64,000 nt of DNA from a virus (IMGVR_UViG_2675903038_000001:1-64000); one strand, 5' to 3'; numbered from the stretch's first letter, positions 1 through 64,000 are shown. Notes: generated from the letters alone by a model not told the origin. A program made the numbers and translations.

Positions 1-275
1 TCCGCTTGTAGCGCTTTACCTACCCAATGGTTGAATATCGTCCAGATGCGTTGCGGATTGACTTGCATTAGCTCAGCGACACGATTGACCGGCATTTCCC
101 GTTCAATCATGGCCAAAGTCAAGGCTTCAAACAGCAAGGTGAAACCACTATTGGCGCGTGCCTACGGTACCGCTACATTAATTACATTGCCTGACGAAGT
201 CTTGATGCGGGGGAACTGCACAATGCAAATAACAAGTGTGCTCAAAGAAGTTAAGGTGTTGCCATGTCCGTTCCA
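1..275 (-). pseudogene. ISL3-family transposase fragment
   Basis: Minus strand reads PRIKTSSGNVINVAVP*ARANSGFTLLFEALTLAMIEREMPVNRVAELMQV, typical of ISL3 TnpA, with an in-frame stop; continues off the left edge. Confidence 0.7.
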
Positions 276-277
276 CC

Positions 278-421
278 AAAGCGTCAAATGTACTGCGGTT
301 CCTGGACAACATGGTTTTGATACTGGCAAGAAGGTTAATGGCCATAAACGTCACATTCTGGTGGACACACTGGGGTTATTGTTGACGGTTGTAGTGACTA
401 TGCTTCCAAACAGCTTCTTAG
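278..421 (+). pseudogene. IS5-family transposase fragment with probable IS end
   Basis: QSVK...GFDTGKKVNGHKRHILVDTLGLLLTVVVT is an IS5-family DDE segment, followed abruptly by TTCCAAACAGCTTCTTA, resembling an IS5-type end. Confidence 0.7.
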
Positions 422-517
422 AAAGAATCAGCGCAAAAGTTGCTCCAAAGCATGAACTAGTTTATCCTTTCCACCCTATTATTTCTTGGCTGAAAAATCA
501 TTTAGCAGGAGCAAAAA

Positions 518-610
518 GGAGAAGTGACCGAGTGGCTTAAGGTGCACGCCTGGAAAGCGTGTGTATGGTTTATCGCCGTACCGCGGGTTCGAATCCCGCC
601 TTCTCCGCCA
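518..610 (+). tRNA. tRNA-Ser (GGA), prophage integration target
   Basis: GGAGAAG acceptor stem pairs with CTTCTCC-G-CCA; anticodon loop CT-GGA-AA; long variable arm; GGTTCGAATCC T-loop. Confidence 0.95.
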
Positions 611-657
611 TAAAACCATTAAAAATTAAATACTTACAGATAAACGGTTGACTGTTT

Positions 658-713
658 TTGATCATATTTGGTCATGTTTTTGCATAGCGTGGTCAACATT
701 TTGGTCAACATTT
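658..713. repeat. Probable integrase arm-type sites
   Basis: Tandem TGGTCAACATTT at 690-701 and 702-713 plus degenerate TGATCATATTT/TGGTCATGTTT just upstream, between tRNA and int. Confidence 0.6.
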
Positions 714-728
714 AAGGGTTACGATCAA

Positions 729-1892
729 TTACTTTGTGATTCTGAGGATTGATAAATACTCCCCAAACATATCAAGCGCCTTGCCGCCTTGCTGCGTATT
801 TGAGGGTATCCAGCGAGCGTAAGTGTGTGCAGTAATTAACACGCTCGAGTGCCCCATCTGCGTAGATACCCAAGCCAAATTTTCTCCTGCTGATAGCATC
901 ATTGAAGCGAATGTGTGCCTAGTTTGGTAAGGGTTTCTATAGCGAACATTTGCTCGTTTCAATAATGGAATCCAAAGCGATTTCCTGATTTGCTGATCAC
1001 CGGTCCATTGCACGCCTTTAATCGGGTTAAGAAATATTTTGCCGCCTTGCAATAAAGTGTGCTGCTTTTGATTAATCAACGCTTGCTCAACAGGTGGCAG
1101 CATATCTATTTCGCGCGTCCCTGTTTTTGTTTTGGTTGTCTCATCAGCGTCAGAGAATTGAGTTTTTGCCTTGCTGATATTGATCTTCTTTCTATTGAAA
1201 TCGATGTCTGACCACTCCAACGCAATCAATTCTGATGTACGCATACCAGTCCAAAAGAACACAATGCATTGATTTTTGATTTGCCCGGCTGCGGCCTTAA
1301 TGATTGCTTGCTGCTCTTCCTGGGTAAACGGGTCCACATAATCTTTTGTGGCGGGCGCTTCATTGCGCTGATATGTCCAGCCAAGCAAAGGATTCAATTG
1401 AATCAGATCATCGTGAAGCGCGTCCTGTAGTGATGCACGTAGCGGACTTAGAATATTAGATATGCGCTTATTAGAGCAATTGAGATTGGCCGCCCACGTT
1501 CTCACATCATTTCGGCTCAAGCATGTTAATAATTTCGATCCAAATTGAGGTATTACCAGATTCTCAATTATCTTTCTGTAGTCGTTGTATGTACTGGCTT
1601 TGATGGTCGGCTTTTTATTAGCAAGCCATTCTATTAAATATGATTTGACAGTGTATTGAGATGGCGCGAACTTAAGCGCATTCTTTGAATTTGGAAACGT
1701 ATATGAATAATCAAATGTGCCTGCATCAATCGCGCTTAGTATTGCCGCTCTATGCTGGGCCGCCTTCTTTAAGTTAGTGGGCGTGGGCTTGAGTCTGATA
1801 CGCTCCTTGCAGCGCTTTCCTTTGTAGTAGAAGTCGATCTCAATCGACGAATCGCTTGACTCTCTGACTCCCGGATACTTGCCTCCACCCAT
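729..1892 (-). CDS. int: Tyrosine integrase
   Basis: N-terminal arm-binding-like region; TGMRTSEL, YQTRHTFAS, QMGH, TYARW catalytic motifs. Confidence 0.95.
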   Translation of the reverse strand: MGGGKYPGVRESSDSSIEIDFYYKGKRCKERIRLKPTPTNLKKAAQHRAAILSAIDAGTFDYSYTFPNSKNALKFAPSQYTVKSYLIEWLANKKPTIKASTYNDYRKIIENLVIPQFGSKLLTCLSRNDVRTWAANLNCSNKRISNILSPLRASLQDALHDDLIQLNPLLGWTYQRNEAPATKDYVDPFTQEEQQAIIKAAAGQIKNQCIVFFWTGMRTSELIALEWSDIDFNRKKINISKAKTQFSDADETTKTKTGTREIDMLPPVEQALINQKQHTLLQGGKIFLNPIKGVQWTGDQQIRKSLWIPLLKRANVRYRNPYQTRHTFASMMLSAGENLAWVSTQMGHSSVLITAHTYARWIPSNTQQGGKALDMFGEYLSILRITK

Positions 1893-2053
1893 GAATGATA
1901 CCCCTCAACGTTGATTAGAATTCTTCCGTCAGGCGCTTTAGTGTACTCCCGCCCCCTGATCCAGTCACCACGCGAAATTTTTGATCTGATTGCGTCCGGT
2001 GTATAGCCTGTTACTTGGCAGAATTTATCAATTGTTACGTAGTTTGCAATCAT
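1769..2053 (-). CDS. xis: Excisionase
   Basis: YVTIDKFCQVTGYTPDAIRSKISRGDW...APDGRILIN winged-HTH pattern, overlapping int start. Confidence 0.8.
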   Translation of the reverse strand: MIANYVTIDKFCQVTGYTPDAIRSKISRGDWIRGREYTKAPDGRILINVEGYHSWVEASIRESESQAIRRLRSTSTTKESAARSVSDSSPRPLT

Positions 2054-2093
2054 AATTCACCTAGCCATACGCTTTCTTCTGTTTCGCTCATAA

Positions 2094-2318
2094 CTATTTA
2101 TTTTTATCTAGGATTTTGTTGTGGCATTCTTCACAAATCGGATAACCGGGCTCGTTATATAGAGAATCATCCTCACATCTGCCAGTCGGCTCATCGCAAT
2201 CTGAGCATATCTGCCTTGTCCCTGGATAATGTGTTGCATTCCATCTCGCATGCTCTTTTTGCGTCATTGCGCGTCGTATGCCACCTGGCCATTCGTTATT
2301 GCTCATATGCATGCTCAT
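2094..2318 (-). CDS. Small Cys-rich phage protein
   Basis: CSDC...CEEC; overlaps neighbour in operon. Confidence 0.5.
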   Translation of the reverse strand: MSMHMSNNEWPGGIRRAMTQKEHARWNATHYPGTRQICSDCDEPTGRCEDDSLYNEPGYPICEECHNKILDKNK

Positions 2319-2884
2319 ATCCTTCTGAATTCAATCTTCCAAACGTATGGATCTTCATTCCACGATCCTTTCCCGTTTATTTGTTCCCAGATGCGCCAAT
2401 AAGCCTTTCTTGGTTTTTCATACGAAGTACATCCCCACTCCGCAGCTTCAGATTCACCTGGAACACCCTCGGCAATCGCATCTTCTACGCTAATATCCTG
2501 CAAACGCTCAACGCCCACACTCACCATTTCCAAATTGATACGCGATACCAGGCGCGGCATCAATATTGACGGTTTCCATCGTATATCTGAGATGTCATAT
2601 GGATTGGGAGGAGTAGCTGCGTAGTAATATTTGCCAGATATGATCTGGAACGTCTCCCTCACCCAAAGCCTGTCTCCAATTTTTCCAAACGGGCAATGAA
2701 TAGTGATATCTTGTAGCTTTGGCAGCAACAAACCGGCAAGTGGTTTTTTAAGCCAGTCGCCCATCAAATTTCCTTCTTTGCTCAATTCTGGCTGAGGATT
2801 AACGATTCTCCTGGTCTGAGTTTTGCGATTTTCCAGTAACGCCCTAACCATCTGCGATGAAAAAATAATTGGTCTTGCTTTCAT
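2315..2884 (-). CDS. ASCH/PUA-like phage protein
   Basis: RPIIFSSQMVRALLENRKTQTRR, GDRLWVRET, WKPSILMPR, VERLQDIS motifs of a common prophage family. Confidence 0.7.
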   Translation of the reverse strand: MKARPIIFSSQMVRALLENRKTQTRRIVNPQPELSKEGNLMGDWLKKPLAGLLLPKLQDITIHCPFGKIGDRLWVRETFQIISGKYYYAATPPNPYDISDIRWKPSILMPRLVSRINLEMVSVGVERLQDISVEDAIAEGVPGESEAAEWGCTSYEKPRKAYWRIWEQINGKGSWNEDPYVWKIEFRRI

Positions 2885-3786
2885 CGTGCTGCTTCAACTT
2901 TCTCAATACTCACCACTCCTCCCAGCACAGAATTGATGGCTGAGAAAGCTTCGCGCGCTGCATTGGCGCTCAGAATGATTTCAGCATCAAAGATGCTCAT
3001 CTCATCCATGTCTGGATCGCGATCTTCAAGACCGATGTAACCAATTCGTTTTAAAACTAAATCCTTGGTGAGAACGAATGAAAATTTGTCATCATAGGTC
3101 ATTGCCAACTCAACGCAGCTTCGGCCGTTTTCTATGAGCTCTTTAATATCATCCAGATTGATATTGTTGTTTGTAATTCGTATTGTTCCTCCGCCTTCAT
3201 GGTTCTTTAATAAAGCTCTATCGTCGATTGAGAAAGAGTGTGGCGGCTCACTTGTTTGTACCCAATTTGTAAATTGGGACGAGGGTATGACATTAGTCCG
3301 CCAGCGACGTAATTCATAATCTCCGCCCAAGCTTTTACACAATAACCCGATCAAGCTATCCACCTTTGTTGCACTAGAAGAATCCACCACCAATAATCCA
3401 GCTTTAAAATCAAACCATGCTCGCGTAATCGAGGCTCTGGCAAATGCTTTTGCAAGCAGTTCTATAATCACAAGCTCTTTGATTTCGCGCATTTGCTTGC
3501 GCCCAACTGAGAAACCTTGCTGTTCTTCAAATTTCTTTGAGCGCAGCTTAGTTTCTTCTACTACTACACTGGCCGGCAATACTTTGCTATCTTCTCGCAT
3601 GGCAATAACCGCCACGTTATCGACGATGCGGACTAGACTTTCTTGCGCCTCAATCGGTGGCACAAAACCTCTGCTAACCGCATCTGATGCACCGCATGGC
3701 GCGAATGGTCTGATTGATACTGCTGCCTCCAGAGTCTCCGGGGTGATTCCGGTAAAAGTTAAAATGGTTGCGTTTTTTGCGAGCAT
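2881..3786 (-). CDS. rdgC: Recombination-associated protein RdgC
   Basis: FAPCGASDAVSRGFVPP, KVLPASVV, ELLAKAF, FSFVLTKDL motifs. Confidence 0.85.
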   Translation of the reverse strand: MLAKNATILTFTGITPETLEAAVSIRPFAPCGASDAVSRGFVPPIEAQESLVRIVDNVAVIAMREDSKVLPASVVVEETKLRSKKFEEQQGFSVGRKQMREIKELVIIELLAKAFARASITRAWFDFKAGLLVVDSSSATKVDSLIGLLCKSLGGDYELRRWRTNVIPSSQFTNWVQTSEPPHSFSIDDRALLKNHEGGGTIRITNNNINLDDIKELIENGRSCVELAMTYDDKFSFVLTKDLVLKRIGYIGLEDRDPDMDEMSIFDAEIILSANAAREAFSAINSVLGGVVSIEKVEAAR

Positions 3787-3838
3787 TTTTTAGTTTCCAT
3801 TTATTTTTTTCGATTAACAAAACGTAATATTTTTATCT

Positions 3839-4324
3839 CTAAGCAGCATCTGTTTCCCACGCCACCGGCATGAAAATCTCCTGACAGTTCAACTCTGATT
3901 TTACAAATACGTAAATTCCTTTCCCGGCAGTTCCGAATAGACCGTATGACTTCCAGTCGCATTCCTCTTTGGCATTGCACTCGTAAGGATTGGTTGAGAC
4001 TCCTTCACATCCTGGGCATCGGAATTCTAGTTTTCCCATGGATGCCTTTGCCTCTTCAACAGTATTAAATATGCGAACTTTGTTACCTTTGATTTCTGGC
4101 TGTTTGGCATCTTGGTAATAGTTCATGTACCAGTAGTTGCGCTTACTCTCCCATACATCGAGGATGAGTGCTGCTGATAGTCCTGTTTTTTCTGCGTAAT
4201 GCTCAGCTCGCGCAACAACCCAGTTGAGCTTCCCTCGGTAGTCGTGAAAATTTGGACTTTTCTTCTCGTCATGCTCCACCGCAGCAACCAGTTTTTTATA
4301 TCCATCACATTCAGTAATGCTCAT
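3839..4324 (-). CDS. Hypothetical phage protein (CxxC)
   Basis: 161-aa ORF coupled to upstream gene; FRCPGC, CDWKSYGLF. Confidence 0.6.
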   Translation of the reverse strand: MSITECDGYKKLVAAVEHDEKKSPNFHDYRGKLNWVVARAEHYAEKTGLSAALILDVWESKRNYWYMNYYQDAKQPEIKGNKVRIFNTVEEAKASMGKLEFRCPGCEGVSTNPYECNAKEECDWKSYGLFGTAGKGIYVFVKSELNCQEIFMPVAWETDAA

Positions 4325-6075
4325 GCTACCGCCTCCTCTTGTACCTCAACTTGCTCAAGCACTCCGTCCTGCATCCAGTGCGCCTGAATATTGTTGAATG
4401 CGTTAGCTACGGCTTGCGCATGCTGCTTTTGCAGCGTGCCATTGATGATGCAGGTATCAATCTCATCTCTGATTGCGAGCTCTTCAAGAAACATGAATAC
4501 GCTTACTCGTGATGAACTTTCCAGAATATCCATTCCGTCGATGATGAACAGCTTCAGACCGGACACATGACTGACAGCCTCCGCCAGAAGAACATCTGCG
4601 CGCCACTGGAATGACTTTGAACTCAAACAATAGGGTCTGCCTTCCACCATTACGTTCATATCACTATCAAGCGTTACTGGAGGCCATCCGGTGATATCTG
4701 CAGTAAATTCCAATCTCTTTAGGAATGGCGCAATTGCTTCTTTTAAAAATTCTCCTGGGATACCATCTGGCGCGAGAGCATCAGCCACTTTTAGCCACTT
4801 CATTACTTGAGTGTGATGCTCAAGTGCTTTTGCCGTTTTTTGGTCTGCCTCCATTAAAGCTTTCACTTGTTCAGACAGACTTTTTATTTCATCATCAAGA
4901 GATTTTTTTTGAGACTTCAATTCATCGCGCTTGGCGGTGATCGCAAGAAACGCTGCATCGTCAATTTGTGATGTAGTTGAATTGATAGCATCAAGCTGTG
5001 CTTTTGCTTTTTCTGAATTAGCCAGATCTCGCTTATCGTTTTCAATCGAGTTGAGAATGATGTTTAGACTATTTTCAAATGTTGTCAGGTTGGCGGCTGC
5101 ATCCTCATCACCCCTCATATCGCCATGTTCTATTAGTTTTTTATCTCTGCCTAAAAATATAACCTCGGTCCCACATGATGGGCAGTGACACACTGTATCA
5201 TCGGAAGTTATGTTACTGGCCAACCGCCTAGTGTTTTCGATTAGCGCCTCTGTGTCTTTGGCTTGCTGCAAATCGAATTCTAATTTTTTCTGGATCCTTG
5301 GTATTTTGGCTGCTTCTTCTTGCAGAGTTGCAATCTCTGATGCTCTGGCATCAGACTTGCTTTTCTCAGCGTCCATAGCTCCATATTGTTGAGTAACCTG
5401 ATCATATTCAACATTAATGGTTGCAAGTAATTGCTCTTTTTCCATCACTGCATTTTGCATTTGAGTGAGGTCTCCCTCTGCTTTGGCTTTCCATTCAGGG
5501 GCCTTTTTATCACCGTAAGCCTCTCCAGTGACGCCTTTCCACAAAACCTTTTCATCTCTGGCTTTTGTTTGAGCCTCAGCTTGCGCGTCTGGAAATCCTG
5601 CGCGTAGGAGCGGAATGACATGATCAGCCATTTGCCCATCAATACCCTTGGCAATCATGCGATCTTTGATCTTTTCGCTTGTTATCTTTGTGCCCGAGAT
5701 ATTAAGAACAAGTTTGCGTATCTCATCCGATTTGGATGCTGCAAATCTGGATGCAGTGAGCACGTAGGGGAGGGCGGGCGCAGGATCAATGCCTTGCCCC
5801 TTGACCGTTCCGTTTTTCAGAATCCGATGGTAAAAATAGCTATCTCCGACCGTGACTTCTGCCATGCCATCCTCGTTGCCATTAATGAGCCAAGGAGCTT
5901 CTTGTTTGAGTTTGACGCGACAAAGACCGCCGGTTAACGCCATAGACACAGCATCTGCAATACAGGTTTTGCCCGATGCGTTATTGCCAGCAACAAAAAT
6001 AATCGGCTTCCTGACTTCGATTTCTGCTTTTTTTACAGCTAGCAAATTGTTTATATTTATATTGTCTAGTTTCAT
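4321..6075 (-). CDS. SMC/Rad50-like ATPase
   Basis: Walker A GNNASGKT, long coiled coil with CPSC hook-like motif, C-terminal FIIDG Walker B-like. Confidence 0.75.
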   Translation of the reverse strand: MKLDNININNLLAVKKAEIEVRKPIIFVAGNNASGKTCIADAVSMALTGGLCRVKLKQEAPWLINGNEDGMAEVTVGDSYFYHRILKNGTVKGQGIDPAPALPYVLTASRFAASKSDEIRKLVLNISGTKITSEKIKDRMIAKGIDGQMADHVIPLLRAGFPDAQAEAQTKARDEKVLWKGVTGEAYGDKKAPEWKAKAEGDLTQMQNAVMEKEQLLATINVEYDQVTQQYGAMDAEKSKSDARASEIATLQEEAAKIPRIQKKLEFDLQQAKDTEALIENTRRLASNITSDDTVCHCPSCGTEVIFLGRDKKLIEHGDMRGDEDAAANLTTFENSLNIILNSIENDKRDLANSEKAKAQLDAINSTTSQIDDAAFLAITAKRDELKSQKKSLDDEIKSLSEQVKALMEADQKTAKALEHHTQVMKWLKVADALAPDGIPGEFLKEAIAPFLKRLEFTADITGWPPVTLDSDMNVMVEGRPYCLSSKSFQWRADVLLAEAVSHVSGLKLFIIDGMDILESSSRVSVFMFLEELAIRDEIDTCIINGTLQKQHAQAVANAFNNIQAHWMQDGVLEQVEVQEEAVA

Positions 6076-6734
6076 TGTGTAAGTGCCTTGATAAGGTATT
6101 GATCAACGTCTGGTTGCTTTAAAAGCCACGCTCTATAATCTGGCGGGACATCTTTGATCGGTGTCCCCCGGTGCCTACCAAATGGCATTACTTTTGGAAT
6201 TCTGGCTTCTTCAGAACACAGCCATAGCTCTTCCCATGACGAAACATTTTTCAACTTATCTTTCAATATGCTCATCAGTAACAATCTATTGCCGTCCACG
6301 TCGGCTCTAGCTGAGTGTGCGTGCATGCATAAATCTCTAGCAATACTTCTATGCAAGAAATAAATCATTGAGGATTGATTGTGACTCTCTAACTCAGGCC
6401 ACAGGCTACGCGAAAGAGCGAGTGTGCAAATACGTTTTACATCAGGATTGCCAATTGCAGTCCAGTCGAAATCTACGTTGTGACCTATTAAGTACTCCAC
6501 TCCATCTGGCAATTGGAACGTGCTGGAAGGAGGGCAATCCACCAGATCCTCATCCATGATGTGATGCACCGCCATGGCAGACAGTTGGATTGGTTTGGAG
6601 GGTTTGTATCTTTCATGGAACACATTTACTACATCCAGTGATGCCAAGTCGGCAATCTCAATCCAAGCTGCTTCTACAATTTCCGGATCGTTAATTCCGG
6701 TTGTTTCTGTATCGAATATGATTGCTTTGCTCAT
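6072..6734 (-). CDS. DEDDh 3'-5' exonuclease, ExoX-like
   Basis: IFDTETTG, GHNVDFD, AHSARAD, C-terminal MPFGRHRG. Confidence 0.85.
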   Translation of the reverse strand: MSKAIIFDTETTGINDPEIVEAAWIEIADLASLDVVNVFHERYKPSKPIQLSAMAVHHIMDEDLVDCPPSSTFQLPDGVEYLIGHNVDFDWTAIGNPDVKRICTLALSRSLWPELESHNQSSMIYFLHRSIARDLCMHAHSARADVDGNRLLLMSILKDKLKNVSSWEELWLCSEEARIPKVMPFGRHRGTPIKDVPPDYRAWLLKQPDVDQYLIKALTQ

Positions 6735-6738
6735 AAAA

Positions 6739-6936
6739 TTATCCTTTGATGAATTCGCCACGAAGATTTCTCATGCTTATTCCTTCTCTTTTAAGGGTCT
6801 CATGAGGTCTAATTTTTTGAGAAAATGAATATCCGTCCGCGCTAAAATCTAATTCAACATAAATACAATCATTCATTGACTCTCTTTTTAAAATCTCATA
6901 AAGATTTTCAATTGCTTGTTTTAATTGTTCGCTCAT
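6739..6936 (-). CDS. Hypothetical protein
   Basis: 65-aa ORF with AAGGA upstream, in operon. Confidence 0.45.
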   Translation of the reverse strand: MSEQLKQAIENLYEILKRESMNDCIYVELDFSADGYSFSQKIRPHETLKREGISMRNLRGEFIKG

Positions 6937-6999
6937 AATTTACTTAAATCCTTTATCTCTTTTGAAAACCACGCTGCACTCTCGTCCTACTCATAATCA

Positions 7000-8001
7000 T
7001 CACCCCAAATCAATTTGTTTACGTTGTCTTGTCGGCTGCGGTGCAGGCTGCTCTAATACTGCTCCACTAGACTCGCCTGGCGCTTCGTTTCTGAATCCTT
7101 CAGAGACCGCCTGCTCGGTGTTTTGACTTGCTGTTGATATTTCGCCCGTTTCCTGGTCAACAGATTCTCCTGTTGCTGGGATATTCCCAACATCATGCGT
7201 CGATTTAAGGTCTTGTAGATTGACATTGGCTGAATAAGAGCCGTCCGATTGAGGCGTTACATCGATAATGTCGCGCGCTTCCTCGCTACTCCTGCCCATG
7301 CCCATGATTACATCAGGCGCATATATAGAGGCGAAGAAGGAAGCTGCGCGATACTGAAGCATCTGTAAACGCATGGCTCCTTGCCATTTTGAGCCATCCT
7401 TGGCATACCAGCCTTCCTCCACCGCCATCTGCATCGTTACTGGGATGGACTGAACAATCTCTTTCGTTGGCCGCATGTTTTCATCCAATTCATAAGCCCA
7501 GGCAATGCATTCCAAATTTTCAATTTCAACGTCATGCTCAACATAGTTGAACTTTCTGAGCTGATTATTCCAATCCGTTTTCTCTTTATACTTTGCCTTG
7601 ATGAGGCCAAGATTTTGCCGCTTGAACTTGAGCGGTGTGAACCGTCGAGACGCATTGACTGCGGCAATCTGGTATTTTGCTGACCAGCGTAATTGACCTT
7701 GGATCACATCCGCATTCTGCATGACGCTGATTACAGACAGCCCGACAGAATTAGCTACCTCCATGGCAACCAGGCAGTTGCCGATTGCTGATGGATTCTC
7801 GACTAAAGTAATGTTTCCTTGTTTGTCTTTTTTCTCATTGAATTGTCGAAATGGTTCCGGTACCGCATTGGAAGTGGCAAATGCTCTTGATATTCTGCAC
7901 GCCAGCTCAAAACCGCTTTTGGAGAAGAAATCAACCTTTACATCAGGCGTACTCACCAGTTGGTTAGTTTTCAATGCTGTTAGTTGCGTTGTTTGTTGCA
8001 T
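7000..8001 (-). CDS. Putative single-strand annealing protein (RecT/Redbeta-like)
   Basis: NCLVAMEVA, VTMQMAVEEGW, MLQYRAASFF motifs, acidic tail, near PD-(D/E)XK nuclease. Confidence 0.6.
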   Translation of the reverse strand: MQQTTQLTALKTNQLVSTPDVKVDFFSKSGFELACRISRAFATSNAVPEPFRQFNEKKDKQGNITLVENPSAIGNCLVAMEVANSVGLSVISVMQNADVIQGQLRWSAKYQIAAVNASRRFTPLKFKRQNLGLIKAKYKEKTDWNNQLRKFNYVEHDVEIENLECIAWAYELDENMRPTKEIVQSIPVTMQMAVEEGWYAKDGSKWQGAMRLQMLQYRAASFFASIYAPDVIMGMGRSSEEARDIIDVTPQSDGSYSANVNLQDLKSTHDVGNIPATGESVDQETGEISTASQNTEQAVSEGFRNEAPGESSGAVLEQPAPQPTRQRKQIDLG

Positions 8002-8034
8002 GATTTTTTCCTTTTAAAAATTTAAATACTGTGG

Positions 8035-8209
8035 TGAATGCATTAATCTAGTCTGGCTTTCTGCCGCATTTAAACCCACTTTTTTGGCTACAGCCTCCTA
8101 GTTGGCTGGTATGACGTTTTGCGGCATAAGTCATCGTTATTCCCCGTCTTTCCATGAGTGTTCGCATCTGGAGTCTCACCATAGCGGCCAGGTCTTATTG
8201 ATGCATTCA
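8035..8209. ncRNA. Putative structured RNA element
   Basis: 13-bp closing stem TGAATGCATTAAT/ATTGATGCATTCA, inner stems and possible TGCCGCA/TGCGGCA pseudoknot. Confidence 0.4.
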
Positions 8210-8240
8210 GTTAACTCTCTCTAAAATGACATGATGATTA

Positions 8241-8840
8241 TTAAAATTTGTTCCAGTAGGGATGGCGTCTCATCCGAGCATGTAGTTGCATGTGATATCC
8301 AGTGGTACAGATCATAAGGTTGCTTGGGTTATTATTGGTTTTGTCACAATCTATGTGGTGAACCACTTCTCCTTTGCGTAATTTACGGCCAATAGCTTTT
8401 TCAGCTATCAACACGTGCTCGTATCTTCGAGATTTTCTATCTTCGCTTACACGAACATAGCCGTGTGAACTCATTGATACATTGCCTCTCGCCATTAATG
8501 ATGTGGTTTCTCCTGCGCCGCGCATTTTCAATCCGCTATTGAGTATTGCTTTTATTGCACTCGTAGTTGAGATACCTAATTTCTCAGCAACATCTGTTGA
8601 CGACATCCCTGATGAGTACAATGATGCCGCCAATGAATGATCAAATTTTCTTCTGGAAAAATTTGGCTTCCCTTTTGATCTCTCTCCTTTTGATTGCATC
8701 TTGATGCCAAATTTATTTAAATGACTCCAGACTGTTGTTACAGAACAATCCATGACCTCTGCTATTTCCTTTAGAAGCTTCCCTGATTGATAAAGGTCAG
8801 ACATTTTCTTTACTTGATCTGTGCTTTTTATTTTTTGCAT
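8241..8840 (-). CDS. HNH endonuclease with N-terminal HTH repeats
   Basis: YEHVLIAE...EVVHHIDCDKTNNNPSNL; likely start MQKIKS at 8840. Confidence 0.85.
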   Translation of the reverse strand: MQKIKSTDQVKKMSDLYQSGKLLKEIAEVMDCSVTTVWSHLNKFGIKMQSKGERSKGKPNFSRRKFDHSLAASLYSSGMSSTDVAEKLGISTTSAIKAILNSGLKMRGAGETTSLMARGNVSMSSHGYVRVSEDRKSRRYEHVLIAEKAIGRKLRKGEVVHHIDCDKTNNNPSNLMICTTGYHMQLHARMRRHPYWNKF

Positions 8841-8847
8841 AACGCGA

Positions 8848-9675
8848 TTACCTTTCACGGAAAGTGCATTTATTAAAACGTGGACAGTATTTTTCATTAC
8901 AAAGCAAAGACTTGCTGTTCGGATAAAATTTCCCAGACCTGAACATATCAGCCGCAAATTCAAGCAACCCCGGCTGATCCTCAGTTCCGGTTATGATTTG
9001 CTTGGCATTTTTTATCGTGCCGGCCGCAATCCTTGCTGAACTGCTGGTGGACATTCCAAGGATTTCAGCGTCAGCCGTCACCTCTTGCCCGGTTGTATGC
9101 TCATAAAGTAGACTGTACGTCCCAACCTGGGCGCCATGTCCAGCAATGTTTGCCTTATGAAGTCCGGTTTTTTTATCTTCAATAACCGCTCTTGATCCTG
9201 TTTTAATGTCAGTAATGCCAACACTGTCGCCATCCTTGTAAATACGAGCTCTATCAAGAGAGCCGGTTAAGCAAATTGTTGTCCCTCCACCGCAATCCAC
9301 AAGCAAAGGTTTTGTCGTCATTTCTACAGCCACATAATTAAATTTATGAGCCCACTCATTGCAGTATTTAGCCGTCAAAGTGATCCCAATAATTTCCGCC
9401 TCGCGTTTTGATAAACTGTCTTTATTTGGATCAAAATCGCTATCTGGATTAGCAAGCTTATCCATCATCACCCCGGCTGCATCATCGGCAGATATTGTGG
9501 AGCCTGCCAGTCTTGCGCTATCAAATGCTGCTGTCCCTGCGTGTATTGCGGTTCCCAGGATTGCTCTGCGTCCAACAACATTTTTCATGCCGAGAATGTG
9601 GATTGCCTCGAACATATAAGCACAGTCAAATAATGACGCGAACGCACTTGCCCTAATTGTTAGTGATGGACTCAC
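8848..9675 (-). CDS. PD-(D/E)XK nuclease (RecB/Cas4-like)
   Basis: GTAIH, GSLDR, ITDIKTG, Q..TY, C-terminal Cys cluster. Confidence 0.8.
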   Translation of the reverse strand: MSPSLTIRASAFASLFDCAYMFEAIHILGMKNVVGRRAILGTAIHAGTAAFDSARLAGSTISADDAAGVMMDKLANPDSDFDPNKDSLSKREAEIIGITLTAKYCNEWAHKFNYVAVEMTTKPLLVDCGGGTTICLTGSLDRARIYKDGDSVGITDIKTGSRAVIEDKKTGLHKANIAGHGAQVGTYSLLYEHTTGQEVTADAEILGMSTSSSARIAAGTIKNAKQIITGTEDQPGLLEFAADMFRSGKFYPNSKSLLCNEKYCPRFNKCTFRER

Positions 9676-9789
9676 AACCCGCTCCTCCTGATGATCCGCC
9701 TTGCGTGCATCAATCGATACGTAAACTCAATAGCGATAATCAGAGACTTGCTGATCGATATTCCTGATCTATGGATAAACACCACCCGA

Positions 9790-10020
9790 TTAATAAAATT
9801 GCGCATTCTTTGACTCCACAAAATCCGGATTTTCAAACTCGCTTGGTCCACACTCGCCAAGCTCAATCGTCAGGATTGCAGGCTCAACAATCCGATCAAC
9901 AAGGTAGTCGTCTACCAGATTACCCACTACCGCCAGGGCTAGTATTGCCAGCATCATGATTGCCGAAAAATTAAATGCTTTTAGCTTCTCTTCGTATTTT
10001 TGTTGTTCGTTGTTCCCCAT
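9790..10020 (-). CDS. Small membrane protein
   Basis: AAGGAGG SD; one hydrophobic segment. Confidence 0.5.
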   Translation of the reverse strand: MGNNEQQKYEEKLKAFNFSAIMMLAILALAVVGNLVDDYLVDRIVEPAILTIELGECGPSEFENPDFVESKNAQFY

Positions 10021-10039
10021 ATCCAGCCTCCTTGTTGAA

Positions 10040-10222
10040 TCAGGCCGCAGCCTTTTCCTTGTTAACTACATCCTCCTTAAACTCCCCGCACCAATCATCC
10101 TCATGAATAATGGGGAAAGTATTTGTGTCGCCGCCTGGCGGAAACCGTCTGCACAGCGTGTGTCCCTTAACGGAAAATCTCGTTTTGTCAGAAAAAACGC
10201 AGTTCTTACATGCTTCTTCCAT
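10040..10222 (-). CDS. Small four-Cys protein
   Basis: CKNC...CRRFPP...WCGEFK pattern common in prophages. Confidence 0.6.
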   Translation of the reverse strand: MEEACKNCVFSDKTRFSVKGHTLCRRFPPGGDTNTFPIIHEDDWCGEFKEDVVNKEKAAA

Positions 10223-10395
10223 CAGGCAGCCCTCGCATCGACTTTGACGATTCCGTATTTCTCAAGAGCATCCATGACCGCTTCAGACGTTGACTTGAAG
10301 AGACCTTGATAAGTGAAAGTCTTGCCATCTGGTCTGGTTATTTGCACCTTGCATTTAATTGGCTGTGAGTTGTGCTTCATCGATAACTTTTTCAT
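10222..10395 (-). CDS. Hypothetical protein
   Basis: GGAGG SD before MKKLSMKH. Confidence 0.55.
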   Translation of the reverse strand: MKKLSMKHNSQPIKCKVQITRPDGKTFTYQGLFKSTSEAVMDALEKYGIVKVDARAA

Positions 10396-10417
10396 TTGTA
10401 AATCCTCCCTAAAGAAA

Positions 10418-10675
10418 TTACTCAATATCAAATGAATGATGGCCTTCTGCGTCGTATAGCCAATCTTTAAATGCATCAGATGTCTCTTTCTCAAGCTGCT
10501 TAAAGGTCTTTGGGAACGAATTCTCAATTTCCTCTGCCATGCTTGAAAGCTCAGGCCACGGCGCTTCCTTGTGCAACAACTCAAACGCTTGCGGATGTTT
10601 ATGCTTGAAAGCCGACGCAATAAGCTCAGATTGCTTCTTGCTCTTGTCATCAGGACTTACGTAGTAGCGCCTCAT
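10418..10675 (-). CDS. First gene of leftward early operon, hypothetical
   Basis: 85-aa ORF directly downstream of PL. Confidence 0.55.
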   Translation of the reverse strand: MRRYYVSPDDKSKKQSELIASAFKHKHPQAFELLHKEAPWPELSSMAEEIENSFPKTFKQLEKETSDAFKDWLYDAEGHHSFDIE

Positions 10676-10705
10676 CTTGTGTATGTTTGTGTTGTTGATA
10701 AGAGA

Positions 10706-10748
10706 ATTACACCATAAGGTGAATACACTGTCAACACCAAATGGTGTA
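10706..10748 (-). promoter_or_regulatory. PL promoter with two repressor operators
   Basis: Minus strand TTGACA-17-TGTAAT; palindromes TACACC-ATAA-GGTGAA (10708-10723) and AACACC-AAAT-GGTGTA (10733-10748) match those at OR. Confidence 0.8.
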
Positions 10749-10951
10749 ATATTTGCTATAATATTTCTGCCGGTGCTTTTGTTGGAAAAATTAAATTAAG
10801 GAAGCGTGAAATTAGCTAACCCAGAATCAGCTAGGGGGAAGGCAAAGGGTAAGCCTATTTGTAGCTGGTCTCGTTAGGGAAGAAAGAAACGCCAGGCAGG
10901 GGAATGAGGGGATGGAGGTAGGGGAGATGAGGGAGGATGGAAGGTTGTTTG

Positions 10952-10972
10952 TTATACAAAAACTTGTATAAT
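10952..10972 (+). promoter_or_regulatory. higBA operator/-10
   Basis: TTATACAA-AAAC-TTGTATAA palindrome overlapping TATAAT, 6 nt before ATG 10979. Confidence 0.65.
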
Positions 10973-10978
10973 GATGCT

Positions 10979-11308
10979 ATGGTTAAACAAATTGAATTCA
11001 TCTCTGACTCTCTCAGTGAATTACGTACGTTTCCTATAAGTGCAAGGCGTGAAGCAGGTTTTCAGCTAGATAGAGTGCAAAAAGGATTTGATCCGGATGA
11101 CTGGAAGCCAATGAAAACGATTGGTTCAGGAGTTAATGAGATTCGTGTGAGAGATGCAGATGGAGTTTATAGGGTAATTTATATTGCTAAATTTGATGAG
11201 ACTGTATTTGTGCTCCATTGCTTCAAAAAGAAAACTGAAAAGACTGCCAAAACGAATATTGATCTAGCAAAATCGAGGTATAAGGAATTAATGAGGAGGT
11301 TTAAATGA
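10979..11308 (+). CDS. higB: RelE/HigB-family toxin
   Basis: AGFQLDRVQKG, DWKPMKTIGSGVNEIRV, YRVIY, VLHCFKKKT. Confidence 0.9.
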   Translation: MVKQIEFISDSLSELRTFPISARREAGFQLDRVQKGFDPDDWKPMKTIGSGVNEIRVRDADGVYRVIYIAKFDETVFVLHCFKKKTEKTAKTNIDLAKSRYKELMRRFK

Positions 11309-11583
11309 ACGATAAATTTAATAGCGTGTGGGATGCCATTGAGGATACGCCGCATCAAGCAGTAAGCATGAAGATGCGTTCTGAGCTGATGATGTCTTTG
11401 CAGGAGTATTTGAGAAACCGTGGCTTAACACAAGTCAAAGCGGCAAAGCTACTTGGTGTTACTCAGCCACGTGTTTCTGATTTGATGCGTGGAAGGATTG
11501 ACTTGTTTTCGCTGGAATCACTGGTGGATATGATCACTAGCATTGGTTTGGAAGTGGAAATAAGCATTAAAGATGCTGCTTAG
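11305..11583 (+). CDS. higA: XRE-family antitoxin
   Basis: LTQVKAAKLLGVTQPRVSDLMRG HTH; ATGA overlap with toxin. Confidence 0.9.
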   Translation: MNDKFNSVWDAIEDTPHQAVSMKMRSELMMSLQEYLRNRGLTQVKAAKLLGVTQPRVSDLMRGRIDLFSLESLVDMITSIGLEVEISIKDAA

Positions 11584-11662
11584 AATGTGCTAAAGAAAAC
11601 GAATAGCCTGCCGATAACAATCTTTCACGGCTTTATCGTGAACACTAAGTAAGAAAAGTGAG

Positions 11663-11700
11663 AAACCCCATCAGATTTACACGAGTCTGGTGGGGTTTTA
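11663..11700. terminator. Hairpin, copy 1
   Basis: AAACCCCATCAGA...TCTGGTGGGGTTTTA. Confidence 0.6.
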
Positions 11701-11775
11701 ATTGTATGGACCTTAATCTATCCAAGCATTTCTTTATAAAGAGAAATTGACTTTAATATTTAGGAGATATGAATT

Positions 11776-12075
11776 ATGACCAATTTTGCGTCTGTTGCTT
11801 CCGAGTCTGCACCTTTACAAGGGCAAGATCATCGTTCTAGCTACAATTTTCAATTACTACCTAATAATGATCCCCAATCTGGATTTACTATAAGCAGCGC
11901 ACAGGGCGTCGTTTTTGATATTAAGCAAGATGTTACTGGTTCAGATCCAACTCCGGTGAAATCAGTGACTAACGGTTCTACTATCCAGGCGGGTGTGTTA
12001 AAAAACGGAAATAACTATTACATTGCTAATCCACAACATGCTAATGGTAATTTCGTTGTCACATTAAATCAGTAA
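11776..12075 (+). CDS. Small beta-rich moron protein
   Basis: AGGAG SD, 99 aa, AT-rich, between two related hairpins. Confidence 0.65.
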   Translation: MTNFASVASESAPLQGQDHRSSYNFQLLPNNDPQSGFTISSAQGVVFDIKQDVTGSDPTPVKSVTNGSTIQAGVLKNGNNYYIANPQHANGNFVVTLNQ

Positions 12076-12118
12076 ATTGTCGAAGAGATCTTCGTGATTT
12101 TCCCTCGTTGAAAAGGGG

Positions 12119-12157
12119 AAACCCCGCTAGATAATGCTGCGATCTGGTGGGGTTTTA
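12119..12157. terminator. Hairpin, copy 2
   Basis: AAACCCCGCTAGAT...ATCTGGTGGGGTTTTA. Confidence 0.6.
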
Positions 12158-12355
12158 TTTTGAACTATGGTAATTTTTACCCTAGCTAGGTTCAAAGCTA
12201 ATTAGAAGTAACAATCGGTGAAGTTGGTTTATTGTCTTTTATGTTTAACATATGACATAAAGGTTCATTGCTTCCCCAAACAATCTTTTGTTTGATTCGA
12301 TTATCAGACATCTCGCAAGTCATCCAATCTTTACGCTTACCCAGTAAATAAATAA

Positions 12356-12386
12356 GGTAATCCCCCGGCTATGCCGGAGGACTATT
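12356..12386. repeat. IS200/IS605-end or REP-like hairpin
   Basis: GTAATCCCCCGGCTATGCCGGAGGACTATT. Confidence 0.4.
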
Positions 12387-13880
12387 TTAGTAATTATTTA
12401 CTCTGAGCCAATCCATTTCAGACTGTACAGTCGTTAAAGATCCAACAACCAAGTACGATTTAATGATGAGGTCGCCTGCAGGGATGGGGTTTTTGATATT
12501 AAATGTTGCTAAAGATCTGGTTTGCCATCCATATTGATCGGTTCCTCGACCAAGAGGTTTGGTCTTGCATATCCCGTGATTCACATGATTGCCAATGTGT
12601 TTTTGGTAAATTCCCAAGCAGTGAGAATTCGTATCATTGCATCTAATAACGCCACCAGCTACTAATCCTGTTACCGAAAGACAATTATAATATGGGTCGG
12701 TTGTGGGTATTGTGGGATCGAGATCACCTGACAGCGCGCCTCTAGGAACACCAGCTTGATAGACAGTACCACCTTCATATTTATATGCCCTCGTGAACTC
12801 CTCTGTTAGATACACGGCGGGTGTAACTTGCTGCCGTGCTTGATTCTCTGCTGTTGGGTATTTGATTGTAGTTTGAAACTGGATGATATTAGGGCGTGAT
12901 TGAAAATCAAATGTGAGTTTCTTGGAGAAAGTTCCAATCCACCCAACTGGATTATCTTCACCTCCCGGAAAGCCATTAGGGGCTAGTAATTGTGGTTCCC
13001 ACTGGAGAGGATAGGTAGATGTGTTTAAGATTTTGTTCGAACAACTATAGCTAATAGTGGGCGACCCATGCGCTCTCCATGCGAGATGAGGTGGATTGTC
13101 AGAGTTGGGTCGGTTACACCCCCATTTATCTCCTGCTTCTGTTGGATTATCTGCGCAGTTGTATCCACTACAAGAAGAAGCGGAATTTTCGGCGATCTGT
13201 ATTTGTCGTCCATAATCCCAATCGTTTATAAATTGCTTGCCATTCCAAGTCAGAGTAAATATGGCACTACCTGCTGCAGCATTGGTTCCGACAGTTATTT
13301 GAGTGCCGCCGCAATTATCAAGTCCAGGAGAGCCGTTAAATTTTGCCTCACAAAAAGCCTTGTAGCGTGGGAAACCATAGCCAAAAAAGTTATTATCTTT
13401 AGTGAAACCGGCGGATGTAGGGTCCTCTATTGGTTTAGGGAAGGCTGCTAAATGATTTGTATTCGATACATTCCACCATCGCAAAATTTGCTGTGTTCCA
13501 ATAATTTGAGTCGTATATGGACAACCCATTATCCCTTGATCATTGGTGTAACCACTGACTGATGAAGCTTCCGCTATCATGTGATCCGTTATACTATTGG
13601 CATATAATCCATAGAGTTTTTGTGTGCCTGATAGTGGGTTATTGTTACAAGATGGCACATAGAATTGTTGCCCTTCGATTGCATAACCAGATGGCGGCAC
13701 GCTGCCATAATGCATCGGTAATGTGAAGTGATCGAAAATAGAAACATTAAAGAGTCTATGCAATATATTCAATGTTTGATTGTTATTTTCATAGGGAATG
13801 ACAGCTAATAAGGTTGTGGAGAATAATATGGATCCTATACTTGCAGCTGATATTACAAACCATCTAATTATGTATGACAT
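12387..13880 (-). CDS. Secreted Cys-rich protein with DUF5648-like N-terminal repeats
   Basis: Signal-peptide-like N terminus; LHRLFN..DHFT, LYGLY..DHMI, ILRWWN..NHL repeats. Confidence 0.65.
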   Translation of the reverse strand: MSYIIRWFVISAASIGSILFSTTLLAVIPYENNNQTLNILHRLFNVSIFDHFTLPMHYGSVPPSGYAIEGQQFYVPSCNNNPLSGTQKLYGLYANSITDHMIAEASSVSGYTNDQGIMGCPYTTQIIGTQQILRWWNVSNTNHLAAFPKPIEDPTSAGFTKDNNFFGYGFPRYKAFCEAKFNGSPGLDNCGGTQITVGTNAAAGSAIFTLTWNGKQFINDWDYGRQIQIAENSASSCSGYNCADNPTEAGDKWGCNRPNSDNPPHLAWRAHGSPTISYSCSNKILNTSTYPLQWEPQLLAPNGFPGGEDNPVGWIGTFSKKLTFDFQSRPNIIQFQTTIKYPTAENQARQQVTPAVYLTEEFTRAYKYEGGTVYQAGVPRGALSGDLDPTIPTTDPYYNCLSVTGLVAGGVIRCNDTNSHCLGIYQKHIGNHVNHGICKTKPLGRGTDQYGWQTRSLATFNIKNPIPAGDLIIKSYLVVGSLTTVQSEMDWLRVNNY

Positions 13881-13979
13881 TGGACTATATCCTTACCAAG
13901 TTATAATAAACAGGAATAAATAAAACAAGTTTTACTATAGGAGATTTGTTATTCTTGCTCAAGTAAAATCAATTAGGTT

Positions 13980-14399
13980 TTATTCCTTGCTTTCAGTAAT
14001 TCTTCCGATGACAAATACTGAGACAAGACCTATTAAGGTAGAGCCTGCAACTATTCCCGCTAGAACAGGATACCCTATTGTAGCGAAGTAGACAGATGCG
14101 GAAATCGTAGCCAAACCAATTAAAAAACCTAGAACCTGCCCTCGCTTGATCTGATCTTCCGACGCCTTAAGCAAAGCACTATCATATTGATGCTTGTGTT
14201 TCATGCTTGATTCCGCCATGACCAGGATGCGCTCAGCGGCTCCTGGAATTGTCTTCTCGTACCCTTCCAGTATGGTTGGGTGTGGCATTGGGCCAGAGAA
14301 GCTTGTTGCAGAAATAGAGGGTGTTACATGATTCTGGTTATTATTACCAGATTTGACAGGAGTTTTCCGGCTACTTCTTGTTGGTGGAGATTTTGACAT
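13980..14399 (-). CDS. DUF2335-like membrane protein
   Basis: FSGPMPHPTILEGYEKTIPGAAERILVMAE plus two TM helices. Confidence 0.85.
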   Translation of the reverse strand: MSKSPPTRSSRKTPVKSGNNNQNHVTPSISATSFSGPMPHPTILEGYEKTIPGAAERILVMAESSMKHKHQYDSALLKASEDQIKRGQVLGFLIGLATISASVYFATIGYPVLAGIVAGSTLIGLVSVFVIGRITESKE

Positions 14400-14571
14400 C
14401 GTTCTCAAATCTAGCGCATGCATCCTTAAGCGCTACTGCAACTCGACCGAAATGAGAAGCAACGTCATCACTTGCATGTTGACGGGCAATTGCTTTGTTT
14501 AATCCATTTGATGGCATAATATCTATCAAGCTCCCAATGCCACGCAAAACGTTTCTTGTTCCCTTTTTCAT
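14371..14571 (-). CDS. Small protein upstream of DUF2335
   Basis: LRGIGSLIDIMP...DDVASHFGRV, overlapping DUF2335 gene. Confidence 0.6.
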   Translation of the reverse strand: MKKGTRNVLRGIGSLIDIMPSNGLNKAIARQHASDDVASHFGRVAVALKDACARFENDVKISTNKK

Positions 14572-14650
14572 TTTCTAACTCTAACATAGTACGTTTAATT
14601 AGGCTATTCTAATTGCTCATAAGTTCAACTTGGCAAATTACTTAGCGTGC

Positions 14651-15136
14651 TTACCTTCTCTTAAACCGACGCCACTCCCAAGGTGGGATTTTCTCTGATT
14701 CAGGCAGACTCCATAAACCAACCCGTTTCTTTCTTGCTTGATCTTCGAGAAGAAAAAGTTTTTTGTCTTTGGCATATTGCCGATATACCCAAGCAGAACC
14801 GCGTCTGACCAGCTCCGCGTTCACATCAACATTACCCACATAGACACGACCAACAACGCGCTTGTATCGATCCGTGCTCTGAGCCTTGATGATAGCGGTT
14901 TTGTTATAAGCGAGTGCTGACAGTTCTTGTTTTGCCTTGCTACCATATGGCTGTTTTGATTCTGGCGTGTCAATCTCAGCTAGGCGAACTTTGATTTGAC
15001 GTTTATTCGAATCAAGAATCGTTAGGGTATCCCCATCGGATATGGCTACGACACGGCCTCTGTATTCTTGAGCAGCGTAGAGTGGGAGTGATAATACAAG
15101 CAGAATCAGATTAAAAAGGATTATTTTTGGTTGCAT
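14651..15136 (-). CDS. Secreted thermonuclease (SNase-like)
   Basis: Signal peptide, VVAISDGDT, RLAEIDTPE, DRYKRVVG, GLWS. Confidence 0.9.
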   Translation of the reverse strand: MQPKIILFNLILLVLSLPLYAAQEYRGRVVAISDGDTLTILDSNKRQIKVRLAEIDTPESKQPYGSKAKQELSALAYNKTAIIKAQSTDRYKRVVGRVYVGNVDVNAELVRRGSAWVYRQYAKDKKLFLLEDQARKKRVGLWSLPESEKIPPWEWRRFKRR

Positions 15137-15883
15137 TCACACCGATCCAAATTTCTTGAACGTCATGGGAAGTGCCCGGATTACTCTTCCGATAATCCGT
15201 GTGCCCTCCATGCGGTCATCCCATGGCCAGCTCTGATAAAACTTATTATCCGAGCTGACCATGAGCGTCTTTCCAACAATTGAAAGTCTTTTGCATATTA
15301 GTTCGCCGCCGTGAAGCAATATGTAAATAGCCTCTCCGGCATAATCTTTGATCGACATGTCAACAAACAGCAAGTCATCAGGTTGGATGGTAGGAGCCAT
15401 GCTATCTTTACTAGCAATGACAATCTGAATCTTATTATTACGATTCATGCTGCCAATCAGGTGTTGTGCTTCATTTGGTTCCATTTCTATCGATCGTACA
15501 ATCTCGTGGTAATCATTATTAAAATGACCTTCTCCGCAAGCAGCTTTTACGTCAAGAATGTGGAAAAAGGCGGAAGCGTTAGTGTGTTCCTTCTCTGATG
15601 TCATCTTTGAGGATATGACAGGTTCCTGGTCATATATTGCGGAAGATTTATGTGATTTGAAAAATTCTTTTACATAATTTTCTTTATCAAGCCATCCTGT
15701 AGGAAGGTGAGATGCATAATTCTCTTCTATTTCCCTTGCAATTTTCTCACCAAAAGATTTTCTTCCGGCAATCATGTCATTGATTTGTCTATCTGGTTTT
15801 CCGGCTTTCTTTGAGACTGCAGATAGACTTTCCATGTCCACAAGGTCTTTCAGATTTGCTCTGCGAATATCTGTGATTTTCAT
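15137..15883 (-). CDS. cI: CI-like repressor with S24 peptidase domain
   Basis: N-terminal HTH; AACG cleavage region, DSMAPTI, CKRL. Confidence 0.9.
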   Translation of the reverse strand: MKITDIRRANLKDLVDMESLSAVSKKAGKPDRQINDMIAGRKSFGEKIAREIEENYASHLPTGWLDKENYVKEFFKSHKSSAIYDQEPVISSKMTSEKEHTNASAFFHILDVKAACGEGHFNNDYHEIVRSIEMEPNEAQHLIGSMNRNNKIQIVIASKDSMAPTIQPDDLLFVDMSIKDYAGEAIYILLHGGELICKRLSIVGKTLMVSSDNKFYQSWPWDDRMEGTRIIGRVIRALPMTFKKFGSV

Positions 15884-15918
15884 ATCGTAATTACAACAAT
15901 TCATAATCATTCAGTAAA

Positions 15919-15973
15919 TTCACTAAAAGGTGTATTTCTGCATTGACATAGTATACACTTTATGGTGTATACT
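15919..15973 (+). promoter_or_regulatory. OR operators and PR
   Basis: TTCACT-AAAA-GGTGTA (15919-15934), TACACT-TTAT-GGTGTA (15954-15969); TTGACA 15943, TATACT 15968, 6 nt before cro ATG. Confidence 0.8.
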
Positions 15974-15979
15974 AATCTT

Positions 15980-16345
15980 ATGAAACTAAAAGATTACATT
16001 AAAACCATCCCTTTAGAAGAGAGAGATGTGTTTTCGGCAAAATGTGGCACTAGTTTTGCCCACATCAGAAATATTGCATATGGGTATAAAAAATCAGGAG
16101 AAAGTCTTTGCATAAATATCGAGCGTGAATCTGGTGGCACAGTTAAGTGTGAAGAGTTACGTCCAGACGTTGACTGGAAATACCTACGCGGAACCTTTAC
16201 TACATTCAAACTAGAAACTACCAAACCTTCGCCTGATCCAGAAGCTGAGCTATCTCCAGCGACTCCGGGCATTGGGAAGATGTTAATCACTGACACATCT
16301 GATCGACGCAATGAAGAGCTTCGCAATAGTGATCGACGAGAATAA
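15980..16345 (+). CDS. cro: Cro/YdaS-like regulator
   Basis: Divergent from cI; IERESGGTVKCEELRPDVDW signature. Confidence 0.85.
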   Translation: MKLKDYIKTIPLEERDVFSAKCGTSFAHIRNIAYGYKKSGESLCINIERESGGTVKCEELRPDVDWKYLRGTFTTFKLETTKPSPDPEAELSPATPGIGKMLITDTSDRRNEELRNSDRRE

Positions 16346-16407
16346 AAATGACCGTAATTACGATTATGCAATGCCTCTGATTATTGATTTCCTTGTGTTC
16401 TCTTACC

Positions 16408-16470
16408 TCGTGGCGCTACTCCCTTATCTGCTGTACCCCATCCAGCAGGTCGCCACGGGGAATTTTTTGA
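16408..16470 (+). terminator. tR1-like hairpin
   Basis: CGTGGCG..CTGCTG/CAGCAG..CGCCACG then T-run. Confidence 0.45.
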
Positions 16471-16511
16471 TCATGCCGGAGTTTATGCGGGATGGGAATT
16501 GTACAGGAGTA

Positions 16512-16904
16512 CATCTGTACTTTGGTGCAGGTAGGGAATGGAGGCTGAAATGATTAAACCCCATTGGCGAGGGCGCTCGGCGTTATTTACAGGTTATTTA
16601 TTTGCAATCCCTTGGCGGACGCCGTTTGTGAGCTTTGACCGGAACAGTCTTCGGCCCACGTGGAGGCGTTTTACAAGGCTTGCATGGTTTATTGGCCATG
16701 TTAATGATTCCTTATTAAATCGACAGGACGAGCCTGCCTCCCTGAAAGCCACAACGGCCTTCGCCACCGATCAAAGGGATGTTGGGATCAGGTCTTATAA
16801 GGAATTACCGAGCACCCTCGCCAATAGAGTTTTGATAATCCTAAAAGAATTACTTCTCACCGTGAATCGTACTGAGGGGCACCTGTACTTTGGTGCAGGT
16901 AGGG
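16512..16904 (+). repeat. 25-bp direct repeat pair (16512-16536, 16880-16904)
   Basis: CAYCTGTACTTTGGTGCAGGTAGGG, 24/25 identical, each a small hairpin. Confidence 0.85.
16598..16699 (-). CDS. 33-aa basic peptide (not in ORF track)
   Basis: TAAGGA SD then MANKPCKPCKTPPRGPKTVPVKAHKRRPPRDCK*. Confidence 0.5.
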   Translation of the reverse strand: MANKPCKPCKTPPRGPKTVPVKAHKRRPPRDCK

Positions 16905-16923
16905 GATTGGGGTGGGAATAAAA

Positions 16924-17178
16924 ATGAATATCAATCCTGAATTTGTTAGTGAAGTTGAAAGGTTGCGTAAAGCAGCAACAGAAAATGAAATTGTATTTGA
17001 TCTTTTACTGCTGATCAGCAGATCAGTTCTTATCGACGACATTGGCAATAGGGAAATTATTGCTGACGACGAAGACACGCGTTTATTGCAGGCATGCGAT
17101 ATGGCAGCAGCTTTTGCTGCGTATGACATTGATCAATCGGCTTGTTCAATTTCTAACGAAGCATCAAATAAAAAATAG
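16924..17178 (+). CDS. Hypothetical protein
   Basis: ORF after second repeat. Confidence 0.5.
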   Translation: MNINPEFVSEVERLRKAATENEIVFDLLLLISRSVLIDDIGNREIIADDEDTRLLQACDMAAAFAAYDIDQSACSISNEASNKK

Positions 17179-17187
17179 GAAGAAGCC

Positions 17188-17505
17188 ATGCGTGAATACG
17201 GGGTCGTCTCTCCTCAATTCTGGATTGATCACAGCTTAAGAGAATGGAAGGTGCCAGAAATTAAAGGTCGCCTTAAATTCAAAATACCAAGTCATGCAGC
17301 TTTAAGAGATTTTGTTTTTCATCGAGATGGAAATAAATGCGTTAGATGCGGCTCTGATGAACGTTTAGTTGCTGATCATAAAATTTCCCGTAAAAACGGG
17401 GGATCTCATCATCCTGACAATCTTCAAACATTGTGCATGAAGTGCAATGCTAGAAAGGTTTCTACTGAAGATAAGAAATTCCCGGAAAGGGCAGATAGGG
17501 GATAA
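17188..17505 (+). CDS. HNH endonuclease
   Basis: RDGNKCVRCG..DHKISRKNGG..NLQTLCMKCN. Confidence 0.85.
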   Translation: MREYGVVSPQFWIDHSLREWKVPEIKGRLKFKIPSHAALRDFVFHRDGNKCVRCGSDERLVADHKISRKNGGSHHPDNLQTLCMKCNARKVSTEDKKFPERADRG

Positions 17506-17508
17506 GTC

Positions 17509-18588
17509 ATGCATTACTACCAGTTCAATATCTCAGATTACATGAGCCATACAAGGCACTTAACCCCTATCGAAGATATTTGTTATCGAAGGTTATTGGA
17601 CTGGCAGTATTTACATGAAAAGCCCGTTCCTGCCGACTTAAAAGCGATTTGCAGGCTGTTAATGCTCCGCGACTATCAGGAAGATGTGGAACAGGTTTTG
17701 AATGAATTTTTTATTCTCACCGAAGAGGGGTGGATTAATCAGAGGGCGTTTGAGGAGATAGAGGAATTTCTGCTTTACGAAGATAAAAGCCAGGCAAAAG
17801 AAGAAAATGAAAAAGAACGCAAACGAAGGCACAGGGAAGAAAGGAAAAGACTATTTTCTGATTTGCGAGAGAAAGGAGTAATCCCAGGGTGGAAAACTTT
17901 AACAGAGCCCCTCCGAGAGCTTCACAGAATCCACTGCGGCAAAAAGACTGAAATATGCGATAAAACAGCAAATTACGAGCATGATATCAAACAAGAACGT
18001 GCCTGTGACGCGCCTGTGACGGAACTGGAACGTGCCTGTGACGCACCTGGCACGGCTATAACTACTAACTATAAACCAGTAACTACTAACCAAGAACCAA
18101 GTACACCTATTGAGAGAGGTAGCAAGATCTTAAAAGAGTTAGGCGCGAATGAAAAAAATGACGCTAACGCGTCTCACTCTCACGCTAAAAATCAACCTTC
18201 TCCATCTAAAAAACTGACTCAAACGCACATCCAGCAACCTTTCAGGCCCACCGAGGCGGCGGTAAGGTTGGCGGCAAAACACGAGCTTGACGTAGGCACC
18301 GAGGCTGATCTGTTCGTGGCGCATTACGAGTCTACAGGCGAGGTTAGGGCTGATTGGGATGCGTGTTTTCGCAAGTGGCTGCTGCGATCAATGCAACACA
18401 AAGCTGATGCTGAGCAACGCGCTCAAGGACCGCCTGCAAAAGGCGCAAAGGGGTTAAAAAAATTCGACGCAGCGGACTACAACCGAGGAAATGACGGATA
18501 TGGAAAACCAAGAAAAAATAACATCATCGACATTAACGGAATCGTGGTTGGCGAGATGCCAGCGCTTCAAGGGCAGATCGCCGATTGA
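17509..18588 (+). CDS. Replication initiator (YdaU/DUF1376-like)
   Basis: MHYYQFNISDYMSHTRHL..YRRLLD N terminus; C-terminal DWDACFRKW; internal iterons. Confidence 0.85.
   Translation: MHYYQFNISDYMSHTRHLTPIEDICYRRLLDWQYLHEKPVPADLKAICRLLMLRDYQEDVEQVLNEFFILTEEGWINQRAFEEIEEFLLYEDKSQAKEENEKERKRRHREERKRLFSDLREKGVIPGWKTLTEPLRELHRIHCGKKTEICDKTANYEHDIKQERACDAPVTELERACDAPGTAITTNYKPVTTNQEPSTPIERGSKILKELGANEKNDANASHSHAKNQPSPSKKLTQTHIQQPFRPTEAAVRLAAKHELDVGTEADLFVAHYESTGEVRADWDACFRKWLLRSMQHKADAEQRAQGPPAKGAKGLKKFDAADYNRGNDGYGKPRKNNIIDINGIVVGEMPALQGQIAD
17995..18090 (+). repeat. Origin iterons
   Basis: GCCTGTGACG x3 (two as GAACGTGCCTGTGACGC) followed by TAACTACTAAC x2. Confidence 0.75.
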
Positions 18589-19231
18589 ATATCTTTTCGA
18601 TAAGCTGGATATGCTTTATCCGAACAGGTGGCGAGGTCAATTTAAGTCTCCGGAAGACCATGAAAACTGGTGTCAGTGCTGGGGGGAAGAACTTGACGAA
18701 CGCAACGTCACTTTCGACGAAGTAAAGCGCGGCCTTGCGCGCTGCATCGAGCTTTACGACTGGCCGCCGTCTTTCCCGGAATTTCTGAAAGCGTGCAGGC
18801 CTGCGCTTGACTACGAAACAGCCTTCCACGAGGCTGTGGAGCAGATGCGGGCACGTTCCGAGGGGAAAGATCGCTGGTCGAATCCTGCGATCTACTGGGC
18901 CGCTGCGAAGCTGGGTGGCGACATCATGAACACGGTTTACATCAACGTGAAGGGTCGGTGGAAAGCCGCGCTTGACGAGGCAATTCACAACGTAGCGACG
19001 GGAATTTCTCCGCGTGAAGTACCCAAGCGTCCGGTTCTGATCGAATACAACAAGCCATCAAACATCAAATCGGAAGTTGCTCAACGAGAGCTGGAAAAAA
19101 TGAAGAAAATCATGGAGCAAGAGCCAGCCTGGAAGCGCAATCTGCGTGAAAGAGGCATGACATATCAGTCTCCCGATGTAGGCTTGAAGCATGTCACAGA
19201 ACATCTTGAAATCAAGGAGAGGGTAGCTTGA
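18491..19231 (+). CDS. Replication protein P-like / helicase loader
   Basis: Follows initiator; GLARC...WPPSFPEFLKACRP. Confidence 0.7.
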   Translation: MTDMENQEKITSSTLTESWLARCQRFKGRSPIEYLFDKLDMLYPNRWRGQFKSPEDHENWCQCWGEELDERNVTFDEVKRGLARCIELYDWPPSFPEFLKACRPALDYETAFHEAVEQMRARSEGKDRWSNPAIYWAAAKLGGDIMNTVYINVKGRWKAALDEAIHNVATGISPREVPKRPVLIEYNKPSNIKSEVAQRELEKMKKIMEQEPAWKRNLRERGMTYQSPDVGLKHVTEHLEIKERVA

Positions 19232-19232
19232 A

Positions 19233-19430
19233 TTGAGCCAAATGATTAATTCCGTGAGCGATTACACGATCTTAAAAGAATCTGAGCTATCAGAACTGAC
19301 TGATCGCGTTTGCCAATGCATCACGCTAGGCTGGGAGCCGCTTGGGTCGCCATTTGCAGATGGTAGTAATCATATTTCTGGTAGGCAATGGTGCCAGGCA
19401 ATGGTCAAGAGGGAGGGAAGTAGGAAATGA
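19233..19430 (+). CDS. DUF1737-like small protein
   Basis: GWEPLGSP...QAMVK. Confidence 0.65.
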   Translation: MSQMINSVSDYTILKESELSELTDRVCQCITLGWEPLGSPFADGSNHISGRQWCQAMVKREGSRK

Positions 19431-19615
19431 GCGGGGAGCATTTTTACAGTTGCGCAATCGTCGATAGAAATAACCATCCGCTACATGACACATCAATGTC
19501 TGGATTGAATGAGAAAGACCTGCAGAAAGTCGCGGATATCTACAATGATGCAGCGCCTATGAATGCGGATACTAACGCGCCATACCGTGTGGTTAAGCTG
19601 TTTTTCAAGGATTAG
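19427..19615 (+). CDS. Hypothetical protein
   Basis: ATGA-coupled ORF. Confidence 0.5.
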   Translation: MSGEHFYSCAIVDRNNHPLHDTSMSGLNEKDLQKVADIYNDAAPMNADTNAPYRVVKLFFKD

Positions 19616-19621
19616 AGAGAG

Positions 19622-20101
19622 ATGCAGCAGGTTCGCAAGAAACCGGTAAAGGAAAAAATATTCTTCCGCGTAGCCAAGGGGGCGCTAGTGCCTGCAGATT
19701 CTTACGCTCAGGAGCGTTTAAGGGCGCGTAAGTATCATGTGAATGACGTGGTGGCGGTGAGTATATCCAAACTTCGTTCGCTAGGATTTAACCGCCTGGT
19801 TCACCGGATAGGGCAGCTGGTTGTAGCGAATATCCATGATTTCCATGGGATGGATGCACATGATGCGCTTAAAAAGATGCAGCTAGAAGGAAACATTGCC
19901 TGCGATGAAATGATGGTGGATTTTGGTGAGGGTGAAGTGAAATATCGCATACCGAGAAGCTTGTCTTTTGAGTCGATGGAGGAAGGGGAATTCAGGCAGG
20001 TTGCGGTGAAATTTTGCGAGTACATCGCAAATCGGTATTGGCCTGATCTTGATCCAGAGCAGATTGAGCACATGGCTCAGAGTTTTGTGGAGGCAGCATG
20101 A
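19622..20101 (+). CDS. NinB/DUF1367-like protein
   Basis: PRSLSFESMEEGEF motif. Confidence 0.6.
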   Translation: MQQVRKKPVKEKIFFRVAKGALVPADSYAQERLRARKYHVNDVVAVSISKLRSLGFNRLVHRIGQLVVANIHDFHGMDAHDALKKMQLEGNIACDEMMVDFGEGEVKYRIPRSLSFESMEEGEFRQVAVKFCEYIANRYWPDLDPEQIEHMAQSFVEAA

Positions 20102-20760
20102 AGACTATCGGCAAAGCAACTCTGTATCAAGTGGATTGTATGGAGTATATGGCTACATTGCAGGATAAGGCGTTTGAGCTTGCCTTGGTCGATCCGCCTT
20201 ATTTTGATGGGCCACAAAAGCCAGGATATTACAAAGGTACAAAACAAAGATGTGATGTTGGTGCTTACAAAGATGTTTCAAGTAGCTGGACAGTGCCTAA
20301 CCAAAAATACTTTGATGAATTAAAGCGTGTCTCAAGAAACCAGATTATTTGGGGGATAAACTATTTTGATTTCCAGGGTTCTTCTGGTGGGCGTATTGTC
20401 TGGATTAAAGGAGAGCAAGGAAGCCCATTCAGTATGGCGGACATAGCTTATCAATCATTCTATAACCGCATTGATCTATTCAAATATCTTTGGTCTGGTT
20501 TCTGGCAAGAGCCTGGAATACAAAAAGAGGTAAGGATTCATCCTACTCAGAAGCCTACTAAACTCTACGAATTTCTTCTAACCAACTACGCCAAACCAGG
20601 CGACAGAATTTTAGATACGCATCTAGGCTCAGGATCGTCTGCCATCGCTGCCAACAATCTAGGATTTGAGTTTGTTGGGTGTGAACTCGACCTTGATTAC
20701 TACAACGCGGCATGCGAAAGAATAGAGCACCACACTAAGCAGATGAGGCTGTTTGCATGA
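20098..20760 (+). CDS. DNA N6/N4 methyltransferase (beta class)
   Basis: DPPY, HPTQKP, LDTHLGSGS. Confidence 0.9.
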   Translation: MKTIGKATLYQVDCMEYMATLQDKAFELALVDPPYFDGPQKPGYYKGTKQRCDVGAYKDVSSSWTVPNQKYFDELKRVSRNQIIWGINYFDFQGSSGGRIVWIKGEQGSPFSMADIAYQSFYNRIDLFKYLWSGFWQEPGIQKEVRIHPTQKPTKLYEFLLTNYAKPGDRILDTHLGSGSSAIAANNLGFEFVGCELDLDYYNAACERIEHHTKQMRLFA

Positions 20761-21047
20761 CTAAAGCAGAACGCGATCACATGAATTCTGTATCTTCCAC
20801 GGGCTGCATCCTCTGTCGTGAGTTCGATGGTATGAGAACGCCTGGGCAAGTGCATCACGTGGCTGACGGCAGCAATCCACGAAACAGCTACATGACCGTA
20901 TGTTTATGCGAAGCCCATCATACAGGTGAAATCGGATTGCATGGTATTGGCCCGAAAAAGTTTTGCAGATTATTCAAACTTCCAAATGAGTTTTACCTGC
21001 TGGGATTGCAGAACAAGTTTTTAGCGATGGACAGGAGTTTTCTGTGA
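20757..21047 (+). CDS. Ref-like HNH nuclease
   Basis: GCILC..VHH..LCEAHH..GLH. Confidence 0.65.
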   Translation: MTKAERDHMNSVSSTGCILCREFDGMRTPGQVHHVADGSNPRNSYMTVCLCEAHHTGEIGLHGIGPKKFCRLFKLPNEFYLLGLQNKFLAMDRSFL

Positions 21048-21241
21048 CTGAAAATTCAGAGTCGTTCAGGCATCTCTGTGAAATCCAGTACGTGCTCGAT
21101 CTTCCCGACAGGGCAGAGAGAATTAAATATCTGGATGGTGTTGAGAAAAAAAGAGGGTCGGAGGCAGCAAACAAGCTTAGATCAGATGTGTATGACGAAT
21201 ATAAGAGGAGGAAAAATGGAAGCTGCGCGGGCAGTAGATAA
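21044..21241 (+). CDS. Hypothetical protein
   Basis: RHLCE..YLDGVEKKRG common prophage pattern. Confidence 0.55.
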   Translation: MTENSESFRHLCEIQYVLDLPDRAERIKYLDGVEKKRGSEAANKLRSDVYDEYKRRKNGSCAGSR

Positions 21242-21728
21242 AAACTGGATGATTTTGTTTGGGGCGAGCAATGCAGTAGATTCTTTGAAAATACAGGATA
21301 AAGCGCGTGTTGTCAGAGGATCAGCCAGATTCGATGAGGAAGAGGCAGCCGATTATGACCCTGAGTTGGTGAAAATGATAATCGAAGACACGGTAACGAA
21401 TAAAGAGGGCAAGATCATTGATTTATTCGACTGCTCAACTGATCTCCTGCGGATACCTGAGTTAATTGGCACGACGCTAGGGTATGTCCGGAAAACGCTC
21501 ATTAGAGCAGGAAGACTAGCAAAAACAAGCCGATATGGCGGAGGAAAAAGAAAGGTCGTGCAACTCACTCTCGATGGCAAATTTGTTGATGAGTTTGACA
21601 GCCACACGCACGCAGCAGAGATGACCGGGATCGGGCGAGTAAACATAAGCGCGGCATGCTCGGGCGGTCAAAAAACGGCGGGCGGATACATTTTTAAATC
21701 AAAAGAAAAATATCTAGCAGAGGAGTAG
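21216..21728 (+). CDS. NUMOD1-domain DNA-binding protein
   Basis: VVQLTLDGKFVDEFDS..AA..TG..NISAAC.G..KTAGGY; GAGGAGG SD. Confidence 0.75.
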   Translation: MEAARAVDKNWMILFGASNAVDSLKIQDKARVVRGSARFDEEEAADYDPELVKMIIEDTVTNKEGKIIDLFDCSTDLLRIPELIGTTLGYVRKTLIRAGRLAKTSRYGGGKRKVVQLTLDGKFVDEFDSHTHAAEMTGIGRVNISAACSGGQKTAGGYIFKSKEKYLAEE

Positions 21729-21733
21729 AGGTC

Positions 21734-21925
21734 ATGGCTATTTCGTTGAGTGATGAGCGCGGCATCGAGTTGAGAGTCAAGAAATTGAAAGCGTCTGGAA
21801 AAAGTATCAGCAGGATCATAAGCTTGACGGGGGTGCCTCGGTCTAAAGTTCGCGATATTTTGAGAAATAACGGTTTTCTTAAACCGCTCGGTGGCTTAAG
21901 AAAAAAGAATCGGAGGAGCACTTGA
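21734..21925 (+). CDS. Small HTH protein
   Basis: GKSISRIISLTGVPRSKVRDIL. Confidence 0.55.
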   Translation: MAISLSDERGIELRVKKLKASGKSISRIISLTGVPRSKVRDILRNNGFLKPLGGLRKKNRRST

Positions 21926-22389
21926 TTACCAAAATTCTAGCATTAGACCTTGGTGCCAATACTGGATGGGCGATATATCAGGGGGATGGAGCCATCGCGA
22001 GTGGCGTTGAGAGTTTTAAGCCAGGAAGGTTTGAGGGTGGCGGTATGAGATTTTTGCGATTCAAACGCTGGCTGTCTGAAATTAAATCCTCTGTTGAGGG
22101 TATAGACGCAGTTTATTTTGAAGAGGTGCGCAATCACCTGGGAGTAGATGCCGCACATGCATACGGTGGATTTATGGCCCATCTTACCGCTTGGTGCGAG
22201 CATTACCAGATCCCATATCAAGGAGTTCCGGTTGGGACTATAAAAAAAAGCGCAACAGGGAAAGGTAACGCGAACAAGGATGCAATGATAGCGGCTGCAA
22301 AGAGCTTGGGGTACAAACCTGCTGATGACAACGAAGCCGATGCAATCTGCTTGCTGCATTACGCAATGAAGCTGGTGGACGCCGCCTAA
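21922..22389 (+). CDS. RuvC-like Holliday junction resolvase
   Basis: ILALDLG, YFEEV, TGKGNANK, DDNEADA. Confidence 0.85.
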   Translation: MITKILALDLGANTGWAIYQGDGAIASGVESFKPGRFEGGGMRFLRFKRWLSEIKSSVEGIDAVYFEEVRNHLGVDAAHAYGGFMAHLTAWCEHYQIPYQGVPVGTIKKSATGKGNANKDAMIAAAKSLGYKPADDNEADAICLLHYAMKLVDAA

Positions 22390-22390
22390 A

Positions 22391-22585
22391 ATGTATCTAA
22401 CTAAGCTCGCATACAAAGACCCACTCAAAGTGTTGATGGTAAGGGAGTCCAGGACGTGCAAAGGATGCATTCATGAACACCGGGATTTTGCATTCGGACA
22501 GGAAATAGTGGTTTGCACCAGAACGGATGCTGATGGCAGACAACGCAAGCACGGTAGAAGATGTAAGGACTATGAAGAAAATTAA
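22391..22585 (+). CDS. Small Cys-rich protein
   Basis: CKGC...C...CKDY. Confidence 0.5.
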   Translation: MYLTKLAYKDPLKVLMVRESRTCKGCIHEHRDFAFGQEIVVCTRTDADGRQRKHGRRCKDYEEN

Positions 22586-22615
22586 TGGTTGTTAACGCTG
22601 CTTAACTGACAAGGA

Positions 22616-23158
22616 ATGTTGGAGATGGAGCCTATCAAATACTTTTTAAGAGGGGATTGTCCTGGGGAATATTTCGAGTGCAGCAGATTATCTGCAACAC
22701 TGACTAAATCATCGTGCGCCGATATGTGGCGTCAAGCACGCAAGGAAAAAGATAACTTCCGTCTTCATCACTGCAGGAACTGCAAGATAGGCGCAATGCA
22801 TGCCGGAGAGCATGAAATATCTACATCGCGTCTATCAGGTAAAAGAATCTGCGCCAGGTGTCACAGGCCATCCAATCGATTTATCAGCGACAATATTTGT
22901 GTGAGCTGCTACAACAGGCAACAAGAGTGGTTGAAGGGGAAGAATGCTAAAGGCACTAAGCCGATTAAACAAAGGCCATTGAAACCAATGAGTGTGCCGT
23001 ATGTAACTGGTGACGAATTGCATATTGCAAGGGCTGTACTTGCAGAATCGACGAATGAAATGATTATTAGAATGCTGAGAGACAGTCAGAAAAACGTACG
23101 GTTTGGTTTTTATAGAAGGGCGCTTGCGATTGAAGCCAGAGAGTTGGTATCTGACTGA
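22616..23158 (+). CDS. Multi-CxxC protein (candidate late regulator)
   Basis: CRNC, CARC, CVSC; AAGGA SD; position at end of early region. Confidence 0.6.
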   Translation: MLEMEPIKYFLRGDCPGEYFECSRLSATLTKSSCADMWRQARKEKDNFRLHHCRNCKIGAMHAGEHEISTSRLSGKRICARCHRPSNRFISDNICVSCYNRQQEWLKGKNAKGTKPIKQRPLKPMSVPYVTGDELHIARAVLAESTNEMIIRMLRDSQKNVRFGFYRRALAIEARELVSD

Positions 23159-23492
23159 TCATATCTGCCGGAACTGCTTTGGACGCATTCTGGTGAGATA
23201 CAAAAGCCGGGCAATTCGGCGCGTAGAGAATGCGCAACTTGATTTGTTTGCTGACGCTTCTAGTCAGAAAACGATTAAGGAGGCTGCGGGTGAACGTGTC
23301 TGGAGGGAGGTAGGCAAGGTATTCAGATGTGCTGATTGCGGACAGATAGCAGTTTCTGATGATCACAGGGATATCTGTTGCTGTGGTCTCAAGCTGAAAG
23401 ACGGTACTGATTTAGGGATTAGATGTGTGTATTCGGATAATCCAAACGAGCCATATCAAACTGAAATTATAGCCAAGCAGATAGATGATTAA
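23130..23492 (+). CDS. Cys-rich protein
   Basis: HICRNC, CADCG, ICCCG; contains QLDLF. Confidence 0.55.
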   Translation: MKPESWYLTDHICRNCFGRILVRYKSRAIRRVENAQLDLFADASSQKTIKEAAGERVWREVGKVFRCADCGQIAVSDDHRDICCCGLKLKDGTDLGIRCVYSDNPNEPYQTEIIAKQIDD

Positions 23493-23508
23493 TTAAAAGG
23501 AGAAAGAG

Positions 23509-23793
23509 GTGGAAGAACAAAACAATGCAAGTGGAGTGCCAGAGCTTGAAGTCAGCAAGCTCGATATCAAGGATGGTGACATTCTGCTTATTCGTATTCC
23601 CGCCGGGAAGGTGCCCGATAAAGAAGCACAAATGTACTTCTCGGCATTGAGGGATAGATTAACTACTCTGGGCTTTAAAGACGTGACCGTTCTCGTTTTG
23701 GACGCAGAGATTGATATAGAAACGCTTGATGAAAGAATCATGAGTAAGTACGGGTGGGTTAAGGCTCCTAAAGCGGAAAGTATGCTGCATTGA
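23509..23793 (+). CDS. Hypothetical protein
   Basis: AAGGAG SD, GTG start. Confidence 0.6.
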   Translation: MEEQNNASGVPELEVSKLDIKDGDILLIRIPAGKVPDKEAQMYFSALRDRLTTLGFKDVTVLVLDAEIDIETLDERIMSKYGWVKAPKAESMLH

Positions 23794-23798
23794 TTATC

Positions 23799-23815
23799 GA
23801 TCGTGATGTTAGGTT
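23799..23815 (+). promoter_or_regulatory. Late-promoter motif (packaging operon)
   Basis: GATCGTGA-tgt-TAGGTT. Confidence 0.45.
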
Positions 23816-23870
23816 AATGTGTGTTCCGGCAAGAGTACAAATCACAATAAACTGGATAGCAATTAAACAC

Positions 23871-24080
23871 ATGACATTACCTTACGATGTGGAGAGATGT
23901 AAAGGAAAGAACGCGCTTTTGTGTCAACGATGCATGCGGCGCGAACCGGGCGACCAGGTTGCGCGGTGGTTTATCACTCCGGCTTTGACGCTGGATGGCT
24001 GCCAGAATTTTATTGGTTATTCATTCCTGAACGCCAGAACGATAGAGGGAGGGCTGGTAAGTGGCTCGACTAACTCCTGA
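23871..24080 (+). CDS. Small Cys protein
   Basis: MTLPYDVERC..CQRC..C. Confidence 0.5.
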   Translation: MTLPYDVERCKGKNALLCQRCMRREPGDQVARWFITPALTLDGCQNFIGYSFLNARTIEGGLVSGSTNS

Positions 24081-24579
24081 GCAATGGAATGATATTCGTG
24101 CCAAATTTGAAGTAGGCGCTTCTGCCAGAGAGTTATCCGTGATATTCGGTATTTCTCATACGGCAATTAATAAAAAGGCCGAGAAAGAAGGATGGACGCG
24201 GAGTATTGAACCGGCGATCAGGCGGAAAGTTTCCGAGAAAGTTTCCGGCTATGTTTCCAGTGACAACCTTTCAAAACGGGCTGAGGCGATTGATGCTGAA
24301 GCGGAGCGCCGTGCCGCCGTTATTGAACGGCATCGTGAAGAATGGCCGACGGTTCGCGAGATGGTGGAGGCAGGCTGCAAAACGCATAGTGAGGCATCAA
24401 GTCTTGAGGAAAAGCGTATCGCATTCGAAGACTTGAAAGCAGCCAAGATTGCGAGTGAAACGTTGAAGATCATTCAGGATGGGGAGAGGAAAGCTTGGAA
24501 TTTAGATCAAATTGTGGACGTGACGACGCTTACGGATGAGCAATTGGCGGCGATAGCTAAAGGGAGAATGCCAGTTTAA
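24061..24579 (+). CDS. terS: Terminase small subunit
   Basis: N-terminal HTH (AINKKAEKEGW), C-terminal LTDEQL, upstream of terL. Confidence 0.75.
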   Translation: MARLTPEQWNDIRAKFEVGASARELSVIFGISHTAINKKAEKEGWTRSIEPAIRRKVSEKVSGYVSSDNLSKRAEAIDAEAERRAAVIERHREEWPTVREMVEAGCKTHSEASSLEEKRIAFEDLKAAKIASETLKIIQDGERKAWNLDQIVDVTTLTDEQLAAIAKGRMPV

Positions 24580-24589
24580 TTACAAGAAC

Positions 24590-25501
24590 ATGGTGACTGC
24601 TAAAGATATGACCGGAATGGTGTTTGGTCGCCTCACGGTAATTCGTCGTGATTCCGAAAGAAAAAGCCATTCTGGTTCAAGGTGGATATGCCGTTGTGAA
24701 TGCGGCAACGAGAAATCCATAATTCGAGGCAATCTAATCAGTGGACAAATCAAGTCATGTGGTTGCCTCCTTCTTGGCGATCCAGCTAAGGTTTGCGGGC
24801 GAACACTTGGCGTATCCATTAATTATTTGCCAGGAGAGAGGTTTGGTCGTTTGGTCGTAATTTCTACATGCGAATCTAAAAAAGGAATGTCTCAATTCAA
24901 TACGCGCTGTGATTGTGGAAAGGATGTTACGGTTACAGGTCTGTATTTAAGAAAAAGCAAGAATCCTTCGTGTGGTTGCTACGAGTATGAAAACGCTAGA
25001 AATAGGCGATTGATAAATTTATCTGGCGAGCGATTTGGCAAACTTACTGCTGTTGAGCGATCTGGAAAAAATTCTTCAGGCCACACATTGTGGTTGTGCA
25101 AATGTGACTGTGGATGTGAAAAGAAAGTTTCTCTTTCTTCATTGCGAAGTGGGCGCACTATTTCATGCGGGTGCGCTAAATCAGATAGTGTCGTTTGGAT
25201 GCCAAATAATGCACTCAGATATTCTCGCCATCGAGGTTCTATTCGTCGTGCGTTGAGGCATGGTGCTAATGGAAAATTCACAGAGAAAGAGATTGAAGAA
25301 TTAAATGAAAAACAAAAAGGTCGCTGTGCTTATTGTGGTGCAAAGTTTGGTAACTCATATGATCGCGATCACATTCAGCCTCTGAGCAAAGGTGGAAGTA
25401 ACGCGATTGACAATATTCAATTGTTATGTCGATCTTGCAATGGTCGTAAAAATGCCAAAGACCCGTTTACATGGGCTAATGAGATTGGGATGCTGTTGTA
25501 A
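24590..25501 (+). CDS. HNH homing endonuclease with three tandem Cys repeats
   Basis: 3x G.(R/V)FG.L..C.C(E/D)CG..SCGC then CAYC..DHIQPLSKGG..NIQLLCRSCN. Confidence 0.85.
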   Translation: MVTAKDMTGMVFGRLTVIRRDSERKSHSGSRWICRCECGNEKSIIRGNLISGQIKSCGCLLLGDPAKVCGRTLGVSINYLPGERFGRLVVISTCESKKGMSQFNTRCDCGKDVTVTGLYLRKSKNPSCGCYEYENARNRRLINLSGERFGKLTAVERSGKNSSGHTLWLCKCDCGCEKKVSLSSLRSGRTISCGCAKSDSVVWMPNNALRYSRHRGSIRRALRHGANGKFTEKEIEELNEKQKGRCAYCGAKFGNSYDRDHIQPLSKGGSNAIDNIQLLCRSCNGRKNAKDPFTWANEIGMLL

Positions 25502-27024
25502 TGGTTATTCCGTTATCTATTCGGGCAGCGGCTGAGCTGGAAATTCGCCGCCGCCGCACAGAAGAACTTAAGCGGATTAATGGTGATTCGGAAACTATAC
25601 GTGAGCGTTTGGGAATGCCGCAGCTTCACCCTGCTCAAATAAGAATGCTCGCAGAAAGTCGACGTTACAATGTCGCTTCGTGTGGCAGAAGGTTCGGGAA
25701 AACTTTCCTCTCTGCTGATGTGCTCCTTGATGGCCCTCGCAAAAAGGGAGCGCTTCATGGGTACCCGGTGGCGTTGTATGCCCCCACCTATCAAACCATG
25801 CTTGAATCGTGGCGGAATCTAGTTTATCTGCTGAAACCCATTACTTCCCAGAAATCAGAACAGAATAAGCGTATTGACCTAAATACTGGTGGGTGTATTG
25901 AGTTCTGGTCATTGGACAATCCTGATGCTGGCCGGGGCAGGAAGTATGCCACGGTAGTTATCGATGAGGCCGCCATGATAAAACGACTGGAAGAATCATG
26001 GAGTCAGAACATACAGCCGCTTTTGCTTGATTACCAAGGAGAGGCATGGATTGTTAGCACTCCGAAGGGTGATAATTTCTTCAAGACTCTGTTTGATTAT
26101 GGTCATGCCGCAAATCCGGCGCGAGATGACCAATGGCAATCCTGGCAGATACCGACTTGGGAAAATCCTCATATCAATCGGGAAGACATTGAAAGAATGC
26201 GCTCTAGCATGCCTCGTTTGGCGTTCATGCAGGAGATCGAGGCGCAATTCGTAACTTTCGCTGGCACGTTCATTAAGGCAGAGCATCTCCATAGCGGTCA
26301 GCCACCGGAGGGTATGACGCTGTATCAGGGAGTTGATCTTGCAATTTCAATGAAGGAAAACGCTGACTATACTGCAATTGTTACTGTTGGTGTGGATAAG
26401 AACACAGGCCGCGTGTGGATAGTAGATGCAGAACGAAGGCGAGTTGGTTTCCGGGATGCGTTGGATTTTATCCAAAGTAAAGCGGAAAGATGGCGCCCAG
26501 AATCGATTGCTATTGAAGTGGTGCAATATCAGGCTGCTGTAGTAGAGGAATTATTGCGCTCTACCGATCTTCCTGTGCGACAGGTAAGACCAGATAAAGA
26601 TAAATTGACGCGTGCACAAGGCTTGATTACACGATACGAGAACGGGCTTGTCTGGCATGCAGAGACACTTCCACAAGAGTTTATCAACGAACTATTATCG
26701 TTTGGCCCGGACTGTGAGCATGATGATATGGTCGATGCCGCTGTTTATGGATACATGATGACTGGAGACTATGGGAAAACATTATTTATTCTGCCAAAAA
26801 ATCCTGAGACAGAAGTGATGCAGAAACGTCAAGAAATGGTCGAAAAGGGTATGCCTGGCTTACCTGATGGCGTGATGGGAATACTCGAAAAGCAGCCTAC
26901 GGAAGGCGAAGTGTGCGGCAATTGCACGGCGTTCAACTCTGAAACCAAGCTGTGTGAAGAGCGGCACGTGAAGGTGCGTGCACACGATCCTGGATGTTCA
27001 TTATTTGTGGAGGCGGAGGGTTGA
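25501..27024 (+). CDS. terL: Terminase large subunit
   Basis: GRRFGKT Walker A, VVIDEAA Walker B, GVDLA and HDDMVDA nuclease motifs. Confidence 0.93.
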   Translation: MVIPLSIRAAAELEIRRRRTEELKRINGDSETIRERLGMPQLHPAQIRMLAESRRYNVASCGRRFGKTFLSADVLLDGPRKKGALHGYPVALYAPTYQTMLESWRNLVYLLKPITSQKSEQNKRIDLNTGGCIEFWSLDNPDAGRGRKYATVVIDEAAMIKRLEESWSQNIQPLLLDYQGEAWIVSTPKGDNFFKTLFDYGHAANPARDDQWQSWQIPTWENPHINREDIERMRSSMPRLAFMQEIEAQFVTFAGTFIKAEHLHSGQPPEGMTLYQGVDLAISMKENADYTAIVTVGVDKNTGRVWIVDAERRRVGFRDALDFIQSKAERWRPESIAIEVVQYQAAVVEELLRSTDLPVRQVRPDKDKLTRAQGLITRYENGLVWHAETLPQEFINELLSFGPDCEHDDMVDAAVYGYMMTGDYGKTLFILPKNPETEVMQKRQEMVEKGMPGLPDGVMGILEKQPTEGEVCGNCTAFNSETKLCEERHVKVRAHDPGCSLFVEAEG

Positions 27025-27050
27025 AATAAATAAAAATCTAATTGGCTATT

Positions 27051-27109
27051 ATTCTACTTTTGAAATAACCGGCGCGCTTTAGCACGTCCGGTTGATTGAA
27101 TCGTTGGGT
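27051..27109 (-). other. Integron attC site (59 bp), R' degenerate
   Basis: Minus strand ACCCAAC-GATTC-AATCAACC...GGTTATT-TCAAAA-GTAGAAT; extra base in L''. Confidence 0.7.
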
Positions 27110-27113
27110 GTGC

Positions 27114-27512
27114 TCACGGTTGCGCCATGAGCGCTTCATAGCCCCACACGATGCAGAGCGTAGCCAACAGTAGCCAAATTGCGATAATTGCTGCGCCAGC
27201 AACCCGACTTACTGGTTTTTCATTTTTAATGGTTTCCTGTGCTCGTGCTCGGCATTCAGCCAGAACGGAATGGGGAATCAGCTTGATTGCCAATGCAATA
27301 CCCAGAGGTATCAGGATGAAATCATCCAGGTAGCCAAGAACAGGTACAAAGTCCGGAATAAGATCAATAGGGCTGATGGCATAAGCAACGATACCGGCAA
27401 CGAGAAGCTTGGTATACCAAGGTGTCCGTGGGTCACGGGCAGCAAGGTAAAGCGCAAAGGTTTCCGCCTTGAGATGGCGCGCGCGTTGTTTCAATTTTTC
27501 GAGCACTACCAC
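27114..27512 (-). CDS. YkvA/DUF1232 membrane protein in integron-type cassette
   Basis: YAISPIDLIPDFVPVLGYLDD; preceded by GTTGGGC core, followed by attC. Confidence 0.9.
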   Translation of the reverse strand: MVVLEKLKQRARHLKAETFALYLAARDPRTPWYTKLLVAGIVAYAISPIDLIPDFVPVLGYLDDFILIPLGIALAIKLIPHSVLAECRARAQETIKNEKPVSRVAGAAIIAIWLLLATLCIVWGYEALMAQP

Positions 27513-27681
27513 TGTCTCGCTAAATAGACGCCCAACGAAATTAGACCTCCGAAATGACGCAATACATTACGTCAAAATTGAAATATAACTCAGAAAGTTG
27601 CATGCTATTTTCTTATGATTAATAGAATTGCGTCGATTTAGCTTTCATCATAATAACAATCTTCGCTAGATCCACAAATAT

Positions 27682-28014
27682 ATGAAATTTATATACGCAT
27701 TACTAACCATTTTTATTTCCCATCTGGCATTTGCTTCTGGAGATCACATCCAACCAGATAAGTTGGGCGGCTATTTCACCAATGAAGGCCACTACCAATC
27801 AGACAGGATGGGCGGCTACTATGCGCCAAATGGTGGCCATATCCAATCCGATGGTAGGGGTGGATTCCTCACTAAAGATGGACATATTCAACCCGATAAT
27901 ATGGGTGGATATTTCACCCCGGAAGGACATTATCAATCGGATGGCAGAGGTGGGTACCTCACCCCTGATGGCAAGCATATTCAGTCAGATGGGATGGGGG
28001 GATGGTACAGATAA
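27682..28014 (+). CDS. Secreted repeat protein
   Basis: Signal peptide then six H[IY]Q[PS]DxxGG[YFW] repeats. Confidence 0.75.
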   Translation: MKFIYALLTIFISHLAFASGDHIQPDKLGGYFTNEGHYQSDRMGGYYAPNGGHIQSDGRGGFLTKDGHIQPDNMGGYFTPEGHYQSDGRGGYLTPDGKHIQSDGMGGWYR

Positions 28015-28107
28015 AGAAAATACAAATGATAGACATTTAATTGCTATTATCGAAAAATCATTGGAACTTATCTGAAGATAGACCAGCTTGAATCATTTCA
28101 GGCACTG

Positions 28108-28502
28108 ATGACCAACGTACCGGATGAGAGTTTGTTACCCTGCATCCTACAGGAGATAGCTGAGCTAATCGGTCTGCCCGCCACGCTCAAGCTAGCTCAG
28201 CACTATGGCGGCGTGCGCCTGTATGTGCCCATAAGCAACTGCTAGAAGATCACACGCTGATCGATATCGTGGGTATTGATGCTGCGCTCAAGTTGGTAGA
28301 GCTCTTCGGAGGGCTGGATCACTTCGGCATCCCCAAAGCACAAGCCATCAGCGTCGCGCTGCGCAACAGCAAAATCCGCGAGGAATGGCCAACACTTAGC
28401 CAACGCCAGCTTGCGCTCAAATATGGCCTCACTGAGAGGCAAGTGCGCAAGATTCTGGCGGTTGAACAGCAGGAAGAATCAAGGCAGATGGGGTTGTTTT
28501 AA
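28108..28502 (+). pseudogene. Mor/C-family activator, frameshifted
   Basis: MTNVPDESLLPCILQEIAELIGLPATLKLAQHYGGVRLYVP stops near 28245; other frame continues KQLLEDH..ALRNSKI..LALKYGLTERQVRKIL. Confidence 0.8.
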
Positions 28503-28894
28503 GGACAAACAAAAAATAACCCGGTGAGCAATGTAGAACTTACCGAGCTTGAAGGAATGAAAATACAATTGTTGTATGTTGTTTAACGGCTGAGATTGCA
28601 AAAACTTTAGCTTGTTTTTGGAGTACCCGGAATAAACATTACCCTGTTTCAATAAAAAGCAGTTGCTTACTGTCTTGCCCATGAAAATTGTGGACACTAA
28701 ACTAGCACCTACTGAAAGTAGACGGGTTAGCGAAGATTGGATGTGGCGACTAAAATCGTCTACTCGCATCAAGCTAAACGCGCATGAGTCAACACATTTA
28801 AAGTCAAGGCAACTGTCTGAAGACGGTGGTTTTTACCAAATTTATAAAAATAAAATGATTCAACCTCTAAAACCTATGAATACTAGGAATAGCA

Positions 28895-30589
28895 ATGTCA
28901 AAAAATAACCAGATTCTTCTGGAAGCAACTGTTGAACAAGAATTAGCGCATTATGAGGAAGACATTTCCTTAAGTGATTTCTTCGAATTTTATGCTTCAT
29001 TGCAAGTTTTAAAAGATTTTGAATTGAGCTTTGACGAAATAAACTCAGGAATATGTGGAAAAAGTCATGACGGAGGAACTGACTCCATTTACCTTTTTAC
29101 AAACGGCGAATTAGTAAAAGAAGATGAAAACATTAAAGATAAATATAAAAAAAATGTTGATATTGAATTCTTTTTAATTCAAGCCAAATATGAAAATTCA
29201 TTTAATGAAAATCCACTTATAAAACTAACAAAGCTTTGTAGAAATCTATTTGATCTTGATTTTGATCGTGCAAAATTTGAGGGAAGATACAATGACAAAG
29301 TTTTAGCTTCATTTGAATTATTCCGATCTACATATGTTGCTTTAATTACAAAAAAACCAAAATTAAAAATCATTGTTTATTACGTTTCTAAAGGAATTGA
29401 TATTCATCCCAATGTACAAATGCAAGCGGATGAACTCAAAAAGGATATAGTTGAGAAGCTTCCTGGTGCTTTCGTTGATGTAAACTTCATTGGCGCAGAT
29501 CAATTAATGAAGCTGACGCAAGAAAGAGTAAACGATGTTTTTAGGTTAAAAATTTCTGAAACTCCGCTTTCAACTAGTGAACAAGTATTTATAGTACTAA
29601 CCAATTTAGCTGAATACTATAAATTTATAACTGATGACAATGGCAAACTAATAAAGCATATATTTGAATCAAATGTACGTGATTATCAAGGTAAAAATAA
29701 CGTTAATAATGAAATACAAGATACTCTAGAAAACCCTGGTACAGAAGAATTCTGGTGGTTAAATAACGGTGTGACAATTTTAGCCAGTGAAGCATCTGCA
29801 CCAGGGGGTAAAGAATTAGTAATTCATAATCCTGAGATCGTTAATGGCCTGCAAACTTCCAATGAGATATTTAGGTTTTTCTCAAACAACAATCAAAATT
29901 TAGAAAATGAAAAAAGAGATGTACTGATTAGAGTTATCGTACCTGAAAATGAAGAAACTAGAGATAGGATTATACGTGCCACCAATAGTCAAACACCCAT
30001 TCCTAAAGCATCGTTAAGAGCTACAGATCAAATACATAGACAAATCGAAGAATATCTGAAGCCAAAAGGGCTCTTTTATGATAGGCGCAAGAATTATTAT
30101 AAAAACGAAGGAAAAAAACCTAAGGATATAGTTAGCATCCCTTTCATGTCGCAGTGTTTAATGTCCTCCCTTATGCAAAAGCCTGACTATGCTAGGGCAA
30201 GACCTTCGACTCTTTTAGAAGATGACGATTCATATAATAAGTTATTTCATGAAAATAATGACTTAAATACTTACTATTTGTTGGCATCATGGGGTAGACA
30301 AATTGAGGTAGAACTTAAATCTAGCAGACAATATGATCCAACAGAAATAAACGATATTAAGTTTTATGTTTTGTATGCAGTTACAGCACAGATTGTCTGT
30401 AATATTTATCCGACAAACAGTACAGTAGCCAAACTCGATATAAAGCAAGCAACTCCCAATCTTATCAATAATTCAATTGTTTTAGTATTTGATTTGTATA
30501 AAAAGCTTGGTGGTAATGATAAGGTTGCCAAAGGGATAAAATTAATTGAAGAATTAAAAGAAAAGCTAAGATCTATAATTGAAACATAA
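28895..30589 (+). CDS. AIPR-family protein
   Basis: DGGTD, IQAKY, FESNVRDYQG, FWWLNNGVTI, IVNGLQTS, ATNSQT; AT-rich. Confidence 0.88.
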   Translation: MSKNNQILLEATVEQELAHYEEDISLSDFFEFYASLQVLKDFELSFDEINSGICGKSHDGGTDSIYLFTNGELVKEDENIKDKYKKNVDIEFFLIQAKYENSFNENPLIKLTKLCRNLFDLDFDRAKFEGRYNDKVLASFELFRSTYVALITKKPKLKIIVYYVSKGIDIHPNVQMQADELKKDIVEKLPGAFVDVNFIGADQLMKLTQERVNDVFRLKISETPLSTSEQVFIVLTNLAEYYKFITDDNGKLIKHIFESNVRDYQGKNNVNNEIQDTLENPGTEEFWWLNNGVTILASEASAPGGKELVIHNPEIVNGLQTSNEIFRFFSNNNQNLENEKRDVLIRVIVPENEETRDRIIRATNSQTPIPKASLRATDQIHRQIEEYLKPKGLFYDRRKNYYKNEGKKPKDIVSIPFMSQCLMSSLMQKPDYARARPSTLLEDDDSYNKLFHENNDLNTYYLLASWGRQIEVELKSSRQYDPTEINDIKFYVLYAVTAQIVCNIYPTNSTVAKLDIKQATPNLINNSIVLVFDLYKKLGGNDKVAKGIKLIEELKEKLRSIIET

Positions 30590-30731
30590 AATACAGAAGA
30601 ATATATTTTCTTCTGGCAATCAGTTTTTACCTTTAAAGTAACACCGTTTTTTTCATGAAGAAAAGAAACTGTTAAACATTGAGTAGCAATTAGTTCTTCG
30701 TGTATCCTTAAACTCAAAGGAGATAGGGTTC

Positions 30732-31907
30732 ATGAATTTCGATTTATTACGTCCATTTGGTTTTTACGAATTCTTCGCTGGTGGCGGAATGGCTCGTCTT
30801 GGTCTTGGAGACGCTTGGGAGTGTCATTTCGCAAATGATTTTGACGGCAAAAAAACTGCCTCATATCGAATTAATTTCAACAGAGCACCTGAGCTCCTTA
30901 TTAGTGATGTAAGAAATATTACTGCCAGTCAGCTGCCTGGCAAAGCCACATTGTCTTGGGCCTCATTTCCATGCCAAGATCTTAGTTTAGCAGGTTCTGG
31001 GGCTGGTCTTGCTGGAGAACGCAGTGGAGTATTTTGGCCGTTCTGGAACTTAATGTTATCGCTCAAACGAGAGGGACGCAACCCTCCTATAATAGTATTA
31101 GAAAATGTAGCTGGCCTGATTACCTCGCACAATGGTCAGGACTTAGCCACTCTGATATCATCTTTGGCAAATGCGGATTATCGCGTTGGCGCAGTGCTGC
31201 TTGACGGAGCATATTTTGTCGCACAATCTCGTCCACGCTTATTTATCATTGCTGTCACCCGTGGTGTCGGGATTCCGAAATTTCTTAGTGGTCGAGTGCC
31301 TAATCCGACATGGCATCCGCAATCATTGCAAGATGTAGTCGAAGCTTTGCCGCATAAGTCTCGTAAAGCATGGGTATGGTGGAAGATGCCGATGCCAGAT
31401 CAAGAAGCCCCTCATCTTTCAGATATCATTGAAAATGAACCGCATGGCGTTAAATGGCATTCAGAATCAGAAACGTTAAAATTACTCAATATGATGTCAC
31501 CCGCAAACTTGGAAAAAGTGCACGAAGCACAGAAATCTAGTTCTCGCCAGGTTGGCACGATCTACAAACGTACAAGATTCGGCATACAACGCGCCGAGGT
31601 GCGCTTTGATGGTGTTAGCGGTTGCTTGCGTACACCTGCGGGTGGCTCAAGTCGTCAAATAATTATGGTTGTCGAAGGAAGGCATATTCGTTCACGGCTT
31701 ATTTCGCCACGGGAGACTGCTCGACTAATGGGCTTACCTGAAAGCTATATACTGCCGGAACGATATAATGATGCTTATCATCTAACTGGGGACGGTGTTG
31801 TTGTCCCCGTTGTAGCGTGGTTAGAGCAACATATAATTCGGCCTATTGCAATGTCAACATGCAAGGCCAAGGGACGCCAGCTCGTGTCGGAGGCAACGCT
31901 TGCCTAG
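30732..31907 (+). CDS. DNA cytosine-C5 methyltransferase
   Basis: EFFAGGG, FPCQDLS, LENV, QSRPR, RETARLMG. Confidence 0.92.
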   Translation: MNFDLLRPFGFYEFFAGGGMARLGLGDAWECHFANDFDGKKTASYRINFNRAPELLISDVRNITASQLPGKATLSWASFPCQDLSLAGSGAGLAGERSGVFWPFWNLMLSLKREGRNPPIIVLENVAGLITSHNGQDLATLISSLANADYRVGAVLLDGAYFVAQSRPRLFIIAVTRGVGIPKFLSGRVPNPTWHPQSLQDVVEALPHKSRKAWVWWKMPMPDQEAPHLSDIIENEPHGVKWHSESETLKLLNMMSPANLEKVHEAQKSSSRQVGTIYKRTRFGIQRAEVRFDGVSGCLRTPAGGSSRQIIMVVEGRHIRSRLISPRETARLMGLPESYILPERYNDAYHLTGDGVVVPVVAWLEQHIIRPIAMSTCKAKGRQLVSEATLA

Positions 31908-32769
31908 CCACCCAATAATACCTTGCTCACTTCGTGAAGATTGGGCGCAAATCGTTGATGAATACTCAGACGCCTTAAAAGCTGCTGCCCACACCATCGG
32001 TTCTCATGGGCTGGATCGTGAAGCTTTCGAGGAATCAGGATTGTTTAAAAGTGCCATCGAGAGAATTCGTGGACAGCAAGCCGCTACCACAAGTATCAAG
32101 TATGCATTCATTGAAGATACTCTTAAATTTTTACAAAGTAATGGCCTCATTCAACATTATGAATTTGTAGGTTCACGTGATCGCCATGATTTTGAGGTAC
32201 ATTTTGATGATGGCAGGCTTTGTTGCATAGAAGCAAAGGGCTGTCTTGACGGAAACAACACCAATATCTTTGTGAGACCGCAAAATGCTGATGAATTTAT
32301 CATTTGGTCACTTTGCCAAAACCCAGGCTCTGATCCTCGGCATAATGCGTGGAGTGGGATTCATACTCGACTAAGTGCAGAAATCGTAGCTCGTCGCGAA
32401 CGAGTGGACGGCCTCATTATTTGGGATATGTTATGTGGCACTTTAGCAAGACCTTGTCCAAAGTTGCAATCTTATCCAGATCGTTTCACTAATCTTTCAG
32501 GAAAGCATGTCCCACCGCCATGTATCTATCTATTTCCTCGTACTATACCCGATGCACGCAATAATCCAAATCCAACTCCCTGGAACTTGAGTGATATTCG
32601 ATTTTTGAAAATTCTTGCTAACGCATTTCACACGCTTAAAGATGATGCTGTGAAAGTCCGCATCGAAGTACGTATGCATGAAGCGGATATTCAACGTCGA
32701 ACAACCTACACAACAAACAACTCTCAGTTACATCAAAGCGGTTGGACTTCAATTCGAAGAGCACGATAA
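31846..32769 (+). CDS. Putative type II restriction endonuclease
   Basis: HDF..IEAKG PD-(D/E)XK-like motif between MTase and Vsr; start may be TTG 31900. Confidence 0.6.
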   Translation: MQCQHARPRDASSCRRQRLPSHPIIPCSLREDWAQIVDEYSDALKAAAHTIGSHGLDREAFEESGLFKSAIERIRGQQAATTSIKYAFIEDTLKFLQSNGLIQHYEFVGSRDRHDFEVHFDDGRLCCIEAKGCLDGNNTNIFVRPQNADEFIIWSLCQNPGSDPRHNAWSGIHTRLSAEIVARRERVDGLIIWDMLCGTLARPCPKLQSYPDRFTNLSGKHVPPPCIYLFPRTIPDARNNPNPTPWNLSDIRFLKILANAFHTLKDDAVKVRIEVRMHEADIQRRTTYTTNNSQLHQSGWTSIRRAR

Positions 32770-32774
32770 ATATT

Positions 32775-33188
32775 GTGGATAACCTAAGCCCCGAACAACG
32801 TCGTAGAACTATGGCGGCAGTCAAGAGCCGAGACACGGGCCTAGAAATCATAGTCAGAAGACTGCTGCACGCATCTGGGTTTCGTTTCCGACTGCATCGA
32901 AAAGACCTCCCAGGCAAACCTGATATTGTGCTGCCTAAATATCGAACAGTTATTTTGGTTCATGGCTGTTTTTGGCATCAACATCCAGAATGCAAATATT
33001 CTTCAATACCCGCTACTCGACAAGACTATTGGCAAGCTAAACTAAATCGCAATGTTTTACGAGATCAGAAAAATACCCTCGAGCTAACCGCACTCGGCTG
33101 GAAAGTTTTTATAATTTGGGAATGTGAGATTAAAGATAAAATGACATTTTCAGAAAAGATTCACCAGCTTCTATCTTTGCGGCATTAA
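32775..33188 (+). CDS. vsr: Very-short-patch repair endonuclease
   Basis: MAAVKSRDT, LPGKPDIV, HGCFWH, LGWKVFIIWEC. Confidence 0.93.
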   Translation: MDNLSPEQRRRTMAAVKSRDTGLEIIVRRLLHASGFRFRLHRKDLPGKPDIVLPKYRTVILVHGCFWHQHPECKYSSIPATRQDYWQAKLNRNVLRDQKNTLELTALGWKVFIIWECEIKDKMTFSEKIHQLLSLRH

Positions 33189-33307
33189 AACAGCTAATTT
33201 GATAACCCTTTAAAACCCACATAACCTTTTAACCCCATCCGCCCAAACCCCACCTGCGGTCTTCCTTCCGCCTTATTCCGCCCAATGTCTTCCGCCATCA
33301 TGGCGGT

Positions 33308-33440
33308 ATGACACGACAAATCAAAAGCATCATCATTCACTGCACAGCCACGCCCAATGGCAAGCACTTTTCTGTCAACAATATCGATCGCTGGCACCGA
33401 GAGTGTGGATTTAATTGTTCTGCTGAATTGAAGCAGCATC
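33308..33440 (+). pseudogene. Truncated N-acetylmuramoyl-L-alanine amidase
   Basis: IIIHCTAT...IDRWHRECGF then similarity lost; upstream TTCCGCC repeats. Confidence 0.7.
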
Positions 33441-33478
33441 AAAGATGCCATATCCGGCTGATCCTGCATCCCCGGCAG

Positions 33479-33495
33479 TGTCGTGATGCTACTTT
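33479..33495 (+). promoter_or_regulatory. Late-promoter motif (portal)
   Basis: TGTCGTGA-tgc-TACTTT, 5 nt to ATG. Confidence 0.65.
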
Positions 33496-33500
33496 AGCGC

Positions 33501-35249
33501 ATGAACGACATTCCCTCATACGTAGCCTTCGACGATAATGCGCCACAAGATGAGCGCTATGACGCCCATGCAGAGTTACAAAAAAGTGCATTATCAGAAT
33601 TAATTCCGCGCCCTGAGATACAGCCGGTCATTGACTATATTCTTGATGACTTGGCTGAACAGGAAATGAGAAAGGCTTTAGCGAAGCCGAATATCATTCC
33701 TTTCCCTTCTAAAGCAGTCAAGAATAAGCAACCTGGCATGCAATCCGTGTATCTGGATGATATGCAGGTATCGGTCATGGGGCACTACTACGATAAGCCT
33801 GGCGTGTTCAGCTTCGACTCCATGCGTGCCATGGTCGAACAGACGCCGATACTCAATTCCGTAATCATGACACGTATCCGCCAGGTTCAGCGGTTCTGCA
33901 GGATACAGGAATCCGGTCGCGGGCCTGGCTTCGAGATCAAGCTCAAAGACCGTGAGGCAGAGGTAACGGATACCAACCGTCAATCCATCCAATTGATGCA
34001 GGATTTCATGCTTAACTGCGGGTGGGAAGCAAAACCACGCCAAAGAATGCGACTTAAGCGCGATGATTTTCCGTCATTCGTGGCCAAGCTGGCCCGGGAT
34101 AGTCTCACCATGGATTCAATGGCTATCGAGACAGAATACAAGCGTGACAGAAAGCTTGGGATGGATGGATTGTATGCCGTGGATGGTTCCACGATCAGGC
34201 TTTGCACGGAAGATGGTTATGAGGGAGATGACGAGATATTCGCGCTGCAGGTGGTGCAGGGGCGCATCCGTACTGCCTATACCTATGACGATCTGATCTA
34301 TGTGCCGCGCAATCCGCGTACGGATGTATTAACTGGTGGTTATGGTCTGGCTGAGACCGAGTTATTGATTCGCGTGGTCACCGGCTTCCTGAATGCCATG
34401 ACCTACAATCAAAAATACTTCGATAGTAACGCGATTCCCAAAGGGCTGTTGCACTTATCCGGAAATTATTCCGAGAAAGACCTGTCGGCATTCAAGCGCT
34501 ACTGGAATGCAATGGTGAAGGGTGTCAACAATGCCTGGACGTTGCCGGTCATGGTATCCAAGGATCAGGAATCCCGCGCGGCCTTTGAGCGCTTTGGTGT
34601 CGATGTCGATGAGATGATGTTCTCGAAATGGATGACGTTCCTGGCATCGATCATCTGTGCCATTTACGGCATTTCTCCTGATGAGATTAACTTTGAGAGT
34701 TTTAGCGCCAGTAAATCATCCCTTTCTGGTTCGGATACATCGGAGAAGCTGGCAAATTCAAAAGACAGCGGCTTACGCCCACTTCTGACTTATCTGGAAA
34801 ATATTTTCTCGGATTTCATTATTCAGGATTTCAGCGAGCAATATGTGTTTCGCTGGACAGGGCTCGATGAGGAAGACGAAGAAAAGCGCCATGAAATTCG
34901 CAAGCTGGTACTCAAGGTCAATGAAATACGCGCCCAAGAAGGTTATGACAAGCTAAATGACAAATGGGGTGAGGCCCCTGTCAATCCTGCCTTACTTGGC
35001 GCTTGGCAGTCCGAACAGCAACAGAATGATCAAGATTTTGGTAACCCGAACGAGCAAGGCGGCAATCCTGAAGGTGACGAGAATCATGGACAGTCCGATT
35101 TTGGAGATCCCGGAAAAGACGGCGCAGGGGATCAGGAAGATGCTGATTTTGGAGAGCCTGGTGAGGAAGACGGTGATGATGACAATGATTCTGATGATGA
35201 GAATCTAGGAAAGTCATTCGGCCTTCCGGTTTACACGTTCGAGGTCTGA
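33501..35249 (+). CDS. Portal protein
   Basis: GYGLAETE, NQKYFDSNAIPKG, ICAIYGISPDEI, LRPLL, VNEIRAQEG; acidic tail. Confidence 0.9.
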   Translation: MNDIPSYVAFDDNAPQDERYDAHAELQKSALSELIPRPEIQPVIDYILDDLAEQEMRKALAKPNIIPFPSKAVKNKQPGMQSVYLDDMQVSVMGHYYDKPGVFSFDSMRAMVEQTPILNSVIMTRIRQVQRFCRIQESGRGPGFEIKLKDREAEVTDTNRQSIQLMQDFMLNCGWEAKPRQRMRLKRDDFPSFVAKLARDSLTMDSMAIETEYKRDRKLGMDGLYAVDGSTIRLCTEDGYEGDDEIFALQVVQGRIRTAYTYDDLIYVPRNPRTDVLTGGYGLAETELLIRVVTGFLNAMTYNQKYFDSNAIPKGLLHLSGNYSEKDLSAFKRYWNAMVKGVNNAWTLPVMVSKDQESRAAFERFGVDVDEMMFSKWMTFLASIICAIYGISPDEINFESFSASKSSLSGSDTSEKLANSKDSGLRPLLTYLENIFSDFIIQDFSEQYVFRWTGLDEEDEEKRHEIRKLVLKVNEIRAQEGYDKLNDKWGEAPVNPALLGAWQSEQQQNDQDFGNPNEQGGNPEGDENHGQSDFGDPGKDGAGDQEDADFGEPGEEDGDDDNDSDDENLGKSFGLPVYTFEV

Positions 35250-35251
35250 TC

Positions 35252-36835
35252 TTGGACAAGGTATCCCGCGCAGTAGTAGGTGACGAAATATATTTCCACC
35301 ATAAAGATGACCCGTGCTGTGGAAAGGTGCTGTCTGTCGGGAAACATGGTGTGACGGTAGATCATGAAGGAAAACGTCAGAGTGTCACATGGGAACGTGT
35401 GCTAGGCCATAAGAAGCGAATATCACAAAAACTAAAAATAATACATGAAGGTGATGACGGCATGATTGTCGAGGATCCTGCGGGGAAAAGACGGTTTGTG
35501 CACATTCCACCGGAAGCGAAAGAGGATCAATACATGGTTAAAGCATTGGCTGATAAACGGCTATTGTTGTTTACAAAGTCAGAGAAGATCGCTAATCGTG
35601 CAGGCCTTCACTTGGAAAACAGGACGGACCGTACAGGACGAAATCAAAAAAAATGGGTACGAAGTAATCCTGAAATCACCGCAGGTAATAAACGATCAAA
35701 AGCAAAAGACCCTGACCCAAAGGATAGGCGTGGATCAACGGCAGGATATGGTATCCATAATATTGAGGCTGTTGACAGAATTCAATTTAAATTAGGAGAG
35801 CTTACCGGAGAGGGTGAGGTCGTTGGCAATCCTGGTAAAGATGGTGCTCATGTCAAGGATTCAAGCGGTCATATTCATCAGGTGCGCTGGGATCAGGTAA
35901 CAGGGCACAAAGCAGGTCCAAGTACGAAGAAGCCAGAGCACGAGAGACCGGTTCTAGGCAAGCAGGAGCCTATTCATCCTGATAATTTTAATGCGTCAGA
36001 ATACGCAAAAACTCATGATAAAGCTGATGTGACTCCAGAAGAAATTCTTTACCACTTCCCAGAGGATACTACAGATAAAATTACGAACGTTCGTGATCGA
36101 CTGAGATCGGTTGAGCAGACAATTGATAAGTACAGGCAGGACGGCAAGTATGAAGATGCACGTAAAGCATTGCATCATCAGATTGTCCGTAAAATTATGT
36201 CACCCGAGAAAATTAAGGATGCTACGCCATTTGATGGTGAGAAACCTGTATTTATCATTTTGGGAGGTCGTGGAGGATCAGGCAAGTCATGGTTTGAAGG
36301 AAATGTTTACGATCCATCTAAATTTATCGTGTTGGATGCTGATCATATAAAAGGCATGCTTCCTGAATATGAGGGTTGGAATGCACACCAGGTTCATGAA
36401 GAATCCGGTGATATATTCGATGAATTGGTTAAGACTGCACGTTTCCTTGGCTTGAACGTAGTTCTTGATAAAACTATGAAAACCGCCAAGAGCTCAATTG
36501 CAGACGTTCATGCGTTTAAGGATGCCGGATACCGAACGGAGGCACATTATATGCATTTGCCGCGCCAAGAAGCAGCCAAGAGAGCGGTGGCTAGGTTTCT
36601 TGGAAAAACCAAGAGATTTGTGCCGCCAGAGGTAGTATTGAGCAATACGACCAATGAGCATAGCTTTGATCAAGTCAAACATTTAGTAGATGACTGGAGT
36701 TTCCGTGATAATAACGTACAGCAAGGTCAGCAGCCTATTTTGATCTCAATGAAGAAGGCCATTGCGAAATTGACGAAGGCAATTAGTGAGAGGATAATTG
36801 TATTTTGGAGGTGCAACGATGGAAAAACACAATGA
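35252..36835 (+). CDS. Zeta-toxin-like P-loop kinase, multi-module
   Basis: LGGRGGSGKS, LDADHIK, HEES, VVLDKT, RAVARF. Confidence 0.8.
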   Translation: MDKVSRAVVGDEIYFHHKDDPCCGKVLSVGKHGVTVDHEGKRQSVTWERVLGHKKRISQKLKIIHEGDDGMIVEDPAGKRRFVHIPPEAKEDQYMVKALADKRLLLFTKSEKIANRAGLHLENRTDRTGRNQKKWVRSNPEITAGNKRSKAKDPDPKDRRGSTAGYGIHNIEAVDRIQFKLGELTGEGEVVGNPGKDGAHVKDSSGHIHQVRWDQVTGHKAGPSTKKPEHERPVLGKQEPIHPDNFNASEYAKTHDKADVTPEEILYHFPEDTTDKITNVRDRLRSVEQTIDKYRQDGKYEDARKALHHQIVRKIMSPEKIKDATPFDGEKPVFIILGGRGGSGKSWFEGNVYDPSKFIVLDADHIKGMLPEYEGWNAHQVHEESGDIFDELVKTARFLGLNVVLDKTMKTAKSSIADVHAFKDAGYRTEAHYMHLPRQEAAKRAVARFLGKTKRFVPPEVVLSNTTNEHSFDQVKHLVDDWSFRDNNVQQGQQPILISMKKAIAKLTKAISERIIVFWRCNDGKTQ

Positions 36836-37013
36836 AGTGAATGTGAAAAAGCCCATTCCAGGACCTGATGAAAGGCCAGACCTGTACGATGCCTATGATG
36901 GTATTGATAGACCAGAGGGATATAAAACAGGTGTAGAGATGCCTGATTATATCCAGAAGATGATTGAAGAACGGAAGGCTAAACAGCAACAGCCAGCAGT
37001 AACTAATCATTAA
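36819..37013 (+). CDS. Small protein, candidate antitoxin
   Basis: GGAGGTG SD; overlaps kinase stop. Confidence 0.55.
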   Translation: MEKHNEVNVKKPIPGPDERPDLYDAYDGIDRPEGYKTGVEMPDYIQKMIEERKAKQQQPAVTNH

Positions 37014-37040
37014 ATCAAATCTGGAAGAAGGGGGAAAAGA

Positions 37041-37622
37041 ATGGAGCAAGTTATCCCATTCTTCAAGTCGCACATTAGCGGCTACACCCGAGGTAATACC
37101 TACGTTCATGACCATTACCGTCGAGCTGCAAAATTTGCGGCTGCCAAGCATAAAGGCCAAACCCGCAAGGATGGCAAAACACCCTACATAACACACCCAG
37201 TCCAGGTGGCATCTATTCTGAGTAGAGAGGCCAAAGTAACCGATCCGGTTATCCTGTTAAGCGCATTACTACATGACACACTGGAAGATACCGACACCAG
37301 CTACGAGGAATTGGAAGCAGAGTTCGGCAACGAGGTTGCCAATCTGGTGCTGGAAGTAACCAATAATCCAAACCTATCCAAGCTGGACAGCAAAACAGCA
37401 CAAATTGCCAAGCCGTGGTCTCCAAAGGCTATCAGACTCAAGATGGCCGACAAGACGGCTAACCTGCGCGATCTGGTCAATGCTCCACCAGTTGGAATGT
37501 CAAAAGACAAAAAGATTGAATACGCCAATCATGCCAGAAAGGTGATTGAAGGCATGAGAGAGCATCCAGAAGCGTTAAAACGATTATTCGATCTAGCCTA
37601 CCAAATAGTTCTCAGTCACTAA
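37041..37622 (+). CDS. Mesh1/SpoT-like HD hydrolase
   Basis: HKGQTRK..PYITHP, LLHDTLEDT, KMADKTANLRD. Confidence 0.88.
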   Translation: MEQVIPFFKSHISGYTRGNTYVHDHYRRAAKFAAAKHKGQTRKDGKTPYITHPVQVASILSREAKVTDPVILLSALLHDTLEDTDTSYEELEAEFGNEVANLVLEVTNNPNLSKLDSKTAQIAKPWSPKAIRLKMADKTANLRDLVNAPPVGMSKDKKIEYANHARKVIEGMREHPEALKRLFDLAYQIVLSH

Positions 37623-37886
37623 ACTGCTTCATTCCATAGCGGTATGGTGTCGTAACGTACCATAATTATCTTCGACAACCTGGGCAAAACTTTTTGCTGC
37701 TAAGTATTGTCTTATTAATTACTCCGAGCGTGTGTGTGGGGTGCTTCAAAAAACATCACGCAGCTGGTGAGCAGATCTCCTTTTGCAGAGTTACCCATCC
37801 TCTGTTTCTTGCGTGAGCCAGTCGATTCCGTGCGTTAGTCGGCGATTCTATTTTTGCAAGCTGAGAAACCGGCTGCAACTATTGTA

Positions 37887-37903
37887 TGTCGTGACCTGAC
37901 AAT
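37887..37903 (+). promoter_or_regulatory. Late-promoter motif (MuF)
   Basis: TGTCGTGA-cct-GACAAT, 7 nt to ATG 37911. Confidence 0.65.
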
Positions 37904-37910
37904 ATGTGTC

Positions 37911-39071
37911 ATGACAACGCTTCTAATCGATATAGGCCCATTGAGCGAACATCAATCAGATGAAGCGCTAGAGGCAATCTACAAATCAGTCCACGATCAT
38001 GGCGGTGATGATTCTATCTGGAATCCGCATGAATCCCCATATATCAGACGATTAATCGAGTTATTTACCGAACGAGGATTAACTCGTCTCGAAAAGGTAA
38101 GGACAGAGTTAACTGCGTGGGCTAAAGGTGAAAAACACCGTAAAGATAGTCCTGTTCCAAGGCCGGAGGGCATGATACGCCGGTGGGACAAAGGCGAGCT
38201 TGCATTGGTCAAGCTCTATCTTGAAGCCTTGCCACCGGAGCAATTCACCCTGGATGATTGGGGAATGGTCGTTGATTTTTTGGTGCAGCGTTATCTGCCG
38301 GAAGATGAATTGCGTACCGAAGCAGAATGGCTGGCAACGCGATCAGGATTAATGGGCAAGGTGCAAGCAAACATGCAAAAGTCACCAAACTTGAAGCAGG
38401 CAGACAGGTTGCTGGCAGCTATGCCCAATACCGTCAAGGGTGCGTCCAAGCAATTCAAACTATCATCCGTGCAACATGCGGTACTGGACTTTGGGCGTGC
38501 GCGTGCAGCCGAAGCAGTGACAAGGCTATCTGACAACGTGCGTCACAAAATGCGTGATGTGATCATGCAGCATGAAGAACAGAAGATGCTCAATGGTGGA
38601 GCAGCTACGCCGGGGTCAGCCCTAAAAACGCGATTGTTAGATGAATTTGCCGTATTGAACAGAGATTGGCGGCGTATTGCGTTGACAGAAGCAGGAGAGG
38701 TCGCAAATCAAGGATTTATTGCTTCATTGTCTCCTGGCGCCAAGGTAAAAAGAATTGAGCAGTATCGTGGAGCATGTCCATTTTGCCGGAAGATAGACGG
38801 TGTAGTAATGGAAGTGGTTCCAGCTAGCAAGGATGATAAAGACCCGGATAAGATGATTTGGGTAGGAAAAAACAATGTAGAGCGATCAGGTTCCCCGCGT
38901 AAACGTGTAGGAGGCGAGTTGGTGGAGCGTTTGCCTGAAGAGCAGTGGTGGGTGCCTGCAGGTGTAGCGCATCCAATGTGCCGTGGTCAATGGATAAAAT
39001 TATCCGAATCCAGAGCGGATGATGATCCTGATTTTGCTGAATGGTTGAAAAATACACTGGAGAAGAAATGA
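37911..39071 (+). CDS. MuF/SPP1 gp7-like head morphogenesis protein
   Basis: RRIALTE, ACPFC..DG, HPMCRG. Confidence 0.8.
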   Translation: MTTLLIDIGPLSEHQSDEALEAIYKSVHDHGGDDSIWNPHESPYIRRLIELFTERGLTRLEKVRTELTAWAKGEKHRKDSPVPRPEGMIRRWDKGELALVKLYLEALPPEQFTLDDWGMVVDFLVQRYLPEDELRTEAEWLATRSGLMGKVQANMQKSPNLKQADRLLAAMPNTVKGASKQFKLSSVQHAVLDFGRARAAEAVTRLSDNVRHKMRDVIMQHEEQKMLNGGAATPGSALKTRLLDEFAVLNRDWRRIALTEAGEVANQGFIASLSPGAKVKRIEQYRGACPFCRKIDGVVMEVVPASKDDKDPDKMIWVGKNNVERSGSPRKRVGGELVERLPEEQWWVPAGVAHPMCRGQWIKLSESRADDDPDFAEWLKNTLEKK

Positions 39072-39646
39072 TATTTTTCCTCAAGAATCATCCTATCAAT
39101 CAAGCTGTAATTCGTGGTGCTGCAGTCAAAGACCTGAATGAAGGTGAAATTCGTCGCAATCCTGGCGAACCATCTCCAGAAGCAGCCAAGGCTGACAAGT
39201 ACAAAATGCCTGTTATCAAGTGGCGAGGATTGAGCATTCGTATCGAGAATCCTGCCGGTTCCGTGCGCCGTGGCCATAACTGGGAAACCAGAATGAAATA
39301 TGACTACGGTTATATCAGCGGCTCAAATGGAGTAGATGGGGACGAGGTGGATGTATATCTTGGGCCATATCTTGATATAGCAGAAATCGTTTACGTAGTT
39401 CATCAGCGCAAATACGGCAAGTGGAACCAATACGACGAAGATAAATGTTTGATCGGATTTATGTCTGAGGATGAAGCCAAGGCAGCTTACCTTGCGCATT
39501 ACGATGATCCACGCTTTCTAGGGCCAATAACAGCATTGCCGGTTGAGGAATTTATCGAAAAGGTCAAAGCGACAAGAGAACAGTCTGGAATGATCAAATC
39601 GATGATTCTATTCTTCAAAGCCAACGTCAATCGGTGCTCGATTTAA
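39068..39646 (+). CDS. Inorganic-pyrophosphatase-like (InPase) domain protein
   Basis: IENPAGSVR, DYGYI, DGDEVDVYLG, YDEDKCLIGF. Confidence 0.8.
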   Translation: MIFFLKNHPINQAVIRGAAVKDLNEGEIRRNPGEPSPEAAKADKYKMPVIKWRGLSIRIENPAGSVRRGHNWETRMKYDYGYISGSNGVDGDEVDVYLGPYLDIAEIVYVVHQRKYGKWNQYDEDKCLIGFMSEDEAKAAYLAHYDDPRFLGPITALPVEEFIEKVKATREQSGMIKSMILFFKANVNRCSI

Positions 39647-39703
39647 TGCTGCGATGATGAATATCTAAGCATCACATTCTTAAAACAAGATTCATAAAAA
39701 AAG

Positions 39704-39720
39704 CATCGTGACACGACAAT
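39704..39720 (+). promoter_or_regulatory. Late-promoter motif (DarB-like)
   Basis: CATCGTGA-cac-GACAAT. Confidence 0.55.
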
Positions 39721-39754
39721 AGGCTCAATAACCTTTTGTCGAAGTCGCGAGCCT

Positions 39755-42700
39755 ATGTTGATTCTTTTCCTGAAAGCAGAACAGCAATCGCTGCTGTTTG
39801 ACGCTCCTGTATTAGTGCAGGGATCAGTCCGTAAAGACGGAAGTGTAGTAAAACCGCACGTGCGGATTCAAAAAAAGAAACTGCCTGATTCTGGCGGTAC
39901 GCAGGGGAATTTATTTGGTGATAATTCCACTGAACAATCGAAAAAACCCTCAAAGTTAGACGCATTCATTGCCAAGCAAGGCGGAATGCAGTCTCTTGCG
40001 TCCAAGCTATCAATGCTGACTGAAGGTCAGCAACAAACGATCTTCGAGAAAATAGCTGCACTTGATGGCAAGACCATCAAGGAAGTATCTGCGATGTTCG
40101 ATGGGCTGAAGGTCGAGGAAGTGAAACAGCCCGATCTATTTGCGCAACCTGCTGCGTCTGGGAATCCTTCTAAGACCGAGGGTTATGTGACACCTCCCAA
40201 ACTTGATTTGCCAATTGTAGAGCACGACGGTGACACCTGGTATATCACCAACACTGGAGCCGCTCGTGAGGATGGTAAGGTCTATGCACACCTATCCAGC
40301 GCGACACGTGGGCGGCATGCCAGAAACGGCATTTACCCAGTTCAAATATCTGACTGGATCAGGCTTGATAAGCCGGAAGTGTCCGAGTCTGCAAGTGATG
40401 ATCTGCCTATCGTCGAGCACGTCACTAGGAAGGGCAAGATCATACGAGGAATTATCCGAAAGGATTTGACCAAGGAAGAAGCTGCCGGAATCGACCAATA
40501 TACCTTCCTTAAGGATGGTGGCTGGTTTATCCGGGAAAAGCATCTGGAAGGAGAGGCCTATCAAAACTCAATTAAGAAAAAAACACCATTAGACACTAAC
40601 GATTCCAATGATTCGGAAACCGTCAGTCAAGAGAAAATCGATAATGCTATCGATCCCCTGGTCTTTGGTGTGAAAGCTGGTATTACCAAGGCAGAGCGTA
40701 GGAAGCTGAATACGGCTGCTGCGGCTCTGGTGATGAAAGTGCCGGGAGATATGACCGATGCAGACCGAGCATTATTGCGCCAGTATTCCGGGAATGGCGG
40801 TTGCGGTGATTCGCTTAACGAATTCTATACCGATCCGGCAGTGGCATTGGCTATGTGGAAGGTTGCGGAAAGACTTGGTATTACCCACGGCACGGCTTTG
40901 GAGCCATCATGTGGATCGGGCGTATTCCTGCACACTGCGCCTGATGGAATCAAGGTTACCGGTGTCGAATTGGAAAGTATTTCCGCTAAGATAGCTGAAG
41001 CATTGCATGGTGAGCGTCATGAAATCGTGAATGCATCGCTGGAACGCTTTGCTACACAGGATACGCGGCGATTCGATATCGTGATCGGCAATCCGCCGTA
41101 TGGGCCGCGAGGCATGCTTCTGAAAGATGACAAGAAGGATTTGTCGAAGGCGGAAGAGTATTTCATCGACACCAGCTTGGATAAAACGCGGGCTGATGGA
41201 TTGTGTATGCTGGTAGTGCCAAGCGGCATTATGGATAGCAAGAATGGGCGCAAGTTCCGGGAAAGAATGTTGCGTAAGGCTGAATTCCTGGGCGCTCAGC
41301 GGCTGCCTAATAGTGCATTCGAGGCAAGTCATACCGATGTTACCGCAGATGTGATTTATTTGCGTAAACGGCCCGATGATGTGGCTGGGGCGCTGGGTAC
41401 GCTGGATAAAAAGACGTTGCAATCGATTGGCGTATGGGATGACGAATTCCTGTCAGGAGCTTACTTTGAAGGGCGCGGCAAAAGTAACGTGTTCGGTGAA
41501 GTGGGCACGGCAATGCGCGCTTTCGGTGAGATTTACACGGTCAATGGTTCAATGCGTGACGTACCTGATCTGATTGAGAAATTCGACCCGAACTCAGAAA
41601 CTAAAACACCGTCAATGCAGGATATCTTGAATGCCTTGCCGGATGAAAGCGACAAGAATCGCGCGCTAAATGCTGCCGACAAAAAACCTTATCATGATGG
41701 TGCCAAGGTAGGGGATATCAAGATAGAGGATGGCGTTACCTACGTATTGCAGGGCAATCCTCCCCGTTGGCACAGAGCTGACGAGGCCATGCAGTCTGAA
41801 GCGGTGACGAGTGCTTTGGAGCTGGCTGCCGAAATCGATAGATTAATGAGCGGGCAAGCCGTGGATCGGGCCAAGCTTGAAGAAGATGTGCGGGAATGGA
41901 TGGGGCTGCATGGCATACCATCCAATCACCCGGATTTATTGGTTGCTGCTGCGAACGATAAAACCCTGTATCGGCTGATAGGAGCGGTAGGCAAGGATGG
42001 CAGATTATCTGATGTTGTGTCCGGTAGAGAAGCAGAAAGGATTGAGGGCGGATTTGATGCGGTTGCTCAATCGTTGGCGCTATCTCATGAGTCTGGTGAC
42101 TTCACAGTGGCTGAATTGGCTGAAGCTCTGAATAAAGATGAAGACGAAGTGCTAGATCAGCTATTTGCGGATGCGCGCTATGCGGTGGTTAATGACGAGC
42201 GCTGGTCTCCCATGGATGCTTATCTGACCGGGCAATTATGGCCTAAGCTCGATACGGTCAATGCCAAGCTGTCCGTGGGTGGAATGGATGGCGTAATGCG
42301 ATCGAAGCTAGAGAATCAGAAGCGCCAGCTTGAGGAAACCATCGATCCGAAATCGCTTGAGGATGTGGATATCCAATTGAATAGCGCATTCATTCCATTG
42401 AATGTCATGGAAGTGTGGATTGATAGTCGGGCCGATGAGTTGCGTGAAAAATTCCCTGAATCTAGCTGGTATCGGGATATGGCGCCGGCGTCTGTGACGT
42501 TCGAGGGCGGCGTTTACAAGATAGGTAAAGGGGTGGCTATCAATGACGGATTGCTCGATAAATACCTGAATCGTACCGGCGTCAGAAAAGATGATCTGCC
42601 TACCATCGAAGAGTGGAACGAGCAATTCAAAGAGTGGTTGCTCACGTCTGAACATCGGGAGATGGTGGAGGATTTATATAATCGTAAATTCCGTGGGTTC

Positions 42701-45700
42701 GTGCATCGTGAATATTCTGATGAACCGATTGATATTCCTGGTCTGGCGAATCATGACAAGATCAAGCCATATCAGTGGCCCGGTCTGCGGTGGGCGCTTG
42801 CGGCAGGCAAGGGCATTATTGCGGACGATGTCGGGCTAGGCAAGACGATCCGGGCGCTGATGTTGGCGCGACTGGCCAAGCTTACCGGCAAAGCTCAAAA
42901 ACCTATTATCGTCGCGCCTAAATCGGTGCTGGCCAACTGGTATGTGGAATCTCAAAAATGGTTCCCTGGTTCCAAAGTGATGACCATAGGCGGTGATTTT
43001 TCTTATGATGCGAACGGTAAGCTAGTTGGGCGGGACGACAACAAAAATGAGCGTGAACGTAAATACCATGACATAACGCAAAACGATTATGACTTCATTG
43101 TTATCTCTGAGCCGGTATTTCAGGAAATCGACCTTGACCCTAAAACCAAAAAAGAGATGTACGACACAGATTTTTGGGTGCAACGTGGCGATTCGTTGGG
43201 TAATGCCGGTGATAAGCGCATCAAGAAAATCCGCGAAGCTTATGAGCAATCGATTGCCAAGCGAGAGTTCTCCGGCACAACGGGCGTGATTTACTTCAAT
43301 GATTTGGGCGTGGATATGGTGATTGCGGATGAGGCACACCATAACAAGAATCTATATGCGGCGAAATCTCGTTTCGGTGACAGTCCAAAATTCTTGGGTG
43401 GTCAGGGTCTGTCGAATCGGGCACTTGACTTCAATTTAAAGGCCCGTTGGCTGTTGAATAATAATGGCGGCAAGGGTGTTTATGGTCTGACAGCCACACC
43501 TACCAAAAATAGCCCGTTGGAAATCTACTCAATGTTGTCGCACATCGCACCAGAAGCATTTGAAAGAATCGGTATCCGTAACAGTGAAGAATTCCTGGAT
43601 AGATTCTGCAAGTTCGAGACAGATAATGTCTTGAGCACTAGCGGCGAGATTGAGGAAGCTTTGGTAGTTGCTGGCTTCAAGAACATGGATGAATTGCGCA
43701 ATCTCATGGCGCAATATATACGTCGCACCACGGCGGATGACGTTGGGCTCAAGCTGCCTGGGCGTGATGATCGAATGCACCTGATTGATATGACGCCACA
43801 GCAACAAGCTGTCTATGATGAATTGCGTGAGATGGCCGTCAATGCTGCCAAGAAAGACGCTACCGGCGATGCGCACATATTCAGTGTCATGGATAAAATG
43901 AACAAAGCGGCCCTTGACCTGGAAATATATGATCCCGAGACTTACGTGGGCGTTACCAGTCCGAAATACAAGGAGCTCGCCAAGCACGTTGCTAGCGGCA
44001 TTAAAGAGGGCGGTCAGGTTGTATTTTCTGATTACATTGATGCTCACGACAAGATTGTGAGAGAGCTTGTAAAATCCGGCATACCTAAAAATAAAATCGG
44101 TGTGATTAATGCCCAAGTGGCGTCGAGTTCGGTGAAGCGTCAGAATATTGCCGATCAGTTCAATAGCGGCAAACTGAAAGTGGTTATCGGTAACACAGCT
44201 ACCATGGGTGAGGGTATTAACTTGCAAATGGGCACCACTGATATTCACCATATGGACTTGCCGTGGGAGCCCGCCAGCGTGCAACAACGTAATGGCCGTG
44301 GATTACGCCAAGGCAATATCAGCGAGGCTGTGAGAATTCATACTTACCTGTCAAAAGGGTCGTTTGACGGCTACCGTTACCAGTCGATAGGCGCCAAGAA
44401 GGATTGGCAAGACTTGCTATGGAATGGCGGTGATAAGATTGAAAATCTGTCTCGGGAGGGCAATATTAGCCGGGATGAAATGCTTATTATGCTGTCCGCT
44501 GACCCTGATGCGGCGCGTGAGAAATTTGCTTCCGACAAAGAAGCTGCGCTGCAGCGTCACGAGGCCGGTGAGCGCGCCAAAGCTGCCGAGGAATACGTTA
44601 GGTTCCAGACTTTAACGGCGGGCTACAAAGCGCTTAAAAACAAAAACACGACCAGTGCCGCAATGCTGCAATCCAAGATGGAGAAGGCTAGGGTTGCGTT
44701 GAAAGGCAATCGATTCTTTACCGCAAAAAACCTGCTGGATTCAGATACCGATGCACTCATGGAGCCGCAATCCGGGAATGTTTTTCATGCTGGCTTCGCG
44801 TTTCATGCCGTGAATGAAGGGGGTGAAAAAGAAGGTCAATTTGTCGTAACCGGCGTTAATCTCAAAGATCGCACCGTATCCGTTCGAGGCTACGCTGATA
44901 TTGATGGGCGTAAGCGCACCGTGAAGCTTGCTGATTTGAAACACGGTATTACTCCTTTTGCTTTCAGCGAAGAGGATGAAGCAAAGGCAGTGTCTATCAA
45001 GATTGAAGAAAGGGCGGCGGCGGGATTGAGTGATATCAAAGATTACAAGCAGCTTGTCGGTATTCCGTCTAATGTCTTAACTGCATCGGGTGCTGCCATT
45101 CAGGCGCAATTGAAGGAGGGTGCTAAGAATTACAAGCTAAGCATTCCGAATGGGAAGTTACCCATGATAAATAAAGAGAGCGGCGCTTTTGATTTGGTGG
45201 ATCATTATTCTGTGCGTGACAAGCTAGATACTCATGATTTTGTGCTGCCTACCGATGAGAATAAAAAACGACTGGAAGACGCCTGGATGGATCAGGAGCG
45301 CAATATAAAATTTGGCACAGAGGCATTTACATCGAGCAGAAAGCGAGGCAGTAATAGCAGTGGTGTGACGCATGCAATCAAAGAATACAGAGGGGCATCG
45401 TTTGGAGATAAAAAAGTCAATCCATTTTCGAGTCATGTTGCTAGTACAAATGGCGAATCATTCTCTTATTACGATGAAAGAACATCGAAATCTGTCAAGG
45501 CGCTGAAGGATCGTTTCCATAAAGAGCAAGTCGAAAGAGCCAAGAAAGCCAAAACGCTTAATCAGACAATTGACGAGGTTGCGCCCTTGGGTGTGGTTCA
45601 GGACTACACGAAAGGGCATGGCGCGCACGTAAAGCTGCCCAAAAAGGCGCTGGCTATCCTGTGGGCAAAAGCACGGCACCTGGGTGTATTGGGCGATAAA

Positions 45701-46114
45701 TTAGTCGATCATTTGCCGCAAGTCGAGGTGCTTGGTGGCCGGTCGCTTGGTAAGCACAATGGGTACTTTCACGGATCTAGGCACGAAAAATCGGTGCATG
45801 CCGCATTGATTGGCATGGCGAAAGATGCTGGGTACGACGATCTTGTTTCAGCAATGGTTGAATCCGGCCTGCGTCATTACAAAGAAGCAGATCATAAGGA
45901 GGTATTGAGCCAGTTGCATCAAGACTATGGTCACAGCGATCAAGTGCTTAAAATGATGCTTAAATTAGCGGAAGCATCTGGCATTGCTGACATGAAGGCG
46001 GTTAATGCGGAAACCGGTATTCAGAATGCTGGAATACTGCGGCCTAGACAATGGGGCGGGGATGAGCATAAAACGATACGAGAAATCATAGAGGGGCGCA
46101 TTAAGAATGGTTGA
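39755..46114 (+). CDS. DarB-like N6-adenine MTase + SNF2 helicase polyvalent protein
   Basis: LEPSCGSG, GNPPY; DDVGLGKT, DEAH, TATP, QRNGRGLRQG. Confidence 0.88.
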   Translation: MLILFLKAEQQSLLFDAPVLVQGSVRKDGSVVKPHVRIQKKKLPDSGGTQGNLFGDNSTEQSKKPSKLDAFIAKQGGMQSLASKLSMLTEGQQQTIFEKIAALDGKTIKEVSAMFDGLKVEEVKQPDLFAQPAASGNPSKTEGYVTPPKLDLPIVEHDGDTWYITNTGAAREDGKVYAHLSSATRGRHARNGIYPVQISDWIRLDKPEVSESASDDLPIVEHVTRKGKIIRGIIRKDLTKEEAAGIDQYTFLKDGGWFIREKHLEGEAYQNSIKKKTPLDTNDSNDSETVSQEKIDNAIDPLVFGVKAGITKAERRKLNTAAAALVMKVPGDMTDADRALLRQYSGNGGCGDSLNEFYTDPAVALAMWKVAERLGITHGTALEPSCGSGVFLHTAPDGIKVTGVELESISAKIAEALHGERHEIVNASLERFATQDTRRFDIVIGNPPYGPRGMLLKDDKKDLSKAEEYFIDTSLDKTRADGLCMLVVPSGIMDSKNGRKFRERMLRKAEFLGAQRLPNSAFEASHTDVTADVIYLRKRPDDVAGALGTLDKKTLQSIGVWDDEFLSGAYFEGRGKSNVFGEVGTAMRAFGEIYTVNGSMRDVPDLIEKFDPNSETKTPSMQDILNALPDESDKNRALNAADKKPYHDGAKVGDIKIEDGVTYVLQGNPPRWHRADEAMQSEAVTSALELAAEIDRLMSGQAVDRAKLEEDVREWMGLHGIPSNHPDLLVAAANDKTLYRLIGAVGKDGRLSDVVSGREAERIEGGFDAVAQSLALSHESGDFTVAELAEALNKDEDEVLDQLFADARYAVVNDERWSPMDAYLTGQLWPKLDTVNAKLSVGGMDGVMRSKLENQKRQLEETIDPKSLEDVDIQLNSAFIPLNVMEVWIDSRADELREKFPESSWYRDMAPASVTFEGGVYKIGKGVAINDGLLDKYLNRTGVRKDDLPTIEEWNEQFKEWLLTSEHREMVEDLYNRKFRGFVHREYSDEPIDIPGLANHDKIKPYQWPGLRWALAAGKGIIADDVGLGKTIRALMLARLAKLTGKAQKPIIVAPKSVLANWYVESQKWFPGSKVMTIGGDFSYDANGKLVGRDDNKNERERKYHDITQNDYDFIVISEPVFQEIDLDPKTKKEMYDTDFWVQRGDSLGNAGDKRIKKIREAYEQSIAKREFSGTTGVIYFNDLGVDMVIADEAHHNKNLYAAKSRFGDSPKFLGGQGLSNRALDFNLKARWLLNNNGGKGVYGLTATPTKNSPLEIYSMLSHIAPEAFERIGIRNSEEFLDRFCKFETDNVLSTSGEIEEALVVAGFKNMDELRNLMAQYIRRTTADDVGLKLPGRDDRMHLIDMTPQQQAVYDELREMAVNAAKKDATGDAHIFSVMDKMNKAALDLEIYDPETYVGVTSPKYKELAKHVASGIKEGGQVVFSDYIDAHDKIVRELVKSGIPKNKIGVINAQVASSSVKRQNIADQFNSGKLKVVIGNTATMGEGINLQMGTTDIHHMDLPWEPASVQQRNGRGLRQGNISEAVRIHTYLSKGSFDGYRYQSIGAKKDWQDLLWNGGDKIENLSREGNISRDEMLIMLSADPDAAREKFASDKEAALQRHEAGERAKAAEEYVRFQTLTAGYKALKNKNTTSAAMLQSKMEKARVALKGNRFFTAKNLLDSDTDALMEPQSGNVFHAGFAFHAVNEGGEKEGQFVVTGVNLKDRTVSVRGYADIDGRKRTVKLADLKHGITPFAFSEEDEAKAVSIKIEERAAAGLSDIKDYKQLVGIPSNVLTASGAAIQAQLKEGAKNYKLSIPNGKLPMINKESGAFDLVDHYSVRDKLDTHDFVLPTDENKKRLEDAWMDQERNIKFGTEAFTSSRKRGSNSSGVTHAIKEYRGASFGDKKVNPFSSHVASTNGESFSYYDERTSKSVKALKDRFHKEQVERAKKAKTLNQTIDEVAPLGVVQDYTKGHGAHVKLPKKALAILWAKARHLGVLGDKLVDHLPQVEVLGGRSLGKHNGYFHGSRHEKSVHAALIGMAKDAGYDDLVSAMVESGLRHYKEADHKEVLSQLHQDYGHSDQVLKMMLKLAEASGIADMKAVNAETGIQNAGILRPRQWGGDEHKTIREIIEGRIKNG

Positions 46115-46433
46115 TCCTAAAACGTTCGCAGATTCTACCCTGCAACTGTTGCAGCAAGACCCGAGGCGTTATAGAAATTTTGGCGTCTATTGGTATTTTG
46201 TCAAAGCGCTGATGAAGCGATATTATACGAATGAAAATCTGTATCTATTGGGCGAGTATATGGATGCAGATACGATAGCCAGAATGCCTGAGCATAAGAC
46301 TCTGCAGGAAGCGATAGAAGCTGCTGTAGAAGAATATCGTAGCAATGCATCATATAACCTGGGGCGTGAAACTGTGGAGGATTTATCGGGCGGTGGGGTA
46401 ATTCTTTTGCATGATGAAGATGCTGGAGTCTGA
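46107..46433 (+). CDS. Hypothetical protein coupled to DarB-like gene
   Basis: 108 aa, overlaps preceding stop. Confidence 0.7.
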   Translation: MVDPKTFADSTLQLLQQDPRRYRNFGVYWYFVKALMKRYYTNENLYLLGEYMDADTIARMPEHKTLQEAIEAAVEEYRSNASYNLGRETVEDLSGGGVILLHDEDAGV

Positions 46434-46435
46434 TT

Positions 46436-46452
46436 TGTCGTGACCTTACGAT
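46436..46452 (+). promoter_or_regulatory. Late-promoter motif (SNF2)
   Basis: TGTCGTGA-cct-TACGAT, 6 nt to ATG. Confidence 0.7.
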
Positions 46453-46458
46453 TGGCTG

Positions 46459-49400
46459 ATGAAGCCAATCTTCTTTCTAAAAGCGGCAATTCCTCCTGGC
46501 GCGCGCTGGATCACGGTACATCCCAACGGTAAGGATGCAAAAGGTCAGCCGTTACTCATTCAGGAGGAATCAGATGGAAGCATGCGCGTTATTGGCGGTG
46601 CTGGCGGCAAGCTTAACTACCTGAAGCTGCGTAATGTACGCTCAGAATCCGATTACAAGAAAGAGGCGGCTGAGCGTAGAAAAGCGCAAACCGAACAAAG
46701 AAAAGAGCAGCGCAAAAAAGATAAAGAGCTTGGTATAGGTGAGTCCAAAACCAAGGTGCGTCAAGCGATCATTCAGCAACGCAAGGTAGCTGAGAAGGAA
46801 TACGTTCAGGCTGTTGCGCAATCAATGAGTTGGGATCAATCTTCTCTGGAATTTCCAGAAAAAGAGTACGGCCATCTATCTGAAGCGACCATCAACAAGC
46901 TGCGCAATACCCATCACAAAAAACTACTGGAAAAAGCAAAGCAAGCAGTAGAGCTGCAACGGCAAAAATTGCTATCAAGCGAAGAAGCAAGACTAGCCGC
47001 TGGAATAGGTGAAATACCGCTCAATTCGCAAGATGAGGAAACGCTCTCTGTTGATGATCTTGATCCCGTTCCCAGTCAATCCAGCGGCCTTGGTTATGAT
47101 ACCAATTACAAAGGAAGAGCTGAACAAGCCGGTTTAACCGATGATGAGCTGTCAGTCGAATCCAACAAAATCCGCTCTGAGAAACTTGCTCAGTTAACCG
47201 ATGCTCAACGAATGGCGGCAATTCGCCGTGGTGAAGCATCAAAGCTATTGAGAGCTGAACTTGAGAATATCCGTGAGCCGGTTGTATCCAATGCCGTGAA
47301 TGTGCTGGACGATGCTAAGGCTGCGGTCGAATTACTCAAGGCCGAAAAGAAACTGAAAGCCATTAATCAGCAGGCTAAAGTAAAATTGGCCGAAGTTGAT
47401 GCAGCTACCAGCAAGGTGGAACCGAAAGCATTCGTGCTCGAGTATTCTGCTGATCCGGATCTGGAAAAGAGCATTGCAGAAGATATCGAAAACGACCTTC
47501 GCACTGCGCAAACACGCACATTTTTGGCGGAATTTCAGCGGTTAGCCGGTGATAAACCGGAGGAAACCGTTGGAAAATATATGGGTATCGGTGCTTATAA
47601 CAGCATTAATTCCCTGGCGCTTGCTGTGGGCGGTGATGCTTTGGTAGATCGCTCAGTGGTCGATGTGCTGGGTATAGCCGGTGCAGCGCAAGTGCTGGCA
47701 AGGCGAATCCATAACGATCTGAAAGAAGACGTGGATCGGATTGCTGAAGGCATGCAGGAATTCCACCTTCATCATTACATGGAAACCAGCGAACAGGCAT
47801 TGGGCCGAGCGCGTGAATTGATGGATGTCGCACGTGAAATAGAGATAGGCGAGGGCGCAACAGGAGCCGATCTTAAAACGGCGCAAGAGCTCAATTCTAA
47901 GCGTAGAACTGCGGTGACGGATGCGCAAAAGATCGTAGGGCAGGCGTTGGGCGAGATGGAAGCCAATGCGGCGCTGGTGGTTGCGCTCAAGCAGGGTGCA
48001 AAAGATTCAGTACAGGTACCGTTAGGCAATCTGCCGGTGGATAGCACGGTCGTTCGAGCACGGGCAATCGGATTGCAGCGTGGCGACTATCAAATTGACG
48101 ATTTATCCGGTCAGACCTTCTTGACAATTAACGCTGATGGAATGGATAGACTGGCAAAACCTGTCAATCGGGCAGATGTCGAGCAAATCAAGCGTAACCT
48201 ATCAATCATGCGTGGCGATCACGATGAAGATGGTTGGCTGCCGTTGGGCGTTGCCAACAGGCCGGATTTGGCAATGGAGGTTAAGCCGGGTATTGCGCCA
48301 AGGTTAGCTGAACCATTTCAACCGGGCGAGGACTTGGAACAATCACTGCGAGATTATATCGGTGGACGCACGGCTGATGGTGATACGCCTGCCGATATTC
48401 TGGCTGATATTCAATCGCTGGATTTCTTCCAGAAAGCAGGTAGTGATGAAGCGTACAGAGCTGCGCTAGATGTTGTTGCACCATTAAAGGATCAAGATGG
48501 AAAAATACAACGAGCTGAATCGCTCTCTGACCATTTCGAGCAATATGCAGACCAATTCGTACAATCCAGATACGGTGGATCAAGATCCCCGATCAACCGT
48601 CAAAAGTTTGAAATCAACCAAAAATCAGTTGATGCACTCCATCGCGCATTGTCAGAGGCACCGGAGGGTGTGGCGGCATATAAGCAGATAGGCGAGTTGA
48701 CCCATACTGATCAAAGGACGCTTAGAGAGTATTTCTATCGTCATGTGGCGAAGGAAACCCCGGAATCCAGCATGTTGCGTCAAGACCTGGAGCAATTGGA
48801 CAAAAACGAGCCGGAAAAAGAGTTTGTCGATATGTTTGGCGACACGGCTACTAACCCGGAATGGTCGGCTTGGCGCAATCAGCGTGATGAGCTTGCGGCG
48901 AAGGTTAATGCTGCATCTCTAACCTGGGATAAGTATATTGACACGATGCGTGGGCATGAAAAAGCCTACGAGTCCATTCAGGACATGATTCGTTCGCGCG
49001 TGTCCAAAAAGTTTGTTGATGAGCACAATAAACTGAATCCCGATAATCCTTTGAAGATAGGCCGGTCTGTTATCCGTAATAACCTGAATCATCTGGATGC
49101 AACAGACCAGGAAACGCGGGAAGCAAGAATGGCAGAACAAAGGCAGTTGATAGACAGTCTGCGTGAGCGCTCTCAAGGCAGATATGCTGCAGGTTCTGTC
49201 TCTGACAAACTGGATGCGGTGAGAGAACGTCAGGAAGCGTTTGAACAGTCGCAAATGGATTTCTTTTCTACTGAGGAAATGCCTGCTGAGGAAGCCATTA
49301 AAGAATTAAGAAGCGATGAGCGGCATACAGTAGGGCATGAAGCAGAGCGGCAGATTGCCGGGATGATGGGTATTGTCGGCAAAAACTTTAAGCCGGGGCA

Positions 49401-50994
49401 ACCCGTAAAACTCTGGAATCCATCGATGAGCGGGGGCGATAATTACGCGCGTCAGCGGGCTATCAAGCTGATTCAGGCAAACAAGCGCATCGGCTTGCAC
49501 CTAGGCGCGGGATCCGGAAAAACGCTTGTCGGTCTCGGCGGATTTACCCATCTTCATCAGCAAGGGCTTGTAAAAAGAGGGATTGCGGTAGTTCCAAGCA
49601 TAGTCCAAGGGCAGTTTTCGGGAGAGGCCATCAGGTATCTTGAGCCGAACAAGTTTAACTGGCACATCGAGCCTGGCGCAAACCGTGCGGAGCGAATCGC
49701 GGCATATAAAAATCCTGATAATCATCTTTGTGTTGTAACTCATCAATCGCTTCGTGACGATCTGTTATATCTGGGTTCGCAACGCGCGGGTATTCCGCCA
49801 AAAGAAATGTCTGAGCGTGTATCAGTGATGACTCACGCAGAACGCAAAGAGTGGGCGCGTGATCTGATGGAGAAAGAAGGAATCGATTTTCAGTACATGA
49901 TGATCGATGAAGGTCATAACCTTCTCGACCGTCAAGGGAAGGAAGATTCCGCCATGTCCAACGTGATCGGCTCTTTTTCTGCAAATACTCCTTACTATGT
50001 GAGCATGACCGCCGACCCGGTTCGCAATGACGCGTCGGAAATATTCTCCGCGTTGCAGAAGGTAGCACCGGAAAGATATACCGACAGAGCGGAGTTCATG
50101 CGCCGCTACGGAACAGATACATTGGCATCAAAGGATGCATTGCGTCGAGAAATGGCAAGATACTTCTATCCTCACAAGATAGAACCAAAAGTCAATGTCA
50201 AAAGCGATGTGGTGAACGTGCCGCTCAGTGAAGGCCAGAAACACGCTCTGTCTTCATTGGATAAGGATTTGGCGTCTATGCGCATTGCCAGAATGCAAGG
50301 CAAGGTGGATATTGAAGCTGCAAAACGGGTGAATCCCGCTATGTTCGATGGCGTTCCCGAAGATCGGCATGAATCGATTGCGAAGTCGTTGCAAAACGCA
50401 ATTGGGATTGTCCGTGAGTCCGCTACGCAACGAATAATCAATGCTCACCCAGAATCTGCGAAACTGGACGAAGTGGCGAAACAGGTCAAAGCGAGAAGCG
50501 GGAAACCAGGAATTATTTTTTCACACAGCCTGGAAGCCGTTGAATCCATCAAGTCGCGGCTGGAAAAGGAAGGGATGCGCGTCGTTACGATATCAGGAGC
50601 AGATTCGTCTGCTGAGAAGGATCGTAAGCGCAAGATGTTCAGCCCCGATGGGGGTGAAGAACCGAAAGTCGATATTCTTGTGGCGTCAGATGCTGCAAGC
50701 ACGGGGCTAAACGCGCAGCGCGGTCAGTACCTGATTCAGTACGACGTGGTGAATACTGCGATGACTCACGCCCAGAGGAGGGCGCGCATACACCGGATTG
50801 GGCAGAAAAATGATATTGAATTGATTGATTTGGTTGGAGACCATCCTTCTGAGCGCAGAGCAAGAGACCGATTGGCAAAAAAGTATCAGTTGAGGGATTT
50901 GACTACGAGCCCGCTGGAAGGACTTGATGATACCGGCCTGGCTTATTTCCTGCGCCAGCGAGAACTAACACAAAATCAAGGAGGGTTGTTTTGA
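46459..50994 (+). CDS. Large SNF2-family ATPase
   Basis: GAGSGKT, DEGH, TADP, TGLNAQ, QRRARIHRIGQ; ~950-aa helical N terminus. Confidence 0.85.
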   Translation: MKPIFFLKAAIPPGARWITVHPNGKDAKGQPLLIQEESDGSMRVIGGAGGKLNYLKLRNVRSESDYKKEAAERRKAQTEQRKEQRKKDKELGIGESKTKVRQAIIQQRKVAEKEYVQAVAQSMSWDQSSLEFPEKEYGHLSEATINKLRNTHHKKLLEKAKQAVELQRQKLLSSEEARLAAGIGEIPLNSQDEETLSVDDLDPVPSQSSGLGYDTNYKGRAEQAGLTDDELSVESNKIRSEKLAQLTDAQRMAAIRRGEASKLLRAELENIREPVVSNAVNVLDDAKAAVELLKAEKKLKAINQQAKVKLAEVDAATSKVEPKAFVLEYSADPDLEKSIAEDIENDLRTAQTRTFLAEFQRLAGDKPEETVGKYMGIGAYNSINSLALAVGGDALVDRSVVDVLGIAGAAQVLARRIHNDLKEDVDRIAEGMQEFHLHHYMETSEQALGRARELMDVAREIEIGEGATGADLKTAQELNSKRRTAVTDAQKIVGQALGEMEANAALVVALKQGAKDSVQVPLGNLPVDSTVVRARAIGLQRGDYQIDDLSGQTFLTINADGMDRLAKPVNRADVEQIKRNLSIMRGDHDEDGWLPLGVANRPDLAMEVKPGIAPRLAEPFQPGEDLEQSLRDYIGGRTADGDTPADILADIQSLDFFQKAGSDEAYRAALDVVAPLKDQDGKIQRAESLSDHFEQYADQFVQSRYGGSRSPINRQKFEINQKSVDALHRALSEAPEGVAAYKQIGELTHTDQRTLREYFYRHVAKETPESSMLRQDLEQLDKNEPEKEFVDMFGDTATNPEWSAWRNQRDELAAKVNAASLTWDKYIDTMRGHEKAYESIQDMIRSRVSKKFVDEHNKLNPDNPLKIGRSVIRNNLNHLDATDQETREARMAEQRQLIDSLRERSQGRYAAGSVSDKLDAVRERQEAFEQSQMDFFSTEEMPAEEAIKELRSDERHTVGHEAERQIAGMMGIVGKNFKPGQPVKLWNPSMSGGDNYARQRAIKLIQANKRIGLHLGAGSGKTLVGLGGFTHLHQQGLVKRGIAVVPSIVQGQFSGEAIRYLEPNKFNWHIEPGANRAERIAAYKNPDNHLCVVTHQSLRDDLLYLGSQRAGIPPKEMSERVSVMTHAERKEWARDLMEKEGIDFQYMMIDEGHNLLDRQGKEDSAMSNVIGSFSANTPYYVSMTADPVRNDASEIFSALQKVAPERYTDRAEFMRRYGTDTLASKDALRREMARYFYPHKIEPKVNVKSDVVNVPLSEGQKHALSSLDKDLASMRIARMQGKVDIEAAKRVNPAMFDGVPEDRHESIAKSLQNAIGIVRESATQRIINAHPESAKLDEVAKQVKARSGKPGIIFSHSLEAVESIKSRLEKEGMRVVTISGADSSAEKDRKRKMFSPDGGEEPKVDILVASDAASTGLNAQRGQYLIQYDVVNTAMTHAQRRARIHRIGQKNDIELIDLVGDHPSERRARDRLAKKYQLRDLTTSPLEGLDDTGLAYFLRQRELTQNQGGLF

Positions 50995-51070
50995 GAGCAA
51001 TTATTTTTGCCCTGCTGCTTGTTAGTTGCGGGGTTTCCCCGGCGTCTGACAGTTTTCTGGAGACACGCTG

Positions 51071-51319
51071 TTGATTGATGATCTCAAGGATCGCTCAAGG
51101 AGACAGCTAGGCGAGTTGGCCGTCATGCAGCATCGCATCAATGAAAGCGAGAAGCTGATACTCAAGCGGGCTGAAACGAGGCTGGATGAAGTCAATGCGC
51201 GCATTCAGCAAATACGGTCTTCATCATTGGACCAGTCGCAGGAATATATGAATTTAATCAAAGAGCGTGGCCTGCTGCACATGATCATCGCGCAAGCAAA
51301 AGCATCTATTCGGATTTAG
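51071..51319 (+). CDS. Small coiled-coil protein
   Basis: GGAG SD, TTG start. Confidence 0.55.
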   Translation: MIDDLKDRSRRQLGELAVMQHRINESEKLILKRAETRLDEVNARIQQIRSSSLDQSQEYMNLIKERGLLHMIIAQAKASIRI

Positions 51320-51321
51320 TT

Positions 51322-51380
51322 TCACTTGGAATTCTCCAAGTGAGAGAGAACGATTTCTCACTGGCGAAATCGCCAGTGAG
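51322..51380. repeat. Double palindrome element, copy 1
   Basis: TCACTTGGA-attc-TCCAAGTGA and CTCACTGGCG-aaat-CGCCAGTGAG. Confidence 0.85.
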
Positions 51381-51398
51381 CTTTGGTAGCGCACTTTG

Positions 51399-51420
51399 AC
51401 CGCCTTCTGGCGGTTTTTTT
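51399..51420 (+). terminator. Rho-independent terminator
   Basis: ACCGCC-ttct-GGCGGT-TTTTTT. Confidence 0.8.
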
Positions 51421-51442
51421 GTGATCAATCCCTTATCTATCA

Positions 51443-51459
51443 AGTCGTGATGCAAACAT
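51443..51459 (+). promoter_or_regulatory. Late-promoter motif (head operon)
   Basis: AGTCGTGA-tgc-AAACAT, 6 nt to ATG. Confidence 0.65.
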
Positions 51460-51465
51460 TGCTGC

Positions 51466-52386
51466 ATGAACGACGCGGAGATACTTGCAGCGACACCAGA
51501 TTACATAAGCATCGGGAGCATGCTCAAGGCAACTCCTGCGATGGAGTCTGGGCAGCGTCTGATTTATCTGGAAGCGAGCAACGAGGCGCTTGACCAGCAG
51601 AATGAAGTGGTTCTGCAGAAAGCGCTCAAGGATAGCGCGGACTGGTTTCTACGCTACGGAAATCTGGATATCGACCATTTCAGTTTGATCGGCAAGCCCA
51701 ATCCGGCCAAAGGGTATGCAGGCATACCGGATTATCAGAACTACGAGATTGGTAGACCGCTTGATGTCCGCTTTGATGGTGCCAAGACATTTGTTAAAGG
51801 CGAGATTTATTCTGGTCAAGGTGTTGCCGCTGAACAGGCCAATCAATTCTGGGAAAGCTTGACTGAAATACAGCCTCCAGCGAGATGGTATCCGAGCGTT
51901 GGCGGATCAATTCTTGAGCGATCCGTTGAAATTGATGCAGGCACCCAGGCACGCAAAAACATGATCAAGAAAGTGCGCTGGTCGAATATAGGCTTTAGCA
52001 AAACGCCAGTCAATCCAGCGGTTCCCACAGTGGCCACCGTTCCCATAGGTGTGCTCGTCAAGAGCTGGGGGGCATCCGGTCTTGATATCGCCAAGGCGTT
52101 GGAAGCAGGTTACGGCACGGATTCCGCTCAATTGTCGGGCGGCGCGGCATTGCGCAAGCAATCCCTGCATGGCAATCCCATTGGATATTTTGAATTACGC
52201 AATCGCTTATCGGAGGCTTTGCATAAAGGCAGTCTCGGTAAGAACCCAGGGATACGTGACCTGGTTGCGCATTGCACGCAGAAGTTCGGGTTGTCTCGGG
52301 ACGAGGCCGCCGAATGTGTTGAGCGCTTCATGCGCGATTTAAAACGTGGGTTGAAAAATCGCCAGGCAATCAGGTCGGGCGGGTAA
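51466..52386 (+). CDS. Prohead protease
   Basis: ASNEALDQQNE, NLDIDH, PSVGG, TPVNP; position before scaffold and capsid. Confidence 0.75.
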   Translation: MNDAEILAATPDYISIGSMLKATPAMESGQRLIYLEASNEALDQQNEVVLQKALKDSADWFLRYGNLDIDHFSLIGKPNPAKGYAGIPDYQNYEIGRPLDVRFDGAKTFVKGEIYSGQGVAAEQANQFWESLTEIQPPARWYPSVGGSILERSVEIDAGTQARKNMIKKVRWSNIGFSKTPVNPAVPTVATVPIGVLVKSWGASGLDIAKALEAGYGTDSAQLSGGAALRKQSLHGNPIGYFELRNRLSEALHKGSLGKNPGIRDLVAHCTQKFGLSRDEAAECVERFMRDLKRGLKNRQAIRSGG

Positions 52387-52397
52387 TAAACGGAGAT

Positions 52398-53051
52398 ATG
52401 GAGAAAATTATGAGTTTTGAAAAACTGTTAGACGAACTCGAAACCATGAGCAAGGCCATGCCATCCGACGACACTGGCGAGGATGATAAAAAGATCCAAG
52501 CTGCGGCGGCTGAAGGTGGTGAAGGCGATGTGAGTGATGAGAATGAAAATGTCGATGGAAATGAAGAAGAAAGCGACGACGATCTAAGTGACGATGAAGT
52601 GGAAGTTGGAGATGAAAACATGACCAAATCATTTCAATTCACCCTTGATAGCGGAGAAATCATTGAAGCGCAAGACGGAACCAAGCTGGTTAAGTCGTTG
52701 ATGAATCGTATCGAGAAGAATGAAGGAACGTTGACTAAAGCGCTTGGCACTGCGGTCACGCTCATCAAATCACAGGGAGACATGATTAAGTCTCTACAGG
52801 AAAAGATCGGCCAATTGTCCGGTCAAGGTCGCGGACGCAAGGCGGTTGTTAGCGTCGTGGAGAAGAAGTCCGCTGCTCTCGTTAAGTCTGTTCAGGAAGA
52901 AGAAGGCATGTCTGCAAATGAATTCATGACAAAGGCATTGAGCGCGCAAGCTTCCGGAAAAATAACCGGCAATGACGTGGCTCGCGCGGAAGCGTATCTG
53001 AACAAGGGCATGCCGATTCCGTCGGACATCGTTAGCAGAGTAATCAGCTAA
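52398..53051 (+). CDS. Scaffold protein
   Basis: Acidic stretch plus coiled coil; eight [LM]xK[SA] sites. Confidence 0.7.
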   Translation: MEKIMSFEKLLDELETMSKAMPSDDTGEDDKKIQAAAAEGGEGDVSDENENVDGNEEESDDDLSDDEVEVGDENMTKSFQFTLDSGEIIEAQDGTKLVKSLMNRIEKNEGTLTKALGTAVTLIKSQGDMIKSLQEKIGQLSGQGRGRKAVVSVVEKKSAALVKSVQEEEGMSANEFMTKALSAQASGKITGNDVARAEAYLNKGMPIPSDIVSRVIS

Positions 53052-53096
53052 GTTCCCGTATCGTTATCATTAGTCACTAAGTTAAGGAAAATTATA

Positions 53097-54557
53097 ATGA
53101 ATCCACAAGTAATCCAATCTTTGACCGGCAATGCATCAGGTACTGGTCAGATGTCGTTGGGGGATGTTCAAGATTTGCAGAAGGCGCTTGAAGCGGGTTA
53201 CGGTACTGATGTTGCGCAGCTGACTGGTGGCGGTGCGCTGCGTATTCAATCGCTCGAAAAAACCATGCTGTCCACTATCCAGGAGAATAAGCATTTTGCT
53301 TTATTCAACGAGCTGCAAAAAACCAATGCAACGGCTACGGTAGATGAATGGACTGAGCAATCAGGCGTTGGCGGTAGATTAGGCGGATCGACTAATACTG
53401 AGACGGGCAATATCCGTGTGGCGCAAGGTCAGTACAATCGTCGTACCGGCATGGTCAAATATCTGATGACCCGTCGCGAGGTGTCTTTCGTGCAAACACT
53501 GCAAAATGCGATTGCGGATGCCGAGGCAGTTGAAGCTCAGAACGGCGCATTGCAGTTGCTGACGGATGCCGAATACCTGTGCTTTGAGGGCGATTCCACG
53601 GTTGTTCCTACCGAGTATGACGGATTGCGCGCATTGCTGTTGGATGGTGTTGATGCTGGTCAAGTCTCGGCGGATAACATCCTGGACGCAGAGGGTCAAT
53701 CGCTTGCGTCTATTGATTTGGTAAGCAAAGCGGCTGCGCAGATTGCCGGATACGGTAACTTCGGTACGCCCACTCACCTTTTCATGAGCCAGCTTACCCA
53801 ATCAGATTTTGATATCGGGCTTGATCCCGCATGGCGCGTACCGTTAACCGATGTGCCTGGAGGCGGTATCAGCCTGGGTTCTCCAGTTGTAGGTATTCGC
53901 ACGAGCTGGGGCAATATCAAAACGGTAAATGACGTATTTATCCGTGACGAGCGGCAGCAAATGCCTTTTGAGGTGAGTAATCCTGCGGAAGCTGCCGAAA
54001 TGGATACGATTAAGCCTGCTTCCGTGGCTGGTGTGGCTACAAGTGATGTGAGCTCCAAGTTTGGCGCTGCGCATGACGGCAATTATTACTACTTTGTAAC
54101 CGGCGTCAATGCTTCCGGCGAGTCAACCGGTAAGGCATCTGCTCAGGTCGCTGTGGCGGTTGGCGATAAAGTCACGCTGACCATTACCGCATCGGCTGGT
54201 GGAGCAGAAACTGGCTATGTGATCTATCGTAGCCGCCTGAATGGGACGGCCAACGCTAATGATGTCCGTCAGATGGCACGAGTAGCAAAAGCAGGTGCTA
54301 CCACAACCTACATCGATCTGAACCGTGAAATCCCCGGTTCATCCAGCGCTTATATTCTGAATATGGCGCCTGGCGCAATGGCGATCACCTGGAGACAGTT
54401 GCTGCCTATGCTGAAATTCCCGCTTTACCCAACGGTTAGCGCGGTTGTTCCTTGGGCGCAATTGCTATTCGGCTATCTTCGTATTGGTAAACGCCGTCAC
54501 CATGTCCTTATCAAGAACATCGTGAGCAACGGTGCGATGTGGAAGCCATTCGCGTAA
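53097..54557 (+). CDS. Major capsid protein
   Basis: KALEAGYG..ALR..L, EYLCFEGD..EYDGL pattern like SPO1/Twort-type capsids; position. Confidence 0.88.
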   Translation: MNPQVIQSLTGNASGTGQMSLGDVQDLQKALEAGYGTDVAQLTGGGALRIQSLEKTMLSTIQENKHFALFNELQKTNATATVDEWTEQSGVGGRLGGSTNTETGNIRVAQGQYNRRTGMVKYLMTRREVSFVQTLQNAIADAEAVEAQNGALQLLTDAEYLCFEGDSTVVPTEYDGLRALLLDGVDAGQVSADNILDAEGQSLASIDLVSKAAAQIAGYGNFGTPTHLFMSQLTQSDFDIGLDPAWRVPLTDVPGGGISLGSPVVGIRTSWGNIKTVNDVFIRDERQQMPFEVSNPAEAAEMDTIKPASVAGVATSDVSSKFGAAHDGNYYYFVTGVNASGESTGKASAQVAVAVGDKVTLTITASAGGAETGYVIYRSRLNGTANANDVRQMARVAKAGATTTYIDLNREIPGSSSAYILNMAPGAMAITWRQLLPMLKFPLYPTVSAVVPWAQLLFGYLRIGKRRHHVLIKNIVSNGAMWKPFA

Positions 54558-54569
54558 TCAGCAATTAAA

Positions 54570-54602
54570 TCTCAGCAGGAATCCTTTTGGTTTCCTGTTG
54601 AG
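54570..54602 (+). terminator. Hairpin after capsid gene
   Basis: CTCAGCAGGAA..TTCCTGTTGAG. Confidence 0.55.
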
Positions 54603-54619
54603 TTACGGGAGATAGTGGA

Positions 54620-54937
54620 ATGGTTAAGAAATTACTTTGCACCTTGCCTAATGCGTCGAGCAATATTAACGGGATTGAATTTGAATCTTATAAGTTAGGC
54701 GGCATGGTATCGGTCGATCCGGTTGATAAATTGGATCAGACGGTAGTTCATAGATTTCTGAAAGTTGGTGGATACAAGCTGATTGACGTGGATAAAGAGC
54801 CTTCTAATGGAAAGCAGGAGGGAGAAATGACCAGTGATGAATCAGCAGTCCATTCGCCTGAGAGTCAATCTGTCCTCGTCAACAAACCACACAAGAAGAC
54901 TGGTCGCTCAAAAGACAAGGAAATAACAAATGAATAA
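54620..54937 (+). CDS. Hypothetical virion-region protein
   Basis: GGGAG SD, in operon. Confidence 0.6.
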   Translation: MVKKLLCTLPNASSNINGIEFESYKLGGMVSVDPVDKLDQTVVHRFLKVGGYKLIDVDKEPSNGKQEGEMTSDESAVHSPESQSVLVNKPHKKTGRSKDKEITNE

Positions 54938-55148
54938 ATTACAAGAGAAGCGCATTCTGAATAATATGACACCAGGCGCTAAGAAAGTGTCTTTGGGAGA
55001 GCGACTGATCGAATTGGAGGAAACAGTTGCCGCATTGCCAAGACAGGCTGCTGCTGTTGATAATGCGGCGGGAGCAAATCCTACCAAAGCAGAATTTGAT
55101 GCTCTATTAAGTGCGCTCAGGGCATCTGGCGTTATAGCGTCATCGTAA
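54930..55148 (+). CDS. Head fibre/decoration-like protein
   Basis: AAAVDNA..TKAEFDALLSALRASGVIA. Confidence 0.65.
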   Translation: MNKLQEKRILNNMTPGAKKVSLGERLIELEETVAALPRQAAAVDNAAGANPTKAEFDALLSALRASGVIASS

Positions 55149-55489
55149 TGACTATGAGATCCCTGGATAGAGACACCAAAGCTTCGGTTTCTCAGCATGG
55201 AACCGAAGGCGCGTCACACGTTTATCCGGTTGCGCGCATACTGTCATCGCAATCTGTTGCAATCGGCGCATCGTCAGTGCAGTCTGCTTCTATTAATACG
55301 CGGACTGTGCGCCTTTGCTCAACCGTGGATGTTTACATTGCCTTCGGCGATAACCCAGTGGCAACCGGCGCATCAATGCTGTTACCTGCTGGAGCTGTCG
55401 AGTACTTTCAGATCGACAAAGGCAGTAAGATCGCATGTCTGAGAGTGTTTGCCGATGGCACCTTGTCAGTAAGTGCGGCGAGGATTTGA
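55148..55489 (+). CDS. Small beta-rich virion protein
   Basis: TAATG coupling; VRLCST.DVYIAFG.NP. Confidence 0.6.
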   Translation: MTMRSLDRDTKASVSQHGTEGASHVYPVARILSSQSVAIGASSVQSASINTRTVRLCSTVDVYIAFGDNPVATGASMLLPAGAVEYFQIDKGSKIACLRVFADGTLSVSAARI

Positions 55490-55492
55490 TTC

Positions 55493-56533
55493 ATGCTTAT
55501 GCGAATCGGTGCACTTAATGTGCCTGTCAGGAGAGCGATAAAATTTAATCTAAAAGCTCTGTTTGCAAACGGTGAGCAAGGTTTTTGGAATGATCCGCAA
55601 GATTTATCTGCGATGTTTCAAGATTCAGCAGACACAACTCCAGCGGTACTTGGTCAGCCGGTCGGTAAAATACTCGATAAATCTGGTAATGAAAATCACG
55701 CAACTCAAGTCACAACGTCCAAAAAACCGATACTAAAGAGGCAGCCGACGAGCGGTATACGAAACGTTGTGGGCGATAGTGAAGATAATACTACGTTGCT
55801 GTGGACTAAAAGTCGGGTCACGGTCAATACTGCCAGCATTACTGAAACTACTAGTTTCGGAGTTCACACACTTTCGCCAACGACCACTATCCCAAATCTG
55901 CTTGTTGGTGATACGTGTACGGTATCATGTGACGTTAGACAAATTTCTGGAAGCAGAAGGGCGCTATTATATTTAGCTGGTTCTTTTGTTGGTAGATTTG
56001 CAAATTTTAATTTCGATACGAAAAATATTGCAACAAGTGCGGGAGTTAGTGCGGGTTATATAGATCTCGGTGGCGGTGTATATAAACTCTGGCTTACATC
56101 TCAAAGCATGAATGATGGTAGTGGTTTAGCTGGTATTAGAATTACTGACAATGACACAGCTGCATTCAGGGAGTACACAGGGGATGGTATTTCCACAATT
56201 GGAGTTACAAATTTTCAGTTCGAAAAAGGTGCACTTACAGATTATCAAAAAGCAATTGGTGGGTACGATGTATATGAGTCTGGATATAACCAAGTTTACT
56301 GGCTTGATTACGACGGCGTAGATGATGCGCTGGTTTCTACCAATCCAGACTTAGGTGCGAATGCAACCCGAGCTATGGCGACAATTGGCGGCGCAGTAAT
56401 TGAGCAGGGGTTGACGCTCGGTGCAAATCAAACACTCAATACAGACAGCCTTGGGCTGATACTGATCAATCGCGCACTCACGGCTGATGAGCTGACTGCG
56501 ATAACCAGTTTTTACAACGAAATGGTGGCGTGA
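55493..56533 (+). CDS. Putative head spike/fibre protein
   Basis: MFQDSA.TTP..GQPVG.ILDKSGN.NHATQ, QFEKG..TDYQK, YDGVDD. Confidence 0.55.
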   Translation: MLMRIGALNVPVRRAIKFNLKALFANGEQGFWNDPQDLSAMFQDSADTTPAVLGQPVGKILDKSGNENHATQVTTSKKPILKRQPTSGIRNVVGDSEDNTTLLWTKSRVTVNTASITETTSFGVHTLSPTTTIPNLLVGDTCTVSCDVRQISGSRRALLYLAGSFVGRFANFNFDTKNIATSAGVSAGYIDLGGGVYKLWLTSQSMNDGSGLAGIRITDNDTAAFREYTGDGISTIGVTNFQFEKGALTDYQKAIGGYDVYESGYNQVYWLDYDGVDDALVSTNPDLGANATRAMATIGGAVIEQGLTLGANQTLNTDSLGLILINRALTADELTAITSFYNEMVA

Positions 56534-56880
56534 TGTTATACAACCTGCTGGTTTCAGCTGAGCACAAATCCATTGCCGAGGATGTCGGGCGCATTATTGA
56601 TCCTGATGTGGGTGGTGCGTTTACTTTTTCTGTGCGATTGTCATCTGATGGCCAAGAGCCTGCAACTCATTATGCCTGCAGAACATATCTGAGAGAGCAG
56701 ACACATCAAGCGCTGACGCAGCTGGATGCTGCGCAACTCAAGGTACTGCTGGATCAAATGGCTGCAGATCGTGGACGTGATCCTGTGGGAGATATTGCCG
56801 GATGGCCGTATTCTCTGGTCATTGACGACGGCGATTTTTACCAACTCATCCAGACGCAAGGTCTTCAGTTGATTTTGTGA
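56530..56880 (+). CDS. Hypothetical protein
   Basis: FSVRLSSDGQEPATHY; coupled to previous gene. Confidence 0.6.
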   Translation: MMLYNLLVSAEHKSIAEDVGRIIDPDVGGAFTFSVRLSSDGQEPATHYACRTYLREQTHQALTQLDAAQLKVLLDQMAADRGRDPVGDIAGWPYSLVIDDGDFYQLIQTQGLQLIL

Positions 56881-56899
56881 TTTGTCGTAGGAGGTTAAA

Positions 56900-57682
56900 T
56901 TGAGTTCTCTATTTCCAGATTTAGCTGCCACAACAGCATCATTGAGGCAAGATCAATTAATGCTGGCTTCAAAATATGCTTTGCCCAATTCATCCAGCCT
57001 GTCGGATGACTACCTGAATTCAAAGTTGATAGCTGCTGAAGCTGATGCATCCAGGCAATTGAGAATCTATTTTGAACCAACGCTCATTATTCCTGACGAT
57101 GCGCTTCAAGATGAGATTGACGCATTGGAGGCAGCCAACACGAAATATGCTCAGGAAGCAGCATATGACTATGATGCTCATTTCTTTATGGGTGAACGAT
57201 GGGGATACATTGTCACAAAAGAAAAGCCGATTATTTCTGTGCAATCAATCAAGTTTGCCTATCCTGCTCCTACCAATCAGGTGTTTGAAGTTCCGCGATC
57301 ATGGATCAGGCTGGATAAAAAATTTGGTCATATCCGGCTGGTTCCTGCTTCTCAGTCTTTCTCTGCTCCATTGTCCGCATTCATCATGCAGGCACTGGGA
57401 GGCGGCAGGACCGTGCCATTTATGATCCATGTGCGTTACACGGCTGGATTGGGTAACCCTAATCAGGACTACCCGGACTTGGCTGATCTGGTCAAGAAAA
57501 TGGCTATCTTGAGGATAATGCAGGATGCTTTCCTGCCGCAATCCGGGTCGATCTCATCTGACGGGCTAAGTCAATCAATGAGCGTGGATATGCAAAAGTG
57601 GCATGATGGAATTGAAGACAAGCTGGATGCATTGAGGGATGCTATGCATGGCCCTAGAATTGCCTTTCTGGGGCATGTTTAA
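56900..57682 (+). CDS. Head-tail adaptor
   Basis: AGGAGG SD; VRYTAG, SISSDGLSQS; position. Confidence 0.65.
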   Translation: MSSLFPDLAATTASLRQDQLMLASKYALPNSSSLSDDYLNSKLIAAEADASRQLRIYFEPTLIIPDDALQDEIDALEAANTKYAQEAAYDYDAHFFMGERWGYIVTKEKPIISVQSIKFAYPAPTNQVFEVPRSWIRLDKKFGHIRLVPASQSFSAPLSAFIMQALGGGRTVPFMIHVRYTAGLGNPNQDYPDLADLVKKMAILRIMQDAFLPQSGSISSDGLSQSMSVDMQKWHDGIEDKLDALRDAMHGPRIAFLGHV

Positions 57683-57684
57683 TC

Positions 57685-58314
57685 ATGGAGTTCAGCGTTG
57701 ACTGGTTCAATGATCATCTGGCCGGGATGGGGCAGGATTTCCTGTGGCGCAAAGCTTCCATGTGCCCGTGCGTCAATCCGCATAGCGGCGCAGCTAAACC
57801 GAATTGCCCGGTGTGCGGCGGAAAGGGCAGGAGCTGGGCTAATCCAGTATCTGCTAAAGCGGGCATGGCAAGTGAGCGCGTTCTGCGTCAATGGGCGCAA
57901 TTCGGCAGATATGAGGCGGGCGATGCCGTATTGAGCGTGCCGGAAAGTTCGCTGCTTTACGATGCAGGTCAGTTTGACCGAATCACCATGCTCAATGCAA
58001 CCGATCCATTTTCACTGGTATTGCTGCGTGGGCAGAACGACAAGATCAACTTTCCGGTGAGCGGTATTGAACGAGTCTACTGGATCATTAATAACAATAC
58101 CGTTGTTGAAGGTGGTATTCCTGCGGTAAATAGCAGTGGGCAGCTATCCTGGACTACTGGCGCGCCTCCTGTCGGTTCTCAATACAGCATATCGGGTACG
58201 CGGTATTCAGAGTATTTTGTATGGGATGAAATGCCGGGAGATAGAAATCACCATTATGGCGCAAGGCTGCCCAGAAAGCTCGTAACGAGAAGATTTGATC
58301 TGTTTGGGCGCTAG
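57685..58314 (+). CDS. Head-closure protein
   Basis: CPC..CPVCGGKG finger; position. Confidence 0.6.
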   Translation: MEFSVDWFNDHLAGMGQDFLWRKASMCPCVNPHSGAAKPNCPVCGGKGRSWANPVSAKAGMASERVLRQWAQFGRYEAGDAVLSVPESSLLYDAGQFDRITMLNATDPFSLVLLRGQNDKINFPVSGIERVYWIINNNTVVEGGIPAVNSSGQLSWTTGAPPVGSQYSISGTRYSEYFVWDEMPGDRNHHYGARLPRKLVTRRFDLFGR

Positions 58315-59087
58315 ATAGTTCTTCGTATAGCTTCTTGAAATACCTTTTCCGCTTTCGGCTGCATGGCTTCCGCCACTGATTTTGCCAAGAATAGTCCTGG
58401 TTTGGCAGGCACGACCCAGCCATTGCTCTTCTCTGACATGACGCGGAATGTCAAGTAAGTGCTGCGTTTTGCTCCGCCTGCGCTGGTGTCGAAGCGACGC
58501 ATGCCAGCAAATCGATTTGGAATAGAGTCTCCTGATAAACTCCCTCCCCATTTGTAAATATTCTGGTTGACCGTCAATCGTTTCCTTGACTGAATATCGT
58601 ATGCGCCGGTGCCTGATAGACGTTGCGTTTGCCCAGTCACCATGGACGAGGACAGCGTTTTAGCCATATCATAGATTTCATTCGGCATAGCCTGTCCGGT
58701 AGCATTCGCGCCTGGCGTGTTGTGCTGGAAGGGGATGATCAGAAATCGGCTCCCTTTTTGCGATGTGCGCGCCTTCAGGCTGGTATTGAGCATGCGCTTC
58801 AAGTCTCTTGCTGGGCGTCCCCGCTCAATTTCTTTCGCGTATTTATAATCTGCCCACACTAACGCTTCGAAGTCATTGATCATCTGCCACTGAATCGTCG
58901 CTTTGTAAGCATCCTTTTCTCCTCGCCACAGTCTCGCGCGTTCCACTGATTCCAGCCAGTCGATTCTTGTTTGCTGTGCAACGGCACGAACGGCCTGATT
59001 GAGCAATGGGAATATCTCGGCTGTGATAATGCCTCTGCCTGCAGCAATCACATCTGACAAATCAACGCTGATTCTGAACTCTGCCAT
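58311..59087 (-). CDS. Neck-type virion protein, inverted orientation
   Basis: AAGGAG SD before MAEFRISV; YAKEIERG, IIPFQH, YLTFRVMS..GW..P. Confidence 0.65.
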   Translation of the reverse strand: MAEFRISVDLSDVIAAGRGIITAEIFPLLNQAVRAVAQQTRIDWLESVERARLWRGEKDAYKATIQWQMINDFEALVWADYKYAKEIERGRPARDLKRMLNTSLKARTSQKGSRFLIIPFQHNTPGANATGQAMPNEIYDMAKTLSSSMVTGQTQRLSGTGAYDIQSRKRLTVNQNIYKWGGSLSGDSIPNRFAGMRRFDTSAGGAKRSTYLTFRVMSEKSNGWVVPAKPGLFLAKSVAEAMQPKAEKVFQEAIRRTI

Positions 59088-59109
59088 TGGCGGTCTCCTT
59101 GATAGGATG

Positions 59110-59126
59110 ATTTTTAGCTCACGACA
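59110..59126 (-). promoter_or_regulatory. Late-promoter motif (inverted gene)
   Basis: Minus strand TGTCGTGA-gct-AAAAAT. Confidence 0.6.
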
Positions 59127-59240
59127 ACTATGTGTCACTAATTCACAATTTACGTGGATAAGGATGTGGGTAAGTGTGCTATATCCAATGCCGGTAAAGA
59201 TAATTTCATCTGCCTAAATTTGAGGCTCCATTATCTTCCG

Positions 59241-59257
59241 TGTCGTGATGCCATGAT
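59241..59257 (+). promoter_or_regulatory. Late-promoter motif (tail operon)
   Basis: TGTCGTGA-tgc-CATGAT, 9 nt to ATG. Confidence 0.65.
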
Positions 59258-59266
59258 TGCAGCATC

Positions 59267-60100
59267 ATGATCAGATTTGTTCAGCCCATCGCGTCCGGTA
59301 ATGCAATCCGCCTTCTACTCAGTCTCGTTGCGGGCGCAGGCAAGTGGCGCGTGCTACGCAAAGAAACAGATGATTTTTCAGGATTCGACGATCCTAATGC
59401 GTTCCTTGTGTATGAGGGGGATGAAGGCACAGTCGTAGATCATCAGTTCTTGGTAAACGATCAGCTCTATTACTACAAAGCTTATTACTGGGTTAATAGC
59501 GCCTGGCTAGCGAGCGCAACGGCAACAGGCATGCCGCATGCTTCTTACGAAGAAGCAAGTACGGATGTCCTGAGTTTATTGCGTGACCGGCTTGATTATG
59601 GTTTTCGTGTGGAAGTCGAGCGTGGTGTCATCACACATGAATATAACGCAGTGCCGATCCTGACTGCTCCTCCCGTATTCGAGGATACGCGCTGGCCGTG
59701 CGTGACCGTGCATCTTGAGTCCGAATCCCCGGCTGAGCGCGGTCTAGGTGAGGCATTCATGCCGGATTTTTACAATCAGGATGAAGATGCCTGGGAGGTG
59801 CATGAAGGCTGGCTTGCGAGCGTGCAACTCCAGATTGTTACCTGGTCGCTGAATCCAGATGAACGTATCGAAATGCGCAAGGCAGTTCGGCGGATTATTC
59901 AAGCCAATCTGTCCCTGTTTGATCATGAGGGCATGATCAAAATAGAAACCAGCCAGCGTGATGTGGAGGACTTCACTTCATACCAGGCGCCTGTCTATCA
60001 AAGCATGTGTAGTTTTTCTTGTATCGCTCCCGCTCAAATCAGGATGGACGATCCCAATATTATTCGTCAGGTTAATTCAACCATTGTATTCACGGAGTAA
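59267..60100 (+). CDS. Tail completion/terminator protein
   Basis: Position before sheath; WPCVTV. Confidence 0.55.
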   Translation: MIRFVQPIASGNAIRLLLSLVAGAGKWRVLRKETDDFSGFDDPNAFLVYEGDEGTVVDHQFLVNDQLYYYKAYYWVNSAWLASATATGMPHASYEEASTDVLSLLRDRLDYGFRVEVERGVITHEYNAVPILTAPPVFEDTRWPCVTVHLESESPAERGLGEAFMPDFYNQDEDAWEVHEGWLASVQLQIVTWSLNPDERIEMRKAVRRIIQANLSLFDHEGMIKIETSQRDVEDFTSYQAPVYQSMCSFSCIAPAQIRMDDPNIIRQVNSTIVFTE

Positions 60101-60106
60101 AACATT

Positions 60107-60319
60107 ATGGCAAAGGAAAAAACGGTCACCGAAACGGTTCAAGAAAAGCCAGCTGATGCAGTCACGCTGGACGAGTTCTGCGCTCGTTTATCCGGTACAG
60201 ATAAGCGTGTGGAGATGATTGGCGCTTTTAATCATGTCGAGAAGAAAGCGGGGCGCGTCAAGGATACCGAAGCGAATTTTCGCTCACGGTTCGATGCTTT
60301 TGTTAATCTACCAGCGTAA
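60107..60319 (+). CDS. Small protein before sheath
   Basis: GGAG SD, 70 aa. Confidence 0.6.
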   Translation: MAKEKTVTETVQEKPADAVTLDEFCARLSGTDKRVEMIGAFNHVEKKAGRVKDTEANFRSRFDAFVNLPA

Positions 60320-60329
60320 GAGGTAAAAC

Positions 60330-62042
60330 ATGACTGTATTTTTTAATGGCAGATTGTGGGTGTCGCCTGCCACGATGTCGGTGGTCGATGATACCGCAAT
60401 GGCTAACAAGAACCTAAGCGTCGGCAATGTGGTAGCGCTCATTGGTCGCGCTGGCGGCGGCGAACCAAACAAGGCGCTGCGCTTCGGCAGTCCATCGCGG
60501 GCTATTGAGACACTGCGCAATGGCGAATTGCTGACTGCGGTATTGAAGGCGTTTGATCCGTCATCACAAACCGGCGGTCCTGCTGAAGTGGTGGTGGTGC
60601 GCGTCAATCCTGCGCTGCAATCATCGCTCGTGCTAAAGGACGGTTCTGCCAATAATGTAATCACGCTGAAGTCAACCGACTATGGCATCCACACGAATCA
60701 AATCAAGGTCAAGGTTGAAGCAGGTTCCGTGTCAGGCAAAAAGATTACAACGGTTTACGGTCTTGCGTTCTACACAGAAGATAACGTGGCTCGTAATGCA
60801 TTCAGTCTTGCATACGGAAGTGCAGGAGCGGCTACCATCAGCGTTACCAATTCAACCGTTACCCTGAAAGTGGACGCGGCTGCTGTCGCTACTATCGCTC
60901 TTGCAGATTATCCGACCGTGCAACAACTGGTTGACCGCATTAATGTCGTTTCAGGATTCACGGCTGATGTGCTTGATGGTAATGGCAATCAGGAGGCATT
61001 AAACGGACTGGATAGTCTGACCGATCAAGCGATTAGTTCCACACCTTACACGGTGACAGCCAATCTGCAGGCAGTAGTTGACTGGATCAATTCTACTTCT
61101 GAGGGATTCGTCACGGCTACACGTGAGGCTAATGCAGGGGCGGTACCAGCCAACATCGGCTATACCTATCTGACAGGTGGTTCCGATGGCGTAGTCACCA
61201 ATACTGAATGGCAGAACGCGTTCACAACACTGCAAACGGTCGATGTGCAATGGGTGGTGCCGATATCCGGCGATTCCAGCATTCATGCCATGGCCGACAC
61301 GCACGTAGCTTTCATGAGCAATGTCGGCAGGATGGAGCGGCGGACGATTGTTGGCACGGTATCGGGCACTGCGGATGAGGTGGCCATCGATGCGGCAAAA
61401 GCGATCAATTCAGACCGCGCATCGTTAGTGCATCTCGGTTTCTACGATTATGACGCCAACGGTAAGCTGGTGCTGATGGAGCCGTACATTATGGCAGCAT
61501 TGCTAGCGGGTGCATTTTCTGGCGTTAATCCCGGAACGGCGTTGACCAACAAGACCATCAAGGTGCGTGGCTTGGAACGCGATCTTCGCAATCCGACCGA
61601 TACCGATCAGCTCATCAACGGCGGGGTGTTGTGCGTGGAAAATACCAACAGCGGATTCAAGGTGGTCAAGTCGATATCTACCTGGTTGGTGAATGACAAT
61701 TACAACCGCGTCGAAGTCTCGACCGGCGTGGCGACCGATTTTGTGGCGCGTAACGTGCGCCAATCTTTGGATATTCTTAGGGGAGAGCGGGGTAATCCAA
61801 TCACGTTGTCCCGCGCAGTATCCATTGTTGAATCGACCTTGCGTGAATTGTCCAGACCGGAGCCGCAGGGCGTTGGCGTGATCGTGGGAGACGCGGCCAA
61901 TCCAGCTTATAAAAACATTACGGCTTCGCTGGAAGGGGATGTGCTAAGGGTTGAGTTTCAATGCAGCCCGGTGATTCCAGTGAACTACATTCCGGTGACA
62001 ATCTTTGCTGTGCCGTATTCCGGTACGGCGACTGCAGCCTAA
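60330..62042 (+). CDS. Tail sheath protein
   Basis: LIGRAGGG, DYG..TN, YLTGGSDG, LTNK, QLINGGV, PVIPVNYI. Confidence 0.9.
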   Translation: MTVFFNGRLWVSPATMSVVDDTAMANKNLSVGNVVALIGRAGGGEPNKALRFGSPSRAIETLRNGELLTAVLKAFDPSSQTGGPAEVVVVRVNPALQSSLVLKDGSANNVITLKSTDYGIHTNQIKVKVEAGSVSGKKITTVYGLAFYTEDNVARNAFSLAYGSAGAATISVTNSTVTLKVDAAAVATIALADYPTVQQLVDRINVVSGFTADVLDGNGNQEALNGLDSLTDQAISSTPYTVTANLQAVVDWINSTSEGFVTATREANAGAVPANIGYTYLTGGSDGVVTNTEWQNAFTTLQTVDVQWVVPISGDSSIHAMADTHVAFMSNVGRMERRTIVGTVSGTADEVAIDAAKAINSDRASLVHLGFYDYDANGKLVLMEPYIMAALLAGAFSGVNPGTALTNKTIKVRGLERDLRNPTDTDQLINGGVLCVENTNSGFKVVKSISTWLVNDNYNRVEVSTGVATDFVARNVRQSLDILRGERGNPITLSRAVSIVESTLRELSRPEPQGVGVIVGDAANPAYKNITASLEGDVLRVEFQCSPVIPVNYIPVTIFAVPYSGTATAA

Positions 62043-62058
62043 CGGGAGCTATTGAAAC

Positions 62059-62481
62059 ATGAGAACAAATCTTAAAACACGTTCAGGCAACCGGATCGTG
62101 GCGATGTTTGACGGAAAACAGATTGGCGCGGTGCAGTCCGTGCGCATGAATGACGATTATTCGCCTGAGCCAATGAGCGGTATTGGCGATATTCACGTCC
62201 ACGAGTACGTGCCAACAATGGCGCGTCATAACCTGCAAGTACAAACCATGGTGCTCAACAAAGGATCGATGCGGGAAGCAGGTATCACCATGGAAAACGG
62301 TGACGGCGTGCTGCAAGGTCTTGTGTTCGATATCGAGGTTTACAGCAAGGATGATGGCACTCTACTTAGGAAATACATCGGCTGCTCGTATGCGAGCGGC
62401 GATCTGGAAATATCTAAGCACGCTATCGTCATGGCTTCCGGACAGTTCATGGCGCTTGATGTAGTCGGCACGATAGTTTGA
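62059..62481 (+). CDS. Tail tube protein
   Basis: 140 aa after sheath; GIGDIHVHEYVP. Confidence 0.8.
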   Translation: MRTNLKTRSGNRIVAMFDGKQIGAVQSVRMNDDYSPEPMSGIGDIHVHEYVPTMARHNLQVQTMVLNKGSMREAGITMENGDGVLQGLVFDIEVYSKDDGTLLRKYIGCSYASGDLEISKHAIVMASGQFMALDVVGTIV

Positions 62482-62490
62482 TTTTGAATT

Positions 62491-62547
62491 CTCACTTGGG
62501 AAATTCCAGGTGGAAAACGAATCTTCACTGGCGATTTCGCCAGTGAG
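62491..62547. repeat. Double palindrome element, copy 2
   Basis: CACTTGG-gaaatt-CCAGGTG and TCACTGGCGA-tt-TCGCCAGTGA. Confidence 0.8.
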
Positions 62548-62575
62548 AAATTGCTTTGCTAATAAAGGACATGAA

Positions 62576-63004
62576 ATGCAATCAGCAACAGAGCAAAATA
62601 CCGGCAGAAAATTGCTTGCAACCGATTTTTATGTGGATGTGAAAGACATTGGGCGATTCCGTCTTGCGAAACGCACCATGCGCGATGAATTCCAGATTGG
62701 CGCGGAGTATTCGAGGTTGACGGAAGGGGTGGATACGCCTACGCCATGGCTCGCGCAAATGGCGACTATGGTAGCGAATCTGAAAGTGCTCGCAGTAACC
62801 GTGCCGGAAGATTGGAACATCGATGAGATGGACCCGCTGGACGACGAATCGTACAGTCGTATTTTTCGCGTTTATGAAGCGCTGCGCGCTAGGGAGGATT
62901 CCTTTCGCGCGGGAATCGGCAAATCAAGCAAAAAAACGGGGCAAGGAGCTGGCGAAGACCTTGCAGTTCTGGTTCAGGAGGAAATACCAACTTACACCGA
63001 ATGA
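62576..63004 (+). CDS. Tail assembly chaperone
   Basis: Between tube and tape measure; AAGGA SD before MQSATEQ. Confidence 0.7.
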   Translation: MQSATEQNTGRKLLATDFYVDVKDIGRFRLAKRTMRDEFQIGAEYSRLTEGVDTPTPWLAQMATMVANLKVLAVTVPEDWNIDEMDPLDDESYSRIFRVYEALRAREDSFRAGIGKSSKKTGQGAGEDLAVLVQEEIPTYTE

Positions 63005-63161
63005 TCCGAAATTCCTTGATCTAACGATTGAGGATATCGAGACGGATTATTGGGCGCATTACTACTACGAAAATTCCACGGCGGATGAAGTCGAGGATGA
63101 AGATTTCGACCTGGATGACATTCTTCAGAAAATGGAAAACGACGATTGGGAAGAGTTGTAG
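62904..63161 (+). CDS. Chaperone extension in +1 frame (probable frameshift product)
   Basis: FARESANQ..FWFRRKYQL..DPKFL with no strong own start. Confidence 0.55.
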   Translation, partial: FARESANQAKKRGKELAKTLQFWFRRKYQLTPNDPKFLDLTIEDIETDYWAHYYYENSTADEVEDEDFDLDDILQKMENDDWEEL

Positions 63162-64000
63162 ATGGCTGATGTAAGAATACCAATTAGCGCTGATTTCAAT
63201 AGCGGTGATCTGGATAAGGTGGTTCAGCAGTTCTCTAGCCAGATGAACCGGTTGGCCAAGTCAATTGCTGAAGCCAATAATACTAAATTCAATCCTATTG
63301 ACGATGCGACAGCCGATGATATCAAGAAAGTCATTCATCAGTTTGATGCTCTAAAACGGCTATCTGAAAGCTTCAATAAGCGTCTAAAAGATACCGGACA
63401 ATCCAATGCCGGTCTGTTCGATATCGATTTTCATAGGCTGTATGAGAACCAGCGTGCGGGTGCCAGGAAGGCGCTTGACGTTCTTCAGTATGTTACGGCT
63501 GGTACGACGTTCGCGTCACGCATGCCGGGGACCACTACCGGCAATCAAGGCGGCTCGCAATTGCCTGTGCCAACAAATGGAACTCCCGCGACAGCAGGCT
63601 GGAAGCACTGGGGAGGTAACGTATTCAATTCCGCTATGGGCGCTGCCGGGCCTGGCGGGCAAGTGATCAGCAATGCTGTCAGCGCTGGCATGTCCGGCGG
63701 TTTAAAAGCTGGATTGTTCGGTTTGGCGGGCGGATTTGCTGCGCTGGGTGTCGGCAAGCTGATCTCGTCGGCAAGAGAGAAAATAGGTGACGCGCAACAA
63801 GAAGCCATTGGTTATGATCGCCTGAAACGCTCTCTGGGTGATATCAATGTCGGATTCGATGAGCTCAAAAGCTCGTTAAGATTCTCTGCTGGTGAAATTT
63901 GGGAAACATTCGGCAAAACTCAGGAGCTGGCCGTAGAGTTTGCGAAGATTTCAGGATTGAGCCGCGATCAGTCCAAGAATCTGGCGAAAGAAGTGGCCTT
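63162..64000 (+). CDS. Tape measure protein, N-terminal part (truncated by window)
   Basis: MADVRIPISADF.. open frame, Ala/Gly-rich, follows chaperones. Confidence 0.75.
   Translation, partial: MADVRIPISADFNSGDLDKVVQQFSSQMNRLAKSIAEANNTKFNPIDDATADDIKKVIHQFDALKRLSESFNKRLKDTGQSNAGLFDIDFHRLYENQRAGARKALDVLQYVTAGTTFASRMPGTTTGNQGGSQLPVPTNGTPATAGWKHWGGNVFNSAMGAAGPGGQVISNAVSAGMSGGLKAGLFGLAGGFAALGVGKLISSAREKIGDAQQEAIGYDRLKRSLGDINVGFDELKSSLRFSAGEIWETFGKTQELAVEFAKISGLSRDQSKNLAKEVA

Follow-up and report, generated by a model that had tools for sequence, protein, structure and literature searches.

A hydrophobic-lysine element on unrelated enzymes of a prophage head block, a probable load-and-trim label for capsid cargo

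Unrelated anti-host enzymes encoded between the portal and the prohead protease of a prophage, and next to head genes in many related phages, carry one short peptide element, a run of four to five hydrophobic residues (typically M-I-L-[LF]-[LF]) that is tied to the enzyme via Lys-[Ala/Ser], with 5-8 residues before the Lys. The pattern is real and far from chance. [quoted passage not shown] A search of the literature found no description of a hydrophobic-Lys cargo tag. The original prediction, in which a portable tag loads enzymes into the prohead, is clipped there and the cargo is injected, is partly supported by this analysis; we infer that the tags are cut, that the run recruits the enzymes, and that these are packaged and injected.

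The window, by which we mean the whole stretch of 64,000 nucleotides that was analysed (IMGVR_UViG_2675903038_000001:1-64000), comes from a prophage; its closest named relatives derive from Nitrosomonas, and Bordetella phage PHB04 is syntenic with it. The genome is 3.2 Mb in size, the contig 87.5 kb and the cargo block of interest 16 kb. Pfam and PHROGs bear out the domain calls of Table 1 for the portal, the kinase, the HD hydrolase, the InPase and both helicase proteins (N6_Mtase/Eco57I with SNF2, and SNF2/ResIII), as well as those for the head maturation protease, the major head protein and the Ulx-like protein; the MuF-like protein has neither a Pfam nor a PHROG match.

Table 1. Genes of the head and cargo block, with their elements and predicted cleavage sites ('/' marks the predicted cut, h a hydrophobic residue)
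Product	Position	Strand	Basis and remarks	Element or site
Portal protein	33501..35249	+	Pfam Phage_portal	Three h-x-K-[AS] sites: LQKS at K28, MRKA at K58, LGKS at K571
Two-module protein with Zeta-toxin-type kinase domain (residues 325-468)	35252..36835	+	Pfam Zeta_toxin 8e-20	Junction, residues 95-110, 35534-35581 (MVKA...LLLFTKS); C-terminal motif, 36749-36835
MESH1/SpoT-like HD hydrolase	37041..37622	+	Pfam HD_4 from residue 29	N-terminal MEQVIPFFK/S, 37041-37070
MuF-like head protein	37854..39071	+	57% identity to PHB04 gp30; probable start ATG 37911	One conserved IYK/S site, K44 of the ORF
Polyvalent-type inorganic pyrophosphatase (InPase)	39041..39646	+	Pfam InPase 5e-42, residues 48-175	N-terminal MIFFLK/N, 39068-39088; C-terminal MIK/S MILFFK/A, 39590-39622
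DarB-like N6-adenine methylase + SNF2 helicase, 2119 aa	39755..46114	+	Pfam N6_Mtase, Eco57I, SNF2-rel_dom, Helicase_C	N-terminal MLILFLK/A, 39755-39778
Ulx-like protein, 108 aa	46107..46433	+	phrog_1629 Ulx-like anti-restriction, 1.6e-15
Second SNF2/ResIII helicase, 1511 aa	46459..50994	+	Pfam	N-terminal MKPIFFLK/A, 46459-46485
Prohead protease, predicted T4 gp21/assemblin fold	51466..52386	+	phrog_1028; AF2 + Foldseek	MLK21/A, LQK52/A, LVK199/S, IAK210/A
Scaffolding protein	52398..53051	+	Site enrichment, homologues	Eight [LM]-x-K-[AS] sites
SPO1/Twort-type major capsid protein	53097..54557	+	PDB matches 9vel, 5lii, 9row	Predicted maturation site LQK29/A30, 53181-53186

Every tag peptide quoted in the original prediction was found in the translated reading frames. 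The kinase peptide, MVKALADKRLLLFTKS, is present, with LTKAISERIIVFW close to the C-terminal end of the same protein, but it lies inside the chain rather than at a terminus. The 94 residues ahead of it are conserved in PHB04 gp34, whose junction is the same (LVTKSLGADGRVLLFFKA), and both junction and C-terminal sites are kept at an overall identity of 32%. The InPase peptide MIFFLKN is likewise present and is N-terminal only if the start is moved from 39041 to 39068; ATG 39068 is most likely the start, with a GGAG (Shine-Dalgarno) 5 bases upstream, so MIFFLKN would be the true N-terminus. This tag ends in K-Asn, not K-Ala/Ser. Seven more residues follow the C-terminal double site of the InPase, and both of its tails lie outside the folded core of the AF2 model at low pLDDT; we read these low-confidence tails as flexible. 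A basic hairpin follows the tag in the HD hydrolase (HISGYTRGNTYVHDH) and, after QSLLF, in the methylase-helicase. Within the block the MuF-like protein, the Ulx-like protein and small ORFs are untagged, as is the PHB04 phosphatase gp31. An internal WYFVKA of the Ulx-like protein was rejected as a tag, being part of the fold and thus a false positive of the pattern, and 14 Ulx-like matches were removed from the tag list.

Whether the tag is commoner in head-cargo genes than elsewhere was examined with a relaxed long motif of six residues, [ILVM][ILVMFP]F[FLT]K[ASN], in a six-frame translation of the 3.2-Mb genome. Genome-wide it has 48 matches. Fourteen lie in stop-to-stop ORFs that reach 100 codons or more, and six of these 14 fall within the 16-kb block; for the strict form the count in ORFs of that size is 11, again with six in the block. 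Four of the 116 non-overlapping ORFs on the contig begin with the tag and all four are cargo genes, while in PHB04 it begins five of 124 annotated CDS, namely gp25, gp27, gp28 and gp32 in the portal-to-protease block, and gp49. It is very improbable, then, that the pattern reflects chance, low complexity or a nucleotide-level signal of the start region. The peptides are admittedly short and were chosen by eye, and the minimal site, [LIMVF]xK[AS], occurs at its shuffled expectation in the two large cargo proteins (7 against 6.8 and 6 against 4.3), in which the N-terminal copy alone counts. Such an origin is nevertheless contradicted by the genome count, by PHB04, by the divergence of codons between window and PHB04 with retention of the tag residues, and by the copies at C-termini and inside proteins.

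Conservation in homologues and portability across unrelated enzyme families were borne out. The tag is conserved in five orthologue pairs between the window and PHB04. It is kept in gp32 for the HD hydrolase and in gp27 for the methylase-helicase, where it recurs in 10 related large proteins, and the second helicase shares with gp25 one of six sites, solely the N-terminal one. All three portal sites are kept in gp35; the last, LGKS, leads through FGLPVYTFEV to the stop codon, and this C-terminal LxK[AS]FGLPV form is found again in related loci. Among 120 InPase homologues, which like those of the HD hydrolase, scaffold and protease are non-independent events, 73 have the tag within residues 1-20 and 82 have the C-terminal form. 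In related loci from 84 IMG/VR stretches, 101 of the 1935 ORFs on the plus strand have the tag within residues 1-40, compared with 14 that have it in residues 40-80 and with 15 of the 2860 ORFs on the minus strand. The C-terminal form is present in 91 of the 1365 ORFs on the plus strand, compared with 15 for a control segment and 5 of 1875 on the minus strand. Tagged proteins, which are seen also in named proteobacterial genome contigs, contain Zeta_toxin, HD_4, InPase, NUDIX, PAPS_reduct, RadC, ART-PolyVal, LPD1, LPD3, DUF5710, Acb1 and SNF2 domains. In the HD family, the best 120 matches (non-independent, as above) comprise 43 proteins with tag and hairpin, 8 with the tag only, 6 with the hairpin only and 63 with neither, these last being cellular MESH1/SAH types.

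The grammar of the element is wider than first noted, as it may be N-terminal (M-hhhh-K/[AS]), C-terminal (h-x-K/[AS], 0-8 residues, hhhh and stop) or, in fused proteins, placed between modules (h-x-K/[AS]-hhhh-x-K/[AS]). Always, whatever the position, the hydrophobic run would be excisable from the enzyme at the predicted K/[AS] sites.

Leaders of SPO1/Twort-type capsids are removed after a Lys. The capsid of the window matches SPO1 Gp6.1 and a Staphylococcus phage capsid (9vel, 2e-32, and 5lii, 4e-21) and also 9row, a Staphylococcus Twort-like capsid chain of 439 residues that equals 5lii minus its first 24; residue 1 of the 9row chain, presumably the mature capsid end, aligns with A30 at the predicted maturation site, which is kept in relatives. 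The same short site is concentrated in the scaffold, where the eight copies that had been claimed compare with 0.92 expected and are reached in none of 2000 shuffles; six of the eight are kept in PHB04, and 120 (non-independent) scaffold homologues hold 858 sites against 96.5 expected, 8.9-fold over shuffles, with 5-10 sites per protein. The protease has four against 0.81 expected (P=0.0065), and its 108 homologues, also non-independent, have 489 against 73, a 6.7-fold excess. In scaffold and protease alike the excess is specific to Lys at the P1 position: in the protease homologues other residues there reach at most 1.3-fold and Glu is at chance (90 observed, 90.6 expected), so the site is not of the (I/L)-x-Glu form. 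Enrichment in PHB04 is restricted to gp21 (scaffold) and gp22 (protease). In the window, the counts for the portal (3, with 1.08 expected), the capsid (3, with 0.80 expected) and the MuF-like protein (2, with 1.08 expected) do not reach significance individually.

The protease model (AF2, pLDDT 87) has as its top Foldseek match 5jbl, T4 gp21 (E 9e-4, probability 1.0), followed by herpesvirus proteases, which points to a T4 gp21/assemblin fold. D43, H71 and S144 do not vary among 66 homologues, H71 and S144 being the putative catalytic pair. K21 and K199 are invariant in an alignment of 16 sequences and reach a conservation of at least 90% in the set of 66, and the K199 and K210 sites lie in a linker of pLDDT<50 that precedes a copy of the capsid N-arm. 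The Lys-[AS] motif is most likely what the head-maturation protease cuts. A distinctly unlikely alternative is that the element is an uncut beta-strand which docks into the portal, the MuF-like protein, the capsid or other cargo, with the Lys-[AS] pair incidental or otherwise used. Such a strand would suit an element found at both termini of cargo proteins and at the portal C-terminus, but the pair that follows the run is the very one enriched 7- to 9-fold, for Lys only, in scaffold and protease, the flanking sites always permit excision of the run, and both InPase tails are modelled as flexible.

We propose that during prohead assembly the greasy run, probably with the basic hairpin after it, would keep the enzyme in the core of scaffold and protease. 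The gp21-like serine protease would then cut after the Lys at the tags, using the same [ML]-x-K/[SA] site at which it would also break up the scaffold, process itself and take off the capsid leader of 29 residues. The freed enzymes, here a Zeta-type kinase, a ppGpp-hydrolase-like HD protein, a pyrophosphatase, a DarB-like methylase-helicase and a second helicase, would remain in the head and exit with the DNA. Sites in the scaffold, the capsid and the portal are bare of any greasy run, which cutting as such therefore does not require; the putative role of the run as a handle is read solely from its constant, excisable position.

It is also possible, though considerably less probable than a label, that the element is a processing site only, where K/[AS] lets the prohead protease split polyvalent proteins, the N-terminal copies of solo genes remain from past gene fission, and targeting falls to the hairpin, to the Ulx-like or MuF-like protein or to DNA binding. 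Junction copies do sit between Pfam domains in fused relatives, and where genes are split, one ends and the other starts within that junction. In the HD family hairpin and tag tend to occur together, and the hairpin may itself be the true address; loading of DarB into phage P1 requires Ulx and other Dar proteins, according to passages of PMC9024508. Against processing alone, the run is retained at the N-termini of solo genes, in the five PHB04 orthologue pairs, where a cut separates nothing, and bare sites suffice in the scaffold. Moreover, in a close relative the SNF2 protein is preceded by 255 additional residues, with a greasy tag, MRPILFIKS, at the new N-terminus and a bare LVK/S exactly at the FLK/A boundary of the window protein, ahead of the same IP(P)GARWITVHPNG; the added module has moved the run to the front and left only the site behind. 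Points that weigh against a label are its brevity, given that 9 residues of DarB are too few in P1, the untagged genes of the block, the Asn after the InPase tag and the lack of a like peptide on P1 DarB. For the load-and-trim label that we favour, published virion proteomes can neither show nor exclude the expected cuts, as cuts after Lys escape ordinary tryptic proteomics.

The scaffold of T4 is cut in many places, and the scaffold here is full of the one site that also ends the tags; the present protease is modelled with a gp21 fold, and cargo is carried in the head in T4, as is proposed here. The P1 residue differs, being Lys followed by Ala/Ser here and lying in (I/L)-x-Glu in T4. According to passages of PMC3012670, the T4 internal proteins share only the capsid-targeting sequence, which leads them into the scaffolding core, and this is described there and in parts of PMC12991175 as a short N-terminal leader common to diverse anti-defence proteins and removed by the gp21 protease. 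That leader, in the same passages, ends in the prohead protease's own site, which for the present element is deduced from the enrichment and the capsid alignment. Further differences are that 4-5 plain greasy residues make up the leader here, that copies of the element stand at C-termini and at module junctions as well, that polyvalent-protein enzymes form the cargo, and that the capsid belongs to the SPO1/Twort type; the system is known from sequence alone.

Phage P1 likewise has a DarB-like N6-adenine methylase with an SF2 helicase, and a Ulx-like gene, beside portal and protease. The first 30 residues of DarB are enough for packaging and 9 are insufficient, and its authors found no consensus among the Dar N-termini, in the relevant passages of PMC9024508; here one tag is common to at least five proteins. 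The P1 capsid is cut at E120/S121, and the first 60 residues of P1 DarB, judged by eye, have no hydrophobic-K-[AS] leader.

The giant phages of the SPN3US and phiKZ group have a cleavage site with Glu at the P1 position, A/S/G-x-E. Passages of PMC10052503 describe head and ejection proteins that lose N-terminal propeptides at a short motif through a gp21-like protease, which trims its own C-terminal part, and suggest that the propeptides target proteins into the prohead core. As given there, the propeptides are of 20-254 residues, share no single short leader, and were found by semi-tryptic searches, which are blind to cuts after Lys.

The polyvalent proteins of Iyer et al. 2017, as parts of PMC5512222 present them, share this domain repertoire (InPase, the methylase-helicase dyad, HD, kinases, ART-PolyVal, LPD1/LPD3 and RadC) and were proposed to be packaged and delivered with the DNA. 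Zincin-like metallopeptidase domains are proposed there as processing enzymes, and the main-text passages concerned mention no shared leader or prohead-protease site. The block described here encodes InPase, Zeta_toxin, HD_4 and methylase-helicase, with ART-PolyVal, LPD1, LPD3 and RadC on tagged relatives. Fusion is limited to the methylase-helicase and the two-module kinase protein, the HD and InPase genes being solo here and fused in relatives; most domains of this system are separate, individually tagged genes.

A phage of approximately 87 kb, on a contig of 87.5 kb, has its head module at 33.5-54.6 kb of the window; all genes of the module lie on the plus strand and follow the order listed in the table. 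The same gene order is found in the 94-kb Bordetella phage vB_BbrM_PHB04 (hereafter PHB04), and the nearest named relatives of the HD hydrolase and scaffold proteins are those of Nitrosomonas. Scans of viral contigs with single proteins returned five loci for the MuF-like protein and four for the protease. Immediately 5' of the portal gene, the head-gene region is broken by four ORFs of 564, 391, 307 and 148 aa, two of which, judged by eye, have the look of a C5 cytosine methylase (391 aa) and a Vsr-type endonuclease (148 aa).

Gene order of the head module and positions of the features discussed (window coordinates unless a related locus, L, or a contig, C, is named)
Feature	Position	Strand	Basis
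Gene 1, portal		+	Pfam/PHROG
Gene 2, two-module protein with Zeta-toxin-type kinase domain		+	
Gene 3, MESH1/SpoT-like HD hydrolase		+	
Gene 4, MuF-like protein		+	
Gene 5, polyvalent-type pyrophosphatase (InPase)		+	
Gene 6, DarB-like N6-methylase and SNF2 helicase, 2119 aa		+	
Gene 7, Ulx-like protein		+	
Gene 8, second SNF2 helicase, 1511 aa		+	
Genes 9-11, prohead protease (51466-52386), scaffold, major capsid protein		+	
ORFs 5' of the portal gene	28895-33188	+	
Portal C-terminus	35207-35249; L019, L048, L083, others		
Hairpin-like module, kinase protein	35600-35650		
Hairpin-like module, HD hydrolase	37071-37124		
Hairpin-like module, methylase-helicase	39800-39860		
Hairpin-like module, SNF2 protein	46500-46560		
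Q-x-x-L-F	39779-39850; L007, L013, L014, L015, L027, L034, L052, L070, L081		
GTCGTGA-like word	39730-39754; 46434-46458; L001 3726-3750, 27390-27414		
Capsid N-arm copy in protease	52087-52170 (residues 208-235)		
Capsid N-arm	53178-53260 (residues 28-55)		
Tail-fibre-like ORF, outside the window	C70 73711-76338		

The original prediction held that five enzymes encoded between portal and protease share a short hydrophobic run ending in lysine and Ala, Ser or Asn (the tag), and every one of the peptides that it quoted was found in the translated ORFs, two of them with a correction. The peptide of the kinase protein is present but internal, at residues 95-110, where it forms the junction of two modules, a junction that gp34 of PHB04 keeps despite an overall identity of 32%. 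The InPase peptide, MIFFLKN, is likewise present, and the start of its ORF was corrected to a probable ATG at 39068, which is preceded by GGAG, so that the tag would be truly N-terminal. Chance can hardly account for the long motif: when all six reading frames of the 3.2-Mb genome were scanned with a relaxed six-residue pattern, 48 matches arose, 14 of which lie inside ORFs of 100 codons or more, six of these 14 being located in the 16-kb head-cargo block. Over the whole contig, the tag stands at the start of four of 116 non-overlapping ORFs, all four of which are cargo genes.

Comparison with non-head proteins, a check named beforehand, was made in PHB04, where exactly five of the 124 annotated proteins start with a tag; four (gp25, gp27, gp28 and gp32) are encoded between portal and protease and the fifth is gp49. 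The expected conservation in homologues was also borne out, the HD, methylase-helicase and SNF2 proteins each keeping its N-terminal tag between the window and PHB04, and none of five further internal chance copies in the SNF2 protein being kept. The codons of the tags diverge between the two phages while the residues stay constant, which argues for selection on the peptide, and we regard chance or a nucleotide signal as a scarcely credible source of the pattern.

Across 84 IMG/VR loci, the tag occurs within residues 1-40 of 101 of 1935 plus-strand ORFs, as compared with 14 for residues 40-80 and 15 of 2860 ORFs on the minus strand. A C-terminal form, in which h-x-K-[AS] (h being hydrophobic) is followed by the greasy run and the stop, ends 91 of 1365 plus-strand ORFs, as compared with 15 for a control segment and five of 1875 on the minus strand. 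Amongst 120 InPase homologues, 73 have a tag within the first 20 residues and 82 the C-terminal form. The profile of 120 non-redundant N-terminal tags, which is partly shaped by the search pattern, reads M, [ILMV], [LIV], [LF], [LFIT], K, [AST], often then H, and a scan with the InPase alignment located the tag in 16 genome-contig loci whose titles name alpha-, beta- and gamma-proteobacteria and a small number of other groups. The portal proteins of the window and of related loci, although structural, also end in this C-terminal form: an acidic stretch leads into L-x-K-[AS]-F-G-L-P-V-[YF].

Several sequences flank the tag. Most tags are followed by a basic hairpin-like module of the type HVxGYTRxDGxxVxxHxR (HVxGYTRxDGxxVxxH in the HD family), which could be the real address or a DNA-binding piece. 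From 74 non-redundant tagged ORFs we excluded 14 Ulx-like ones, whose internal WYFVKA-type matches belong to a fold, and amongst the remaining 60, of which a few look spurious and were kept in, all ten DarB-like large proteins have Q-x-x-L-F at most 15 residues after the tag lysine, where the background expectation is about 0.25. This motif resembles the bacterial sliding-clamp-binding peptide. A GTCGTGA-like word lies approximately 15-20 bases 5' of several tagged genes, in the window and in PHB04, the genes being without an obvious Shine-Dalgarno sequence, and might act as a signal for late regulation or for initiation.

A shorter motif, [LMI]-x-K-[A/S], had also been listed for the head proteins, and was counted here in the form [LIMVF]-x-K-[AS]. 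The motif is significantly enriched in the scaffold (8 observed vs 0.92 expected) and the protease (4 vs 0.81), but is not significant alone in the portal, capsid and MuF-like proteins, and is at chance level in the two large cargo proteins; in all of these latter proteins it was rejected as stand-alone evidence, being at or near chance, and copies were retained only if conserved in PHB04. Sites kept in PHB04 number three of three in the portal, six of eight in the scaffold and three of four in the protease, together with LQK/A of the capsid (the slash marks the putative cut), and enrichment for the short site is found in exactly two of the 124 PHB04 proteins, scaffold gp21 and protease gp22. 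On the contig of the window, the sole other ORF enriched for the short site (4 vs 1.08 expected) is an 875-aa tail-fibre-like ORF of the tail module, with three L-K-S or D-K-S sites within its first 24 residues.

The protease has 428 homologues in a representative library (E up to 0.001); in 66 aligned homologues D43, H71 and S144 show no variation, and K21 and K199 are almost fully conserved. A sequence search of the PDB gave no match for it; its AF2 model (pLDDT 87) best matches the prohead protease of T4, gp21, with herpesvirus proteases next. The Felix O1 protease (PMC3185647), which as presented there is of a different protease family, was dropped. In 108 protease homologues the short site is observed 489 times vs 73 expected, no other residue in the lysine position exceeding 1.3-fold, and in 120 scaffold homologues 858 times vs 96.5, or 5-10 per protein, with the order M > L > G > F at P3 and serine roughly as frequent as alanine at P1'. 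Two self-sites of the protease lie in a low-confidence linker, N-terminal to a copy of the capsid N-arm. The window capsid is of the SPO1/Twort type; structure 9row (439 residues) equals 5lii (463 residues) without the first 24, and in alignment its residue 1 falls on A30 of the window capsid, directly after LQK. A literature search on the phi812 capsid cut gave nothing usable. From the site enrichment in protease and scaffold, the self-sites, the protease model and the capsid alignment taken together, the protease most likely cuts at [ML]-x-K/[SA]. The N-arm copy matches the capsid as K-ALEAGYGTD.AQL.GG.ALR.QSL, the consensus of 66 protease homologues retains KALxAGYGTDxAxLxGGxALR, and the copy may give the protease a docking point within the procapsid lattice.

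The element is portable and follows a grammar. In fused relatives, the sequence between Pfam domains reads h-x-K-[AS], greasy run, x-K-[AS], then the next module; in solo genes, one gene ends within this junction sequence and the next starts within the same junction. Since solo genes split inside the junction, the greasy run is always flanked by a site or a chain end and hence always excisable; beside this arrangement, a role as a docking strand that stays uncut seems to us improbable. A natural experiment comes from a close relative, in which the SNF2 protein is extended N-terminally by 255 residues and a greasy tag stands at the new N-terminus; the old boundary there is a bare LVK/S before IP(P)GARWITVHPNG, where the window has FLK/A before the identical stretch. 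Within the HD family the tag is an optional add-on, the 120 best matches comprising 43 with tag and hairpin, eight with the tag alone, six with the hairpin alone and 63 with neither; metazoan MESH1 and small alarmone hydrolases of bacteria are among these last. The tagged proteins of relatives carry Zeta_toxin, HD_4, InPase, NUDIX, PAPS_reduct, RadC, ART-PolyVal, LPD1, LPD3, DUF5710, SNF2 and anti-CBASS Acb1 domains. In the proteins scanned, Pfam covers neither the tag/hairpin region nor the N-terminal modules that the kinase, methylase-helicase and SNF2 proteins have, and the relative's extra module likewise matches no family. In the InPase model the two tails are of low confidence and not part of the folded core, as linear motifs would be. 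In the Pseudomonas phage tabernarius, InPase is fused to a "minor head protein" in the portal position, which represents another solution. The 342-aa metagenomic protein P0050 has tag and hairpin followed by an Acb1 domain fused to InPase; Acb1 would, in its phage, be loaded beforehand and injected as a counter-defence enzyme.

These sequence comparisons lead us to favour, as the probable mechanism, a load-and-trim process that would be the Lys-specific counterpart of the T4 capsid-targeting sequence. The greasy run, probably with the basic hairpin, would be the handle and K/[AS] the release site, and the released enzymes would remain in the head and exit with the DNA, like the Dar proteins of P1 as outlined in PMC9024508. 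Against this, the tag is shorter than known signals, part of the block genes are untagged, and Asn follows the InPase tag here. The handle role of the run is one that we infer, since the scaffold and capsid sites are without it, and the element could instead be a processing site only, which we consider rather unlikely. More tentatively, load-and-trim may extend to a general loading code for injected effectors, common to hundreds of proteobacterial phages with SPO1-type heads, in which an excisable handle, N-terminal, C-terminal or between modules, is joined via the Lys-[Ala/Ser] site of a gp21-like protease and received by the protease or the scaffold core.

If true, the injected effectors of a large phage group (PHB04-like, about 90 kb), whose members occur in numerous metagenomic contigs and in genomes of proteobacteria, would be readable directly from sequence, and tagged ORFs, including those with anti-CBASS Acb1, NUDIX, ADP-ribosyltransferase and alarmone hydrolase modules, would be predictable as virion cargo. 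Anti-defence activities (restriction evasion, alarmone and cyclic-nucleotide hydrolysis, ADP-ribosylation) would then be delivered as finished protein with the DNA. Furthermore, foreign proteins could be loaded into these capsids, and the tag would be a simple handle for loading tests in laboratory phage-host pairs. Among the papers that literature searches returned, there was no PHB04 virion proteome and no account of a hydrophobic-Lys-[Ala/Ser] leader on phage cargo; processing at lysine has perhaps been overlooked because tryptic virion proteomes cannot show cuts after Lys.

A close parallel is T4, whose diverse internal proteins, as outlined in PMC3012670 and PMC12991175, have in common only a short leader that takes them to the scaffolding core and is removed by gp21 at (I/L)-x-E. 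The system proposed here would work alike, but lacks the Glu site, a defining T4 feature. P1 has DarB-like and Ulx-like genes in common with the window but not the DarB leader, and a direct P1-type signal was rejected because the N-terminus of P1 DarB has no likeness to the tag. The cargo of the window belongs to the repertoire of polyvalent proteins outlined by Iyer et al. 2017 (PMC5512222), who propose metallopeptidase domains for processing and, in the passages searched, mention no shared leader; load-and-trim, if true, would explain the head entry and the separation of these enzymes via the head protease instead.
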